A DNA stretch of 64,000 bases from Spirochaetia bacterium (lineage in GTDB: Bacteria; Spirochaetota; Spirochaetia; CADAEX01): the NCBI GenBank assembly GCA_963662795.1, contig OY759746.1, positions 704,001 through 768,000 of the forward strand, in the 5' to 3' direction. The first letter of the stretch is position 1. Each line of letters opens with the position of its first letter. The notes under the pieces were generated by a model. The model ran no database searches. It had not been told where the DNA came from and saw only the letters and a list, made by a program, of their open reading frames with translations. Shown piece by piece: positions 1 through 64,000 of this stretch. The position numbers and the translations under genes were made by a program.

Positions 1-625
1 TGGTTGCCATGCCTCTTTCCCTATTCAGGCTTTTAAGAAGAGAGAGAATCTGAGCCTGAACTGTAACATCAAGTGCTGTTGTAGGTTCATCTGCTATAAG
101 AATATTGGGGTCGCCTGCCAGCGCCATGGCAATCATGACGCGCTGGCAGAGACCGCCTGAAAGCTGATGGGGATAATCCTTTAGCCTGTCTGCAGGATTT
201 GCTATCCCTACCTGCTCAAGGAGGGAAACAGCCTTTTTACGGGCACTCTCCCCGGAAAGCCGGGAGTGCAGCTGAATTATCTCTATCAACTGCGAACCGA
301 TTTTTTTAACCGGGTTAAGAGATGTTACAGGGTCCTGGAAAATCATTGCAATCTCCTTTCCCCTTATTTTCCGTATGCCTGATTCTGAGAGATCCAGAAG
401 TTCTGTGTCTTTATAACGGATAGATCCTGTTGTTCTCGCGGTTTCGCCAAGTATTCTCAAAATCGCCATACAGCTGACACTTTTACCGCAGCCGCTTTCC
501 CCAACAAGCCCCACAACTTCTTTTTCCCTTACAGAAAAATCAACTTTCTGGACAGCATTTATAGTTCTTCCGCCAGTCAGAAAATCAACACCAAGATTAC
601 TTACAGTCAAGAGATCCCTGTTCAT
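1..625 (-). CDS. Oligopeptide/dipeptide-type ABC transporter ATP-binding subunit (DppD/OppD-like), 3' end outside window
   Basis: Manual translation from ATG at 625 (GGAG RBS): MNRDLLTVSNL...GESGCGKS (Walker A)...YPHQLSGGLCQRVMIAMAL...ILIADEPTTALDVTVQAQIL. Confidence 0.92.
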   Translation of the reverse strand, partial: MNRDLLTVSNLGVDFLTGGRTINAVQKVDFSVREKEVVGLVGESGCGKSVSCMAILRILGETARTTGSIRYKDTELLDLSESGIRKIRGKEIAMIFQDPVTSLNPVKKIGSQLIEIIQLHSRLSGESARKKAVSLLEQVGIANPADRLKDYPHQLSGGLCQRVMIAMALAGDPNILIADEPTTALDVTVQAQILSLLKSLNRERGMAT

Positions 626-648
626 CTGTACTCCCTTAAAAAGGTCAT

Positions 649-2229
649 TTACTGTTTAAAATTTTCAGGCCCGAAATACATATAAACCTGTTTGTAAGCA
701 GTCCAGTCAATGCTCTTCTGCTTAGCTGATATGGATAAATTCATATAGAAATATAATCCGGGAGGATCTTCATCATAGATCTCAAGCATTCTTGCAAAAG
801 CTTTATATCTTTCCTTCTGGTTAACACTTGTATCAAGAACTTTTCCAAGTTCCATAAATTCATCTACAAGAGGACCTCTCCATCCGTGGACTTTATAGGG
901 ATCATAACTTTGATTATAGGTTCTCCACAGGCATCCGGCAGGATCACCAAATGTATCTGTATTGGATGTATTTCTCATACCAAAATATCTTAGGCCTTCT
1001 GATTCTTCCGCATTGACCTGAGCCCAGTTTTCCTTGATCTCTATCTGAACATTTATCCCTGCGGCTTTCCACATCTCTACCATGGTCTGAGCAACATTAA
1101 CCTCGTTAGGATAATAATCGTTCAAAATATAGTAGGGGATAACCTCTCCCTTATAAACTGATTTCTTTACAAGCTTCTTGGCTTCTGCAAGATCATATTT
1201 CGGATAAGGATGGTCTTTTACATACATGTCAGCATAACCGGGATCATTAATTCCGTTGGGTATTGTTGTTCTGCCTGCAAAAAGATTTTTAACTATAAGC
1301 TCCCTGTCTAAAGCCAGAGACATTGCCTTTCTTAAGTTAACATCCATATAAGGTTTTTTGATATTGAACATCGTAGCAAGAAAACTGGCAATTGGGCCGC
1401 CTTCGATAGAAAGGTTTTTTTCCTGTTCAATCGTCGGTATCAGGTCAATAGAAACATTACTGATTACCTGATAGTCCCCTGCCATCAATCCTGCAATTCT
1501 TGCTGATTCTTCAGGAACTGATCTGAATATCAGGGTATCAACATAAGGTTTACCGCCCCAGTATTCGTTATGAGCTTTAAGAACAAGCTGGTCCCCTGAC
1601 GCAAATCTTTCAATTTTGAAAGGGCCTGTCCCTACAGGTTTATTTGACCATTCTTCAAAACTTTTAGCTTCCTGGAAAGCTCTTTTGTTTATTATCTGAA
1701 ACTGCGGAAGGCTTAACCTGTTTACAGCAAGAGGGTCAGTGTCTTTTGAAATAATCCTTATAGTGTAGGGATCAATAATTTCAACCCTGTCAAAAAGTGC
1801 CCAGTAGCCCCGCGCCCTTTTATGGCCGACTATAGGATTTTCTCCGAAAAACCTTTCATCACTGAATGTCCATGCCACATCTTCGGCAGTAAACTCATCC
1901 CCGTTATGAAACTTAACTCCCTTTCTTAGCTTTAACTCTAAAGTTCTGTCATCAATCCGCTTCCATGATTCAGCAAGGGACGGCATAAACCCCTTGGTTC
2001 CCTTGAAGTCAAACTCAATAAGGTTGTTAAAAATATTGTACTGAACCCTGTATCTTGCCTGGGTAGTTGATGCTCCTGCTGTTAAAGGTTCCGGAAGGGC
2101 GGGAACCGCAACATTTAGGGTGGTAATCTTTGATGTTTCCGGCTTTGCCTCTTTTTTACCACCTGCAAACATTACTGGTGTTAGAAATAAAAGTAATGCA
2201 CATAAAAAAAGCAGTGTAGTCTTTTTCAT
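649..2229 (-). CDS. ABC transporter substrate-binding protein, family 5 (peptide/nickel type)
   Basis: Signal peptide, PSLAESW and LRKGVKFHNGDEFTAEDV motifs, GTGPF; upstream of DppD-like ATPase. Confidence 0.9.
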   Translation of the reverse strand: MKKTTLLFLCALLLFLTPVMFAGGKKEAKPETSKITTLNVAVPALPEPLTAGASTTQARYRVQYNIFNNLIEFDFKGTKGFMPSLAESWKRIDDRTLELKLRKGVKFHNGDEFTAEDVAWTFSDERFFGENPIVGHKRARGYWALFDRVEIIDPYTIRIISKDTDPLAVNRLSLPQFQIINKRAFQEAKSFEEWSNKPVGTGPFKIERFASGDQLVLKAHNEYWGGKPYVDTLIFRSVPEESARIAGLMAGDYQVISNVSIDLIPTIEQEKNLSIEGGPIASFLATMFNIKKPYMDVNLRKAMSLALDRELIVKNLFAGRTTIPNGINDPGYADMYVKDHPYPKYDLAEAKKLVKKSVYKGEVIPYYILNDYYPNEVNVAQTMVEMWKAAGINVQIEIKENWAQVNAEESEGLRYFGMRNTSNTDTFGDPAGCLWRTYNQSYDPYKVHGWRGPLVDEFMELGKVLDTSVNQKERYKAFARMLEIYDEDPPGLYFYMNLSISAKQKSIDWTAYKQVYMYFGPENFKQ

Positions 2230-2387
2230 AATCGTTCCTCCAATATTAAATTAATACTTCTAATTTTATAACAGTAAATTTGAATCCGATATTAGGAATA
2301 TATTCATTTTGAGAGTGGAAATAGGTATTTTCCCTATATGTATTTTTGAGGAAAAACTATTGTCACAGGAAGCGGCTAAATGATTTA

Positions 2388-3353
2388 TTATGATTTAATG
2401 TTCAGTGAAATTGTTTTTTCAATATAGGATATCATGTTTTTCTTGTCAGCCAGGCTGCTTACTACATAATTATCAAGATAATCATCCTTCTCAAATGCGA
2501 AGTGCTCAAACAGTTTTGTCGAATCGGTTGCAATACCCAGTAACCTGTCGCGTTCATTAATTCCGGTTACAGGTTTTGAATAGATATGGCCGCCGTAGCC
2601 GTAGATAATCAGATTATTTTTATCAAAAGAGGCTTCAGCCTCCTTGCAGTATTTCAATGTAAACCGCAGCCTCGGGCATTGCTCAATCAGATAAAAATTA
2701 TAATTGGGATGTCCGATGAAATTAATAAGCTCATTCAAATGTTTTATTACATAAGTTCTTTCAGGTTCATCTCTTTTTATTCTTGCCGCATACTCCTCAA
2801 AACAGTGCTTACAGACTATGTATGTTACCTTGTATTTCTCCAAAAGCAGGACAAGAAGTTTCCGCCTTTCCACGGCAAGAAGTCTTTTAAGCTCGCTGTG
2901 GACAGGGTTTAATTTGTCTCTTGCTCTGAGCTTGTCCCTGAAGGAAATATATTCCGGCGGTTCAAGGGTTGATGACGGTTTTTTATTGATAAGGTATTTA
3001 TCGCCCGGAATGCTGTCAAGAGTATAGAGAAGCAGCCCGTAATTGATATTTTCATAAAACGGCTGAAATCCTGTTATTTTTCTCGAGCGTGCTATATTAA
3101 AAAATATTTCAAAATCATCTTCATAAATTTCCTGAAAACGGTAATCTTTTAAAACCAGGTTTATCTCTTCAAGTGAATAATTTAAACCCGCACCGATAGC
3201 GATTATCTTTTCCCTTCCAGGAGACATTATTTTCTCATTACGCAGATAGTTGATATAGGTATTTGATACGCCTGTAACTTTTGACAATTCATTCTGGGTA
3301 ATCCCTCTCTTCAATAACTGTTCTTTTCCGATTATCTCTTTTATGGTTGTCAA
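2388..3353 (-). CDS. Helix-turn-helix (XRE-like) transcriptional regulator with unrecognised C-terminal domain
   Basis: N-terminal KRGITQNELSKVTGVSNTYINYLRN resembles XRE HTH; TTG start with GGAG RBS. Confidence 0.7.
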   Translation of the reverse strand: MTTIKEIIGKEQLLKRGITQNELSKVTGVSNTYINYLRNEKIMSPGREKIIAIGAGLNYSLEEINLVLKDYRFQEIYEDDFEIFFNIARSRKITGFQPFYENINYGLLLYTLDSIPGDKYLINKKPSSTLEPPEYISFRDKLRARDKLNPVHSELKRLLAVERRKLLVLLLEKYKVTYIVCKHCFEEYAARIKRDEPERTYVIKHLNELINFIGHPNYNFYLIEQCPRLRFTLKYCKEAEASFDKNNLIIYGYGGHIYSKPVTGINERDRLLGIATDSTKLFEHFAFEKDDYLDNYVVSSLADKKNMISYIEKTISLNIKS

Positions 3354-3367
3354 AATAATACTCCCGA

Positions 3368-3385
3368 ATTTAAGTATACTTAAAT
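3368..3385. promoter_or_regulatory. Perfect 18-bp palindrome upstream of XRE regulator (candidate operator)
   Basis: ATTTAAGTATACTTAAAT equals its own reverse complement. Confidence 0.55.
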
Positions 3386-3427
3386 ATTATATTAACTTTA
3401 CTTTTTAATAAATATCATATCACTATT

Positions 3428-3466
3428 AAATTTAAAAAAGGGCTGAAACAGCCCTTTTTTAAATTT
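3428..3466. terminator. Intrinsic terminator (bidirectional form) after dehydrogenase gene
   Basis: AAATTTAAAAAAGGGCTG-AAA-CAGCCCTTTTTTAAATTT perfect inverted repeat. Confidence 0.85.
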
Positions 3467-3485
3467 CCTATGGATTTTACAGTCT

Positions 3486-4592
3486 TTACGTCCTTACTCC
3501 GACACGGATATGCTTCCCTGTCTCAGATTCAGCAAGTGCCTCATTGATCTGGTCAAGATTGAAGACCTTGCTCACTATCTTATGAAAAGGATATTTGTCC
3601 TTGTGTTTTTCAAGAAATTCAAGCGCTGTCCCGAGATGCTTAGGCTTGTAATTATGTATTCCTTTTATTGTAATATATTTCCTTATGACCTGATTTGCGT
3701 CAATGCCCTCCAGTGTGCTTCCTGGATTGACAAGTCCGCCGAGAAGATACCGTCCTCCGATTCGGAGCGATTTAACGGCAAGGCCTACAACCTGTTTTGC
3801 TCCGCAGACCTCAATAACGACATCAATGCCGAACCCCCCGCTCATTTCCTTTAATTCCTTTATAATATCATCTTCACTGATTTTTAAAGTGTTATATGTT
3901 TTGGTCGCTCCAAACTGTCTGGCCATTTCAAGCCTTTCATCAATAATATCTGTGACTATAACAGCTTTAGCCCCTGCCTCTACCGCAAGTGCGCATGCGT
4001 TTATACCCAGCAGGCCCGCTCCCTGTATCATAACGATATCACCCTTTTCAATACCTATTGTCTCAACAGCATTTACAACTGTCGACAGTGCGCAGTTAGC
4101 CGGCGCCGCAATCTCATCACTCAATGATTCAGGGACCTTGTAAACTGTCGTTCCAGGCATTATGTAGATATATTCGCTGTACCCGCCGACAAGACCGGAG
4201 TTAAGCTCCTTATCTTCTATACTGGCATGACCGTATTTTTTAAGGTGAATGCATTTCTGGGGAAGATCTTTTTTACAGTAAAAACACTCTCCGCAGGATG
4301 CCATTATTGTCCAGGATATCCTGTCGCCGATAGTGAGTTTATTACCGAAACCGTCGAATTCAAGATTATCGTCAAGCTGTACAATCTCCCCCACAATCTC
4401 ATGTCCGAGGATCAGAGGGGTCGGTTCAACTCTCCTCCCAGTCGTTGTATGAAGATCAGAGCCGCAGATTGTGTTAAATCTAACCCTGCAGATTGCAGAT
4501 CCTTTTTCCAATTTTTCAGGAAGATTAAAATCCCTTATTTCAACAGGGCTGCCGACCTTGTAAAAAACTGCTGCTTTTGATTTTGTGCACAT
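3486..4592 (-). CDS. Zinc-dependent alcohol dehydrogenase (MDR), resembling phosphonate-catabolism-associated ADH
   Basis: ICGSDLH, GHE, CGECFYC..C structural Zn, PANCALST, GAGLLG, GIHNY motifs; PhnX-like neighbour. Confidence 0.85.
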   Translation of the reverse strand: MCTKSKAAVFYKVGSPVEIRDFNLPEKLEKGSAICRVRFNTICGSDLHTTTGRRVEPTPLILGHEIVGEIVQLDDNLEFDGFGNKLTIGDRISWTIMASCGECFYCKKDLPQKCIHLKKYGHASIEDKELNSGLVGGYSEYIYIMPGTTVYKVPESLSDEIAAPANCALSTVVNAVETIGIEKGDIVMIQGAGLLGINACALAVEAGAKAVIVTDIIDERLEMARQFGATKTYNTLKISEDDIIKELKEMSGGFGIDVVIEVCGAKQVVGLAVKSLRIGGRYLLGGLVNPGSTLEGIDANQVIRKYITIKGIHNYKPKHLGTALEFLEKHKDKYPFHKIVSKVFNLDQINEALAESETGKHIRVGVRT

Positions 4593-6634
4593 TATACAAC
4601 TCCTTTCAATTTTTTCTTGTCAATATATTTCTCAACAAACTGTATCAGAAATACAATTATAATTATAGACAATCCGATTATATCGGTTATAGTCTTTGCA
4701 TGAATCAGCAATAACGCTCCGACACCAATCAATATCCTTTCATATATATGGAGTTTTCTAAGTTGATAACCAGCTGTTGCGCTTCCGAATATATATGCAC
4801 CGATTACTGCCATAAGAAAAACTTTTAATACATCAAAACTCAGCGGCTGCTGCCCCAGAAGAAGAATGGGGTTAAAAACAAAGAAATACGGGACAATATA
4901 TGCAACCGCCGCAAGTCTCACAGCGTTGCCGGCTGTAGGCCAGAATTTTCCGCCTGATATTGCAGATGCCGTAAAGGCTGTGATTGCAACAGGAGGTGTT
5001 AGATCCGACATGATTCCAAAATGGAAACAGAAAAGATGCGCAGCCAGAGGCATTACACCTGCCTGGATCATTACAGGAACAGTAAGAATTGTCATTAGAA
5101 TATAGTTTGCAATAGTTGGAACACCCATCCCGAGAAGAAGGCACATAAACATTGTTATTATGAGAGTAAGCAGAAGATTATTTTTTGATATTGATGCTAT
5201 AAATGATGCCAGGGAAGGGGCAAGTCCGGTAAGAGTTGCTGTACCAAGAACTATTCCTGCAAGTGCAGCAGGGATTGCAATAAACATCATGGTCTGCCCT
5301 GCATCAGTAAGAAGTTCAATAAGTTTCTTTATTCCAATTCTTGTATCTTTGTTTATCCAGCTCAAACCTATTGTCAGCCAGAAACAGAAAAAACAGGCAG
5401 ACATCGGTGTTCTTCCATTAATCAGCATGGCAACAAGGAGAATGACAGGAAGAAATACATAACCGTGCTTTAACGCATACATTTTCCACGGTTTTATTTC
5501 GTCTTTAGGAACTCCTCTTGCGTTTATCTTGACTGATTCAAAATGGACCATTGAAAAAACACCAATGTAATAAAGCACAGCAGGAAGGACTGCAGCCATG
5601 GCAACCTGCAGATAACTGATTCCAAGAAACTCCGCCATAATAAACGCGGCCGCACCCATTACAGGCGGAGTAATCTGCCCGCCCATGGAAGCCGCAGCTT
5701 CAATTGCTCCTGCAAGTTCTGCAGACAGCCCTGTCCGCTTCATCAATGGGATGGTAACAATACCGGTTGTTGCAACATTTGATGAAGATGAACCGCTTAT
5801 CATTGCAAACATACTGCTCGCAACTACAGCCATTTTTGCAGGGCCTCCGACCATATGACCGAAAATACCCTTTGCAATTGTCAGTAGAACATCTGAAACT
5901 CCTGATTTATGCAGAGCAGCTCCAAGAAGAAGGAACATGGCTACATAACTGGCAGAAACTCCAAGCGGTGATGCCCATACACCGGAATCATTTAGAATCA
6001 TAAATCTTACTATATTTTTCAGACTGAACCCGGGATGCCTGAATATTCCGCCGAAGAGAAATCCGAACCTGCAGTAAAAAAGCATCACTGAACCAAGTAC
6101 AACAAGTACAAACCCGACAGCCCTTCGTGTCGCTTCAATAATCAGTATAAAGATTATTGCACCGACAAACATATCGATCTTGTACACAACACCGGCTCTT
6201 GAAAGAATAGAATCGGCATTTACGGCAATATACGCACAGGAAAGGACAGCCGCCAGTGAAAGAAGATAATCATAAACCGGTATTTTACGCTGAATATTTC
6301 CTTTCCTGTTCCGGTTTGAAGAATACCGCATAAAACAAAGCACAAGAGCAAAAGCGAGGTGAATACTGCGTTGTCTCATCCCGGTAAACAGCCCGAATCC
6401 GCCGGTATAAAGATGAAAAACAGAAAGGGTTACAGCTATTACAGCTACAATTTTCTGCGCAGCTTCACCAAGGACTCTTTTCCCTGTTAAGGATATTTCA
6501 AGTTCCTCAGCTTTTTTTGCGATAAACTCTTTTTCTTTCTCAAGCATCTCATCGGTAATAACACCGCCGTCCCCAGTTTCATCTGCCTCATGCTTCAAGT
6601 CATTGTCGATAATATTCAATTTGTTTTTTTCCAT
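4592..6634 (-). CDS. TRAP transporter fused 4TM/12TM permease (TAXI-associated)
   Basis: Many TM helices; GGPAKMAVVAS, SGSSSSNV, GGQITPPVMGAAAF, TPPVA; start placed at MEKNK (GGAG RBS). Confidence 0.9.
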   Translation of the reverse strand: MEKNKLNIIDNDLKHEADETGDGGVITDEMLEKEKEFIAKKAEELEISLTGKRVLGEAAQKIVAVIAVTLSVFHLYTGGFGLFTGMRQRSIHLAFALVLCFMRYSSNRNRKGNIQRKIPVYDYLLSLAAVLSCAYIAVNADSILSRAGVVYKIDMFVGAIIFILIIEATRRAVGFVLVVLGSVMLFYCRFGFLFGGIFRHPGFSLKNIVRFMILNDSGVWASPLGVSASYVAMFLLLGAALHKSGVSDVLLTIAKGIFGHMVGGPAKMAVVASSMFAMISGSSSSNVATTGIVTIPLMKRTGLSAELAGAIEAAASMGGQITPPVMGAAAFIMAEFLGISYLQVAMAAVLPAVLYYIGVFSMVHFESVKINARGVPKDEIKPWKMYALKHGYVFLPVILLVAMLINGRTPMSACFFCFWLTIGLSWINKDTRIGIKKLIELLTDAGQTMMFIAIPAALAGIVLGTATLTGLAPSLASFIASISKNNLLLTLIITMFMCLLLGMGVPTIANYILMTILTVPVMIQAGVMPLAAHLFCFHFGIMSDLTPPVAITAFTASAISGGKFWPTAGNAVRLAAVAYIVPYFFVFNPILLLGQQPLSFDVLKVFLMAVIGAYIFGSATAGYQLRKLHIYERILIGVGALLLIHAKTITDIIGLSIIIIVFLIQFVEKYIDKKKLKGVV

Positions 6635-6710
6635 AATCCAATCACACTCCAAATATTTTGAGCCGGGGCTGATCAGAATCAATAACTGATACCTGAAAAA
6701 CCTTAATAAA

Positions 6711-6780
6711 AAAGGTGCAGTATAATAAAGAAGCTCTATTCGATTAACAATACCTCACGTCAATTTACTGCACCTCTTTT
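6711..6780. other. Intergenic inverted repeat after TAXI gene (hairpin, mRNA stabiliser or partial terminator)
   Basis: AGGTGCAGTA ... TACTGCACCT arms with long loop. Confidence 0.5.
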
Positions 6781-6802
6781 CATATTTAAGCGGCAATTAA
6801 TT

Positions 6803-7798
6803 TTATTTAATTATTCCGACTTCCTTGTAGAATTTTTCTGCACCAGGATGAAATGGAATCGGACCTTTTGCAATAAGAGCTGTGTCAAGTTTAACCATCT
6901 GTGCAGATTTATGTATGCTCTGTATTTCAGCTACCCTGCCGTACATGGCTTTAAGGTAAGAGTAAACAAAATCAGCGGGAACTGAAGCATCGCAGAGCGC
7001 CGCACCGTAATCACCAACAGTTTCAACCGCTTCTGTCTGGCCGTTATATGTGTTTGCAGGGATTGTAATAGGAACAGGCCATACCTGTTTTTTAATCAGT
7101 GCATCTCTTTCCTTACCTTCAATAGGAAGAAGTCTGCACGGGTTTTGGGACACCGCTGACATAATTGAACTTGAGGGCACTGATGTCTGATATCCAAGTA
7201 ATTCAAGCTGTCTGTCCTTGAACGCCATTTCCCTTTCTGTATGCTGCATCGGCTTCCATTGCAGATCTTTTGGTGTAAGACCGTATATTTCAAATATCTC
7301 AATATATCCAAGTTCATTTCCTGAACCTGCGCTTCCAGGGCTTACACCTTTGCCTTTCATGTCATAAAATGTTTTCACAGGACTGTCTTTGTGGACTACA
7401 GGCTGAAAAACTCCCGGCCAGAGTGAGTACATGTACCTTAGATTTTTGTTAGCCCCTTCTTTTTCAAAAATTTTCTTGCCGTTATAGGAAGCATGAGCCA
7501 CATTTGATTCTGCCCATCCGAATGTGAATTCTCCCGCCTTCAGGAGCCTGAGGTTTTCAATACCGCCGCCGGAAGCCTGTACAATTAGTTTGTATTTTGT
7601 TTCCTCTTCTACAATTGTACCGATTTTTACAGCTACAGGATACCAGCTTCCGCCAACACCTGATGTGCCGAATACAAACTGGGTAGCAGTACTTTCGGCA
7701 ACAGCGCCTCCTGTACCTGACTCTGCCTTGCCTCCAGCAAAAATAAATGCAGCAGAAAGCATAAGGACAAGAATAACTAAAACAGTTTTTTTAAACAT
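6803..7798 (-). CDS. TAXI-family TRAP solute receptor
   Basis: GTSGVGGSWYP, SGGGIENL, GSAGSG, PFHPGAEKFYKE. Confidence 0.92.
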   Translation of the reverse strand: MFKKTVLVILVLMLSAAFIFAGGKAESGTGGAVAESTATQFVFGTSGVGGSWYPVAVKIGTIVEEETKYKLIVQASGGGIENLRLLKAGEFTFGWAESNVAHASYNGKKIFEKEGANKNLRYMYSLWPGVFQPVVHKDSPVKTFYDMKGKGVSPGSAGSGNELGYIEIFEIYGLTPKDLQWKPMQHTEREMAFKDRQLELLGYQTSVPSSSIMSAVSQNPCRLLPIEGKERDALIKKQVWPVPITIPANTYNGQTEAVETVGDYGAALCDASVPADFVYSYLKAMYGRVAEIQSIHKSAQMVKLDTALIAKGPIPFHPGAEKFYKEVGIIK

Positions 7799-7827
7799 CT
7801 CATTCTCCTTTAAAAAAATATTTTATC

Positions 7828-7849
7828 TTAATTAAACTTAAGTTTAATT
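7828..7849. promoter_or_regulatory. Palindromic candidate operator upstream of TAXI gene
   Basis: AATTAAACTTAAGTTTAATT perfect palindrome (7830-7849); contains TTAATTAAACTTAA also found at 8736. Confidence 0.55.
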
Positions 7850-7857
7850 TTTAACTA

Positions 7858-7906
7858 TTATACTGTATTCCGGATATGAAACTTACATATCCGGAATACA
7901 GTATAA
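7858..7906. terminator. Perfect 21-bp inverted repeat downstream of HAD gene
   Basis: TTATACTGTATTCCGGATATG-7nt-CATATCCGGAATACAGTATAA. Confidence 0.65.
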
Positions 7907-7924
7907 ACTCTTAATCAGAAATAC

Positions 7925-8668
7925 TCAGACTATATAACCGCCTTCAATAAGCGCAGGCAGGTCTTTTACGCTTTCAATAACATGGGTATGCCAGTACTTT
8001 CCCCACGCCGTAACAGGCCTTGGACCGCTTAAAACACCGATTACAGCCCTGCATCCCGCATTGTAACCTTCCAGCATGTCAGCGGGCGTATCACCAATCT
8101 TAAGAACTTCACGTACATTCTGGATATTAAAATGATTCATTGCGTGAAAAATCATGAATGGTGCCGGCCTTCCCTTCCCTTCGGATACCATATCAAGGTC
8201 AACGGAAAGATCTACAAGTCCGTCCCTTACCCATCCAAGTCCATCCATAATCGCGGTTGTAACATCATTATGAAAGCCTGTATCAGTCGCGACCTTAATC
8301 CCGTTTTTATGGCACCACCTGAAAACATCAGACGCACCTTCAACCTCACGGCATTCTTTTTTATAGTGGGCAATCATTATCTCGACATATCTGTCATATA
8401 TACTTTTGGCTTCCTCATAGGTTGCCGGATCAAGACTTTTCTCAAAATCCCTGAAATCTATATTATTTCCCCGTGATCTTGAAATAAGGAACTGGTAAAG
8501 ATGTATCTTGTTTGTTCCCATATGCAGCAGTATTTCATCAGGGGTTACATTAAGTTTATATTCCTGTGCTGCTGTATAGAGACAGTCCCTGACTCCCGTA
8601 TCGTCATATACAGTTGTCCCTGACAGATCAAACATGATCATTTTAATTTCGCTTGTAGTTTGTGCCAT
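7925..8668 (-). CDS. HAD hydrolase, phosphonatase (PhnX)-like
   Basis: FDLSGTT motif I, MGTNK (position of PhnX Schiff-base Lys), TGF, GRPAPFMI, KIGDTPADMLEG. Confidence 0.85.
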   Translation of the reverse strand: MAQTTSEIKMIMFDLSGTTVYDDTGVRDCLYTAAQEYKLNVTPDEILLHMGTNKIHLYQFLISRSRGNNIDFRDFEKSLDPATYEEAKSIYDRYVEIMIAHYKKECREVEGASDVFRWCHKNGIKVATDTGFHNDVTTAIMDGLGWVRDGLVDLSVDLDMVSEGKGRPAPFMIFHAMNHFNIQNVREVLKIGDTPADMLEGYNAGCRAVIGVLSGPRPVTAWGKYWHTHVIESVKDLPALIEGGYIV

Positions 8669-8797
8669 TTAAAAACCTCCGGATATTATTAATCATCATT
8701 ATAAACACAGCTTTTTTGCAATGTCAATATATATTTTAATTAAACTTAAATATTATATTAAAGCATAGCTGTCTAAACCAACTCATTCCTTCTGGAG

Positions 8798-10438
8798 TTA
8801 TTTTTCATAAACAATCCTGCCCCCAAGGATTGTTTTCTCTACCTGAATATCTCTAATTTTTTCAACCTCAGCTTCAACCGGGTCTCCTGATAAAACCGCA
8901 AGATCTGCCAGCATCCCCGGCTTTATCGCACCCCGCTGCTGTTCTAAAAACAGCGCCCGTGCATTTGAAGCGGTCCAGGCCCTGATAGCCTCTTCAGGGT
9001 TAATTCTCTGTATTTTACCATATACTATTCCGTAAGAACTTTTACGGGTTACCATAGACTGTATCCGCAGCATCGGGTCCGCAGCACAAACAGGCCAGTC
9101 CGAGTGCGCTCCAGGCTGAAGTCCGATATCAATGGCGGACCTGTATGCATGCATCATTGCAATTCTCTCTTCTCCGTAGTCCTCATATTTGTCACCATGT
9201 TCCCACGTATACTCGTGAAAAACAGGAATCACCTCAAGTTCTTTCATTCTATTTAAAATCCTTAAATCCTTTCCCACAATACTTGCATGCTCAATACGGT
9301 GTCTGTGGTCAGACCTTGGATGCCTCCCTAGTGCTTCCTCATAAGCATCGAGAAGCGCGTCAATATCCCGGTCACCGTTTGAATGTACTGCCCATTGAAA
9401 ACCCGCATTGTGCCCCTCCATAATGACGCCATTCAATTTTTTTGAAGATACTAAAGGATGCGGCATCCCGTAATAAGGAGGATTATCTCTCTTATGTGAT
9501 CCCTCGTAAGGTTATAGCCAGCAGGTTTTTCCCGCGAGTGAATTTCCCGCAAATAACTTAAGGGGCCCCACAGTAAGCATCTCGCCGCCGAATCCTCTCT
9601 TAATATTAAGAACTTTCAAAGAATTAATAATTGCTGATCCAGCCTCTTCTGTAATCCGGAATGACATGACAACACGGACAGGCAGCCGGTTCTCATTAAG
9701 CATACTCTGATAAACGCCGAACCGCCCTGGGATGCCTGAAGCATCCATGACAGTCGCAATCCCCTTTTTAAGAAAATTATTAAAGCAAAGCTCAAGCCCC
9801 TCTTTTTCTTCCTCTTCAGTTGCCTCCGGCAGGGGGATACCAGTTGTATTAAAAAGGCTATGCATGGCACTTTCAAGGCATATTCCGTTCGGGTTTCCAT
9901 CCGCGCCCCTGCAGAAACAGCCTCCATCCGGATCAGGCGTATTTTTCCCGATTGATGCTTTCCTCAGCGCCAGTGAATTAAATACCGCGGCGTGCCCGCT
10001 TGAATGGATTATCCTGACAGGGTGCTTCGACGATATTCGGTCCAGGTCCTTAGCGGCAGGATATCTTTCCAATTTTGAATCCTGGTATCCCCGTCCAGTC
10101 ACCCATTCTCCGGCAGGAACAAACTCAGCTCTTTCTGCAAGCAGCGCGATTAATTCATCGATTGACTTTATATCAAACAAATCCACAACATGCATTTTAT
10201 GATGCAAGTCGGGATAGATTGCTGCTGGATGCAGATGAGCATCAATAAACCCCGGGGTCACTGTCTTTTCATGAAGATCAAGAATAACTGTCTGCGGGCA
10301 TGCAGTGCCAAGTATACTGCTGTTCGTACCTACCTCATCTATTCTGCTTCCGCAGACAGACAATGCCTCAGCACGCGGATATAACGGGTCGCATGTAATA
10401 ATATTTGCGTTTATGATAATAAGATGATTTGGATTCAT
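8798..10438 (-). pseudogene. Amidohydrolase 3 (YtcJ-like) interrupted by one in-frame TAA at 9512-9514
   Basis: ORFs 9512-10438 (PGFIDAHLH) and 8798-9466 (HSNGD, RIEHAS, SDWP, G.LADL) are in the same frame, joined by an open linker ...KTCWL*PYEGSHKRDNPPYYGMPH... Confidence 0.85.
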
Positions 10439-10445
10439 TACATTA

Positions 10446-11366
10446 TCACTCTGCTCCTAATATTATCGGCTGAGACCAGGCTTTTTTCCCGTCAGGTGCC
10501 GTAATCTCAAGACGTATATATTTTTCATCTTTTTCAATATCAAAAAAAGCCTCTGTTATAAGCTTACCATTCTGCGCCCGCAAATGTTTTCCCCGGCAGG
10601 GAGATGACTTGAAAACCACTGAAACTGAAGGTGAAAATACGGCAGCAATTCTTTTTACTGTATGCTTACCTGAATTGGAGTCTGTCTGTTCAGATTCTTC
10701 CAGGTGAAAATCAAATATCTCAGGACCCTGGGTAGAATAAAACAAACCGGATCTTAAAGATTCAACTATTGATTCAGCTGTCAGTTCAGAGCATTTGACC
10801 ATAACCCAGCCCTGATAAAGGTCATGAAAGACATGGGAATCATCACTTGCTATACCAAAAACCGGAATATTTTTATCCAGCAGATCGTCCCAGTGTGATT
10901 CTGAAAATGACCTGCCGTTTTTATCACAGGTTGTATTAAATACTTCAATCGCAAAAAATCCATCAAGAGGCAGCATATCCAGCAATGTATGTCCTGACCA
11001 GTACGGATGGGCAAGGACAGAAATGCCTCCCTGTTTTGAGATATCTCTCATCAATTCATTCGGGTGTCTGCTTTCAAAATCCAATAAATCATGAACATTG
11101 ATTGCGACAATATGGTACGGTTTGCCGCCGTATGGATTTGGAGGGTTATATTCACAGCCGGAAATAACCAGAAATGAATTATCCGGGCAACTTGCAACAT
11201 CGCTAATCCTGTTGTGTTCTGTAACAACCAGGAAGTCGTAACCCTGTTTTTTGTAGCCTTCCCAGCATTCGGCTAAATTGCGTTTGCCGTCAGAAACAGT
11301 GCTGTGCAAATGGGTATTTCCCCTGTACCATCTGCCTGGATGAGAGAATGGATTATTGCTGTTCAT
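10446..11366 (-). CDS. PHP-domain metallohydrolase (CehA/McbA-like)
   Basis: GNTHLHSTVSDG, TEHN, AHPYWS, IEVFN, SDDSH. Confidence 0.85.
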   Translation of the reverse strand: MNSNNPFSHPGRWYRGNTHLHSTVSDGKRNLAECWEGYKKQGYDFLVVTEHNRISDVASCPDNSFLVISGCEYNPPNPYGGKPYHIVAINVHDLLDFESRHPNELMRDISKQGGISVLAHPYWSGHTLLDMLPLDGFFAIEVFNTTCDKNGRSFSESHWDDLLDKNIPVFGIASDDSHVFHDLYQGWVMVKCSELTAESIVESLRSGLFYSTQGPEIFDFHLEESEQTDSNSGKHTVKRIAAVFSPSVSVVFKSSPCRGKHLRAQNGKLITEAFFDIEKDEKYIRLEITAPDGKKAWSQPIILGAE

Positions 11367-11376
11367 CTGACGCTCC

Positions 11377-12237
11377 TTAATTTAACCCGGGAGTGCGCGC
11401 TTCAAGTTCAACAATCCTTCCTGGAGCTCTTGCCGTCTCCTGTATTGTATTAAAATGCTTTGGCTCGCCCTTGGCTTCGAAATTGAAATACCGTGAATAA
11501 CCGATTGCATAAAGCATCCTGAAGATTTCAACCCATTGTATTTCGTCTCCTTCAGCAAATGGAGGATAATGATCTATTCCATCCTTAAATCCATGCAGAT
11601 GCACCCAGCAAAGTCTATTTTTAATTATATTAAAAATCCTGGCAGGTCCTCCCGGCAGGGTCATGGGATTAATCCCTTCATCATTTCTGACATGGCCGAT
11701 ATCCAGAATCATACCTATCTGGGGATGATCAATTTCATCAAGAAAAGCAATCCTCTTTTCAACCCAGTTTTCAACAGCTTTGAAATTTTCAATTGCAATT
11801 ACAGCATCTGTTCCCTCAATATGGCGTGCAAGGTCCTCGTAGCTTTTGCGAAGAATGCTGTTCATTGTAGTCGCATGGGACCCCCACACTTTTCCGCCTA
11901 ATTCCATCATTGTATCAAGCTGACGACGGCAAAAATCCACTTCTTTTTTTCTCTTTTCTTTAGTATCTATACCGGCAAAATTGGTGGTGTGTGCATGATA
12001 GGCAACAATTTCAACTCCGCAGGATTTACATATATCTGAGATATATCTCATTGAATTGATGTCTGTCATATCATACTGTTCGCGGCTTTCTACCAGTTCA
12101 ATTCTGGTGATTCCGTTTTGCACAAGCTCCTTAAGGATACTTTCTCCAAACGGGCGGTATTTCCAGAAAAACACTGTAGACATGGACTGGCGGCTTTTTA
12201 TCTCCTCTTCGGAATAAAAACTCTTACCTTTATTCAT
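11377..12237 (-). CDS. Sugar-phosphate isomerase/epimerase family TIM-barrel protein
   Basis: IENF, LDIGH, VHLH, DHYPP..G.I.W, NFE metal-binding pattern. Confidence 0.75.
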   Translation of the reverse strand: MNKGKSFYSEEEIKSRQSMSTVFFWKYRPFGESILKELVQNGITRIELVESREQYDMTDINSMRYISDICKSCGVEIVAYHAHTTNFAGIDTKEKRKKEVDFCRRQLDTMMELGGKVWGSHATTMNSILRKSYEDLARHIEGTDAVIAIENFKAVENWVEKRIAFLDEIDHPQIGMILDIGHVRNDEGINPMTLPGGPARIFNIIKNRLCWVHLHGFKDGIDHYPPFAEGDEIQWVEIFRMLYAIGYSRYFNFEAKGEPKHFNTIQETARAPGRIVELEARTPGLN

Positions 12238-12412
12238 CTCATCCCTCTCATGTTATTAAATATTTAAATATCAAGTATATTAACATATTTTTTATTGCCA
12301 GCCAATAGTTTTATTTATATTTAAAGTTTAATTAAATCTTTTATTTACATAGGGGCAGCCTCATGTTATGATTTAAGCAATAGATCAAAAAATATTTTTC
12401 GCAGGAGAAAAT

Positions 12413-13115
12413 ATGAATCTGTCTAAAAACATTTTGTTCATTACTGCAGATCAATGGAGAAGTGAATGTTTAAGCTGTCTGGGGCATCCTGTAGTAAAAA
12501 CGCCGAATCTTGATTCCCTGGCAGAAGATGGAGTTCTTTTTACAAATCATTTTGTTCAGTGCATCAAGTGCGGTCCAAGCCGTGCTTCCATGCTGACCGG
12601 TATGTATCTGCAAAACCACAGGTCTGTTACAAACGGCACCCCTTTGGACAGCAGACATACAAATATTGCACTTGAATCCAGAAAAGCAGGCTATGATCCC
12701 GCACTTACCGGATATACAGATACAAGTCCTGATCCAACTAAGCATGATCCGTGTGACCCGGTTTTAAAAAGCTATCACGGGGTATTGCCTGGATTTACAT
12801 CAATTTCAGGAAAAACCATGGCAGGCGTGCCGGCAGAATGGCTCAATTGGCTCAAAGAAAAAGGATATCATATTCCAGACAAAGTTACTGCTGTTTTTGA
12901 TCCTGTTTTGGATTATCCGGGGACAGAGGATAGAGGAATGACATACGCACCTGTAAAATTTTCAAAAAACGAAAGCGATACTTACTATCTGACAGATTCT
13001 GCAATAAATTTTATCAGGGGTAATTCAGAAACGCCATGGTTTCTTCACTTAAGCTACGGACGTCCTCATCCGCCATATTTTGCTCCGGAACCATATAACA
13101 GTATGTATGATTTAA
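12413..13115 (+). pseudogene. Phosphonate monoester hydrolase / sulfatase-family protein, truncated by IS5
   Basis: ILFITADQWR, CGPSRASMLTG (formylglycine motif), NHRSV.NGTPLD, GYDPALTGYTDTSPDP match PMH-type enzymes; after ~234 aa the ORF runs into the IS5 end. Confidence 0.85.
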
Positions 13116-14321
13116 GGGCACCTCTAAAAACCCTTATTAAAACACATTTTAACCAGTAACATTGTTAAAATCATGTTGATATTATCATTTCAAACTGCAC
13201 GGCAGCAGTTTTACTGTCTGCTTAACCGTTATGCCCTGCATAACTGCAGGTATCTTATAATATTATAAGTAAGATTTGTCAGTCCAATTATTGCATTAGC
13301 CTTGATAATCCCAATTGCTCTTATCATATTACCTATTAAGGAATTCTTTATGCAGCCAAATACATGTTCAACCCTGCAGCGGACTTTTGATTTCTTCCTG
13401 TTGCTTTCCATCTGCTGCCTGCTTAAAATACTATATCTGCATCCTTTTTCATATATCCGGTTTCTTATCTTATTTTTCTGTAAAATGTTCTTAATTGTTT
13501 TTCCTGAATAAGCACTGTCTGCATATATCTCATGATGAGAATCTTTTTCTGTAATTAGGTTTTCAAAAACCTGACTGTCATGCACAGAAGCTGGTGTTAC
13601 ACAATATACTTCTCTATTATTTTTGATTTGCGGTCAATCCTGATGTGGTTTTTGTAGCCATAATGCCTCTGTCCTCCCTTTGTAACCCAGCGGGCATCTA
13701 CATCTTTTTGCCGTATTTTGTTCTCATTCCAGACATCTGGATCTTTTCCATCTTTTATTTCTTCGTTTTCTTCTTTTGAGTTTCTCTGTTTGGGAGCTTA
13801 TACAAAGCTGGCATCTACTATCTTTCCGCTATGCGCTATTATTCCTTCATTAAGAAGATATGATCTGAATTGCTCAAAAAGTAGTTCTATCTTTCCGGAT
13901 TTTGTAAGGGTTTCTCTAAAAAGCCATATTGTTTTTTCATCCGGTACCTGGTCCTGCAGATTAAGTCCAAGAAATCTCATAAATGAGAGGCGGTCCATTA
14001 TCTGAAATTGTATCTGTGCATCTGATAAATTATAAAGGCGCTGCAGTATAAATATCTTAAACATCATAACATAATCTAAGGCCGGCCTTCCTCCCGGGCC
14101 TTTTGCCTGCTTTTCAAACACCCGGTTTAATGTGTGGCGAAAACTTTCCCACTTAATCATTTTATTTAAAGGTATTAATGGATCTCCCTGTTTTTCAAGA
14201 TCCTTAAGTCTTAATTCGTCATCAAAAAAACCGCACTGTTATCTCATTTTTCATCTCCCATAAAGAGAGTATAACATTTATTGCAATTTATGAAAATTCC
14301 CTCTAGTTTTTAAAGGTGTCC
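13116..14321 (-). mobile_element. IS5-family insertion sequence with inactivated transposase
   Basis: IRs GGGCACCTCTAAAAAC (13116) / GTTTTTAAAGGTGTCC (to 14321), 14/16 match; fragments GGRP, LYNLSD, DRLSFMRFLGL, VPDEKTIW, IVDAS, YADSAY, RVEHVFG; early stop (MR*) and at least two frameshifts. Confidence 0.92.
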
Positions 14322-14605
14322 TTCAATTTTTAAATCCAGTTTATCGTTATTAATTTCGCTTTCTGATTAAGGTTCAAGCAACCAGTAAGAATAGCCAATG
14401 CGGGATACTTTAAAGACTTTGGCCATTTTTGAGATGCATTGTTTCAAAGATTGATTTTTTATAAATATAAATATTATTTCTGTCATTTTGAGAAAATAAC
14501 CAGCGTTTTTTTAATATTTCATACTCTTCCTGGATATTTGCCAATTGTTTTTTTAAATTAAGTATTTCTTCATCACGTGGATTCCCTTTTCCCGGAAATG
14601 ATTTT
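14322..14605 (-). mobile_element. IS3-family remnant (end of orfA, start of orfB)
   Basis: FPGKGNPRDEEILNLKKQL...EILKK then, in another frame, MAKVFKVSRIGYSYW...*...NDKLDLKI; cut at IS5 end. Confidence 0.75.
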
Positions 14606-14913
14606 CTCATGTTTTTTATACTCAAAGATTCACCTACTAAGTAGATATCTCCTTTGTCTATTATATTGGGGGTAGACCACATGCATTATTTTGCCCCTTT
14701 TGGAAGAAAAAGCTGAATAAAATCTTTTTAAAGCATTTTCCTTTTAGATTTTTAATAATTAGTGTTTAACTGTGAAGGAAAAAAGTAATTTCTCTCCCGG
14801 GGTGGAAGGGAAAAACGGATAGATATACCTGAGGCTAAGTACAGGCTGCCCTGATTACAATTTTATTTACCCAATATTTTTAAAGCCTATACTTAAACTC
14901 ACCATGAACCGCT

Positions 14914-14973
14914 AAAAAAATCCCGCTGAAATTATTCTGCCTCTTGCAGGCTGAAAAATCCCGGCGGGGGTTT
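14914..14973 (-). terminator. Long hairpin plus U7 tract after paralog A (copy 1)
   Basis: Minus strand CCCGCCGGGATT...CTGC-AAGAG-GCAG...AATTTCAGCGGG followed by ATTTTTTT. Confidence 0.6.
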
Positions 14974-14991
14974 ATTTGCAACTAATTACTC

Positions 14992-15693
14992 TTATAATTC
15001 TATTTTAGCAACATTGGGTTTGACCTGTTCCTGTAAATAGTCTCCCCTCACAAGCAGAACATCAGGGATTGACTCGCTGAGTTTCTTCGTCATGTCAAGA
15101 AATTTACCCCGGATATTATTCGCCTGCAGTGCTACATCCTTTACTTCGTTCGATGGCAGCTCTTTCTGCGGCTCTATCAGCGTGGCTATCCTGTCAAGCA
15201 CCGACAGCACTACCCTGTTGAGCATATCCATCTGGTCTTTTGTTTTATCAAGGTGTTTTCCAAGATTATTCACATCGCTTACCGTAAGCGGATATATCCT
15301 GTACCCCTCTTCCGGCATCTCATAACAGGCAGTCAGAAGGCCATATATTATTACAAGCGCTTTCGGATATATCTCTCCTGGTTTCCACTTCGTCAGCATC
15401 CGGAAACATTCCTTTATCATAAAGGTATTGAACTGTATTGTTCCAAGGAATTTACTCGGCTCCCTCTCCCCTACAAGTGTTTCTATTACCCACGGATTTC
15501 CTGCTTCAATCAGCCTGAAATATATGGGATAGTTGTCAGGATTCAATCCAACTTTATGTACCAGGAAATGCGCCAGCGCTACTGCGGCAAAGGCGCTGTA
15601 CCCTTCCTTGCTGTCTATTATTTCTTTTATATACCCTAATGCAAGTTCGTCTATCTCTTTCTCAGACCACAGCGGCCATTCTACACCAGACAT
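14992..15693 (-). CDS. Uncharacterised family protein, paralog A (copy 1)
   Basis: GGAGG RBS before MSGVEW; shares NY, WVI, IYP, GY.IY, DVNNLGKHL, ANNIR, IP.VLL motifs with B, C, D. Confidence 0.85.
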   Translation of the reverse strand: MSGVEWPLWSEKEIDELALGYIKEIIDSKEGYSAFAAVALAHFLVHKVGLNPDNYPIYFRLIEAGNPWVIETLVGEREPSKFLGTIQFNTFMIKECFRMLTKWKPGEIYPKALVIIYGLLTACYEMPEEGYRIYPLTVSDVNNLGKHLDKTKDQMDMLNRVVLSVLDRIATLIEPQKELPSNEVKDVALQANNIRGKFLDMTKKLSESIPDVLLVRGDYLQEQVKPNVAKIEL

Positions 15694-15771
15694 TGCTACC
15701 TCCACTCTGAAGTTAAGGCCGCTTTACTTCTTTCCAAAATATCGCGGCCCTATTTCACATTATCTTCTACT

Positions 15772-16491
15772 CTATTCTTCTGCAGGTTTCTCAACTTCAG
15801 CAAGAGGAATAAGTTTCCTCGGCTGTACATCCTTGTCAAGATTAGGTTCAAGTCTCAGCTGGACTTCCGGTATGACGTCAACAAGATGTTTCTTGGTATC
15901 GAAGAAATTGTTTCTTATATTATGCGCATGTACTGCAAGGTCTTCCATATCTTCATCCACATTCTGTCCTTCAAGCGAAGACAGCTTATCCAGTATGTCA
16001 AGGATACTCCGGTTAAGCAGGTCATCCTGTCCTTTTTCCTCATTCAGGTGTTTTCCCAATGAGTTAACATCTGCTACTGATGGCGGATAGATTTTATATC
16101 CATCAAGCGGCGAATTATAGGTCGCCTGAAATACTCCAAGTATTATTCCAAGGGTCTTCGGATATATCTCTGCCTTCCGGTATTTTGTCAATATTGTAAA
16201 GCATGTCGATACTATGAAATAGTTCGGCTGTATTGAACTCATGAACAAAAACGGATCCCGCGATCCAAGCAGGGCATCTATTACATTGTGGTTTCTTACT
16301 GTCAGTATATTCAGAAATACCGGATAGTTTCCATTTGTTATTCCAGTGAAGTTCAGATAGCTTGCGTATGTCGTCGCTGATTCTACTGCTTCAATTGTCC
16401 GGCAGCCCAAAATACCTTTAAGCATATTATATTCTATCTGCTGAACGTCACTATCGGTCCAGTCCTGCTTTTTTTCAAATAGCTCCTTCAT
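15772..16491 (-). CDS. Uncharacterised family protein, paralog B (copy 1)
   Basis: 239 aa, AAGGAG RBS, family motifs (DVNSLGKHL, AHNIR). Confidence 0.87.
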   Translation of the reverse strand: MKELFEKKQDWTDSDVQQIEYNMLKGILGCRTIEAVESATTYASYLNFTGITNGNYPVFLNILTVRNHNVIDALLGSRDPFLFMSSIQPNYFIVSTCFTILTKYRKAEIYPKTLGIILGVFQATYNSPLDGYKIYPPSVADVNSLGKHLNEEKGQDDLLNRSILDILDKLSSLEGQNVDEDMEDLAVHAHNIRNNFFDTKKHLVDVIPEVQLRLEPNLDKDVQPRKLIPLAEVEKPAEE

Positions 16492-16514
16492 AAAATAATT
16501 CTCCTTTCCTTATT

Positions 16515-17213
16515 TTAATCAACGAAGAGTTGTCTTGGTGCAGTTTCCTTGGCTACATAATCAGATTTTACAAGGAGAACCTGCGGTATAATATCTTCCA
16601 TTTTCTTCCGTTTATCAAAGTAGAATGTCCTGATATTATTTGCCTGGCGGGCCATTTGTTCTTTTTCCGGACTGCTCGATGTTCCCGCAAGTGAGCCTAA
16701 CCGATCCAGTATGTCCAGAATACACCTGTTATTCAGATCATCCTGTCCGAGTTCCTTATTCAGATGCTTTCCAAGATTATTTACATCATTTATTGACACT
16801 GAATATATCTTGTACCCGTCCTTCGGGGATGCATATGCTGCCTGCAGTATTCCAAGCACTACTGACAGTGTTACAGGGTATATACCTCCGGGATGCCAGT
16901 TCGTCAGAAGCTTGAAGCCTGTATAGCCCAGATAGCTGTTAGGCTGTATCGGACTCAGCATTAAAAAAGGATCCTTTTTCCCTACCATAGTATCAATCAC
17001 CCAATGATTTTCTACTTCCAGCAGTTTCAGAAAGAGGGGATAATTATCATTACTTAATCCCGATAAACTTAAAAATCTTGCAAAACTTATTGAACCTTCT
17101 ACAGCCTCTTCCGTCCGGGACCCCAGCATATTCTGCACTATCCCCAGCTGTACCTTCATTATAGTCTCTTTCGACCATGTCCTTTCGATTACCCGTTCGC
17201 TCTGCTTGTCCAT
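16515..17213 (-). CDS. Uncharacterised family protein, paralog C (copy 1)
   Basis: GGAGG RBS before MDKQSE; family motifs. Confidence 0.87.
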   Translation of the reverse strand: MDKQSERVIERTWSKETIMKVQLGIVQNMLGSRTEEAVEGSISFARFLSLSGLSNDNYPLFLKLLEVENHWVIDTMVGKKDPFLMLSPIQPNSYLGYTGFKLLTNWHPGGIYPVTLSVVLGILQAAYASPKDGYKIYSVSINDVNNLGKHLNKELGQDDLNNRCILDILDRLGSLAGTSSSPEKEQMARQANNIRTFYFDKRKKMEDIIPQVLLVKSDYVAKETAPRQLFVD

Positions 17214-17305
17214 TACCACCTCCACATTGCGACAAACCAAATATTAAAAAATTATATAAACCCAACTACTATAATAATAATAAACAGAAATCCCTTTATG
17301 TCTTT

Positions 17306-18226
17306 TCACTTCCTTTTATTATGCATCGCCATAAAACTTTGCCCAAAAGCTGAATAATCGTCATCGTTGCTTATAGATTTTGTATCTTCTGCTGATTTGA
17401 ACATCGATCTAAAATATTTATCCACATAATTTCTTCGGTTAATTATATTACTGACAACTTTTTTTGAAATATTATCAGCATCCTTTGAATAGGATGAAAA
17501 GGCTGCTTTTGCCAGCACCAGACAAAACTCAGGAGTAATTTCAGCAAATGCGCGCAAGCGGTCCTCAAATGTGCAGATTGATACACCTTCAAAGTGTTCA
17601 GGCCTCAAAAGCGTAAGAAATCGGGTTTTTTCGGTCCGGAGCCAGCCGAACTTATTTGGCAAACCGGTAATTTTCATTGCTTCAGAGAATAAATCTGCTT
17701 TGTCATAATCTATTGCTGCTACAAAAGGGGTATTCTTTGCATTGGTAATTACAAGATAATTATTTGGATTCCTGTCTTCATCGAAAAATATCCAGCGGTT
17801 TATTAAATCTGCCCTTAGTATATTTATAAATGGTGATTCAAGATAATTGTAAGAGCTTATCTGTACAGCACGCTGCACTACCTTTGTAATACGGTATTTT
17901 TTACCATTAATAAGTACTGCACTTGTTGGCGCAGCAAGGGTCCCTGTTTCATGATCAAGAAGATAAGCCAGCATGCACGCCCGGTGGTAAAGCATCTCAT
18001 TATCGGATGCAACCGGTTTTACTATCCAAAGGTCTCCGCTATCGTCTTTAGCAGCAAGATAGCTTTTAACCTGGGCATTAAACGGAACATCATTCTGGGA
18101 TTCAACAAGGGTAAGTTGCATGGAATCAAGATGTTTCAATACTTCCTTTGCAGGTTTATCAAGATAAAAATATTTTATAAGCTCCTTATCTCCCAAAGCA
18201 TCTGCCAGTTTTTCACGTTCACCCAT
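17306..18226 (-). CDS. HipA/PI3-PI4-kinase-like atypical kinase
   Basis: WIVKP (ATP Lys), DEDRNPNNYL catalytic loop (D-R-x-x-x-N), AIDYD Mg-binding Asp; start MGERE with GGAGG RBS overlaps phosphatase stop. Confidence 0.72.
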   Translation of the reverse strand: MGEREKLADALGDKELIKYFYLDKPAKEVLKHLDSMQLTLVESQNDVPFNAQVKSYLAAKDDSGDLWIVKPVASDNEMLYHRACMLAYLLDHETGTLAAPTSAVLINGKKYRITKVVQRAVQISSYNYLESPFINILRADLINRWIFFDEDRNPNNYLVITNAKNTPFVAAIDYDKADLFSEAMKITGLPNKFGWLRTEKTRFLTLLRPEHFEGVSICTFEDRLRAFAEITPEFCLVLAKAAFSSYSKDADNISKKVVSNIINRRNYVDKYFRSMFKSAEDTKSISNDDDYSAFGQSFMAMHNKRK

Positions 18227-19181
18227 AATAATATACCTCCGGTTTTTCAATAACAGCAGTTTTCACCAGCATCTTGTTTCCGATAAAAGTAATGTAGGGA
18301 GCAGCGCTACCATACCCGGAATAAAGAATATGGTGATTGCGAATTCCTATGACGTTTTGCCAGATACCAATTTTATTACCATCATTCCATAATGGATTAT
18401 GCCCCACAATAAAATGAGTATCCTCGGGCATATCAAGCATATCAAGAGCAAGCCGAAGGTCTTTTTCTCCATATTCCTTTAGACTCGGATTGCCATGGAA
18501 TTCATTTACCCTATTCCATAGGAGCTGGTGGAGTTTTTCAGGATAATCCTTGATGTTGATCAATTCATCCTTTACAACACCACCATGGGGTGGGCCTGCA
18601 TGCGTTATAACAAATTCCTTACCGATAATAAATACAGGCAGGCTATTGAAAAATTTTTCTACTGCTGTAGTAAACTCGGGGCCTTTTTCGGCCATCAATG
18701 TCTTTCTGAGTTCCAGGCCCTGTGAAATACCGCTCTTTCGAAGTCTTTCGTCAAAGGTATCATGGTTACCCCTGATATAGTAAATACGTCCGGGATATTG
18801 CAGAATAAGACGAAGAACATCATCAAGGATATCTACAGAAGTCTGCATATCTTTCATGTGACCTGTACGGTCATCATGCAGCGCATCTCCCAAAAGGATG
18901 CAGGAAGCTTTACCTGATTCAATATCCGCACGATTTGTCTCATGTCCGAGTATCAGAGCAAGATTCTCCCGATTTGCGTGAAGATCACCTATAATGATCG
19001 GCCGTATGTCATTGGGAAAGAGAATTAACCCGCCAGGTAAATTATCCCTGTCTGACAAACGACCGGGTAATGTACCCAATATTTTCATTGCTTTTTCTAC
19101 AAGTTTTACACCATCTATATCTTTTTTTGAAACATCCACCCCGGAGATGGATTCAGAGCCAGTTTTTAATTTCCGTGACAT
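18219..19181 (-). CDS. Calcineurin-like metallophosphoesterase (PPP-type phosphatase)
   Basis: GDLHA, GDALHD, RGNHD, THAG, LLWN, VGHN motifs. Confidence 0.88.
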   Translation of the reverse strand: MSRKLKTGSESISGVDVSKKDIDGVKLVEKAMKILGTLPGRLSDRDNLPGGLILFPNDIRPIIIGDLHANRENLALILGHETNRADIESGKASCILLGDALHDDRTGHMKDMQTSVDILDDVLRLILQYPGRIYYIRGNHDTFDERLRKSGISQGLELRKTLMAEKGPEFTTAVEKFFNSLPVFIIGKEFVITHAGPPHGGVVKDELINIKDYPEKLHQLLWNRVNEFHGNPSLKEYGEKDLRLALDMLDMPEDTHFIVGHNPLWNDGNKIGIWQNVIGIRNHHILYSGYGSAAPYITFIGNKMLVKTAVIEKPEVYYYG

Positions 19182-19239
19182 TTATTCTCCTAATTTATGC
19201 TATCATGATGAGAACTACACGGTAGGCAACTTATTTCTC

Positions 19240-20268
19240 TTATTTCGGAGATTTAGTTGTTCCCGTTTTTGAACTTTTACTCTTGGCCGTTGCATTTTTT
19301 AGTTTCCTGACTGTTTTACGGGGCTTTAACTCCGGTTTTTTTTCGGAATTTACCTCTAAAACACTTTCATTTACTATTTTATCAGGTTTACCAGATTCAT
19401 CAGCAGTTTTATTCACAACCTTTATCTCCGGCACTGCATCAGTTTCTTTTACAAATCGGCCATAAACATCACGTTTACGCTGTCTCCGTTTAGAAACAAG
19501 ATCAACATAATCATCCTCAGGATGCACACCCATTCTATCCTGCAAGCGGACAAGTAATGGTTCCGGTATGGCATCGACAAGCTCTCTTGTATGATCAAAA
19601 TATGCATAACGGACATTAAATGCGTGTTTTGACAGGACGTTTTTATCCTGTTCACCATAATAATCTCCCACATGAGCAATTCTGTCAAGAATTTCAAGAA
19701 TAAGTTTGTTAAGAGGATGTTCCTGAGGTTCATCTTTAATCAGAAACTTACCAAGGGCATGGATATCCATTATTGAAAGTTTACGAATTCGGTAACCATC
19801 ATCCGGATCAAAGTAGGCATTCTGAATTATTCCAAGAACAGCTTCAAGAGCCGGTGAATAAATTTCATCAGGATGGCGTGAATACAGCATTTCAAATGCC
19901 GCATCCAGCAAGTCAATTCCGGGACGTATGGTAGAAAAAAGAAGACGTGCGGTACGATCATGCAATAATTCATCTATAACCCAGGGATTATTGGTCATTA
20001 TCATACGGAGGAAAAGCCAGTAATTATCGTTGCTCAGACCTGCATAATTCAGATATCTGGCAAATGCTACTGCACTCTCCACCTGCGGTTGAGTTGTACA
20101 TGCAAATAATGCTTCACGAAGATTATGCGCATGATCACGGATTAGCCGTTTATCGTTGTCTATGAGTAAAAATCCTGTCTTAGCTGGCATTCCTGCATAC
20201 CCCCTTTTAGTATCGGAAGAAAGGGAGGCTCTATTTACTTCCATAAAAGAATTATTCTCCAAAATCAT
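19240..20268 (-). CDS. Uncharacterised family protein, paralog D, with Lys-rich C-terminal tail
   Basis: VESAVAFARYL, GLSNDNY, NPWVID, EIY, DGYRI, DIHALGKFL, LN..IL.ILDR, AFNVR, IPEPLLVR align with A/B/C. Confidence 0.87.
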   Translation of the reverse strand: MILENNSFMEVNRASLSSDTKRGYAGMPAKTGFLLIDNDKRLIRDHAHNLREALFACTTQPQVESAVAFARYLNYAGLSNDNYWLFLRMIMTNNPWVIDELLHDRTARLLFSTIRPGIDLLDAAFEMLYSRHPDEIYSPALEAVLGIIQNAYFDPDDGYRIRKLSIMDIHALGKFLIKDEPQEHPLNKLILEILDRIAHVGDYYGEQDKNVLSKHAFNVRYAYFDHTRELVDAIPEPLLVRLQDRMGVHPEDDYVDLVSKRRQRKRDVYGRFVKETDAVPEIKVVNKTADESGKPDKIVNESVLEVNSEKKPELKPRKTVRKLKNATAKSKSSKTGTTKSPK

Positions 20269-20319
20269 GGTAAGTATTCTCCTTTATCAAAAATGCCTTT
20301 AATTATCCGGCAATTTACC

Positions 20320-21081
20320 CTATTTTTCTCTTTGCTGGTTGTCCACTACATAATGTCCGCGGCCCAGTATTTTGGCTTTTCCCAGGGCGTCCCTCGCACG
20401 TGCCAATATAACATCGCTTTTCTGAGGAGAACCAGCCGCGACTCCGACTGAGCCGCCTATCCATACCACGCCGGTAGGTAATTCAACCGGTCTTTGCAGC
20501 ATTTCAGCCAGTTTTCCGGCCTGTTCCGCAGCAATTTCATTTGAATACTTCGGAACAACATTTGCGATAGCGGCAAACTCATCACCCGAAGTTCTGGCTG
20601 CGATTCCCTCAGGCCCGGCACAGGACGCAACCCGTTTTGCAACTTCTATTAAAACCGCATCTGCTATTTGTTTTCCATGCACCCGTTCAACCTGCTCAAA
20701 CCCGGCAAGGTCGGCAGATAAAACAACAATCCCTTTACCATCAGCGGCAAGCCTTGGACTTTTTTCCTGAAACCAAGCATTAAGGCCATTCTCGTTCGCG
20801 AGTCCGGTAAGCAGGTCAATTCTGTCATCCGGTATCTCCTTATCCCCAATCGGCGCTGTACTTTCCTGATTGACTGTAAAAACATCAAAAGTTTTTGCCT
20901 TTGCCTGCCATATAAAATAAATCAGACAGAAAATACCCAGCAGCAGGGCTGTCAGCAGGGATATTGCAAGACCTCCCGTCAGTGCAGAGAAACTTCCCAG
21001 CAAACTTGATACTGTAACCAGAATAGCTATCCATATCTGTGTGGATTTCAGTTTTTGACCTTTTATTTTTTTTGTTTCCAT
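20320..21081 (-). CDS. Membrane-anchored GGDEF-domain protein (SGDEF variant)
   Basis: Two N-terminal TM helices, DLLTGLAN, ARTSGDEF, GSVG, KILGRG. Confidence 0.85.
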   Translation of the reverse strand: METKKIKGQKLKSTQIWIAILVTVSSLLGSFSALTGGLAISLLTALLLGIFCLIYFIWQAKAKTFDVFTVNQESTAPIGDKEIPDDRIDLLTGLANENGLNAWFQEKSPRLAADGKGIVVLSADLAGFEQVERVHGKQIADAVLIEVAKRVASCAGPEGIAARTSGDEFAAIANVVPKYSNEIAAEQAGKLAEMLQRPVELPTGVVWIGGSVGVAAGSPQKSDVILARARDALGKAKILGRGHYVVDNQQREK

Positions 21082-21153
21082 AAAATTAGTATCGACAAAA
21101 TTTTAACGGGTTTCAAATTTTATTAAGTTAGGCAGGGTTTGGAGATTACTGTT

Positions 21154-23094
21154 TTACCTTTTCGATATAGTTGATAACGCATGCCATGGCTCAATCCGTT
21201 TATGCTCATAAAAAACAAAGACACAAACCGGTGCGTTATGAATCCCGCCCGCTATCTGGGTTAAAAGCTGATGCAGATCCTTCTGAATGCTTTCCCCGCC
21301 CCGTATAACAAGCACAAGAGGTTTCTTTTTTCGGCTGAAAGCCAATAGTGAAGAGACTATGCTTTTTTGGCATTTTTTGGTCCTGAGTATATGTTCTTTT
21401 ATTATTTCTGCATCTCTTCCGTAAAGGACACGACCGACAGGATAAGATTTAAAAACACCAAATGTATCCTGCTTTGCGACAAGATGCGCCAGATAAAGCA
21501 AGGCATTTCTGGTTTCACCCGGCAATGCCTTGGCCAGGCCCTGCCGCAGCATTATTGCAAAATCAATGATTCCGGCTTTACCGTAACGCGCACAGGACCC
21601 AAGATTAACATAAAGACTTTCATTTTTCAGTGTTTCAAGTGAATTAAATAAATCGGCAGTTAAAACCGCTGACGGCGGTTCCTGAATATATCTGAAACAC
21701 CCTTTTCTCTTTTGAGCTCTTTTTATTGAAACCTCTATAATCCCCCGCACATCCTGAAATCTGACATGATGATAATTCCAGCTAATGTTTTTTTTCAGAG
21801 ATTCACCAGATACTTGCACCTGATTTATTGCCAGGAAAGACACTTTAGCCTTGTCCGGAATATTTGGGCCGGTATCGTTATTTTGCGGTGCTTTATCAAT
21901 AGTTATGTTTTTATGGGAAATCGGATTACCCGCAGTTTTGAATACTGTTTTTTCCTGCAAGATATCAGTATGCAGAATATCTTCACCCACGGATATTTTA
22001 ATCTTTTCCGGTAAACGGACAAAGATATTATTATTCATCCCCTTTTCACCAGTTATTGCATGTATTCCATTAGCTATGTAATCATCAATTGACCAATGCA
22101 ATTCATTTTCATCTACCGTATTCAATTCCTGTTTTTCAAGCCGCTCGACAGAGGCCTGATCATTGAAAGTCTTTACAGGATACAGCACATCAATACCGCT
22201 TTCTCTGTCTTTTACAGGTTCTTTCAGTGATTTAAAATAATTGACAGAGTCGAATAATGATAATTCAGAAGATTCAATAAAAAACCGTAAATCATTTATC
22301 ATGTCAATGCAGGTACCATACCGGCGTGTAATGTCTGGCAGCAATGCACGGAGGGTTATCCGCACCAGCCTTTCAGGAACACCGCGGCGCAATAAGGAAT
22401 TGGTTGTAAATATGAGCGAAGCTGTATCTGATTTTAAAGATTGTAAAGAATCGGGAAAAGGTACTCTGCCTGTAAAAAATCTTACCAGATGGATACCCAG
22501 TGAATAAACATCGCTTCCTTCACATAATTCATTTCTTTGTTTATATTCCGGTGCAATATAAGCATGATTTTCTGACAATATTTTTTCTTTTTCCGGTAAT
22601 ACAGAGAGCATTGAAAACAAACCAGGTTTCTGAATCTTTACTGAATAATTTGATTCACTTATTTTTTTAACAAGAACGTTCTCGGCATTTAAATTTCCAT
22701 AGATTATCCCCTGATCATGAAATGACGCAAGGCCACGTGCAAGGGAAATTATAATTTTGCATATTTGTTCAAGTTTCCAGTCTTTTTTTTTCTCAAGAAC
22801 TGATAATAGATTTGTCTCGTCATTGTATTCAGAAGATATAAAAAGCTGTTTATTAAAAAAATCCATTTCAATAAAATCAGCTATATACTGACCACTTACC
22901 CTATAACATTTTATTGCTTCTGAGCGAAGTTCATCAAAAGAACCAGCAGAGTTGTCATTGTTTTTTACAAACCGTAACAGAAATTTTGTTGCTGAAAAAA
23001 TAGCTGTAGCTTTCCAGTGTTCAGTAAATGTATCTTCACCAATCCTGTTCTGCATTATATAACATTCATTTACGACCATTTGTTCCTGTAGCAT
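21154..23094 (-). CDS. Ser/Thr kinase-like pseudokinase with degenerate C-terminal AAA-like domain
   Basis: YIAPE, SDVYSLG, TGRVPF retained; catalytic HRD reads YGN, no DFG, VAIK Lys absent; likely start MLQEQ with GGTGAG SD (alternative start 23109). Confidence 0.78.
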   Translation of the reverse strand: MLQEQMVVNECYIMQNRIGEDTFTEHWKATAIFSATKFLLRFVKNNDNSAGSFDELRSEAIKCYRVSGQYIADFIEMDFFNKQLFISSEYNDETNLLSVLEKKKDWKLEQICKIIISLARGLASFHDQGIIYGNLNAENVLVKKISESNYSVKIQKPGLFSMLSVLPEKEKILSENHAYIAPEYKQRNELCEGSDVYSLGIHLVRFFTGRVPFPDSLQSLKSDTASLIFTTNSLLRRGVPERLVRITLRALLPDITRRYGTCIDMINDLRFFIESSELSLFDSVNYFKSLKEPVKDRESGIDVLYPVKTFNDQASVERLEKQELNTVDENELHWSIDDYIANGIHAITGEKGMNNNIFVRLPEKIKISVGEDILHTDILQEKTVFKTAGNPISHKNITIDKAPQNNDTGPNIPDKAKVSFLAINQVQVSGESLKKNISWNYHHVRFQDVRGIIEVSIKRAQKRKGCFRYIQEPPSAVLTADLFNSLETLKNESLYVNLGSCARYGKAGIIDFAIMLRQGLAKALPGETRNALLYLAHLVAKQDTFGVFKSYPVGRVLYGRDAEIIKEHILRTKKCQKSIVSSLLAFSRKKKPLVLVIRGGESIQKDLHQLLTQIAGGIHNAPVCVFVFYEHKRIEPWHALSTISKR

Positions 23095-23117
23095 ATCTAA
23101 ACTCACCATGAACCGCT

Positions 23118-23178
23118 AAAAAAAATCCCGCTGAAATTATTCTGCCTCTTGCAGGCTGAAAAATCCCGGCGGGGGTTT
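23118..23178 (-). terminator. Long hairpin plus U8 tract after paralog A (copy 2)
   Basis: Same hairpin as 14914-14973, with one extra U. Confidence 0.6.
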
Positions 23179-23196
23179 ATTTGCAACTAATTACTC

Positions 23197-23898
23197 TTAT
23201 AATTCTATTTTAGCAACATTGGGTTTGACCTGTTCCTGTAAATAGTCTCCCCTCACAAGCAGAACATCAGGGATTGACTCGCTGAGTTTCTTCGTCATGT
23301 CAAGAAATTTACCCCGGATATTATTCGCCTGCAGTGCTACATCCTTTACTTCGTTCGATGGCAGCTCTTTCTGCGGCTCTATCAGCGTGGCTATCCTGTC
23401 AAGCACCGACAGCACTACCCTGTTGAGCATATCCATCTGGTCTTTTGTTTTATCAAGGTGTTTTCCAAGATTATTCACATCGCTTACCGTAAGCGGATAT
23501 ATCCTGTACCCCTCTTCCGGCATCTCATAACAGGCAGTCAGAAGGCCATATATTATTACAAGCGCTTTCGGATATATCTCTCCTGGTTTCCACTTCGTCA
23601 GCATCCGGAAACATTCCTTTATCATAAAGGTATTGAACTGTATTGTTCCAAGGAATTTACTCGGCTCCCTCTCCCCTACAAGTGTTTCTATTACCCACGG
23701 ATTTCCTGCTTCAATCAGCCTGAAATATATGGGATAGTTGTCAGGATTCAATCCAACTTTATGTACCAGGAAATGCGCCAGCGCTACTGCGGCAAAGGCG
23801 CTGTACCCTTCCTTGCTGTCTATTATTTCTTTTATATACCCTAATGCAAGTTCGTCTATCTCTTTCTCAGACCACAGCGGCCATTCTACACCAGACAT
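23197..23898 (-). CDS. Uncharacterised family protein, paralog A (copy 2)
   Basis: Protein identical to copy 1. Confidence 0.85.
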   Translation of the reverse strand: MSGVEWPLWSEKEIDELALGYIKEIIDSKEGYSAFAAVALAHFLVHKVGLNPDNYPIYFRLIEAGNPWVIETLVGEREPSKFLGTIQFNTFMIKECFRMLTKWKPGEIYPKALVIIYGLLTACYEMPEEGYRIYPLTVSDVNNLGKHLDKTKDQMDMLNRVVLSVLDRIATLIEPQKELPSNEVKDVALQANNIRGKFLDMTKKLSESIPDVLLVRGDYLQEQVKPNVAKIEL

Positions 23899-23976
23899 TG
23901 CTACCTCCACTCTGAAGTTAAGGCCGCTTTACTTCTTTCCAAAATATCGCGGCCCTATTTCACATTATCTTCTACT

Positions 23977-24696
23977 CTATTCTTCTGCAGGTTTCTCAAC
24001 TTCAGCAAGAGGAATAAGTTTCCTCGGCTGTACATCCTTGTCAAGATTAGGTTCAAGTCTCAGCTGGACTTCCGGTATGACGTCAACAAGATGTTTCTTG
24101 GTATCGAAGAAATTGTTTCTTATATTGTGCGCATGTACTGCAAGGTCTTCCATATCTTCATCCACATTCTGTCCTTCAAGCGAAGACAGCTTATCCAGTA
24201 TATCAAGGATACTCCGGTTAAGCAGGTCATCCTGTCCTTTTTCCTCATTCAGGTGTTTTCCCAATGAGTTAACATCTGCTACTGATGGCGGATAGATTTT
24301 ATATCCATCAAGCGGCGAATTATAGGTCGCCTGAAATACTCCAAGTATTATTCCAAGGGTCTTCGGATATATCTCTGCCTTCCGGTATTTTGTCAATATT
24401 GTAAAGCATGTCGATACTATGAAATAGTTCGGCTGTATTGAACTCATGAACAAAAACGGATCCCGCGATCCAAGCAGGGCATCTATTACATTGTGGTTTC
24501 TTACTGTCAGTATATTCAGAAATACCGGATAGTTTCCATTTGTTATTCCAGTGAAGTTCAGATAGCTTGCGTATGTCGTCGCTGATTCTACTGCTTCAAT
24601 TGTCCGGCAGCCCAAAATACCTTTAAGCATATTATATTCTATCTGCTGAACGTCACTATCGGTCCAGTCCTGCTTTTTTTCAAATAGCTCCTTCAT
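23977..24696 (-). CDS. Uncharacterised family protein, paralog B (copy 2)
   Basis: Protein identical to copy 1. Confidence 0.87.
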   Translation of the reverse strand: MKELFEKKQDWTDSDVQQIEYNMLKGILGCRTIEAVESATTYASYLNFTGITNGNYPVFLNILTVRNHNVIDALLGSRDPFLFMSSIQPNYFIVSTCFTILTKYRKAEIYPKTLGIILGVFQATYNSPLDGYKIYPPSVADVNSLGKHLNEEKGQDDLLNRSILDILDKLSSLEGQNVDEDMEDLAVHAHNIRNNFFDTKKHLVDVIPEVQLRLEPNLDKDVQPRKLIPLAEVEKPAEE

Positions 24697-24719
24697 AAAA
24701 TAATTCTCCTTTCCTTATT

Positions 24720-25418
24720 TTAATCAACGAAGAGTTGTCTTGGTGCAGTTTCCTTGGCTACATAATCAGATTTTACAAGGAGAACCTGCGGTATAATATC
24801 TTCCATTTTCTTCCGTTTATCAAAGTAGAATGTCCTGATATTATTTGCTTGGCGGGCCATTTGTTCTTTTTCCGGACTGCTCGATGTTCCCGCAAGTGAG
24901 CCTAACCGATCCAGTATGTCCAGAATACACCTGTTATTCAGATCATCCTGTCCGAGTTCCTTATTCAGATGCTTTCCAAGATTATTTACATCATTTATTG
25001 ACACTGAATATATCTTGTACCCGTCCTTCGGGGATGCATATGCTGCCTGCAGTATTCCAAGCACTACTGACAGTGTTACAGGGTATATACCTCCGGGATG
25101 CCAGTTCGTCAGAAGCTTGAAGCCTGTATAGCCCAGATAGCTGTTAGGCTGTATCGGACTCAGCATTAAAAAAGGATCCTTTTTCCCTACCATAGTATCA
25201 ATCACCCAATGATTTTCTACTTCCAGCAGTTTCAGAAAGAGGGGATAATTATCATTACTTAATCCCGATAAACTTAAAAATCTTGCAAAACTTATTGAAC
25301 CTTCTACAGCCTCTTCCGTCCGGGACCCCAGCATATTCTGCACTATCCCCAGCTGTACCTTCATTATAGTCTCTTTCGACCATGTCCTTTCGATTACCCG
25401 TTCGCTCTGCTTGTCCAT
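24720..25418 (-). CDS. Uncharacterised family protein, paralog C (copy 2)
   Basis: Protein identical to copy 1. Confidence 0.87.
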   Translation of the reverse strand: MDKQSERVIERTWSKETIMKVQLGIVQNMLGSRTEEAVEGSISFARFLSLSGLSNDNYPLFLKLLEVENHWVIDTMVGKKDPFLMLSPIQPNSYLGYTGFKLLTNWHPGGIYPVTLSVVLGILQAAYASPKDGYKIYSVSINDVNNLGKHLNKELGQDDLNNRCILDILDRLGSLAGTSSSPEKEQMARQANNIRTFYFDKRKKMEDIIPQVLLVKSDYVAKETAPRQLFVD

Positions 25419-25486
25419 TACCACCTCCACATTGCGACAAACCAAATATTAAAAAATTATATAAACCCAACTACTATAATAATAGT

Positions 25487-25524
25487 AACACGTATATTAT
25501 AAAACACGTATATTAAAGTGTCCA
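25487..25524 (-). promoter_or_regulatory. Sigma70-type promoter for C-B-A overlapped by a 13-bp direct repeat
   Basis: TGGACA (25519-25524), 17 bp, TATAAT (25496-25501); AACACGTATATTA at 25487 and 25503. Confidence 0.7.
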
Positions 25525-25670
25525 GTTAAAAAAATGTTCAGCACTAACTAATATTATAGTTAGTTTTCGATTCAGATTCAGGTATTTCTAACGGAATCAG
25601 TAAAAGCTGCTGCAAAAATCGTCAAAAATATATTGTTTTCAATAATCAGCGACCTTTCGATCCAGATTTT

Positions 25671-26864
25671 TTATTTTGCCCCTCTGGAAATAAGGACCCG
25701 GACCATATCATCGGAAGCGTTTGATTTTTTCGCGATATCAAGCACTGTCCCGCCTGTTTTGGTACGGCTGCTTACATCAACGCCTTTGGAAATAAGATAT
25801 TCCGCAATAGACGGATTATCAGCATGATAGGGAGTATAACCGGAATTCTGGATATTAACATCAAGACCCTGGGCCGCATAGTGAAGCGCATTAAAACCTG
25901 AGCTGTCAGCTGCCGCAGTATCAGCTCCTTTTTCCACAAGAAACTTTACAATATCAGGATATCCGTATTTTGACGCAGCGTGAAGAGCTGTCATACCGCT
26001 TTTATCTTTCGCGTTTAAATCAGCGCCTGCGAAGTAAAGAAGCCTAGTAATTTCGGCGGATGCTCTGAAAACCGGAGTTTCAACTCCCCCCCCGGCTGAT
26101 GCGGTTCTCATCAGGTAGATGCTGCCTTCACAGCCTGAATGCAGAGGCCTGCTGCCGCTTTTATCCTGAAGGTTGACATCAAGTCCCGAGACAATAAGCG
26201 CCTTGGCAATATCCGCGCCGCCGAACCGGGATGCAGTGTGAAGAAGTGATTGTCCGTTTCCATCTATCTGGAAAATATCAAGCCCTTTTTTCTGAAAAAA
26301 GGTAAAGAGCTCAGACGAATATCTATTTATCACAGTGAGATAAAGCAGCCTGCCGGATTTTACAGATGCCCCTTTTTTAATAAAATATCTTACCACCTCT
26401 TCATTAACATCAAAAGCTTTTTCAAATAACGGCTTTCCGTCCTCAGATAAAGCATCAGGATCAGCTCCTCCGTCAAGAAGCAGTTCTGCAGATTCCGCCG
26501 AACGTGTTTCAAGCGCGATTTCAAGAGGCAGTTTCCCTTTTAACTTGTAGTCAGATGAGAGCCCTCTTTTATTGGGGTCAGCGCCGTATTCAAGAAGGAG
26601 TTTAATATAGGATGGCCCGTTGACATTATCCCAGGCAGCTGTTCCCAGCGGTGTGTCGCCGGAGATCCCGTTATCCGCAATGTTTGCAAGAGAAGGGTTT
26701 TCCGCAAGCAGGGCTTTTACTTCTTCGTACTGATTTTTTCTTATAAGAACATGTATAGACGGTTTTTCGTTTTTGTCAAGCATGACCGGCAGCATATAAA
26801 TGCATGAATCAAGCAGGAGGAGTAACCCGGCTGTAATAAGTAATTTAAACGCTGATTTAACCAT
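25671..26864 (-). CDS. Ankyrin-repeat protein, probable lipoprotein
   Basis: Repeated G.TPL/ALH.A...G...V..L...GAD.N units; LLLDSC lipobox-like; GGAGAG RBS before MVKSAF. Confidence 0.88.
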   Translation of the reverse strand: MVKSAFKLLITAGLLLLLDSCIYMLPVMLDKNEKPSIHVLIRKNQYEEVKALLAENPSLANIADNGISGDTPLGTAAWDNVNGPSYIKLLLEYGADPNKRGLSSDYKLKGKLPLEIALETRSAESAELLLDGGADPDALSEDGKPLFEKAFDVNEEVVRYFIKKGASVKSGRLLYLTVINRYSSELFTFFQKKGLDIFQIDGNGQSLLHTASRFGGADIAKALIVSGLDVNLQDKSGSRPLHSGCEGSIYLMRTASAGGGVETPVFRASAEITRLLYFAGADLNAKDKSGMTALHAASKYGYPDIVKFLVEKGADTAAADSSGFNALHYAAQGLDVNIQNSGYTPYHADNPSIAEYLISKGVDVSSRTKTGGTVLDIAKKSNASDDMVRVLISRGAK

Positions 26865-26937
26865 ACCGCACTCTCCTTTGCATATTATTTTACAATGATT
26901 CAGATAATAATGCACGGAATATAATGCGCGGTAATTA

Positions 26938-26960
26938 AAACCGGGGCTTTAACCCCGGTC
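26938..26960 (-). terminator. Intrinsic terminator after fabF
   Basis: ACCGGGG-TTAAAG-CCCCGGT followed by TTT on minus strand. Confidence 0.7.
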
Positions 26961-26971
26961 TTGGGTTATAG

Positions 26972-28216
26972 CTACCTGAGTTTACCAAGAGCAATTGTTG
27001 AATTGTGTCCGCCGAATCCGAAAGAGTTTGACAATGCGATATTCACATTCTTTTCAACTACTTGCATGTTAAGAGATTTCAGTTTTATTTCAGGATCCTG
27101 GTTGAATATATTGATGTTTGCCGGGATTTTACCGTCCCTTATCGCCAGAGCGCAGATTATCCCTTCAACTGCAGCGGCAGCGCCGAGAATATGGCCGTGC
27201 ATTGATTTTGTACTGCCGACACAGACTTTATCATCTTTATCGTTCAGCAGCTTTAAAATAGCTTTTGACTCTGCTATGTCCCCGACTGGTGTTGAAGTTC
27301 CATGCGTATTTATATAATCAACATCTTCCGGATTTATTCCGCCCATATTCAAAGCCATTTTCATGGAAGCATAAGCCCCGTTTCCTTCAGGGTCGGGAGC
27401 TACAAAATCATATGCGTCTCCCGACATGCCGGAGGAAAGGAGCTCGCATATAATGTTTGCGCCTCTTTTTTTGGCATGCTCATACTCTTCAAGAACAAGA
27501 ATGCCGGAGCCTTCCCCCATGACAAATCCGTCCCTGTCCCTGTCAAAAGGACGGGATGCGGTTTCCGGTGAATCATTTCTGATTGATACAGCCCTCATAT
27601 TTGAGAATCCGCCGACAGCCAGTTCAGATATAGTCCCTTCAGCGCCGCCTGCGAACATGACATCAGCCATTCCTGTTTTTATAATCATGGAGGATACCGC
27701 AATTGCGTGGTTTGATGTTGCGCATGCGGTCTGAACACTCATGTTCGGGCCCTTGATGCTGTAGAGCATGCTTATAAAGCCCGCGGCTATATTGCCTATG
27801 GATAGAGGGATGTAAAAAGGGCTGATTCTTCTTGCCCCTTTTGTGGCAAGCGCCACAGAATTTTCATGCTGAACAGTAAGTCCTCCAATGCCGCTGCCAA
27901 CTATGAGGCCGGTCCTGTAGGGATCTTCTATCTTTACGCCTGATGATTCATAAGCCTCTTTCATTGCGGCGGCGGCATAATGACAGAACAGGTCCATCCT
28001 TTTTGCAACTTTCAGCTGTTCCTCTGTATAGTATTTTTTATAATCAAAATCCTTAATTTCAGCAGCAATCTTACATGAGACAGAAGAAGTATCGAATTTT
28101 GTGATTTTCCCGACAGCGCATCTGCCGGCAAGCACACTCTTCCATGTCTCTTCGACATTATTACCGAGCGGATTTATCGTTCCCATTCCGGTTATTACCA
28201 CTCTTCTGGTTTCCAT
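26972..28216 (-). CDS. fabF: Beta-ketoacyl-ACP synthase II
   Basis: RRVVITGMG, TACATS, HGTSTPVGD, STKSMHGH, SNSFGFGGHN; start placed at METRR. Confidence 0.95.
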   Translation of the reverse strand: METRRVVITGMGTINPLGNNVEETWKSVLAGRCAVGKITKFDTSSVSCKIAAEIKDFDYKKYYTEEQLKVAKRMDLFCHYAAAAMKEAYESSGVKIEDPYRTGLIVGSGIGGLTVQHENSVALATKGARRISPFYIPLSIGNIAAGFISMLYSIKGPNMSVQTACATSNHAIAVSSMIIKTGMADVMFAGGAEGTISELAVGGFSNMRAVSIRNDSPETASRPFDRDRDGFVMGEGSGILVLEEYEHAKKRGANIICELLSSGMSGDAYDFVAPDPEGNGAYASMKMALNMGGINPEDVDYINTHGTSTPVGDIAESKAILKLLNDKDDKVCVGSTKSMHGHILGAAAAVEGIICALAIRDGKIPANINIFNQDPEIKLKSLNMQVVEKNVNIALSNSFGFGGHNSTIALGKLR

Positions 28217-28339
28217 AAAGTCCATCCTTAAATAAAAAGTGATTATAAAATAACACAGAGGGAAATGAAATTCTTTCGGAATTATCCATTTTTTTTGTGC
28301 TATTGTCTGATTCATTCTTTTATGAGATAATCTGATTAC

Positions 28340-29176
28340 ATGAAACTGCTTTTTTTCGTAAGAAATATTGTAATAAATGAAAGAAACAAGACAAATATCA
28401 CAAAACATTCCCATGATTTCCATGAAATTCTCTATTGTACGGAAAGTAATTCCAAAATTATAACGGAAGGTGATTTGTTGTTTTATCCGGCAGGCCAGGA
28501 TCACTATATCAGTTATGAAAAGGGGAACCAGATAAAACTTTATCAGCTTTATTTTTCGGAAGAACTTTTTTCAACTTCAGTCAATATAGAAAAGGAAGCC
28601 CTGTACATACTCGGGCAGATCAAGCTTTACCTTAAAAAAGGTAATCTCCTCCGCCTCTCCAGAATAGGCTCGGAGAGGATATTGAAGCTTTTTGAAAGCA
28701 TGAGGTGGGAATTTACAAAGAGGTACAGGGGATATTCCTGGACAATAAGGCTTAAACTGATTGAATTACTTGTTACTGTAATCAGGGACAGGGAGTTCAA
28801 GCTGCCGATAAGGGGCGAGATGGGAAAACCGCTTTCGAACAGCCATATCCAGGATGTGCTTTTGTACCTCGACGCTGATTACATGAACAGGATAACAATA
28901 GAAAACGTACTGCAGTTTTCCCCTTTAAGCAGAAGCCATTTTCACGCATTATTTAAAAAAGAGACAGGCGAGACATTTATCGGATACCTCAATAAACTCC
29001 GCTGCGAAAAGGCATGCGAAATGCTGGTTGCGACAGACGATACTGTTCTTGATATATCCTTAAAAGCAGGATTCAACAATTTAAGCCATTTCTGCCATAC
29101 ATTTAAGGAGATTAAAGGGATTTCCCCGACAAAGTTCAGGTCTCAGGCAATGATGAGAAATCTGGTTTCCGTCTGA
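28340..29176 (+). CDS. AraC-family transcriptional regulator (cupin + HTH)
   Basis: HSHDFHEI, FKKETG, GFNNLSHFCHTFKEIKGISPTKFR. Confidence 0.92.
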   Translation: MKLLFFVRNIVINERNKTNITKHSHDFHEILYCTESNSKIITEGDLLFYPAGQDHYISYEKGNQIKLYQLYFSEELFSTSVNIEKEALYILGQIKLYLKKGNLLRLSRIGSERILKLFESMRWEFTKRYRGYSWTIRLKLIELLVTVIRDREFKLPIRGEMGKPLSNSHIQDVLLYLDADYMNRITIENVLQFSPLSRSHFHALFKKETGETFIGYLNKLRCEKACEMLVATDDTVLDISLKAGFNNLSHFCHTFKEIKGISPTKFRSQAMMRNLVSV

Positions 29177-29188
29177 AGAGGAAATATT

Positions 29189-30457
29189 TCACTCTGTTTC
29201 TGTTGATGCGGATTTTTTCTCAAGCTTTTTCAGTATGGCCAGACATCCGATTCCCGATATAAACACAAGTAAAAGAAATGCCGCAGTGAACCGCGGGTTA
29301 AGGGCTGACATCATCCCCGCCAGGTAGCTGAAAGGGGCAGTCCCTCCGTATATTACAGCATAGACGATGGACATGGTTTTTGCCCTGTGATTGTCATCAA
29401 CCTGATTCGCGAAACTGCTATTAATAAACGGGGTCACGAGGGCATATCCGACAGCGCCGATAACAGTAGAAATCATTGCGGACATAAAACTCCCCTGAGG
29501 CGCAATTAAAAGAATTCCATAGCTTAATATAAGCGTTATAAATCCGAACAGAAGGGGCTTTTTGGGATCATGCCTGCCCAGGGTGGGCATGATAAAGATA
29601 TAGATAAAAAGAACAATAGCAGAAGTTACAGCCGGGAAAACAGCAAGGTCTGCCTGCGGAAGGCCGAGACCCCTGTTAAGAATAATTCCAAGAAAAATAT
29701 TTTTAAGCTGTATATGGATATTATTAAGCAGAACAAGAAAAAAAGCAGTCAGAGCTGCAGGGTTTGTCACAAGCAAACGTATTGCGACCGGGTACTGTCT
29801 GAAGACCTGAAAAACCGTATACCGTCTTGATTCTTCAATCTTTATCAGACCTGTTCTTGTTTCGGTTGTAAGTTTATTTCTGATTAAAATCATTGTTGTC
29901 ATTGATACAAAGGCGAAAAAATACAGCGCCCTTACAGCCGGAATAAGTGAAAATTTAAGAATAAGCCATCCCGCGAAAGGGGCAAAAAAGCCTGCCAGAA
30001 TATTCGCGACCTCAACCCATGAGTAAATATGGACCCGCTCTTCCGCTTTAGCGTCTTCAATCATCAGACAGTTCCAGGAGTTCTGTACAATCCTTACGCT
30101 TGCGTTAAGTATTCCGGCAATCATGAAATAATGGATATTCTGCGCCGCTGCCCAGATCAGTGTCGGTAGAGTCCAGGCTGTTATATCGAAAATCAATGAG
30201 GTCAGCCGTCTTCCCAGCCTGTCGGTAATAAATCCTCCTGCAAGAGCAAATATCATCTGGAATGTAAGGCCTACAGCCGAGACAAGCCCGATCTCCATGT
30301 TTGTAAGACCCAGTGCAAGCATATAAAGCGACGCATAGGTAATATAGAGATTGAACGGAATACCCCATAATGGTTCAAGTACAACACAATATCTGGTATT
30401 GGGATTAAACCCCTTAAGAGTGCGGAAAGACTCCATCATTTTTTCTTTTATTAACAT
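29189..30457 (-). CDS. MFS transporter
   Basis: GGFITDRLGRR motif A, ~12 TM helices. Confidence 0.9.
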   Translation of the reverse strand: MLIKEKMMESFRTLKGFNPNTRYCVVLEPLWGIPFNLYITYASLYMLALGLTNMEIGLVSAVGLTFQMIFALAGGFITDRLGRRLTSLIFDITAWTLPTLIWAAAQNIHYFMIAGILNASVRIVQNSWNCLMIEDAKAEERVHIYSWVEVANILAGFFAPFAGWLILKFSLIPAVRALYFFAFVSMTTMILIRNKLTTETRTGLIKIEESRRYTVFQVFRQYPVAIRLLVTNPAALTAFFLVLLNNIHIQLKNIFLGIILNRGLGLPQADLAVFPAVTSAIVLFIYIFIMPTLGRHDPKKPLLFGFITLILSYGILLIAPQGSFMSAMISTVIGAVGYALVTPFINSSFANQVDDNHRAKTMSIVYAVIYGGTAPFSYLAGMMSALNPRFTAAFLLLVFISGIGCLAILKKLEKKSASTETE

Positions 30458-30578
30458 CTTTTTCCTGTCTGTTTTTGCAAAAAAGCCCGGTAAACACTTA
30501 CTGATTTTATTTACATTATTGATTTATATATCCAAAAAACTCAAGGCAGGATATAGTATATTTTATGGAGGAAATGAA

Positions 30579-31448
30579 ATGCCTGTAATAAAATCTGATA
30601 AAATTGAAGTTTCAGCAAAAACAACGGGAGCTGAACTTACCAGCATAAAGAGCAAGGACGGAACGGAATACCTGTGGCAGGCAGACCCTGCGTTCTGGCC
30701 CAAGCGCTCACCCCTTCTTTTCCCGATCATAGGAAGTATTCCTGACAAAAGCTATGTATTTGAGGGAAAAACTTTTCATCTTGAGAATCATGGATTTATC
30801 TGGACAAAAGAATTTAAACTTGCCGGGGAAAAAGCTGATTATATGAGGTTTGAAATTACTGAAAGCGAAGAAACCCTTGCTGTTTATCCTTTCCGCTTTA
30901 ACTTATCGGTGGGATACAGGGTAAAAGGCGATGTACTTTCAGTTGAATACCAGATAAAAAACAGCGATTCAAAAACAATATACTTCTCGATCGGCGCCCA
31001 TCCGGGATTCAGGGTGCCTGCGGAAAAAAGCGATAAAAGGGAAGATTATGATATTATTTTTGAGAAAAAGGAAACTGTTAAAAGATATTTCCTCAACAAG
31101 GATAATGTATTAAGCGGTGAATCAGAAATTTTTCTTGAAAACAGCGACAGGACGGAAGTCAACAGGGAGCTTTTTGAAAAAGGGGCCATAGTACTTAAGG
31201 ATCACAAGTCAAGAAGCGTATCACTTAAAAGCAGAAAATCCGGCCGTTTTGTAAAGCTTGACTTTAAAGGGTTTCCCTGCCTCGGCATATGGTCGCCAAA
31301 GGGGGACACACCGTTTGTATGCGTTGAGCCCTGGTACGGAGTCATGCCGCTTGCAGGTTCCAATCAGGATATTACGAAAAAAGAAGGGATTATAGCTCTT
31401 GAGAAGGGGAAGGTTTTCTCTTCGGTTTATTACATTACAGTCGGTTAA
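30579..31448 (+). CDS. Aldose 1-epimerase family protein (LacX-like)
   Basis: GAEL, EYLWQAD..W...SPLLFP, HGF, GAHP, FVCVEPW; GGAGG RBS before MPVIK. Confidence 0.9.
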   Translation: MPVIKSDKIEVSAKTTGAELTSIKSKDGTEYLWQADPAFWPKRSPLLFPIIGSIPDKSYVFEGKTFHLENHGFIWTKEFKLAGEKADYMRFEITESEETLAVYPFRFNLSVGYRVKGDVLSVEYQIKNSDSKTIYFSIGAHPGFRVPAEKSDKREDYDIIFEKKETVKRYFLNKDNVLSGESEIFLENSDRTEVNRELFEKGAIVLKDHKSRSVSLKSRKSGRFVKLDFKGFPCLGIWSPKGDTPFVCVEPWYGVMPLAGSNQDITKKEGIIALEKGKVFSSVYYITVG

Positions 31449-32242
31449 ATTACAACCTGCATTCCGTCATACGCAGTTTCAAGTTCAACTTCATCAAGCC
31501 TGTCAAGCATATCCTGGCCCATATGGGTCAGGATTATTTTTCTGCTTTTAATTTCATCAAGGTGATCGGAGAGTGTTTTATAGCTTAAGTGGTTTTTCAT
31601 TATTTTCTCAAAATAATATGCCTCGCATATGAAAAGATCGGTTCCGTCCGCTGTCTGTAGAAGACCCCGGCACCACTCGGAATCGCCGGAATAACCTAAA
31701 ACCTTTTCTCCGCATCCGATGCGGCAGGAATAGGAGGGATCTCCGCTTTCATGCACGGCAATGGCCGGCATTACGGTAAATGATGCAATAACAGCCGGTA
31801 TATCAGGCTCAATTTCCATAAACTGGATATCAAAGTTCCTTTTTACCCCCCAGGAACCGGGGTAAAAAACTTCCATTGCCTCCTGCACCCTTTTTTCGAG
31901 TCCCGGAGGGCCTGCTATCAGCAGGGGGCGGCTTCTCCTGGTAATAAGCTGGGCGTCAAGAATAAAAAAGGGTAGCCCTCCGAAATGATCTCCGTGGAGA
32001 TGACTTATAAGGATGGCATCAATATCTCCCGGATCAAAGGCAAGTTTTCTCATGCTTACAAGGACAGTCGCGCCGCAGTCGAGCAGCACACTGCCGCCCG
32101 CGGATGCGATATGTATGCAGGATTGATCACGCCCTCCGCTTCCGAAGTTGTCACCGCTCCCGAGGAATGTGACAATAATGTGATTTCCCTCAAGCAGGTT
32201 TTCCATATTCTGAAGTAAAGGCCTAATATCAGCAGTTTTCAT
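31445..32242 (-). CDS. Metallo-beta-lactamase-fold hydrolase (RNase Z/BN-like)
   Basis: FLGSGD, LLDCG, SHLHGDH, YSGD, LTH; start uncertain. Confidence 0.85.
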   Translation of the reverse strand: MKTADIRPLLQNMENLLEGNHIIVTFLGSGDNFGSGGRDQSCIHIASAGGSVLLDCGATVLVSMRKLAFDPGDIDAILISHLHGDHFGGLPFFILDAQLITRRSRPLLIAGPPGLEKRVQEAMEVFYPGSWGVKRNFDIQFMEIEPDIPAVIASFTVMPAIAVHESGDPSYSCRIGCGEKVLGYSGDSEWCRGLLQTADGTDLFICEAYYFEKIMKNHLSYKTLSDHLDEIKSRKIILTHMGQDMLDRLDEVELETAYDGMQVVI

Positions 32243-32327
32243 ATGATATAATTTCCAGAGTGAACTAAAATAGTATATAATAATGATAATTTCTTTTGTA
32301 TGAGTATGCAAGAAGAGGTATAAATCA

Positions 32328-32798
32328 ATGAATATTTTTTTTCATCAAACAATACTTGGAAAAATCGGTATAGTAGAGGAATCAGGGATAATCAAACATC
32401 TGCTTTTTGAAAATGATAAAACGATTCCTGACGCTGAAATAAAGGAAACAGAAGTTATAAGGGAAGCTTTCAGGCAGCTTGATGCCTACCTTGCGGGAAA
32501 ATTAAGGGTTTTCACTTTACCGCTGGATCCTGACGGGACTGATTATATGAAAAAAATCTGGAAGCTTCTTCAGGAAATTCCTTATGGAGAAACTGCAAGC
32601 TACAAGGATATTGCTGCCGCATCAGGCAATGATAAAGCATCAAGGGCAGTCGGCCTTGCAAACAACAGGAACCCTGTCCCCGTTTTTATTCCATGCCACA
32701 GGGTGATCGGCAGCAATGGTAAGCTTGTGGGGTATGGCGGAGGACTGGATATCAAAAAAAAGCTGCTTGATATTGAGAAGAATTATACCGGTAAATAA
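32328..32798 (+). CDS. ogt: Methylated-DNA--protein-cysteine methyltransferase
   Basis: IPYGET.SY, RAVG, IPCHRVIG active site. Confidence 0.95.
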   Translation: MNIFFHQTILGKIGIVEESGIIKHLLFENDKTIPDAEIKETEVIREAFRQLDAYLAGKLRVFTLPLDPDGTDYMKKIWKLLQEIPYGETASYKDIAAASGNDKASRAVGLANNRNPVPVFIPCHRVIGSNGKLVGYGGGLDIKKKLLDIEKNYTGK

Positions 32799-32836
32799 AA
32801 AGCAGAGGAACTTTCCCATCTGCTTTTTATTTTTTT
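32793..32836. terminator. Bidirectional terminator between convergent ogt and SPOR genes
   Basis: AAATAAAAAGCAGA...TCTGCTTTTTATTT. Confidence 0.75.
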
Positions 32837-32868
32837 ACTTTTTTCTTTTCACAGCCTGAAGTAAAAAA

Positions 32869-33561
32869 TTACCTCATCACCTGCACCTGCGATACATAGC
32901 TCTGTGAAAATCCTTCTATATCCCTGACCCAGTAGAGGAATTTCTCCGCCTCTTCCTTTGCAGGATATGCACCGATCCTTACCCTGAAAAAATTCTTGCC
33001 GTCAACAATCCTGGTCTGAAGGGTTGCGCCAAAACCTTTGGAGGCCAGAAGTTTTCTCGCTTCCTCAGCCTTTGTCTGTGAAGAAAAAGATCCTGCCTGT
33101 ATCCAGTATTCCGTCACTTTCTTCGGAGCAGGAGGTGCAGGTTTCTTCTCTGCTGCCGTTGCCTGTTTTTTGGGTGCAGGAGCTGCGGGGACCGGAGCAG
33201 CTGCTTTTTGAGCAGCGGCAGGTTCTGGTTTTTTAACATTAAGTGTTACTACTGCCGGGTCTTCTTCTTTTACCCCGGGATAAGGGACTTCATCTTTTCC
33301 AAGACCTTCGCCGTAGATAACAACAAAATCCTCATCGCCTTCTGCGGCATCCGGTGTTTCAGTTTCTACAACACCTGGATAATCTTCACTTGATCTTGCC
33401 CATTCCACAGGATCAAAATTACCTGCAGCAGCATCATTTCCGGAGGTTGACAGAGAACTGTCTGAAGATGAAGGTCCGAATACAAAAAGAACAGTTCCAA
33501 GCACTGCAAGGAGCAATACTGCAACCGAAAGGATAATCCATAATATTTTCTGCTGTTCCAT
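32869..33561 (-). CDS. SPOR-domain cell division protein
   Basis: N-terminal TM, Pro/Ala linker, YWIQAGSFS...A...FRVRIG SPOR domain. Confidence 0.88.
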   Translation of the reverse strand: MEQQKILWIILSVAVLLLAVLGTVLFVFGPSSSDSSLSTSGNDAAAGNFDPVEWARSSEDYPGVVETETPDAAEGDEDFVVIYGEGLGKDEVPYPGVKEEDPAVVTLNVKKPEPAAAQKAAAPVPAAPAPKKQATAAEKKPAPPAPKKVTEYWIQAGSFSSQTKAEEARKLLASKGFGATLQTRIVDGKNFFRVRIGAYPAKEEAEKFLYWVRDIEGFSQSYVSQVQVMR

Positions 33562-33568
33562 ATAGGTT

Positions 33569-34153
33569 TTATTTCCTTGAATCAATTATTTTTAAAACCC
33601 TATCCACACTGGAAACAATTTTTTCAATATTTCCAGAGTTGTTTATATTATAAGTATCGACATCTTTTCCGGTTAGATTAGATTTGAGCTTCCTTTGTGT
33701 GATTATTCTATCCAAAACTGCTCCCGGCGGAAGCTGGTCTCTCATAAGTGCCCTTTCAACTCTTTTTAAAAGCGGCGCTTTTACCCATACTACAATGTCA
33801 CACAATTGATGAAGCCCCATCTGGGCAAGAATGGCTGCGTTGATAAGGATATTTTTCCCTTTTTGTTCTTCAATCAGTTTTTTCACCATCTGAGTCATTT
33901 CGGGATGAACAATTTTTTCAAGAAGGTGCTTCATTTCCCTGCTTTTAAAAACAATTTTTCCAACAGCCGCCCTGTTGACTATCCCGTCGCTTATTACTGA
34001 ACTTCCGAATGCTTTTTCAATTTCATCCTTTTTAAGATCAAGGGCAGCATGTCCAAGTTTATCTACTTCAATATGGAAGTAGCCTCTCCTCTCAAACTCT
34101 GCCGCTACAGCATTTTTACCTGAACAATATTTACCGGTTATTCCAACAATCAT
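33569..34153 (-). CDS. coaE: Dephospho-CoA kinase
   Basis: IVGITGKYCSGK, LEKIVHP, RD; directly downstream of polA. Confidence 0.9.
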   Translation of the reverse strand: MIVGITGKYCSGKNAVAAEFERRGYFHIEVDKLGHAALDLKKDEIEKAFGSSVISDGIVNRAAVGKIVFKSREMKHLLEKIVHPEMTQMVKKLIEEQKGKNILINAAILAQMGLHQLCDIVVWVKAPLLKRVERALMRDQLPPGAVLDRIITQRKLKSNLTGKDVDTYNINNSGNIEKIVSSVDRVLKIIDSRK

Positions 34154-37008
34154 CAGTGCATCTCCCCCCAGCTTTCGCCGGTTTCTATACTAACTCTCAA
34201 AGGAGCCTTTAATTTCATAACAGATTCCATCTCATCCTGTACAAGTGTTTTCATTACATCAACTTCATTCAGGAGAACTTCGAATATAAGCTCATCGTGT
34301 ACCTGCAGAACAAGGCGGGATTTAAGTTTTTCCTTTTCCATCCTTGAATTAATACTTATCATGGCAAGCTTAACAATGTCTGCGGCAGAACCCTGTATCG
34401 GAGTGTTGACAGCAATCCTTTCCGCCCCGTTTTTTACATTTTTATTACTGCTGTTTATTCCGTCAATATACCGCTCCCTGCCGAGTATTGTTTTTACAAA
34501 TCCGCTTTCTTCTGCGAATTTCACAGTTGAATCGATAAAATGCCTGATTGAGCTGTAACGGTTGAAATATGATGAAATAAACTCATCTGCCCTGCTTCTG
34601 GGTATCTGAAGTTCCCTTGCAAGGCGGAAGCCGCTCATGCCGTACATTACACCGAAGTTTATCGTTTTTGCAATCCTTCTCTGTTCAGGCGTCACTTCTT
34701 CCTTTGCAATGCCGAAAATAAGGGAAGCAGTAAGAGTGTGTACATCAATTTTCTCCCTGAAAGCCCTCTGAAGCTCAGGATCTTCTGAAAGATGGGCAAG
34801 GACAACAAGTTCTATCTGGGAATAGTCGGCACTCATAAAAACACGGCCGGCTGAAGGAATAAAAGCCTTTCTTATCTTTCTCCCCTCTTCATCCTTTATT
34901 GGAATGTTCTGCAAATTCGGATTTATACTTGAAAGCCTTCCTGTCGCAGTCCCTGTCTGCCTGTAGGTTGTATGGATCTTTGATGTTGAAGGTTCTGCAA
35001 TGAGGGGAAGGGCATCCACATATGTTGATTTAAGTTTTGAGAGGGCCCTGTATTTAAGAACCAGAGCAGGGACCGGGTCTTCCCTTGAAAGCTCCTCCAG
35101 CACAGAATTATCAGTTGAATATCCTGTTTTAGTCTTTTTGCCGGGTTTTAACTGACGGTCGGTAAATAACACCTCCTGCAGCTGCTTTGTTGAGCTTACG
35201 TTAAAAACCTTACCGCACAGAATGTGGATCTCGCTTTCAAGAGCTCCTATCGAAACGCCAAGTTCCCTGCCGTAAGCCTCAAGAACATCCCTGCGGATTC
35301 GCACCCCTTCAAGTTCCATATCAGAAAGGATTGTGACAAGCGGCATCTCAACATCAAAAAAAAGTTTTTCCATTTTGCGCTTTTCAATCTGCCTGCTGAA
35401 AACTGAGTAGAGCCTGTATGTAATATCTGCATCCTCGGCAGCATACTCCGATGCCTTTTCAAGCGGAATCAGATCAAAAGTACTGCCTTCAGGTACCACA
35501 TCCCTGAAATGGATTGTATTGTATTCAAGATAATACTCGGCAAGATAATCCATTCCGTTAGAGGTAAGGCGGCTGTTAAGCAGCCAGGATGCGATCATTG
35601 TATCAAACCAGATATTTAACGGTTTTATTCCCCATTTACGAAGCACCTTGTAGTCGAATTTTATATTCTGCCCGACGAGTTTAAGGTTTTTATCCTCAAG
35701 TACTGTTCTTAGCCGGTTCTTTACAATTGTTTCAGGAAGGATTTCTTTCCCTTCAACTTTCAGCGGAATATAAAAACCGCTGCCGGATTCAACAGATATT
35801 GAAAAACCTACAGGGTTTGCGTTGATTGTATCAAGACCGTCAGTTTCAATGTCAAATGAAAATATTTTTGCTTTTTTTACCTTTTCAATAAGGCTGTCAA
35901 GCATATGAATATCTGTAACTGCTGTATAAGATCCTTTTCCCTTAAGTACTGCCGCTTCATCCGCGCTAAAATAATCAGAAAGGGAAAAGGCTCCTGACTG
36001 TTCAGGAGCCTGTGCAGCCGAAACCGGAGGATGGTCTGAAGGGTTCCCCCCGATTCCCGTTTTTAAATCCTCATCCGCAGCTTTACCCGGCTCAACTTCG
36101 GTTTTTCCTGTGGCGGGACCCTCTCCTTTATCGCCTGATCCTGTTTTTTGAGTAATCCACGATACAAGACTTTTAGCATTTTCAATTTCAAACAAGGGGA
36201 CGGCGCCTGTAAAATCAAGTGCATCAAGCGCAACATCATCGGGAAGTGCATCAAGGGCAACATCATCGCGCAGTGCGACAAGTTCGCGGCTCAGCATACA
36301 GCTCTCCCTTCCTTCTTCCAGTTTTGTTTTTACACTGCCCTTTATTTCTTCAATATTGCTGTAAATCCCTTCAATACTGTCGTATTTCAGAAGCAGTGAA
36401 GCGGCATTTTTGGGGCCTATCCCCTTCACCCCGGGGATGTTGTCGGCGGAGTCGCCTGTAAGGGAGAGGTAATCCTTTATCTGATGGGGATATACTCCGT
36501 AGTGGGTAAATACTTCATCGCGCCCAAGCTCCTCGTACCCGTTTTTTTCAGGCCGCAGCACTTTTGTATATTCACCGACAAGCTGCATAAGATCCTTGTC
36601 GCCTGTAATAATCCTGCAGTTCTTTTTTTCTTCGCTGCAAATCCTGGAAAAAGTGGCGATAAGGTCATCTGCCTCAAATCCGTTGAATCTGATTATTTTT
36701 ATTCCGATTGTTTCAAGAATCTTTTCAATTCTCGGAATCTGATCATGAAGATCTTCGGGCGTCTTGTCCCTTGTTGCCTTGTATTCGCTGTATTTCTCGT
36801 GTCTGAATGTCGGGCCGATGGAATCCATCGCGACAGCAAAATGGTGAGGATTATATCTGTCGAAAAAGCTGAAAAGTGTCCTGAAAAAACCGAATAATGC
36901 TGAAGTATTTTCGTTGTTTTTATTATATAGAGGAGCACGGAGAAAAGCAAAATAGGATCTGTAGATAAGGCTGTATCCGTCAAGGATATAAAAAGAGGAA
37001 TCTTTCAT
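34153..37008 (-). CDS. polA: DNA polymerase I
   Basis: 5'-exonuclease (YRSYFA, EADD, GDKD, DNIPGV), 3'-5' exonuclease (FDIET, NIKFD, YAAEDAD), polymerase (DYSQIEL, KTINFG, QVHDEL). Confidence 0.98.
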   Translation of the reverse strand: MKDSSFYILDGYSLIYRSYFAFLRAPLYNKNNENTSALFGFFRTLFSFFDRYNPHHFAVAMDSIGPTFRHEKYSEYKATRDKTPEDLHDQIPRIEKILETIGIKIIRFNGFEADDLIATFSRICSEEKKNCRIITGDKDLMQLVGEYTKVLRPEKNGYEELGRDEVFTHYGVYPHQIKDYLSLTGDSADNIPGVKGIGPKNAASLLLKYDSIEGIYSNIEEIKGSVKTKLEEGRESCMLSRELVALRDDVALDALPDDVALDALDFTGAVPLFEIENAKSLVSWITQKTGSGDKGEGPATGKTEVEPGKAADEDLKTGIGGNPSDHPPVSAAQAPEQSGAFSLSDYFSADEAAVLKGKGSYTAVTDIHMLDSLIEKVKKAKIFSFDIETDGLDTINANPVGFSISVESGSGFYIPLKVEGKEILPETIVKNRLRTVLEDKNLKLVGQNIKFDYKVLRKWGIKPLNIWFDTMIASWLLNSRLTSNGMDYLAEYYLEYNTIHFRDVVPEGSTFDLIPLEKASEYAAEDADITYRLYSVFSRQIEKRKMEKLFFDVEMPLVTILSDMELEGVRIRRDVLEAYGRELGVSIGALESEIHILCGKVFNVSSTKQLQEVLFTDRQLKPGKKTKTGYSTDNSVLEELSREDPVPALVLKYRALSKLKSTYVDALPLIAEPSTSKIHTTYRQTGTATGRLSSINPNLQNIPIKDEEGRKIRKAFIPSAGRVFMSADYSQIELVVLAHLSEDPELQRAFREKIDVHTLTASLIFGIAKEEVTPEQRRIAKTINFGVMYGMSGFRLARELQIPRSRADEFISSYFNRYSSIRHFIDSTVKFAEESGFVKTILGRERYIDGINSSNKNVKNGAERIAVNTPIQGSAADIVKLAMISINSRMEKEKLKSRLVLQVHDELIFEVLLNEVDVMKTLVQDEMESVMKLKAPLRVSIETGESWGEMH

Positions 37009-37499
37009 ACAGATATATCTATCATTTCAGACGATTGTATAAAAGATATTTCCCCTCCGGTTCGTGTAATTTTAGATATTTTTGCCATTCCTGTAAGACG
37101 GCTGCTGTATTTTTCCATCTGTTTTTTCAATCTTTTCATAAGATTATCTACAGACTCAAGGTAAGAGCCGTTCACTTTCGCAATTTTAACTTCAAATTCG
37201 TCAACCTGCCGGAGAAAATCGGCGCACCCGGCATCATCAGCGCAGGCCTTTCTGATATCAGCAGTCAAAGCTGATGCGCTCTTGTGGTAAAGGTAAGCTT
37301 CATGCACTATTTCAGCTGAATGTTTTATCTGGAGTGAGAGTTTTTCTGCATTTTCATCTGACAGCGACGCCCACTGATGCTGAACCGCCTTGCCTGATAT
37401 CAAAAGACACTCAAGTGTTCTTGCAAGATATCTTAAAACAGTTTCTTCAGCTTTTCCGGATACCCTTCCGGGATATCCGCCGGAATCAATATCAGACAA
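37005..37499 (-). CDS. Hypothetical helical protein, possibly FliT/FlgN-like flagellar chaperone
   Basis: 164-aa ORF tightly packed between fliS and polA; ends in IDISV; function inferred from context only. Confidence 0.55.
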   Translation of the reverse strand: MSDIDSGGYPGRVSGKAEETVLRYLARTLECLLISGKAVQHQWASLSDENAEKLSLQIKHSAEIVHEAYLYHKSASALTADIRKACADDAGCADFLRQVDEFEVKIAKVNGSYLESVDNLMKRLKKQMEKYSSRLTGMAKISKITRTGGEISFIQSSEMIDISV

Positions 37500-37503
37500 T
37501 CTG

Positions 37504-37920
37504 CTACCCCGCGATATCTATTCCCATACTGCCGCCGCTTGAAGCATTATCCCGGGTATTTTCAATCTGTTTCCATGCTGACCTGAGTTCGAACAGCATA
37601 TTTCTCACCGGTTTAATGGGCTGGGAATCCTTATCAAGATTTGCAGCCATGAGCTGCTGGTTAAAATAGACATAGAGGCTGAAAAGATTGCTGGCTATAT
37701 CTTTCCCTTTATCAAAATCAAGAGAAGCAGACAATTCAGTAATTATCTCCTGGGCGCGGATAATCGCGCTGTTTACCCTGTCGTATTTTTTTGTTCCTGA
37801 ATCAAGATTGCTTATCGCCCTGTCTATCTGCTTTATTGCCTCATCATAAAGCAGTACAATAAGCTTACCCTGTCCTGCAGTTTTAATTGAAGTTTCACGA
37901 TACATATTTAAAGGATTCAT
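37504..37920 (-). CDS. fliS: Flagellar export chaperone FliS
   Basis: TA..GKLIVLLYD.AI, AQEII.EL..SLD, NL..LY.Y, ELRSAW. Confidence 0.95.
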   Translation of the reverse strand: MNPLNMYRETSIKTAGQGKLIVLLYDEAIKQIDRAISNLDSGTKKYDRVNSAIIRAQEIITELSASLDFDKGKDIASNLFSLYVYFNQQLMAANLDKDSQPIKPVRNMLFELRSAWKQIENTRDNASSGGSMGIDIAG

Positions 37921-37976
37921 AAAAAAACTTACCCCTCTTGTTTATATTTATTTTAAAAATAAATCCCGTTAAAATT

Positions 37977-40283
37977 TTATTTTGCCAGATTTATCTGGGC
38001 AGTTACCGGTACTATCTCATAACCCGAAGCTATCAGATCATTTATAAGAACCTCAATACACTGGAAAAGATAATCCGCCCTTCCGTTTTCAGGCTTTCCG
38101 ATTGTAATCGGAATAATCGAGCCTGGTTTTTTATCAGCAGATATGGATTCAAGAAGCTGAGATGCCGGTTTGTAAAACTGACCGGTTCCATAGCTGGTAT
38201 CCCTGTCAGATTTTGAATCAAGCGATATAATATCCCTTCCAATATAAGTATAATTCATCTTTCCGGCAGCCTCAATCATCATTGAATTGACAAAATAATT
38301 TGGAGCGTGCCAGAAAAGTGATAATTCACGTCCTGTAGTCCTGAAATACTCATCCTCATTGCGCGCAAGACCTTTTACTATAAAATCACTGTCTATTCCA
38401 TACCTTGAATCGGTTAAATCAAAGTAATAGTAAAAAAGGGATCCTGTCTCATGTCCCGAATCAGCTATTTCACTCACACCTCCCGGATGTCTCTTTATGA
38501 AATCTCCGCTGACAAAAAAGGTAGCCTTAATTCCGTAATCAGAGAGAACATTGAGGATTTCCGTAAGACCGCTGTCATCCTTTACCGCGTTAAAAACAAG
38601 GGAAATATATCTGCCGCGGGTGCGTGACCCGTGTTTGAAATTTTTGGTATCTACCGGTTCCTCCGTTTTGGGAATGGGATCATAGTTTATTGAAGGCAGC
38701 GGAAAAAGCGCTTCAGTTTTATAGCCCTTGATATCCCTTAAATATACAATATTTTTATAGCTCCCGCCGGGATAGTTTTCCAGATAGAGACGGTATAAAT
38801 CAGAATCATTTACTGCTTCGGAAAATGTTACAGGAGAAGTACCGCTCCATCCGCCGCTTCCGTCCCACCTGAAATAATTCCCGTCCGTCCTGCATATAAT
38901 CGATCTGGAAGGAGCCTGATATCCGAAAGCTTCCGCCTGGGATACGGTAATAAGATCTTTTTCCCCTGTCCTTGTTTTTCTCATTTCTGAAACATTTTTA
39001 CCAAAGATTGCAATATCTTCATTATTAAGCCAGATTACATGCATCGGCGTGTTAAAATCATATTCGCGGAAGGTCACCCAGCTCTGATGCCATTTTATGC
39101 TTACGCCGCTTTCCCTTATCAGGGCAATCTTGCTGCCGTCCGCAGAGAGGGCCATTCCAAAAACACCGGTCTCATCAAGTCTTATAAAATCCGGTTCTCC
39201 CCCTGCACTGTCTGTCAAAAGACGGAAAATTGCCGTCTCTTTTTTCCCTTTTATTATTGTTGATGTCAGCACGGTAACAATACCGTCCTCTCCCCAGACC
39301 AGTTCCTTTATCATGGTATTGCGCGGAAGGAAAATATGGGGAAGAGATTTGACATCCTTCAGGCTGAAAAAAACATCCTTATCAAGGCGGTAATAGAAAA
39401 GGTTTCTCCCCCCCTTGCTGATTATAATTTCCGAACCTCCCGGAGATATCCAGTAATTGTCAAAATTGGGATCATAGATAAATGGAATCTTGCCAAGCGC
39501 TTCGCCGGTGTCGATATATTCACTGTAAAGGGAAGTTGTAAAGATTTCAGAGCTTCTTATCTTGAAAACAAAAGAATCTTTCAGGAAAAACAGGTTGTTT
39601 CCCGACCATACAGCGTTGTTGATTCTTCCGCTGCCGGTTTTTCTGAAATTCTCGGCAACAGAACTGCCTGGAGAAGAAGGGTCAACTGTATGATAATAAA
39701 GAGTCCCGCTTTTCTCATAAATAAGTATTTTAGAATCGCCCGACCATTTGACTTTCGGTTTTCCGTAGCAGTACTCCACATTGGAAGAGATTATTGTCTC
39801 CTTGTTTTTAATCAGGTCAAGAAGAACAAGGTTCCCGTACCCGGGGGAGGTTTTTACCATATAGACAAGCCAGCCGCCGTCGGGAGATGCGTCAGTCCCT
39901 GAAATCTTTCCTGTCTGCACCTGGCTTCCGTTGACAAATGCGGGGAACTCAAGAACAGGCTGGAATCTTTTAAGCGTGGTATCGCTTCTGAAAACACCGA
40001 ATCTGTTGCTGATCTGGATAATCCCTTTTTCAGAAAGGTAAAGCACATTTTCAGGAAAAAACGTAAGCTGCTGCATAATCTTTGTATCAAGTTCAGCCTG
40101 AAATACAGTATTATAGCTGCTTATCCGGGTTTCCCCCGGCAGGTCCACATCAGCAGTGAAAAATGCTTCTTTCGGGGAATAAAGATTTATTCCTCCAAAA
40201 CGTACCTCTGCGTGCAGTGAAAACAAGGGCAAAAATAACAGGGCCACCAGAACAGAATGGCATAAAAAATTCTTTCTTTTCAT
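37977..40283 (-). CDS. Exported protein with beta-propeller-like region and C-terminal polysaccharide deacetylase-like domain
   Basis: Signal peptide; ISLVFN, KATFFVSG, SGHE.GS, PGSII; catalytic Asp/His look degenerate. Confidence 0.75.
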   Translation of the reverse strand: MKRKNFLCHSVLVALLFLPLFSLHAEVRFGGINLYSPKEAFFTADVDLPGETRISSYNTVFQAELDTKIMQQLTFFPENVLYLSEKGIIQISNRFGVFRSDTTLKRFQPVLEFPAFVNGSQVQTGKISGTDASPDGGWLVYMVKTSPGYGNLVLLDLIKNKETIISSNVEYCYGKPKVKWSGDSKILIYEKSGTLYYHTVDPSSPGSSVAENFRKTGSGRINNAVWSGNNLFFLKDSFVFKIRSSEIFTTSLYSEYIDTGEALGKIPFIYDPNFDNYWISPGGSEIIISKGGRNLFYYRLDKDVFFSLKDVKSLPHIFLPRNTMIKELVWGEDGIVTVLTSTIIKGKKETAIFRLLTDSAGGEPDFIRLDETGVFGMALSADGSKIALIRESGVSIKWHQSWVTFREYDFNTPMHVIWLNNEDIAIFGKNVSEMRKTRTGEKDLITVSQAEAFGYQAPSRSIICRTDGNYFRWDGSGGWSGTSPVTFSEAVNDSDLYRLYLENYPGGSYKNIVYLRDIKGYKTEALFPLPSINYDPIPKTEEPVDTKNFKHGSRTRGRYISLVFNAVKDDSGLTEILNVLSDYGIKATFFVSGDFIKRHPGGVSEIADSGHETGSLFYYYFDLTDSRYGIDSDFIVKGLARNEDEYFRTTGRELSLFWHAPNYFVNSMMIEAAGKMNYTYIGRDIISLDSKSDRDTSYGTGQFYKPASQLLESISADKKPGSIIPITIGKPENGRADYLFQCIEVLINDLIASGYEIVPVTAQINLAK

Positions 40284-40571
40284 AGATATAAGATTTTCGG
40301 CAAAAATCAAGCTTTTATTCATGAAAAATTTATCCTGAATTACTGAGATTTACAGCAATTACCGCCAATTACTGTAAATCATCATGGCTTATCGCGCTTT
40401 AGACTGCCTTATGCCGAAATCCAAAGTTCTTTTCATGAATAGAATCAGCTTTGCCCCTGTATTCAATGAAATAACAAAATATCAATAATACCCTATATTG
40501 ATATCAAGGCCGTTTCTTTGCTATTATAAAAACCGTTAATCATCTTTGTGATTATAATAAAAGGAGAAATA

Positions 40572-41396
40572 ATGAAAACAGCAATCAGAAAGTACTTTGT
40601 CATCATTATGGCAATCGCGGTACTTTTCAGTGCAGCTTCAATACTTGCGGGATGCAAAAAAGAAGCAAAATCAGCAGATACCTCTCTTGAGGATGTCAAG
40701 GCAAAAGGATTTTTTATACTTGGACTTGACGACAGCTTCCCCCCTATGGGATTCAGGGATGAGGCCGGCAACATAACAGGGTTTGATATCGACATGGCAA
40801 AAGCTGCCGCAAAGAAGATGGGTGTTGAGCTCAAAATCCAGCCTGTGGACTGGGACGGAGTAATACTGAGCCTTGATAAAGGCGATATAGACCTTATCTG
40901 GAACGGTATGACAATTACGGAGGAAAGAAAGGCAAAAATTATATTCTCTAAACCCTATCTTGCAAACACCCAGGCTATAGCTGTTCTTTCAGGTTCAGCG
41001 ATTGCTTCAAAAGCAGATCTTGCAGGCAAGGCAGTCGGCGTTCAGCTTGGAAGCCCGAGCGAAGACGCGATAGCAGCCGATACTGAGGTCGGCGGAAAAA
41101 CCGGGGAAATAAGAAAATACGGCAAATATCCTGAAGCGCTTCTTGATCTTTCAGCAGGAAGAATCGATGCGGTAGTAGGGGATGCAATACTGATAAGATA
41201 CTATCTTTCGAAAAAACCCGGGGAATACAAGGTTCTTGCAGATCACTTCGGAGCGGAAGAATACGGAATCGGTTTCAGAAAAGCTGACAGCAGTTTCAGG
41301 GATGCAATAGACGCAGCCATTGACGAGATGAGAAAAGACGGAACAGCAGCAGAGATTTCAAAAACATGGTTCGGTGAAAACATAGTCCTGCAATAG
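40572..41396 (+). CDS. Polar amino acid ABC transporter substrate-binding lipoprotein
   Basis: LAGC lipobox, GLDDSFPPMGF, GFDID, EEYGIGFRK. Confidence 0.93.
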   Translation: MKTAIRKYFVIIMAIAVLFSAASILAGCKKEAKSADTSLEDVKAKGFFILGLDDSFPPMGFRDEAGNITGFDIDMAKAAAKKMGVELKIQPVDWDGVILSLDKGDIDLIWNGMTITEERKAKIIFSKPYLANTQAIAVLSGSAIASKADLAGKAVGVQLGSPSEDAIAADTEVGGKTGEIRKYGKYPEALLDLSAGRIDAVVGDAILIRYYLSKKPGEYKVLADHFGAEEYGIGFRKADSSFRDAIDAAIDEMRKDGTAAEISKTWFGENIVLQ

Positions 41397-41399
41397 GCT

Positions 41400-42047
41400 G
41401 TGATGATAGATTATATTATTGCTACAACAGGCTACATCCTTAAAGGGTGCGGCCTGACTTTAAGCCTTTTTGCAGTAACAGCCCTCGGCTCGGTACCGCT
41501 CGCGATACTTTTCGCGCTCGGCCGGGTATCGGGGCCTAAATACCTGGACAGGACTTTAGGGGTTTATGCCTGGGTGTTCAGGGGAACTCCCCTGCTTCTG
41601 CAGCTTTTCTTTATCTACTACGGGCTTTCGATTTTCGGAATCTCCCTGAAACCTTTTACGGCCGCTTCCCTTACCTTTGTAATAAACTATGCAGCATACC
41701 TCATGGAGATATTCCGCTCAGGAATACAGTCGATAGACAGGGGGCAGTATGAAGCGGCAAAAGCCCTCAACATGACATATACCCAGACGATGAGAAGGAT
41801 AATCCTGCCTCAGGCTTTAAAAAGGACAATACCGCCCTGCTGCAACGAGTCAATAACGCTTGTCAAGGATACCGCCCTTGTAATTGTAATAGGAATGGGG
41901 GATCTTTTGCGTTCGGCCAAAGAAGTATTTACCCGGGACTTCAGGATAACACCTTTTGTAATAGCTGCGATAATCTACCTGATAATGACCAGCGGCGTGA
42001 TTGCGGTATTCAGAAAAATTGAAGACAGGCTGGGGGTTTATGAATGA
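41400..42047 (+). CDS. Polar amino acid ABC transporter permease
   Basis: FRGTPLLLQL, EIFRSGI.SI..GQ.EAA, ILPQA. Confidence 0.95.
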   Translation: MMIDYIIATTGYILKGCGLTLSLFAVTALGSVPLAILFALGRVSGPKYLDRTLGVYAWVFRGTPLLLQLFFIYYGLSIFGISLKPFTAASLTFVINYAAYLMEIFRSGIQSIDRGQYEAAKALNMTYTQTMRRIILPQALKRTIPPCCNESITLVKDTALVIVIGMGDLLRSAKEVFTRDFRITPFVIAAIIYLIMTSGVIAVFRKIEDRLGVYE

Positions 42048-42805
42048 TTAAAATAATCAGCATGAAAGATGTATGCAAAAACTTCGGCCCTGTAAAAGCA
42101 CTTGATAATGTAAATCTTGAAGTTTCAGAAGGAGAGGTTATCTCGATAATCGGCCCTTCAGGAAGCGGAAAAAGCACGCTGCTCAGATCGATAAACCAGC
42201 TTGAAAAGATTGATTCAGGCAGGATTGAAATAGAGGGCGAACCGGTAATAAGCATAACGCCGGCCGGTGTACACGAGCACATACCCAGAAAACAGATAAC
42301 GAGGCTAAACAAAAAACTCGGCATGGTGTTTCAGCATTTCAATCTGTTCCCGCATAAAACTGTAATTGAAAATATTACAGAAGCGCCAATCATTGTAAAC
42401 AAAATGAAGGCATCCGACGCTGAAGGCATCGCCCTTAAGCTGCTTGAGACTGTCGGCCTAACTGACAAAAAAGATGTATACCCGTCCCGGATTTCAGGGG
42501 GACAGAAACAAAGGGTCGCCATAGCGCGCGCCCTTGGAATGCAGCCCGACATACTGCTCTGCGACGAGCCTACCTCCGCCCTTGACCCCGAACTTGTCGG
42601 GGAAGTCCTTGCGACACTGAGAAAGCTTGCCCGCGAAAAAATGACAATGATTGTCGTTACCCACGAAATGGCTTTTGCCCGTGAAATTTCGGACAGGATT
42701 ATCTTTATGGACGAAGGCAGAATCCTTGCTGACGGACTTCCTGATCAGGTACTTGGGACCCCTGAGCATCCCCGCATAAGGGAGTTTGTGAAAAAGTTTA
42801 TTTAG
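42044..42805 (+). CDS. Polar amino acid ABC transporter ATP-binding protein (GlnQ-like)
   Basis: GPSGSGKS, FQHFNLFPH, SGGQKQR, DEPTSALDPE. Confidence 0.95.
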   Translation: MIKIISMKDVCKNFGPVKALDNVNLEVSEGEVISIIGPSGSGKSTLLRSINQLEKIDSGRIEIEGEPVISITPAGVHEHIPRKQITRLNKKLGMVFQHFNLFPHKTVIENITEAPIIVNKMKASDAEGIALKLLETVGLTDKKDVYPSRISGGQKQRVAIARALGMQPDILLCDEPTSALDPELVGEVLATLRKLAREKMTMIVVTHEMAFAREISDRIIFMDEGRILADGLPDQVLGTPEHPRIREFVKKFI

Positions 42806-43022
42806 TAGTCGTTTTTCCAGAGGTAAACAGGCAGAGGATCAATACTTATGCTCAGGATAGCATTGAATTTAAGCCATCCATAATCATTTTTTAAAAAGCT
42901 TTTTTGCTCAACCGCACTTTTCATCATTCAGACCGCACATTAAATCAACCTCAGGCAGACTGTTCCGTGTAATAATCTGATTATTCCGCGCTGGTTATGG
43001 TGTGCGGATAAAGGAGTTATTA

Positions 43023-43490
43023 ATGGATATAGCGCTTAAAGCAATTGGCACAATCAAGTCAGGAAAATCTTTCTCAGTAGAACTGTATCATGAGTATGCC
43101 GCGGGATTAAAGGGTCTAAGCGGTTTCAGTCATGTGCTGATCATATGGTACGCGGACAAGGCGCCAGTTTGGGAAAACCCACATCTTCTTGTGGATAAAC
43201 CTTACCGTCTGACGCCGGATACATTAGGCATATTTGCTACCCGCTCACCGTACCGGCCTAACAGTATCTGCGTAAGCATAGCAGCCGTATCGTCAGTCAA
43301 TGAAGAAAAAGGAGTTGTAAAACTATGGTGGACCGATGCGGAAGATGGAACGCCGGTGATCGATATAAAGCCGTATCATCCCAGTTCAGATGTTGTCAGA
43401 AACGTAAAATTGCCGGATTGGTGTTCCCATTGGCCACTCTGTTTTGAGGAAAGCGCCAAATTCCAGTGGGATAAAGAATTTTTATTCTGA
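43023..43490 (+). CDS. TrmO/TsaA (YaeB)-family SAM-binding protein
   Basis: GL.GFSH, GIFATRSPYRPNSI, DAEDGTPVIDIKPY; AAGGAG RBS. Confidence 0.88.
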   Translation: MDIALKAIGTIKSGKSFSVELYHEYAAGLKGLSGFSHVLIIWYADKAPVWENPHLLVDKPYRLTPDTLGIFATRSPYRPNSICVSIAAVSSVNEEKGVVKLWWTDAEDGTPVIDIKPYHPSSDVVRNVKLPDWCSHWPLCFEESAKFQWDKEFLF

Positions 43491-43495
43491 AACAG

Positions 43496-44353
43496 TTATG
43501 AGAGATCAACCGGAATATATATTTCAGTTGTATCACCTCTATCTGAATACCTCTGGAATTCCCAGAAATCCAGAGGTTTAATTTCGTGCGAGGCAAACCA
43601 GTCCTGATAAATAAACCGATAGGTTTCATAAAGCGCTGAAACATCTCCCTTGTGCAGGAAACTGATATATGAAGAGGCCGGTACTTCTCTTGTTGTAAAA
43701 AAAGGTATCTGGACTGCGCCGGGAGCTGTTTCCAGGGCACAGAGTATCGACATTCCGCCCGGCGGTTCACAATCACACCAGGCGGAGAACTGACAGAATG
43801 TTTCCGGCAAAACCCTTCCTGAAATCATTTTTTCTGCCCGCATGAAAGCTGCCCAGTGTTTATGAAACGACCTTGTGCCCTCTTCAATATAAAACGGCAG
43901 CCCTGTTATGTAAAATGCATCCAGGCTGATTATTTCCGGCTCACGGGGAACAAGATTAATTGTTCCCTTTTTCATTTCTGGAACAGCCCTGATTACCTTT
44001 TCAAACGGTAAATATCTGAGATCACGCACACGAGCCGGTGAAAATCCGAACCGTTTTCTGAATGCCCTGGAGAAAGTTTCATAATTCATAAATCCTGCAT
44101 TCTGCGCAATAACGGCAAGCGGCAGTCTTGTATCCGCTATCATTTTTGCCGCTTCAGAAAGAATCCTTCCCGAAATATATTCTTTGGGATAAACACCTGT
44201 TACCGCATAAAAAAGACGTGTAAAGTGATATACGGAATATCCGGTCAGTTTCGCAAGTTCAGCGACAGTTTTTATGATATTTCCGCTTTCCGATATAACA
44301 AGTGAATTTTCGAAAAGCTTTATCGCTTCGCAGATATATTCATATCCGGTCAT
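43496..44353 (-). CDS. AraC-family regulator with GyrI-like effector domain
   Basis: GYSVYHFTRLF, ETFSRAFRKRFG.SP, F.HKG...L..TY..IY..W, EIYIPV. Confidence 0.88.
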   Translation of the reverse strand: MTGYEYICEAIKLFENSLVISESGNIIKTVAELAKLTGYSVYHFTRLFYAVTGVYPKEYISGRILSEAAKMIADTRLPLAVIAQNAGFMNYETFSRAFRKRFGFSPARVRDLRYLPFEKVIRAVPEMKKGTINLVPREPEIISLDAFYITGLPFYIEEGTRSFHKHWAAFMRAEKMISGRVLPETFCQFSAWCDCEPPGGMSILCALETAPGAVQIPFFTTREVPASSYISFLHKGDVSALYETYRFIYQDWFASHEIKPLDFWEFQRYSDRGDTTEIYIPVDLS

Positions 44354-44404
44354 AATTTTCAGTATATAATAATACCGGTTCATGAATAAAGAGCCGGCAT
44401 CAAC

Positions 44405-45595
44405 CTATTCCCTTAGTGAAACGATTTTATCCACGATCATTACAATAACAGCTTCCGGGTAATGGGGCGGAATCAGTGTATAGGGCCACCTGTGTTTTGT
44501 GATAATGTCTTTTTCAAGGGAAGAAATCGGTCCGAATAAAAATCCGGAGTCTTTGACTGATTTATCCCTGTTTTCACCTTCCCTCAGGATGTGCTCATCT
44601 GCCTTATCCAGCTTCATCATATGGTATTCAAAATTCCTGAGAAGGGCGCCGCGCACTGTCGCCTTTTCATTCATTTTTAATTTTCCGGCAATCCGGTATG
44701 CGAGGTATGCCGATGCCGTATTGTGGTCAAAGACGCTCCTGCCATTATTACCTATTAACTTCAGCTTTTGATAATCCGGGTGATCAATAATTGCTTTCGC
44801 TATTTTAAGAAAATCCTCATCAGTCTGCCAGCGTTTGTGCAGGTTTTCTTTTTCACCCGGGAGATTGATGAACTCCCCTGCCCATTGCCCTGTTTTTTTC
44901 ATAACAAGGGAAGAGAGCCTGTGCCACCGCCTCTTGACCGGAATGGACAAATCAGGGAACTGTCTCATCGGCCGTATAAGGAGTTTAAGGTCTTTTATGG
45001 AAAGGTTCATTCTGAATATTCCGGAAAGATCCGCATGTTTTTCGCTTGTAAACATCCTCCTGATCCTGCTTGAATATCTCAGGTAAAGGCGGGAAGATAA
45101 CGCAAGATCAGATAAAAAATATAAAAAAAGAACTGCGGAAAAGCTGCTGCGGAATTTACCGGGGAAACCGGTTATGATATTTATCAGGGCCGGCTGAAAC
45201 CAGCGGATTTGAAAAGCTGCAAGAAGAGCCCAAATGATAGACAGCTTAAGGCATATCCTCCCTTTGATATTGAACCGGTATTTTGAGTAATCCCACAGCT
45301 TAATGGAAAAGACATTCTCCATAATTAAAGATGTCAGATATTCAAGGGCAGTAAGAACAATTGAGCAGAAGACAATCACAACCGGGAACGCAAAGCCCTG
45401 AAGATAAAACGAAGAGGCGTAGATCAGCACTCCCCCGAACCCGTATACCGGGACAAAAGGGCCGTAAAGGAAACCCGCATTTTTAAACGGGGCATCCTGG
45501 TAAAGCCTGAATATTATTGATTCAAGTACCCAGCCCATGAAGGAACAGACAGAGAAATAGATAATAAAAGAAGATATATCCTGAAATTCTTCCAT
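44405..45595 (-). CDS. CmpB/TMEM229-like membrane protein fused to degenerate HD domain
   Basis: SFMGW..E, GFLYGPF.PVYG.G, LWDYS...NI.GRICL; C-terminal RGALLRNF, EKDII.KH.WP, DK. Confidence 0.75.
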   Translation of the reverse strand: MEEFQDISSFIIYFSVCSFMGWVLESIIFRLYQDAPFKNAGFLYGPFVPVYGFGGVLIYASSFYLQGFAFPVVIVFCSIVLTALEYLTSLIMENVFSIKLWDYSKYRFNIKGRICLKLSIIWALLAAFQIRWFQPALINIITGFPGKFRSSFSAVLFLYFLSDLALSSRLYLRYSSRIRRMFTSEKHADLSGIFRMNLSIKDLKLLIRPMRQFPDLSIPVKRRWHRLSSLVMKKTGQWAGEFINLPGEKENLHKRWQTDEDFLKIAKAIIDHPDYQKLKLIGNNGRSVFDHNTASAYLAYRIAGKLKMNEKATVRGALLRNFEYHMMKLDKADEHILREGENRDKSVKDSGFLFGPISSLEKDIITKHRWPYTLIPPHYPEAVIVMIVDKIVSLRE

Positions 45596-45751
45596 TCCCG
45601 CCTCCCGGAAGCGGCATACATCTTATTTAAATTTACCGGAAAACATCTGCAGAATCAAATTTATAAAACCATGACTCAGGCTGAGCAGCAAGGGGAAAAA
45701 AACTTGCAGGGGATTGCCCGTTCCTTTAAAAAGGGTTATAACAGTCCTGTC

Positions 45752-46633
45752 ATGCAGAGCCTGTACGGTTTTCTTCTTATATTTTTATCAGCAGTTTCAT
45801 TCGGTGCGATCCCCGTATTTACGGAATTCGTATACAGGGAAGGGGTAAACACTCAAAGCCTTCTCTTCCTCCGTTTTGCAATTGCATCAGTCTTAATATG
45901 GGCAATAGTCCTTTCAGGAGGGAAGAAATTGCCGCGCGGCAAAGATATTCTGATACTGTTCCTGCTCGGATTTCTTGGATACTCAGGCCAGTCTTTCTCA
46001 TATTTCAAGGCTCTTAAATTTATCCCTCCCGCCCTGGTTGCGATACTGCTATATCTCTATCCTGTATTCGTTACGCTTCTTTCAACTTTTATTCTAAAAG
46101 AGAGGATAACGAAGCGGAAAATCACAGCCCTTTTTCTTGCGGTGGCAGGCACTATCCTTGTCATCGGTATTCAGAAAGGGACAGACATACGGGGAATACT
46201 ACTGGGTATCAGCGCCGCAGTCATATATTCAGTTTATATTATAACAAGCTCAAAGGTGTTAAAAAGAAACAATACATTATCTTCAACTGCTGTTATAACA
46301 TCATCTTCAGCCGCTTTCTTTCTGACTTTCTGCATAAAAACAGAACTCATCCTCCCTTCATCCCCATTTGGCTGGATGAATATGATTCTGATAGCAGTCG
46401 TTTCAACTGCCGTCGCGGTTTATGCATTTTTTGCAGGGGTAAAACTTATCGGGGCAGTTAATTCATCCATGATATCGACGTTCGAGCCGGTTGCGACAAT
46501 GTTTCTTGCCTCTCTGGTCTTTAATTATCGGATAACGGCACTTCAGAGTACAGGTACGGCACTTATTGTCGCGGCTGCGATACTGCTTTCATTCAGGGAA
46601 AGAAAACACACTGCCGCAAGGGTTAAATCATGA
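45752..46633 (+). CDS. DMT/EamA-family transporter
   Basis: 10 TM helices, LRF, LYLYP.FV, LKE, FEPV. Confidence 0.9.
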   Translation: MQSLYGFLLIFLSAVSFGAIPVFTEFVYREGVNTQSLLFLRFAIASVLIWAIVLSGGKKLPRGKDILILFLLGFLGYSGQSFSYFKALKFIPPALVAILLYLYPVFVTLLSTFILKERITKRKITALFLAVAGTILVIGIQKGTDIRGILLGISAAVIYSVYIITSSKVLKRNNTLSSTAVITSSSAAFFLTFCIKTELILPSSPFGWMNMILIAVVSTAVAVYAFFAGVKLIGAVNSSMISTFEPVATMFLASLVFNYRITALQSTGTALIVAAAILLSFRERKHTAARVKS

Positions 46634-46722
46634 AAAATTCCTCAGACGGGGGCCCCACGGAATCAAACCTAAGGCTGTCTCTTGCAGGACAGGTATAAAA
46701 AATTTATTATTTTAAGCAGATT

Positions 46723-48057
46723 ATGATAATAAAAACTGAACAGAATATAATATTGCTTTATTTCTTATCTCTTATAGCCACCGGGACTTTACTACTGAAA
46801 CTCCCGGGAAGCTGGAGCGGTCAAAATAATTTAGAGCTTGTTGACGCCTTTTTCACTTCAGCATCCGCGGTATGTGTGACCGGACTAATAACAGTAGACA
46901 CAGCCCGGTTTTCAGGGTTCGGGCAGCTTGTAATTGCCGCATTAATTCAGCTCGGCGGGCTGGGACTTATAAGCTTCAGCTCCTTTTATCTTGTATTGCG
47001 GTCAAAAGGGCCGAGCATAAAAGGCGGGAAAATAATACAGGAATATTTTCTTGATTCAATAGAGTATGAACCGCTTGATATCGTAAAACAGATTATCATG
47101 ATGACAGTAACGGTTGAACTGATTGGCGCAGTGTTTCTATACCAGGTATTCAAATATGAGAATATTGACAATCCGGTTTTTACTTCAGTATTTCACTCAA
47201 TTTCAGCTTTCTGCAATGCCGGCTTTTCAACATTTCCCAATAGTCTGGAAAATTACAGCGGTAATTTCATAATTAATATTACGGTAATGATATTGATAAT
47301 TTCAGGGGGCATAGGTTTTGTTGTATTCCGGGATATACTGAAAACACTTTTAAGGGTAAACAGAAAAAAGCACTTAACCGTGCATTCAAAAATAGTTCTT
47401 CTAACTTCCCTGCTTCTTATCCTGACTGGCGCATTTTTATTATTTTTCATTGAAAACGCCAATTATTTCGCCGAACGTAATTTAAGGGAAAAAATTTTAA
47501 TATCTTTTTTCCATTCTGTAACATCAAGAACCGCAGGCTTTAACACAGTCCCGGTGAATGATCTTAATATCGCATCCCAGCTGACAATTATCCCTTTAAT
47601 GTTCATAGGCGGATCTCCGGGTTCCATCGCCGGGGGAATAAAGGTAACAACTTTTTTTATAATTATACTTATATTAGTCAGGGACATGGATGACAGGAAA
47701 AACATAACAATTTTCAAAAGGAATATCCCGGCGGGAACAATTTTCAAGGCTTTGATATTCACACTGAAGGCTTTTTCGCTGCTTGTTTTGGGCATATTCC
47801 TCCTGACAATATCCGAACATTTTTTCAATCCCCGTCATCTGACTCTTATTGAGATTATTTTCGAATGTTTTTCAGCTTTCGGGACAGTCGGTCTTTCTCT
47901 CGGAATTACACAGTATTTATCTGTTAACGGCAAGCTTATAATTATTTTCATTATGTTATGCGGCCGTTTCGGTCTGCTGATTATCGCGATGAATATTTTT
48001 CAGAAAAACAGGAAATTAAAAATTGATTATCCTGAAGAGGAGGTTTTAATAGGCTGA
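46723..48057 (+). CDS. Ktr/Trk potassium uptake membrane subunit (KtrB/TrkH)
   Basis: SAVCVTGL, SAFCNAGF, RTAGFN, GGIKVTT, SAFGTVGLSLG. Confidence 0.95.
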   Translation: MIIKTEQNIILLYFLSLIATGTLLLKLPGSWSGQNNLELVDAFFTSASAVCVTGLITVDTARFSGFGQLVIAALIQLGGLGLISFSSFYLVLRSKGPSIKGGKIIQEYFLDSIEYEPLDIVKQIIMMTVTVELIGAVFLYQVFKYENIDNPVFTSVFHSISAFCNAGFSTFPNSLENYSGNFIINITVMILIISGGIGFVVFRDILKTLLRVNRKKHLTVHSKIVLLTSLLLILTGAFLLFFIENANYFAERNLREKILISFFHSVTSRTAGFNTVPVNDLNIASQLTIIPLMFIGGSPGSIAGGIKVTTFFIIILILVRDMDDRKNITIFKRNIPAGTIFKALIFTLKAFSLLVLGIFLLTISEHFFNPRHLTLIEIIFECFSAFGTVGLSLGITQYLSVNGKLIIIFIMLCGRFGLLIIAMNIFQKNRKLKIDYPEEEVLIG

Positions 48058-48788
48058 TGAAAAAAATATGCATTATTGGAATTGATACTTTCGGCAAACA
48101 CATTCTTGAAATACTTATAAAAATGGATACTGATCTTATCATCATTGACCGCAACAAAAACATAATACAGGACTATAAGGACCGCGTATCGGCATCCTAC
48201 ATAATTGATGTCACTAACTTTGAATCGGTAAAAAAAGTCATTCCGAAAGGTCTTGATATTGCAATTGTTGATCTTGGTAAAAATATAGAATCCTCGATTC
48301 TTGTCACCAGTCATCTCAAAAAATTAGGCATTCCCCAGATAGTGGTAAGAGCGGAATCAGATCAGCACGGAAGTATCCTTGACATGATCGGAGCCACAAA
48401 GGTGATTTATCCCAACAGGGAAGCAGCAAAAAGATCAGTTCCTCTTCTTTTATCAGAGCTGATTTTAAATTATATTGAGATTAATAATGAGATAATAATA
48501 ACTGAAATCATTTTACCTGGCTCCTATGACGGAAAAAACGCGCTGGAACTGGATTTAAGAAATAAATACGGCATTAATATCATAGCGGTAAAAAATAAAA
48601 ACGAAGAGGAATACAGGTTCTATAACGCAAAGGACAGGTTTAAAAACGGGGATACAGCCATTATTGCCGGCAGTGAATCGAATATAATGAAGATATTGAA
48701 TATTTCAGAAAGAAAACTTAAAAAAGAAATTTTCTTTAGCATAAAAAGTTTTTTTTCTTTTTTCAGGAGTAAAAATAAGAATATCTGA
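48057..48788 (+). CDS. Ktr/Trk RCK regulatory subunit (KtrA/TrkA)
   Basis: IIGIDTFG Rossmann-like, IGATKVIYP, LDLRNKYGINIIA TrkA-C. Confidence 0.9.
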   Translation: MKKICIIGIDTFGKHILEILIKMDTDLIIIDRNKNIIQDYKDRVSASYIIDVTNFESVKKVIPKGLDIAIVDLGKNIESSILVTSHLKKLGIPQIVVRAESDQHGSILDMIGATKVIYPNREAAKRSVPLLLSELILNYIEINNEIIITEIILPGSYDGKNALELDLRNKYGINIIAVKNKNEEEYRFYNAKDRFKNGDTAIIAGSESNIMKILNISERKLKKEIFFSIKSFFSFFRSKNKNI

Positions 48789-48794
48789 AGCCTC

Positions 48795-49907
48795 TCAGCT
48801 CTTTTTGCTGTAGCTTAAAACAGCCCATACATTAAATATTGCCGCAAAAACGCAAAGGGCGAAAAACTCTCTGTACAAATCTGAAAATCCGCTTCCCATC
48901 AGATAGACAGACCTCATCACTTCAATAAAATATTTAAGCGGATTTAAAACTGTAATAATTTTTGCCCATTGGGGCATGCTGTTTATCGGGGTAAACATCC
49001 CGCTGATCAGAATAAGTATTAAAATAAAAAAATACATTACAAACATTCCCTGCTGCATTGTTCTTGAATAATTTGAGATAACAAGACCGAAACCTGATAC
49101 GATAAGAACATATATGGCTGAAAAAACATATATTGTCATGAAACTTCCGACAGGTATCAGGTTGTAGACAAAAAACGCAATTCCGAATCCCAGTGTAAGA
49201 ACAAAAAACCCGATAACCCAGTAGGGTATGAGCTTTGCAAGTATGAAAATATGCTTTTTAACCGGAGTCACATTTATCTGTTCCATTGTTCCTGCTTCTT
49301 TTTCTCCAACAATATTGAGCGCCGGGAGAAATCCGCAGAGCATTGTCAGCAGCATAACCATAAAGGCAGGTACCATGAAAATCTTATAATCAAGATTCCG
49401 GTTGAATCTGTACTGGGGAATGATATTGATAACCGGCATAAAGGCTGATTGGGGGGAAGGATTCTCCCTCCTCAGTTCTGCGGAAAAATCCCTGATAATT
49501 CCTGCAAGATATGAAGCTGAAAGAACACCCTTTGTACCGTTAACCGCATTTGAAGATATCATGAGAGCTGCTCCCTCATCAGTCATTGTCAGGCCGCTTT
49601 CAAAATTATCCGGTATCTCAAGTATCACATCAGAGATGTCAAGCTCAATACTCTCCAAAGCTGCCGCATAACTTTTGGGAATACCGGTCAGTTTAAAATA
49701 ACCTGAGGAGACAATTTTATCTGCGAGTCTGCGGGAGTAAGAACTGTGATCATTGTCGACTATGCTGATATTGATATTTTTCACTTCGAAATTGGCAGCC
49801 CACGGCATAAGAAGCAGTGTAATACACGGAAAACCGAGGATCAGCCTCGGCAGGAACCTGTTGCGGAAAATCTGCTTGAATTCTTTTTCAATCAGGTATT
49901 TAATCAT
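48795..49907 (-). CDS. ABC-2 type permease (YbhR-like)
   Basis: KEFKQIFR, EKEAGTMEQINVTP, SGMFTPI..MP. Confidence 0.92.
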   Translation of the reverse strand: MIKYLIEKEFKQIFRNRFLPRLILGFPCITLLLMPWAANFEVKNINISIVDNDHSSYSRRLADKIVSSGYFKLTGIPKSYAAALESIELDISDVILEIPDNFESGLTMTDEGAALMISSNAVNGTKGVLSASYLAGIIRDFSAELRRENPSPQSAFMPVINIIPQYRFNRNLDYKIFMVPAFMVMLLTMLCGFLPALNIVGEKEAGTMEQINVTPVKKHIFILAKLIPYWVIGFFVLTLGFGIAFFVYNLIPVGSFMTIYVFSAIYVLIVSGFGLVISNYSRTMQQGMFVMYFFILILILISGMFTPINSMPQWAKIITVLNPLKYFIEVMRSVYLMGSGFSDLYREFFALCVFAAIFNVWAVLSYSKKS

Positions 49908-49911
49908 GCTT

Positions 49912-51048
49912 TTATTCCAGCCTCTTTTTGAATTTTTTAAGGCTGATTATTATTAAGAGAACAGCCATACCGCCGAGTATTGCTAATTCCTTTAACACCG
50001 ATGTTACCCCGAGCCCTTTAATCATCAGTTTCCTGACTGCGGCAATATACCATCTGGCAGGAATAATATGCGAAAGCCACTGTAAAAACCGGGGCATATT
50101 TTCAATCGGAAACATCATCCCGGAAAGCATCAGCACAGGCATCATCAATGTCATGCCTGAAATAAGCATGGCTGCAACCTGTGTTTCTGTGATTGTTGAG
50201 ACAAGAAGTCCGAGTGAAAGTGAGACAAAAATAAAAACAACAGAGAGGAGAACCAGCCAGATGAGGCTTCCGGCAACAGGGACACCAAGAACAAAAACTG
50301 ACAACAGGAGCGTTGTTGTCAGGTTTACGCAGGAGAGAATAAAGTAAGGAACAGCTTTGGAGATAATTATCAGGATCGGCCTCATAGGGGAGACAAGCAG
50401 GACTTCCATTGTTCCGGTCTCTTTTTCCCTTACGATAGCAATTGAAGTCATCAGTGCGCAGATCAGTATCAGTATCATTCCCATAACGCCGGGAACAAAA
50501 TTATAGGCCCCTTTCATTCCCGGATTGTAAAGAAGCTTTATTCCGCTTGTTATCTGATACGGTACATTATTTTCATTCATCAGCTCCTGCTGATAATAAG
50601 TGATAACGCCTGACGCGTAATTAAAAAGAGAGACCGCTGTATTGGGATCTGATGCATCAGCAATAATCTGGATACCTGCTTTTCCTGTATGCATAAGATT
50701 TTCATTAAACTTCTCTTCAAAAACAATTACAAGCTCTGCTTCATGATCTGTAAATACTTTTTCAATATCCTTATCACTATTAAGATAGCCGGCAAGCTCA
50801 AAATATTCACTTTCCACAAGCTGCCTGACAATACGGTTAGTCGCCATATCCCTTGACGGGTCAAGGATGACTATTTTGTTGTTTTTAATTTCTGTTGTAA
50901 TTGCAAAACCGAAAAGGATGATCTGAATGACCGGCATTACAAGAAGGATGAGGATCGTCCTTTTATCCCTTAAAATATGATAGAATTCCTTTTTTATAAA
51001 AGAACGGAACTGTATCATTTCAGAGGGCTTTTGGATATCATGCTTCAT
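49912..51048 (-). CDS. ABC-2 type permease (YbhS-like)
   Basis: KEFYHILRD, YNP, REKETGTME.L.VSP; start 51048 or 51018. Confidence 0.9.
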   Translation of the reverse strand: MKHDIQKPSEMIQFRSFIKKEFYHILRDKRTILILLVMPVIQIILFGFAITTEIKNNKIVILDPSRDMATNRIVRQLVESEYFELAGYLNSDKDIEKVFTDHEAELVIVFEEKFNENLMHTGKAGIQIIADASDPNTAVSLFNYASGVITYYQQELMNENNVPYQITSGIKLLYNPGMKGAYNFVPGVMGMILILICALMTSIAIVREKETGTMEVLLVSPMRPILIIISKAVPYFILSCVNLTTTLLLSVFVLGVPVAGSLIWLVLLSVVFIFVSLSLGLLVSTITETQVAAMLISGMTLMMPVLMLSGMMFPIENMPRFLQWLSHIIPARWYIAAVRKLMIKGLGVTSVLKELAILGGMAVLLIIISLKKFKKRLE

Positions 51049-51775
51049 TACGGACCGCCTTTCTTGCCATCCTGTGAAAAACCTCATCCATGCTTGCAGC
51101 GCTGTATATTTTCCTGAGATTTGCCGGTGAATCAAGAACTTCAATTTTGCCGTCTACCATAATTGACACCCTGTGGCAGTATTCAGCCTCATCCATATAA
51201 TGGGTGGTTACAAAAACAGTTATCCCGCGGCTTGAAGCTTCGTAAATCATTTCCCAGAACTGCCGCCTTGCCGAAGGGTCGACACCCCCGGTAGGCTCAT
51301 CAAGGAAAACAATCTGAGGATCGTGAAAGACAGCGACTGAAAAGGACAGTTTCTGTTTCCAGCCCAGCGGCAGGGATTTGACAAGTGTATTGCGCTCCTT
51401 TTGAAATCCGAGCTTTGCAAGTAGTTCATCAGTTCTCTCTTTTATTTTCTTTTCAGTCATCCCGTATATTCCGCCAAAAAGGCGGATGTTTTCATAAACT
51501 TTAAGGTCTCCGTAAAGCGAGAATTTCTGACTCATATAGCCGATGCTTGACTTGATTTTTTCCGACTGTTTTTCTATATCAAAACCAGCGACCTCTCCCC
51601 TTCCTGAAGTCGGAGAGCTTAATCCGCAGAGCATCCGCATCGCGGTTGTCTTTCCCGCTCCGTTGGCGCCCAGGAAACCGAATATCTCCCCTTTTTTGAC
51701 TTCAAAACTGATGCTGTCGACCGCTGTAAAATTCCCGAAACTCTTTGTAAGGTTTTCTGCTTCTATTACATTCAT
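51038..51775 (-). CDS. ABC transporter ATP-binding protein
   Basis: GANGAGKT, LPLGWKQK, DEPTGGVDP, THYMDEAE. Confidence 0.95.
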   Translation of the reverse strand: MNVIEAENLTKSFGNFTAVDSISFEVKKGEIFGFLGANGAGKTTAMRMLCGLSSPTSGRGEVAGFDIEKQSEKIKSSIGYMSQKFSLYGDLKVYENIRLFGGIYGMTEKKIKERTDELLAKLGFQKERNTLVKSLPLGWKQKLSFSVAVFHDPQIVFLDEPTGGVDPSARRQFWEMIYEASSRGITVFVTTHYMDEAEYCHRVSIMVDGKIEVLDSPANLRKIYSAASMDEVFHRMARKAVRNEA

Positions 51776-51778
51776 GCT

Positions 51779-52768
51779 TTATTCCAGGTCCGGCCGTCCG
51801 GATTTCATTTCCCTGTCCGCTGTACCGGCGTTTGCCGTACCACCGTCATCAGTACCGGGGCCTGTCAATGCCATAAAACAATCCTCGATTCCGGCCCTTA
51901 CAGGGGTTATCGAAATATCAGAGTGCCCTTGAGCGCGCAGATATTTCTCAAGTGTTTCAACAGAAAGTGTACCGTTAAGTACTGTTATATGATGTGTATC
52001 TCCAAAAGCAAAACAGCTTAAAACTTCTTTCTGATGTCTTATATCATTCAGAAGGGCATACATATTGCTGCTGCTGGCAGCCCAAAGAGTGTATTCGAAC
52101 TGGTCTATAATATTATCCGGCGTGTCAATCCGGAGAAATTTACCATCCTTCATAAGGGCGATACGGTCGCAGAGTCCTGCTTCATCCATATAGGGAGTTG
52201 AAACAAGAATAGAAATCCCCTGCTCCTTTAACCGCCTGAGCATTTCCCAGAATTCCTTTCTAGAAACCGGATCCACCCCTGTCGTCGGCTCATCAAGGAA
52301 GAGAGCAACAGGCTTGTGAATCAGGGCGCAGCTTAACGCTAGCTTCTGTTTCATACCGCCTGAGAGAGCCCCTGCCCTCCTCTTTTTAAACGGTTCGAGT
52401 TGTGAATAAATATCCTTAATCAGATAATAGTTTTCTTTTATGGTTGTATTGAAAACCGTAGCAAAAAATTCCAGATTCTCCTCAACAGAGAGGTCCTGAT
52501 AAAGAGAAAATCTTCCAGGCATGTATCCGATCCGGCTGCGTATTTTTTTATAATCCGGGACAACATCCAGATTATCGACTGATGCACTTCCGCTGTCTGC
52601 CAGCAGCAGTGTCGCAAGGATTCTGATAAGTGTTGTTTTACCGGAACCGTCAGGCCCGATAATGCCGAAGATTTCACCTTTCTGCACTTCAAAGCTGACA
52701 TCACATAACGCTTTTACCATACCGTAATTTTTTACAATATTTTTTGCGGAAATCATTGCACTGCGCAT
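51779..52768 (-). CDS. ABC transporter ATP-binding protein
   Basis: GPDGSGKT, LSGGMKQKL, DEPTTGVDP. Confidence 0.95.
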   Translation of the reverse strand: MRSAMISAKNIVKNYGMVKALCDVSFEVQKGEIFGIIGPDGSGKTTLIRILATLLLADSGSASVDNLDVVPDYKKIRSRIGYMPGRFSLYQDLSVEENLEFFATVFNTTIKENYYLIKDIYSQLEPFKKRRAGALSGGMKQKLALSCALIHKPVALFLDEPTTGVDPVSRKEFWEMLRRLKEQGISILVSTPYMDEAGLCDRIALMKDGKFLRIDTPDNIIDQFEYTLWAASSSNMYALLNDIRHQKEVLSCFAFGDTHHITVLNGTLSVETLEKYLRAQGHSDISITPVRAGIEDCFMALTGPGTDDGGTANAGTADREMKSGRPDLE

Positions 52769-52774
52769 TTTGAA

Positions 52775-53689
52775 TTACTCATCAAATTTGATTTCTCCGT
52801 ACATCCCTATTTTCAGGTATCCGTCATTTTTAACCGCAATTTTAAGCGCGTATACCTGATTTGCCCTTTCGTTTTTCGTCTGAATAGTCTTCGGTGTAAA
52901 TTCGGCTTTATCAGAAATCCAGACAACCTTACCGGGATACTCTTTCATCGCATCTTGTCCTGAGTCAGAAAAAACCCTAACCGCCTGTCCGATTTTTATC
53001 AGGTCAAGCTGGTCAGAAGTAATGTAGGCGCGGAGAAGCATATTATTGATATCCGCGATTTTGAACAGCGGTTTTCCGGGAGATGCGAATTCCCCCTTAC
53101 GGGAGTATTTAACTAAAACAGTGCCGTCTATCGGAGAAGTTATTTTGCACTTGTTTATCTGATCATCAAGCTGTGCAGTCTGTATTTCGATGGAAGTGCT
53201 CTCTTCAGATATACCCTTATTTGTGTTTTTTATGGTTGCCTTGTTTGCGTCAAGCTGTTTCCCTAAAAATGCTATCTGGGCATTTATATCGTCAAGCTGT
53301 TTACGGGCAGCGGCATTTGATTTAAGAAGTGTCTCAACCCTCTCCTTTTCATTTACAGCGGTTGCAATCTGCTGCTCAATAGCGGAAGTCTGAATATCAA
53401 GATCCATATACCTGCTTTCGACAGCTTTTTTTCCCGCAAGCAGCTGTTTTTTTCTGAGTTCCAGCTGAACGCTGTCTATTGCACCGTAATATTTACCTGC
53501 TTCAAGTGTCTGCCCTTCTTCAATATCAAGCTCAACTATTTTTCCGGTTGATTCTGCCGAAACAATTATCTCTGTAGCTTCAAATGAGCCGGATGCATCA
53601 TAGCCTCCAGTTGAACCGCGGCAGGAAGCAAAATAAAATCCGGTTACGGCAAAAAGTAAAATGGCAAATGGATATTTTAATATTTTCAT
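52775..53689 (-). CDS. HlyD-family periplasmic adaptor (YbhG-like)
   Basis: SGSFEATE, SPIDG, AEFTPKTIQT..ER...VY. Confidence 0.93.
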   Translation of the reverse strand: MKILKYPFAILLFAVTGFYFASCRGSTGGYDASGSFEATEIIVSAESTGKIVELDIEEGQTLEAGKYYGAIDSVQLELRKKQLLAGKKAVESRYMDLDIQTSAIEQQIATAVNEKERVETLLKSNAAARKQLDDINAQIAFLGKQLDANKATIKNTNKGISEESTSIEIQTAQLDDQINKCKITSPIDGTVLVKYSRKGEFASPGKPLFKIADINNMLLRAYITSDQLDLIKIGQAVRVFSDSGQDAMKEYPGKVVWISDKAEFTPKTIQTKNERANQVYALKIAVKNDGYLKIGMYGEIKFDE

Positions 53690-53700
53690 ACTTTAATCCT

Positions 53701-54972
53701 TCAGTTATTGGTAAGATTTTTAAGATTATAAACCGCAAGAAGAAGCTGTATTTCATGCAGGGACTTCTCCTGTGAAGCCGCATCAAAAGCATTGATTTCC
53801 TTTACAAGATCGCTGATTGCAAGTGTACCGCTCTCAACCCTGTTTTCAGCCGCTTTTTTTATTCTTCCCCTAAGCGTAATTATTTCATCATCGTTTTCAA
53901 TCAGTCTTGCAATCTTCCCGGTTTCATTTTCAATCTGATTAATCGAAAGGCTGTTATTAAAGAGGAAGGTTTCTTTTTCTGTCTCAACAGACTTTTTTTC
54001 AATTTCAATAAGCTCATAATCATTCTTAAGTGTATAAAAACCGTTTAAATTCCACAAAGCCCTGATACCCCATATGTAAAAAGGAGAAAATTCGCTGTCA
54101 AGCATGTTAAGGCCGGGCTTACCGTACCCCCCCTGCAGAAAAAACCCTATGCGTGGTGTTAAAGCGGAATAAACTGCGCTCCTGCGGCTTTCGCTTAACG
54201 CCTCTCTGGCTTCAAAAAGATCCATCTCCGGACGGCTTAAGGAATTATTAAAAGACCCTTTTTCCGGCGGCGCAGCTGATGGTTTTTCAAGTATTAAACC
54301 GGGCTGCATTGAAAGCCCTGTCAGCGCAGCAAGCATTTCCATATAGGATTTCTTCGCAGCAGCAAGCTCTATTCTCCTCTGCTCCGCATTGAGAAGTTCA
54401 ACATCAATTAGATCCGCATCGCTCTGGCTTGCTATGCCACTTTGTATATAGGCAGCAACAAGATCACGGTTCCTTTGAAGTTCTTTCTGAAGAATTACAT
54501 TCTGTTTCAGTCTTTCATCAAGCAGCAGTATCCCGAAAAAGACCTGGTTTACCCTGTCTTTAAGTTTATATAATTCAACTTCATTTCTTTGCTTATCAAC
54601 TTCAGAGGCCGCTTTTGTGATTTTCTTTTTTGAGCTGATCATTCCCCCGTCCCAGAGGACCTGGCTTATTTCCGCTGAAGCCTGGTACTGGTCCTTATCC
54701 ATTTCAGAAACATCTGCGCCCGGAAGGGTAAAAGGAAGGGAAGTGACATCTGACTGATATGTTCCCCTGGCAGAAAATGAAATCTGGGGATAATACCCTT
54801 TATCCGCATTGGAAAGATTATATGCTTCAGTCAGGGAGATAAGACCATGCTGGCTCACAAGGGGATAATTCTCTCTCGCTTTCGCATGGCATTCATCAAT
54901 TGTCAGCTGCGGATAGACACGGGCGATTAAAAACATAAATGATAATCCGCACAGTATCGCTTTTTTATTCAT
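53701..54972 (-). CDS. TolC-family outer membrane efflux protein
   Basis: A.ENYP, Q.LWDGG, GYGKPGLNM; operon context. Confidence 0.88.
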   Translation of the reverse strand: MNKKAILCGLSFMFLIARVYPQLTIDECHAKARENYPLVSQHGLISLTEAYNLSNADKGYYPQISFSARGTYQSDVTSLPFTLPGADVSEMDKDQYQASAEISQVLWDGGMISSKKKITKAASEVDKQRNEVELYKLKDRVNQVFFGILLLDERLKQNVILQKELQRNRDLVAAYIQSGIASQSDADLIDVELLNAEQRRIELAAAKKSYMEMLAALTGLSMQPGLILEKPSAAPPEKGSFNNSLSRPEMDLFEAREALSESRRSAVYSALTPRIGFFLQGGYGKPGLNMLDSEFSPFYIWGIRALWNLNGFYTLKNDYELIEIEKKSVETEKETFLFNNSLSINQIENETGKIARLIENDDEIITLRGRIKKAAENRVESGTLAISDLVKEINAFDAASQEKSLHEIQLLLAVYNLKNLTNN

Positions 54973-55043
54973 CTCAGGAACCTCTGTTACATTTTAAAAA
55001 ATGATTAACACTTTTTTATTGTCCTCTTTAAATCAACCGGTTT

Positions 55044-55664
55044 TCAGGTCCGCAGGCTTCTTAATACAACTGCAACATTCTCGCTTCTCCTGTTTTCAAG
55101 CAGTTTTTTATAGTCTCTTTCCGACAGCCCCAAAGCAGTTTTGATCACAGGTCCAACCAAAAAAAGGGCAACGTTCATTGAAATGATTGTCAGAAGCAGA
55201 TCGACAGGAGCAACAGGCCTGACTTTCCCTTTTTTAATCTCGTCTTCAAGCTCTTTCTGAAACTGCTTCAATACCGTTACAGGCAGTTCCCTTATTCTGG
55301 ACTTGAAATTCTCAAGCCTGCGGGGATTGGTTGTAAGTTCATTGAAAATTAAAAATGGTAATTCAGGATTGGCGGCAAGCATATCGAAATGAGCCTCTAT
55401 TGCCGCTTTGAGTTTCTCTTCAAAGGGCAATTCATTGTCTGTATTCTGAAGCAGCCCTGAAACAAAAAGCCGAATTTTGTTTTCGAAAACCGCTTCGAAA
55501 AGCCGCTCCTTGGTCCTGAAATAGTAGTGAACAAGCGCCTGATTGCAGCCGGCTTCCTTTGCAATGGCTGTTGTTGATGTGAGGGAAAAACCTCTCTGAA
55601 GGAAAAGGGCTTCCGCGGCTTCCAGTATCGATTTTTCTGTATTGAAATCTTTATTTATCTTCAT
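55044..55664 (-). CDS. TetR/AcrR-family regulator
   Basis: ILEAAE.LF..GF..TST..IA.EAG.NQALVHYYF.TKE.LF. Confidence 0.95.
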   Translation of the reverse strand: MKINKDFNTEKSILEAAEALFLQRGFSLTSTTAIAKEAGCNQALVHYYFRTKERLFEAVFENKIRLFVSGLLQNTDNELPFEEKLKAAIEAHFDMLAANPELPFLIFNELTTNPRRLENFKSRIRELPVTVLKQFQKELEDEIKKGKVRPVAPVDLLLTIISMNVALFLVGPVIKTALGLSERDYKKLLENRRSENVAVVLRSLRT

Positions 55665-55710
55665 ATTTAATAGCTCTATTTAATAGCTCTATTTAATAGC
55701 TCTATTAATA
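55665..55710. repeat. 13-bp tandem repeat x3 plus partial unit (ATTTAATAGCTCT) directly upstream of tetR
   Basis: Units at 55665, 55678, 55691; palindrome TTAATAG-CT-CTATTAA at 55693-55708. Confidence 0.9.
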
Positions 55711-55792
55711 AAATAATAATTTTTCCTCCTTCTGTCAATACTCCGGGATACGAAATTATTTAATGACCAGATTTTCAGGAACAATGAGCTAT

Positions 55793-55824
55793 AAAAAAGG
55801 GGGACTCAATTCTGAATCCCCCTT
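55793..55824 (-). terminator. Intrinsic terminator, minus strand
   Basis: AAGGGGGATTCA-GAAT-TGAGTCCCCCTT followed by further Ts. Confidence 0.8.
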
Positions 55825-55935
55825 AGTGAAAATTACTTTAAGAACTTTCCCACAAACGGGGAAGTATCGCATCTCCTCAGGAAATGACAGGAAGGCCCCT
55901 CCCCCAGGAATTCAGAAAACCACGACTCATGCTCA
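55793..55935 (-). ncRNA. Candidate structured RNA / attenuator (unassigned)
   Basis: 5' TTCTGAATTCCT can pair with terminator arm GGGGATTCAGAA; two internal hairpins. Confidence 0.35.
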
Positions 55936-56037
55936 AGCTTTTTATTGCTGTAATTATTCCGTTCAAATTGTCATAAAATATTGAATCAGACGGGATTTAA
56001 TGGTATTTTGATTTAAATCTATATACCCGGGAGAGCT

Positions 56038-56256
56038 ATGAACAACAAGGTAATTTTTCTAAATGGATTTTCAAAAGAGGAAGCTCTTAAAATTATGAGG
56101 GCTGTAAAAAGTACTATTGAAAACCCTGATGACACAGCTTTCTGCATGGGCACCGAGGCAAACCGCGAGTGGCTGGTGAAAGACCTTATAACAGAAGTCA
56201 GGGAGGAGCATGAATATATGAAAAAAAATCCTCCCGGCAGGAAGAAAAACGAATAA
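56038..56256 (+). CDS. Small conserved protein, DUF3783-like
   Basis: LNGFS.EE...IM..VK...F...T..N.EW.V..LI.E..EEH pattern; GGGAGAG RBS. Confidence 0.75.
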   Translation: MNNKVIFLNGFSKEEALKIMRAVKSTIENPDDTAFCMGTEANREWLVKDLITEVREEHEYMKKNPPGRKKNE

Positions 56257-56262
56257 GCGGTT

Positions 56263-58431
56263 TTATCCTTGCGACAGGGACTTTTTAATCAACTCTTCAG
56301 TTTCAAGAATTATTAGATCAGCATATTCCTCAATATTTGCTATTTTATTACGGTCTACCCTGAAACCGACAGCGCCGGGATGCCCGCCTCCGTTTTCAAT
56401 TTTAAGCTTTTCTATTACCATTCTGAGGTCAAGTTTCCGGTATTTCTGGCTCCGCCTCATACGAAACTGAATCAGGTTTGATTTATCAGATTTGTCATAA
56501 TAAACAACAAGGCTTATATAACCGGAATCTTCGGACAGGACATCAGCAGTATAGCGGGCGGCTGTAATGATCAGTTCCTGTTCATAGCGTGAATAAAGAT
56601 ATTCAGCATCTGCACTTTTTATTATTACATAACCGATATGATCGGATTTTCTTTTATTTTTAATGAAATATCTGTAGCATTCATCCTCTTCATCTGACAA
56701 ACGCTCAAGTTCGTTAAAAATATCACCCATAGTTGAAAAATTACCTGTACTTGAGTTTGTTTTCTGAACAAGAAGATCATTGAAAAGTGTGCTGAAGAAA
56801 GTATAAAACCATTTTTCCCTGTTTGACTTGAGATATTTCCCCATCTTCGAATCACTGATCATCCCTGTCATAACAGAAAGGACAAAATTCCGGGAAAAAA
56901 GATCAGGCATCTGGAATTTTTCAAGAAATGTTTTTTTTGTGCTCAGCTTAAGTGCAAAATACCCTATAAGTTCACAAGTGGAAGATGCTTCATCAACCAG
57001 GCAGTAATCCCTGTCTCCGATATAACCGCTGTCGGCTTCAAGGTGATGGTCAAGTTCGACTTTAATTATTGCGGAATCGGCAATCATACTGCCGATTTTT
57101 CCTCCTCCTTCAAGCATAGAGGGTTTGGGAGTATCAAAAACAAGGATTGCGTCAAAATCTTCAGGTATCTCTTTCTCTGATTCTATAAACCGGATTGAAT
57201 TATATCTGCATATATTAAGAAGGTACGGGAATTTATGGTGTACTTCCCTGTAAAGAACCGGACAGGCTGTTTTTGAGAACTTCGAAAGAAGCAGACTGAA
57301 TGCGACCATTGATGCGATACAGTCTTCATCAGGGTTTTTATGTCCCACAAGGAGAAATTTATCATTTTCTTCAATAACTTTAATTATATTGCGGACAATC
57401 CTGTTCTTTTCAGCGATTGTGGGAATCCTTTTCTTTTTTGAGTTAAAAAAAACAGCTTTTTCCTCAAACAGTACTGCAATATCCCGGCCTTTTTCTTTTG
57501 CCTCATATAGCGCTTTGTCAGTTCGTTCTTTCAGCTTCTCAAGCGTATCAGCATGAGATGGATAAGAGGCGACTCCGATGCTGGCCGTTACCTTTTTAAT
57601 TGTTCCGTTCATATTTTCAAGAATTTTAATCTTTCTTAGATCTTCTACCGCTTTCCTGCAGAGATCAAGAGCTGCAGCAGGTTCGGTATCCGGAAGAATA
57701 AATGTAAACTCATCCCCGCCGTATCTCGCGAGTATGTCCCCGTCCCTGAAAACTGATTTAAAAACAGGCACAGCGGAAAGGAGGACCTTATCGCCGACAG
57801 CCTCTCCATAAGCCTTGTTGAGTTTGCCGAAATTATCAAGATCCACCATAACAAGGGATAAGGGTCTTTTATTGAAATTCGCCTGGGCAAACTTGTCTTC
57901 CAGGGCATCATCAAGGAATCTTCTATTGTAAAGACCGGTAAACTCATCGGTTAATGCCCTTCTACGGGCTTTTTCACCCCATGTAACCATGTCTGATAAA
58001 AACGCGCCTGTATTCTGAAGTCTGACTGTCGCGGTTGTCAGCATTCGGTGCATTATTTTTATTGCTGTTGCGGGACTGTTATCCATCAGATCGAAAAAAT
58101 CAGCCTTGCTGAACTCAAGAAGGTTTGTCTCATCCTTTGTTGTGCAGGTTGCCGAGCGCGGCGCATTCTCAAAAATCGACATCTCCCCGAAAAAGTTGCC
58201 TCCGGTAATTACAGCAATCTCTACCTTGCTCCCGTCCGGTGTATTGACAGTTATGGCAACCTTTCCTTCGACAACAATATACATCTCTTCCCCGATATCG
58301 CCTTCATGAAAAAGTTGTTCTCCCTTCTTTTTCACCAATGTTTTCATCCGGGAATAAATCTGTTCAATTTCATCATTGTCAAGAGAAGAAAGCATGTCAA
58401 TTTTTCTGAGTATTTCAAGGCTGGTATTCAT
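56263..58431 (-). CDS. cNMP-binding + GGDEF diguanylate cyclase + DHH/DHHA1 phosphoesterase fusion
   Basis: FGEMS...PRSAT; DEFTGLYN, DLDNF, RDGD I-site, RYGGDEF; GHKNPDEDC, FDT, LDHH, SST.E, GGGHPGAVG. Confidence 0.9.
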   Translation of the reverse strand: MNTSLEILRKIDMLSSLDNDEIEQIYSRMKTLVKKKGEQLFHEGDIGEEMYIVVEGKVAITVNTPDGSKVEIAVITGGNFFGEMSIFENAPRSATCTTKDETNLLEFSKADFFDLMDNSPATAIKIMHRMLTTATVRLQNTGAFLSDMVTWGEKARRRALTDEFTGLYNRRFLDDALEDKFAQANFNKRPLSLVMVDLDNFGKLNKAYGEAVGDKVLLSAVPVFKSVFRDGDILARYGGDEFTFILPDTEPAAALDLCRKAVEDLRKIKILENMNGTIKKVTASIGVASYPSHADTLEKLKERTDKALYEAKEKGRDIAVLFEEKAVFFNSKKKRIPTIAEKNRIVRNIIKVIEENDKFLLVGHKNPDEDCIASMVAFSLLLSKFSKTACPVLYREVHHKFPYLLNICRYNSIRFIESEKEIPEDFDAILVFDTPKPSMLEGGGKIGSMIADSAIIKVELDHHLEADSGYIGDRDYCLVDEASSTCELIGYFALKLSTKKTFLEKFQMPDLFSRNFVLSVMTGMISDSKMGKYLKSNREKWFYTFFSTLFNDLLVQKTNSSTGNFSTMGDIFNELERLSDEEDECYRYFIKNKRKSDHIGYVIIKSADAEYLYSRYEQELIITAARYTADVLSEDSGYISLVVYYDKSDKSNLIQFRMRRSQKYRKLDLRMVIEKLKIENGGGHPGAVGFRVDRNKIANIEEYADLIILETEELIKKSLSQG

Positions 58432-58437
58432 ATTGCA

Positions 58438-59445
58438 CTATCCATCATCATCCCTGTCTTCCGGAAACAGGATAATATTGCCGCCTCTCCCCCTTCCGAT
58501 GAGGGGAAGTTCATGCGCGCATTGTATAAGCTCTTCACTGGCAGATGCATGTTCGGGACAGTGTGCAATGCCAAAGCTTACTGAAAGGAGGAAAGGACTT
58601 CCACCCGCCGCCTCACTCAGGTCCATTTCATGCATAAATGTCATTATCTTTTCTGCCATATCCAAAGCAGCCTCACGTCCAAAGCCGGGAAGAACTACTG
58701 CAAGCTCATTTCCCATATACCGGACAAGAACCGCTTCTTCCGGAATAAAAGAGGTGAGCTCCCTGGAAATAATCCTGAGTGCATGATCTCCTGCTTCATG
58801 CCCGTGAGCATCGTTTATCGCCTTGAAATTATCAGGCTTCAGCATGATGAGTGACAGATTATCTTTATAAGTCTGTTTTGAGAGAATATCCTTCAAATTC
58901 TCCTCAAGCCATATCTTGTTGTAAAGCCCTGTAAGCTTGTCCCTGTAGACCTGCCTGGACAGCTCCTGAACAAGCGGGGAGTTTTCCTTTACAAGAGAGT
59001 TTGCCTTCCTGATCCTGCCTGAAATCTGCATAATAAACTTATGGAGTATTCTTGCGGAAACTTCCGGATACTTTTCCAGCATTTCCTTAAAAAACATCCC
59101 TTTTTTTGGAAAAACAAGAAGGCTTGCGTCTGTATCGGCTGCAGCTGACGCGCTTCTCGGCAGGCCGGTAAGCATATCAAGCTCCCCGAAACAGTCCCCG
59201 CTGACAAACCGGGCAATCTCAATCATTCTGTTTTCATTGTCAGGCTTGTTTATTACAACCTCTCCGCTTTCCACGATAAAAAGGCTTTTACCCTCATCAC
59301 CCAGGGAAAAAATCGGACTACCCTGCTTTAAATCGAGAAAAGAGCTGTTTTTTGCTATAATATCAAGCTCAGGAGCACTGCAGGATGAGAATAGTTCACT
59401 TTCCCTGAGGTGCCTGATTTTTCTGTTTTCAGCGGATTCTGCCAT
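58438..59445 (-). CDS. cNMP-binding + degenerate GGDEF protein
   Basis: FGELD...PRSAS; DKLTGLYN, PDNFK..ND.HGH..GD, active site RYMGNEL. Confidence 0.88.
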   Translation of the reverse strand: MAESAENRKIRHLRESELFSSCSAPELDIIAKNSSFLDLKQGSPIFSLGDEGKSLFIVESGEVVINKPDNENRMIEIARFVSGDCFGELDMLTGLPRSASAAADTDASLLVFPKKGMFFKEMLEKYPEVSARILHKFIMQISGRIRKANSLVKENSPLVQELSRQVYRDKLTGLYNKIWLEENLKDILSKQTYKDNLSLIMLKPDNFKAINDAHGHEAGDHALRIISRELTSFIPEEAVLVRYMGNELAVVLPGFGREAALDMAEKIMTFMHEMDLSEAAGGSPFLLSVSFGIAHCPEHASASEELIQCAHELPLIGRGRGGNIILFPEDRDDDG

Positions 59446-59593
59446 CAATACTCCCATAAAGGCTGTAGAATTATATTATCAGGCATTTAGTTTAATATGG
59501 CAAGCACAAGAATGCAGATTTAAAGGCTCCCACACCTGCCGCTTAAGAAACTCTGCGGAGATTTTTCAGGAGAAAACCTTTTATAGTGTATAT

Positions 59594-60870
59594 CATAGCT
59601 GTCCAAAATAAAAACAGCAAAGATCTATTAATAGCCTGAAATCCCAACTATAATGAATTAAGCTTGGACGGCTAATTCTTTACAGGAAAAGGAAATCAGG
59701 CAATGAGCTTTAAAGATAGCATATTCAGACAAATACTTCAAATCCTTCCGGGATATGAATTTGAAAAATCTGTAAAAAAGCATAATGGCGACTTCGCTTC
59801 CAAAGGTTTTACCTGTTGGCAGCATTTTGTCTCCATGCTCTTTGCACAACTTTCAGGACAAACAGGATTAAGAGACATTGAAAACTCTTTTGAATCAATC
59901 AGCAACCAGCTTTATCATATGGGTGTAAAAAAGCTCTACATTGTCCTATGCAAATAACAATAGAAGCTGTGAAGTTTATGAAAATGTTTTCACTGATCTT
60001 CTTGATAAGATATTATCCATGAAGAGAGCGCATAAACATAAATTTAAAAACCCTCTTTACAGCGTAGATGCATCAACTATTGATTTGTGCCTTAATCTCT
60101 TTCCCTGGGCAAATTTCAGAAAACATAAAGGCGGAATAAAACTTCATGTGAAACTTGATCACAGAGGTTATATTCCTTCATTTGTATCAGTTACAGCTGT
60201 ACAAACTCATGAAGTCAATTCCCTTAAAAAGATGCAATTCAATAAAGGGGATGTTGTAACTTTTGATCGCGGCTATACTGACTTTAAGTTATTTGCAACT
60301 TATTGCAATACCGGTATTTATTTTGTTACCAAATTAAAAAAGAATGCTGATTATAAAATTGTCCAAAGAAAAGACACTTCCTCTTTCAAAAATATTACAT
60401 CTGATCAGATCATCGAAATGAGTGGATTTTATACCAGTAAAAAATGTCCGTTAAAATTAAGACGAATCAGATCAAAAGATCCTGAAACCGGTAAATATAT
60501 TGTAATTCTTACCAATAATTTTCTTTGGTACCCAACAACAATTGCTGCTATTTACAAAGACAGATGGCAGATTGAAATATTTTTTAAAACTATCAAACAG
60601 AACTTAAAGATCAAGAAATTCTTTGGAACTTCCAGAAATGCTGTAATGACACAAATCTGGATTGCTCTAATTGCTTTTCTGTTACTTCAGTTCCTTAAAA
60701 TGTTTTCAAGCAGAAAATGGACTCATTATTCTTTAATGAAACTGATTCCGACAATTCTTACCGCAAGAAAGGATTTATGGACAATCCTGAATAAACCACC
60801 ATCGAGATCTAATCAAAAAAGTATTTTAATCTTCAACTGGAGCTGTTATGATTTATTTTGAACACCTATG
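59594..60870 (+). mobile_element. IS4-family insertion sequence (DUF4372 + DDE transposase), frameshifted
   Basis: IRs CATAGCTGTCCAAAATAAA / TTTATTTTGAACACCTATG (17/19), flanking ATAT on both sides; MLFAQL, STLSYAN, DASTIDLC, FDRGY, Y..RWQIE.FFK..KQ; frameshift near 59930. Confidence 0.93.
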
Positions 60871-60994
60871 ATATCAAGTAATGTTCAACCTGGCAGCGCT
60901 TTCATATTATCAATTTAGGCATTAAAAGATATGATGAATATTTATATTTGTGCTATATAATGTTGTGAAAAAATGATTGACAGGGATATGGATT

Positions 60995-62734
60995 ATGAAG
61001 ATTAAAAGGATTAAAATAAGGATTGTGCTGTATTTTTCCGCAGGATTTATTTTCATAATATTATTGATTGCCGGAATTTCCACATACCTTTTTTCTACTA
61101 CCATGATTTCCCAGATAAGGGCAAATGTCAATCAGAATGTTAAAATGATTGATTTTGAGTTACACTCAGGTATTAGTATGGTTTACGATCTTCAAAGACA
61201 GATTATAAGCAATAGTGATCTGAACGATTACATGAAAATGGCCCAGAACTATAAAGGCGGACCTGATAAAACTGTAAGACAAATATCCGAGTTAATGCGG
61301 GAGTATTCATATAAGACAATTTTTACGAATTCAATACTTATTTTCAACAGAAACGGAATTGTTCTTGATCCCTTTTATCATATGGACCCATATAAAACAA
61401 CAATTGAAGACAACAATGATTTTTATTCATTCGTAAAGTCGGAGAAATTCAGGCAATTTTCACCGCCATCTATTTTTCCAATGCCTTTATATTTCAAAGA
61501 AATAAACGGCAAAAAAAACATAGCATTTTATGTTCAGTATCTTGATAATGAAAATTTCAGAAATCTCGGATACCTTGCGATAAACATTAGAAACAGTTTT
61601 TTATTTGAAAATATTGAAAAACATTATTCTGACATTTTTGACGAAATACTTATATATGATAAACAGGGCAATTCAATATTTTCAATGACAGATAAATCAT
61701 TTTACTTTTACAGAGGAAGCAGAAAATACCTTGTATTTGAAAAAAATGTTACAGCTTATCCCGACTGGACAATTGCTGTGGCAATTTCGAATTCCACTTT
61801 TTTTGCCGTGGTGAAAAAAGTCCTCATAAGTATTTATTTAATCAGTATAGTAAGTTTCATAATGGCAATCTTGATAAGTTTTTATATTTCCAGCAATGTT
61901 TCAGTGCCAATTGATAATATAAATTCTGCAATTAACTATTTCAAATGCACGAACAATTGGCCGGATCCTGTAACCTGCAGGACAGAAGATGAAATGAGTT
62001 ATCTGGTCAATGGCATAAATGAATTATTTATAAGCATGAAGAAACTTGTCACACAAATTCATGAAGAACATGAAGAGAAAAAGATGGCGGAAATCAAGGC
62101 AGTCCAGCTCCAACTGCAATTGCTTCAGTCGCAGATTAATCCCCATTTTATTCATAATACACTTAATGCAATTGAATGTATTGCGCTTGAGAGGAAAGTA
62201 TATGACCTGTCTGAAATGATAAATTCACTGAATATCTTATTCAGGAACAGCATGGCTATAGAGAATATCTATAATACTGTTGCTGACAGCATCAGAACAG
62301 TGGAAGCTTATATTAAAATAATGAAAATTCGATATGGTGACAGTTTTAATTACAGAATATCTGTGGATGAAAGTTTGAGAGACTGTTTGATTCCAAAATT
62401 GCTTATGCAGCCAGTTGTTGAAAATGCCTTGTTCCATGGTTTACAGCCGAAAACCGGGTTGGGACTTTTGACACTTGCTGTAACAGATGAAGATGGTATG
62501 ATAGTTATCAGGATCGAAGATGATGGCGTGGGAATAAACGAACATACCATGAAAAATAATTTAAAAAAAGATAAAAGTGGTTTAACAGGAATAGGGATGA
62601 GCAACATTGTTGAAAGGCTAAAATATTGCTATAATGGCCAGGGGGGGATAGAAATATTTACCCAAAAGGGTGTTGGGACAACAGTAGTTATAACACTACC
62701 TAAAAAACCATTCAAAGAGTTACAGATTGTCTGA
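60995..62734 (+). CDS. YesM/LytS-like sensor histidine kinase
   Basis: Two TM regions, HAMP-like DE...L, LQSQINPHFIHNTL, QPVVENALFHG, DDGVG, GIGM.N, GTTV. Confidence 0.93.
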   Translation: MKIKRIKIRIVLYFSAGFIFIILLIAGISTYLFSTTMISQIRANVNQNVKMIDFELHSGISMVYDLQRQIISNSDLNDYMKMAQNYKGGPDKTVRQISELMREYSYKTIFTNSILIFNRNGIVLDPFYHMDPYKTTIEDNNDFYSFVKSEKFRQFSPPSIFPMPLYFKEINGKKNIAFYVQYLDNENFRNLGYLAINIRNSFLFENIEKHYSDIFDEILIYDKQGNSIFSMTDKSFYFYRGSRKYLVFEKNVTAYPDWTIAVAISNSTFFAVVKKVLISIYLISIVSFIMAILISFYISSNVSVPIDNINSAINYFKCTNNWPDPVTCRTEDEMSYLVNGINELFISMKKLVTQIHEEHEEKKMAEIKAVQLQLQLLQSQINPHFIHNTLNAIECIALERKVYDLSEMINSLNILFRNSMAIENIYNTVADSIRTVEAYIKIMKIRYGDSFNYRISVDESLRDCLIPKLLMQPVVENALFHGLQPKTGLGLLTLAVTDEDGMIVIRIEDDGVGINEHTMKNNLKKDKSGLTGIGMSNIVERLKYCYNGQGGIEIFTQKGVGTTVVITLPKKPFKELQIV

Positions 62735-64000
62735 TAGTAAATATTCGGTTTTTATCATAGATGATGAAAGACCAGCCTGCAGAAAGATCGAACTGCTTAT
62801 CAACCTTATAGATTGTAATTTTGAAATTTCTGGATGTGCAAAAAATGGTAAGGAATTCCTCGAAATTTACAGCAGTGTCAACCCAGATTTGCTGTTCGTG
62901 GATATCCAAATGCCTGTTATGAATGGCCTCGAACTGATAGGGAAAATCAGGGAAATAAATGTTTCCCAGGCAATAATAATTATAAGCTGCCATGAAAACT
63001 TTCATTATGCAAAAGAAGCAATGAATCTTGGAGTTATTGATTATGTAATAAAAGACCTTCTGACGAAAGAAGAACTTTATTCCATTTTGCTCAAGGCAGA
63101 GAATATTCTATTGAAAAGACAAAAAACAACTTCTATAAAGAAAGTAACTTTACTTGAAAACAGGAACAGTGACTCATTGTTGAATCTAGTTTTTTCAACT
63201 GAATCTGAAACTAAATACGATTTGACCGACAGAAATAATTCCTTTCTTTTGAATGGCCCTTATGCTGTTATGTGCCTGAGCATTGATGATTTCTGGAAAA
63301 TATCCGGCGACAGGGATATTATAATAAACAATATTAATAATACCATATATTCAATATTATATAGTGAAAAATGTGGTGAAGTCACATATTTGAAATCAGG
63401 TATTTTCATGACAGTTGTTTCATTTCATGGATTTAAAAACCCTACTGATGTAATTAGGAATGGTAACGAACTTCTTACCTGTATACGAAATGAATTGCAT
63501 AAAGCTGGTGGATTAACGGTAACAGCAGGAGTATCAGATATCTTCAACAGTATTGATGAAGTTTTTATTCATTACAGACAGGCTTCTGAACTGCTACGAT
63601 ACAGTTTTTTCCTGGATAGGGATAAAACGCTTTTCAGTTGTACAGGAATAACAAAAATACCTGCGGTGAGAACTGAAAAAATTGAAGATAAACTGGAAAG
63701 GATTAAAGAGTATTCCGGGAATAAAAATTTTGATAATGTAATTGACCTGATTAACGAGTTATATGAAACTGAATTCAGTGGTATTCTTCAATACAACTAT
63801 ATACAGCATATTCACTCCAGTCTGATATCAATTGTATTTGATATATGTAAAAGCTGTAACATATCATATCCCGTACTTTTTGGAAAGAACTATATTCCGT
63901 TTGATCAAATCGAATCTTTTGAATCAATCGAAGAATCGCGCGAATGGTTTTTGCGTCTTTTTAAACGTATTGGAGACACAATAAATAAATTGAACATGGA
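62727..64000 (+). CDS. YesN-like response regulator, 3' end outside window
   Basis: Manual translation from TTG 62727: ...VFIIDDE...PDLLFVDIQMPVMNGLELI...ISCHENFHYAKEAMNLGVIDYVIK. Confidence 0.9.
   Translation, partial: MSDSKYSVFIIDDERPACRKIELLINLIDCNFEISGCAKNGKEFLEIYSSVNPDLLFVDIQMPVMNGLELIGKIREINVSQAIIIISCHENFHYAKEAMNLGVIDYVIKDLLTKEELYSILLKAENILLKRQKTTSIKKVTLLENRNSDSLLNLVFSTESETKYDLTDRNNSFLLNGPYAVMCLSIDDFWKISGDRDIIINNINNTIYSILYSEKCGEVTYLKSGIFMTVVSFHGFKNPTDVIRNGNELLTCIRNELHKAGGLTVTAGVSDIFNSIDEVFIHYRQASELLRYSFFLDRDKTLFSCTGITKIPAVRTEKIEDKLERIKEYSGNKNFDNVIDLINELYETEFSGILQYNYIQHIHSSLISIVFDICKSCNISYPVLFGKNYIPFDQIESFESIEESREWFLRLFKRIGDTINKLNM

Follow-up and report, generated by a model that had tools for sequence, protein, structure and literature searches.

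The repeat and the genes it brackets

Two almost identical copies of a three-gene cassette flank a signalling core in the genome of an environmental spirochaete, which raises the question of how old this arrangement is, what keeps the copies alike and what the cell may gain from holding both. The window analysed here is the whole 64-kb stretch of DNA containing this locus. The initial annotation had reported near-perfect repeats of about 2.39 kb (14894-17279 and 23098-25484), and these are borne out by self-BLAST and full pairwise alignment: the direct repeat covers 14894-17283 and 23098-25488 (2391 columns, 99.79 % identical, E=0), and self-BLAST finds no second long repeat in the window. In what follows, A, B, C and D are paralogs of one family, K is a kinase-like protein, P a phosphatase, G a GGDEF protein and PK a pseudokinase.

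14894-17279, minus strand: A-B-C cassette, downstream (left) copy, after the kinase gene (alignment)
14992-15705, minus strand: gene C, copy 1, alpha-solenoid paralog, 237 aa, without Pfam, PADLOC or NCBIfam match
15772-16491, minus strand: gene B, copy 1, 239 aa, predicted to pair with A
16515-17213, minus strand: gene A, copy 1, 232 aa when read from the ATG common to orthologs, helical model with pLDDT 96
17277-17304, minus strand: sigma70-like match of the downstream copy, 9/12 only
17306-18250, minus strand: K, atypical kinase-like protein (motifs and an Atlas lead, no HMM match)
18219-19181, minus strand: P, calcineurin-like metallophosphoesterase (PF00149, E=7e-10)
19240-20268, minus strand: D, single-copy fourth paralog of A/B/C, 35 % identical to A, low-complexity C-terminal tail
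20320-21081, minus strand: G, GGDEF-domain protein, hydrophobic N-terminus, degenerate motif SGDEF (PF00990, E=3.5e-21; motif conservation)
21154-23109, minus strand: PK, Ser/Thr pseudokinase with altered catalytic motifs (PF00069) and a weak AAA_16-like C-terminal part
23098-25484, minus strand: A-B-C cassette, upstream (right) copy, reading into the pseudokinase gene (alignment)
23118-23173 (about 14914-14968 in the other copy), minus strand: hairpin and U-tract 3' of C (z -1.8, -2.1), site of the A7/A8 difference
23197-23910, minus strand: gene C, copy 2, protein identical to copy 1
23977-24696, minus strand: gene B, copy 2, protein identical to copy 1
24720-25418, minus strand: gene A, copy 2, protein identical to copy 1
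25496-25524, minus strand: sigma70-like promoter of the upstream copy, 11/12 match, just outside the repeat

The three third-position changes first seen by eye are real (in B, His CAT/CAC at 15922/24127 and Asp GAC/GAT at 15997/24202; in A, Gln CAG/CAA at 16644/24849), and alignment adds a fourth mismatch at 17280/25485, just beyond the end point given earlier. All coding differences are synonymous, as had been claimed, and the A, B and C proteins do not differ between the copies; taken alone, three synonymous changes out of three are weak evidence (p=0.011 for all changes, p=0.035 for transitions only). The A7/A8 indel near 14914 is likewise present in the alignment and may be a homopolymer sequencing error. 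It had been placed in a terminator: the A-tract does follow a hairpin, but the element is absent from the terminator-scan list, and this absence together with the modest hairpin z (-1.8 and -2.1) makes terminator status plausible only. The window gave no tRNA or Rfam match. Its orthologs suggest that PK truly starts at the ATG at 23094, so that only its ribosome-binding site would lie inside the repeat.

Among the core proteins, K matches nothing in Pfam, NCBIfam, PADLOC or the PDB sequences, and none of 46 family members matches a kinase Pfam. It carries an invariant Lys, DEDRNPNN and IDYDK; the catalytic Lys, the catalytic-loop Asp/Asn and the Mg-binding Asp are invariant or nearly so in the 46 orthologs. 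We take these motifs (Lys; D-R-N-x-x-N; D-x-D) to be those of PI3/4-kinase/HipA-like catalytic sites, and the Atlas lead places PF00454 at rank 28. The phosphatase gene next to K adds to the likeness with HipA and PI3-4-kinase-like enzymes, whereas, unlike HipA systems, the module has no HipB-like HTH partner and K no profile match. The AAA_16 likeness of PK is weak: of the 23 orthologs scanned, 3 give a match, and it falls below cut-off.

Distribution in related genomes

The layout ABC-PK-G-D-P-K-ABC recurs in three of 76 related GTDB loci surveyed among the matches listed (158 matching stretches in all): the chromosome-scale records L004 and L005, and L007. To these is added L071, a closed loop contig of the 8.1-kb unit (A..K-A). 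Both copies are thus complete in four genomes including the window, with L071 holding the unit as a loop. The repeats in L004, L005 and L007 measure 2317, 2390 and 2276 bp, are 99.7, 98.9 and 99.96 % identical and lie 8091-8261 bp apart; their edges fall 24-86 bp ahead of A and 4-50 bp beyond C. In L007, and likewise in L072, where three genes of the family were duplicated independently, the contigs are NODE-style and near-100 % copy identity may reflect an assembler copying one consensus.

The commonest module order in the relatives is D-P-K-A-B-C-PK. Sediminispirochaeta is an example of a carrier in culture. Among the matches listed, the K to A junction is found in 37 of the 76 loci and the C to PK junction in 34, with K homologs in 59 and P homologs in 58. 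Other configurations include an A-B-C-A loop (L067), two ABC-only contigs placed inside the clade (L001, L025) and a clade member with one ABC copy (L003), in which either one copy was lost or the duplication arose out of an L003-like state. The genes beyond the outer ends of the repeats are not the same in the window, L004 and L005; outer flanks are common to L005/L007 and to L003/L005. Most of the neighbours sampled have metabolic or signalling roles.

A sigma70 match of at least 10/12 stands ahead of A in 43 of the 71 copies, compared with 1 of 71 before B; such a match precedes both copies in L004, L005 and L007. In the window, the 3' spacer of the upstream copy recurs over 99 bp in the downstream copy, which carries the PK ribosome-binding site at its 3' end, and this common spacer together with the weak 9/12 promoter could point to a secondary re-duplication.

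Age of the duplication and concerted evolution

The duplication had been described as slightly aged. This description is not supported: synonymous sites between genomes with the layout are saturated (pS 0.44-0.93), while copies within a genome differ by a pS of only 0-0.037, so that the layout is older than this saturation and the duplication is not young. Pooled over the window, L004 and L005, within-genome differences comprise 27 synonymous and 1 non-synonymous changes, which upholds the earlier proposal of a real duplication under purifying selection and homogenisation; gene conversion is the likely agent.

A quick tree of P+K, which lie outside the repeat (59 rows), unites the window, L003, L004, L005, L007 and L071 in one clade (SH-aLRT 100). 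The ABC copies, by comparison, pair by genome, and a clade of "upstream copies" is rejected (p-AU 1e-99). In the ABC DNA tree, with composition flagged as unequal, the window groups with L018 outside the clade; the protein tree restores the clade with support of 95. The L005/L007 pair separates the two signals. Their 65-bp promoter flanks cluster by position (across genomes, 0.85 for down/down and 0.66 for up/up; 0.58-0.60 within a genome), and their coding sequences by genome (identity 0.99-1.00 within, 0.84 across). Clustering of difference tracts in L005 is weak (p=0.02-0.05).

From these sequence comparisons, the module, usually ordered D-P-K-A-B-C-PK, was very probably duplicated once, long ago, in the ancestor of the clade, and its copies have evolved in concert ever since. 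The criteria of Wang & Chen (PMC6053082, in the portions available) include at least five species and hundreds of millions of years; the present set has four genomes with both copies complete, the L071 loop and the ABC-only contigs L001 and L025, and its age is marked by saturated synonymous sites. Here, paralogs are more alike within than between genomes and group by genome, and carriers have synteny in common (inner neighbours, position-specific promoter flanks and outer flanks). As in the tuf, amoCAB/hao, psbA/D and flagellin cases of that work, a cassette of probable complex subunits groups by genome in synteny, with a dosage or balance rationale; unlike them, the family is unannotated and the direct repeats, 8.2 kb apart, bracket their own regulators. 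The tables of PMC6053082 contain no spirochaete gene, and "spiroch" does not occur in its main text. For tufA/tufB conversion in Salmonella (PMC5485169) the mechanism was measured, whereas here it is deduced, and the passages concerned report no strand-asymmetric codon imprint. Passages of PMC12236494 mention nothing about the ABC-core module. Within the portions of the literature searched, neither the module nor a strand-asymmetric conversion bias between paralogs is described.

Alternative origins

A direct repeat around cargo is also the expected product of Campbell-type integration, and the initial annotation had considered that a mobile 8.2-kb circle entered a resident A-B-C. Such an event would fit the difference in outer flanks between the window, L004 and L005, and the IS5-type pieces at 13229-14160, which stand some 730 bp away from the left copy. 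In relatives, however, the cargo genes are the usual partners of ABC on the chromosome, and both inner junctions are ancestral; the absence of transposase and integrase inside, already noted earlier, is upheld by Pfam (0 of 8 distinct ORFs); a search of 72,556 plasmid and 50,697 phage records, collections assumed to be poor in environmental spirochaete elements, gave no match to protein A; the trees of the core genes and of the ABC proteins are in agreement; and outer flanks are common to L005/L007 and to L003/L005. Integration is thus very improbable. The "IS3 remnant" seen beside the left copy is not confirmed: 14410-14682 has no HTH or transposase Pfam match and no plasmid match, and the IS pieces confirmed are of IS5 type. 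Even less credit can be given to a chimeric assembly of two strains differing in gene order. Only three SNPs separate the copies and A7/A8 is a typical type of sequencing error, but independent assemblies repeat the layout, two of them at chromosome scale with their own synonymous differences, and the window ABC shows the codon shift restricted to duplicated genomes (see below).

More serious is the possibility that each lineage remakes the layout for itself, either by repeated recent duplications that are independent of one another or by an 8.2-kb unit that keeps expanding and contracting as the copy-number switch proposed earlier, so that no copy is old. The near-identity of copies inside each genome, the L071 and L067 loops, the PK ribosome-binding site at the 3' end of the window's downstream copy and the independent duplication in L072 are all compatible with it. 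Against this, the carriers form one clade, the L005/L007 promoter flanks group by position rather than by genome, and the codon shift requires long residence as duplicates; amplification-contraction, possibly part of homogenisation, leaves the position-specific flanks unexplained. We regard this reading as improbable, while loop-out or amplification of the unit is possible; the L071 loop is compatible with it, yet is also the usual assembler product of such a repeat. As regards function, an anti-phage or toxin-antitoxin system, in which the phosphatase and helical antitoxins would restrain a kinase toxin and the flanking copies would ensure an excess of antitoxin, has a small chance. A set of kinase, phosphatase and pseudokinase resembles, by general analogy, kinase-based defence modules, and K is HipA/PI4K-like by motif. 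PADLOC 2.0.0, on the other hand, finds nothing for A, B, C, D, K and P and only generic kinase models for PK, the neighbours sampled are largely metabolic and signalling genes, and the high conservation of A (72-94 % across orders) with apparently vertical inheritance is unlike most defence genes.

A codon imprint on the duplicated copies

The duplicated copies show a coding-strand shift of G over C at fourfold sites that places them as the top 5 of 38 same-strand loci and recurs in the independent duplication L072. Codons ending in G or C are up in 18 of 18 codon families across five duplicated genomes, versus 10 of 18 in nine single-copy relatives. At fourfold sites G rises, and C drops in four of the five duplicated genomes (window, L005, L007, L071) as well as in L072; it rises slightly in L004 only. 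Plain GC-biased conversion fits the enrichment in G/C-ending codons and fails on the joint rise of G and C at fourfold sites; as C falls there while G rises, a symmetric bias is insufficient. In bacterial GC-biased gene conversion (PMC4450053), G/C-ending codons likewise rise in recombining copies, but the recombination there is allelic, whereas it concerns paralogs here and the shift is strand-asymmetric; "paralog" and "duplicat" do not occur in the main text of that article.

A strand-specific heteroduplex might account for the asymmetry. C/G or other transversion differences would give purine:purine or pyrimidine:pyrimidine mismatches, depending on the invading strand, and C:C mismatches are poorly repaired. 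Purines would then be placed onto the coding strand, in addition to a GC bias at transitions. The prediction of an absolute G skew in ABC-only and loop contigs failed (L001 0.02, L025 -0.02, L067 -0.20, L048 -0.16), these contigs having no core to normalise against, and the absolute skew of L004 is only 0.01. We consider it rather unlikely that the twin cassette records strand-asymmetric biased conversion and its genes encode a major, so far undescribed phosphorylation-regulated alpha-solenoid assembly of free-living spirochaetes; if true, conversion bias could be studied as a natural experiment by comparing duplicated with single-copy sister genomes.

The A/B/C/D family and a predicted complex

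According to the model of A, the four paralogs are an unannotated alpha-solenoid family, with spirochaete-labelled or unlabelled records only among the matches listed. They match nothing in Pfam, PADLOC, NCBIfam, PDB sequences or the Atlas, and no Pfam family occurs in more than 3 of 150 members. The fold of A comes from a 150-row family alignment; 32 close orthologs as input gave a pLDDT of 54 only. Foldseek returns nothing at E<=0.001 with this model, and VIA-align only generic solenoids (best Z 8.1, rmsd 5.5, 157 aligned). The all-helical stacked fold and the best structural matches, mostly armadillo/HEAT-type, resemble ARM/HEAT solenoids; unlike these, the family has no specific match, and its best Z lies within the helical-repeat background. 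A search from a short 187-aa member yields no named relatives, and longer fused forms were not found in a search restricted to 607-2000 aa, which is weak evidence.

An A-B complex is predicted with a score of 0.81 (best of three controls 0.00), above a mark passed by 116 of 157 solved pairs and 2 of 215 mismatched pairs; the runs have at least 88 % of contacts in common and partner pLDDT is at least 88. Since family members are common to both input alignments, the score may reflect self-dimerisation of the family rather than A-B specificity.

A proposed history and its significance

In the ancestor of an environmental Treponematales-like spirochaete clade, the D-P-K-A-B-C-PK module would have been duplicated a single time. 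Because both inner junctions are ancestral, we infer a tandem duplication followed by loss of the redundant outer parts, which left one core in circularly permuted order, PK-G-D-P-K, between two A-B-C cassettes. The A-B-C copies would since have been repeatedly homogenised in each genome by non-reciprocal conversion, possibly with amplification-contraction, while purifying selection purged amino-acid changes. Retention of the core can be understood if loop-out removes the sole kinase, phosphatase and D, and the long resistance of a direct repeat to loop-out indicates that the core is probably under strong selection.

As to function, a somewhat tentative proposal is that A, B and C form an abundant alpha-solenoid assembly, pairing head-to-head via N-terminal helices, on which K and P would act as a phosphorylation switch; the pseudokinase and the GGDEF protein, with its degenerate motif, would serve as adaptors. 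Conserved T34, S87 and S140 of A are candidate target residues. With a promoter on each of the two copies, structural subunits would be supplied in excess over the regulators, and this extra dosage relative to kinase and phosphatase is the most likely purpose of the copies; homogenisation would keep the subunits compatible, by analogy with tuf, amoCAB and psbA. Of 54 loci, only 38 score positive on the classical codon index of high expression, which counts against abundance; the flanking ORFs scanned, 43 in number, include no ribosomal or translation-factor gene that could calibrate high-expression codons.

Twin genes kept near-identical suggest an abundant protein complex and bear a codon imprint on one strand. 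Since close relatives hold the genes in single copy, the locus offers a built-in control for biased intragenomic conversion. Prokaryotic protein genes under long-lasting concerted evolution are rare (26 genes in the portions of PMC6053082 available) and mostly encode subunits of complexes in high demand. The concerted evolution of an unannotated family thus points to a machine of importance to environmental spirochaetes that is new to science, and the fold modelled with confidence, the dimer interface predicted for it and the kinase/phosphatase pair linked to it provide first handles.

The repeat in the window

Self-comparison of the window returns one long repeat, whose two copies align over 2391 columns with 99.79% identity. 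The three substitutions and the A7/A8 indel listed in the initial annotation are present, together with one extra mismatch just past the end point given there. Pairwise comparison confirms that the three coding changes are all synonymous, which by itself says little (p=0.011-0.035). The features discussed here are:

14894-17283 and 23098-25488, minus strand: the repeat, carrying the ABC cassette (A, B, C and the core gene D are paralogous helical-solenoid family genes)
gene order, all minus strand: ankyrin, promoter, A-B-C (upstream copy), PK (pseudokinase), G (GGDEF protein), D, P (metallophosphoesterase), K (kinase-like), A-B-C (downstream copy), then IS5-type fragments
12413-14160: truncated sulfatase gene, then two IS5-type transposase fragments
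14160-14890: AT-rich stretch that may contain a further IS remnant
8798-10438, minus strand: two neighbouring ORFs resembling halves of one gene, presumably an amidohydrolase
3489-8668: putative phosphonate-use cluster (HpnZ-type dehydrogenase, TRAP transporter, phosphonatase-like hydrolase)
59941-63998: AT-rich two-component pair adjoining an IS4-family transposase

The ORFs at 8798-10438 gave no NCBIfam match at 1e-10, and their splitting possibly reflects a frameshift or a sequencing error.

Locus layouts and origin of the duplication

Homologs of protein A number 776 among 994 candidates; within the best 120, the named ones are spirochaete or unassigned 'bacterium' records (71-94% identity). 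In a GTDB scan 158 stretches matched; the 80 retained yielded 76 loci (L handles), onto which the window's proteins were mapped. The common order is D-P-K-A-B-C-PK in single copy. The K->A adjacency is found in 37 of the 76 loci and C->PK in 34, with both junctions in 25 single-copy loci. The exact layout of the window recurs in three loci, L004 and L005 (both chromosome-scale) and L007, and it is unlikely that a chimeric assembly accounts for it. L071 is an 8260-bp contig with A at both ends and a 141-bp terminal overlap, and L003 combines a permuted core with a single ABC. Several contigs loop back into A, with a 141-bp terminal overlap, or hold only the cassette (L067 1-2597, L071 1-8260, L001, L025, L048), the pattern expected of collapsed repeats or tandem arrays.

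The position of the GGDEF gene varies: it follows PK on the opposite strand in some loci (L002, L006, L009, L012, L015), precedes D in others (L027, L028), and in the window's clade sits within the core on the same strand. This variation points to additional permutations of the module and to an inversion. A gene of about 600 aa that belongs to no Pfam family is found with the module in 14 Spirochaetales-type loci (L046 17137-19534 and 13 others), and in L046 its neighbour is a short family paralog of 189 aa. The L012 record, titled Treponema denticola, is metagenome-assembled and falls among uncultured lineages in trees; it is not evidence of the module in that pathogen.

Since K->A and C->PK both occur in single-copy relatives, both inner junctions in the window are ancestral. 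They are what would remain if the whole module had been duplicated in tandem and its outer parts then lost. A quick tree of P+K, two genes that the repeat does not include, places the window, L003, L004, L005, L007 and L071 in a single clade (SH-aLRT 100) whose sister group comprises seven loci with the ancestral order; the tree has 59 rows, 18 of the 76 loci being left out for want of a near-full P or K. Campbell-type integration of an 8.2-kb circle had been offered as another origin. However, the interior of the repeat-bracketed region is, as the initial annotation stated, free of transposase or integrase, and plasmid and phage collections gave no match, so a mobile circle is not borne out. 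In the window the promoter match of the downstream copy is weak, and 99 bp of 3' spacer with the PK ribosome-binding site are common to both copies, so this lineage may have undergone a later re-duplication.

Age and homogenisation of the copies

Synonymous/non-synonymous differences between copies are 3/0 in the window, 6/1 in L004, 18/0 in L005 and 0/0 in L007. Among these genomes, synonymous differences per site (pS) are 0-0.037 within a genome and 0.44-0.93 between genomes, where non-synonymous differences (pN) are 0.03-0.09. The duplication is real, as first read, but older than the 'slightly aged' event proposed, and more informative. In the DNA tree the ABC copies pair by genome, and grouping the 'upstream' copies as a clade is rejected (p-AU 1e-99). 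This tree misplaces the window beside AT-rich L018, and unequal composition was flagged; the protein tree recovers the clade (support 95) and places two ABC-only contigs, L001 and L025, within it. The sharpest test of position-specific flanks against genome-specific ABC is L005 versus L007: promoter flanks outside the repeat score 0.85 and 0.66 by position and 0.58 and 0.60 by genome, whereas ABC scores 0.99 and 1.00 by genome and 0.84 across. The near-100% copy identity of L007 and L072 may have been introduced by the assembler. Repeat edges in relatives sit tight against coding sequence, much as tuf gene conversion is limited by gene bounds (PMC5485169).

A codon imprint of the duplicated cassette

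In the five duplicated genomes ABC exceeds the core by 0.11-0.24 in GC at synonymous third positions, against a median of 0.02 and a maximum of 0.10 in 50 other loci and 0.00 in L003. Measured against flanking genes the excess is smaller (window 0.04, L004 0.08, L005 0.10), the core being AT-rich. Of the 18 codon families, all are shifted in the duplicated genomes and 10 in the nine single-copy relatives. At fourfold sites G rises and C falls (window ABC G 0.35 and C 0.11, flanks 0.20 and 0.20), and the five duplicated genomes take ranks 1-5 of 38 same-strand loci when G/C skew is compared as ABC minus core (0.22-0.44 versus at most 0.10). In the distant, Spirochaetaceae-labelled L072, three family genes were duplicated independently as a 2171-bp repeat (9231-11401 and 16028-18198). 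This repeat begins 2 bp upstream of the first ATG and stops at the end of the last gene's conserved domain, so that the copies differ in their tails. L072 has the highest skew of 75 loci, and its single-copy same-strand paralog has none.

Against a link between skew and duplication, however, the five duplicated genomes are relatives, the absolute skew of L004 and L071 is near zero, and four ABC-only or loop contigs have none. Symmetric GC-biased gene conversion (PMC4450053) would account for the GC rise but not for strand asymmetry. Strand-dependent mismatch identity combined with unequal repair, which PMC5485169 records for tuf, could produce the asymmetry; alternatively, it could stem from selection acting on a highly abundant mRNA.

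Proteins of the module

B, C and D share 35-46% identity with A, and none of the four paralogs has a match in Pfam, PADLOC or NCBIfam. A is modelled from a 150-row family alignment as a helical solenoid (pLDDT 96.1, pTM 0.90); its best structural matches, mostly armadillo/HEAT-type, do not rise above background (Z 8.1, rmsd 5.5, 157 aligned), and a Foldseek search with the model gave no match at E<=0.001. The A-B complex prediction scores 0.81 versus 0.00 for the best control, the mark for this score being reached by 116 of 157 solved pairs and 2 of 215 mismatched pairs. Contact agreement between runs is at least 88% and partner pLDDT at least 88, and the predicted interface is pseudo-symmetric, formed by N-terminal helices together with C-terminal tails. 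Since family members occur in both alignments, the model supports dimerisation within the family rather than A-B specificity.

Motifs of kinase type are retained by K across 46 orthologs; an Atlas lead points to PI3/4-kinases, and no profile matched. The catalytic motifs of PK are altered, and the GGDEF motif of G is degenerate. In 43 of 71 copies there is a sigma70-like site before A, compared with 1 of 71 for B. The products may form an abundant structural assembly under a kinase/phosphatase switch, and the duplication would raise the dose of its subunits.

The undated history fits long-lasting concerted evolution by the definition given in PMC6053082: both tree and synteny agree with its criteria, while the fully seen duplicated species number just under its five. 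The main text of that paper mentions no spirochaete. What the repeat reveals is a known evolutionary process, long-lasting concerted evolution, acting on a protein family without prior description.
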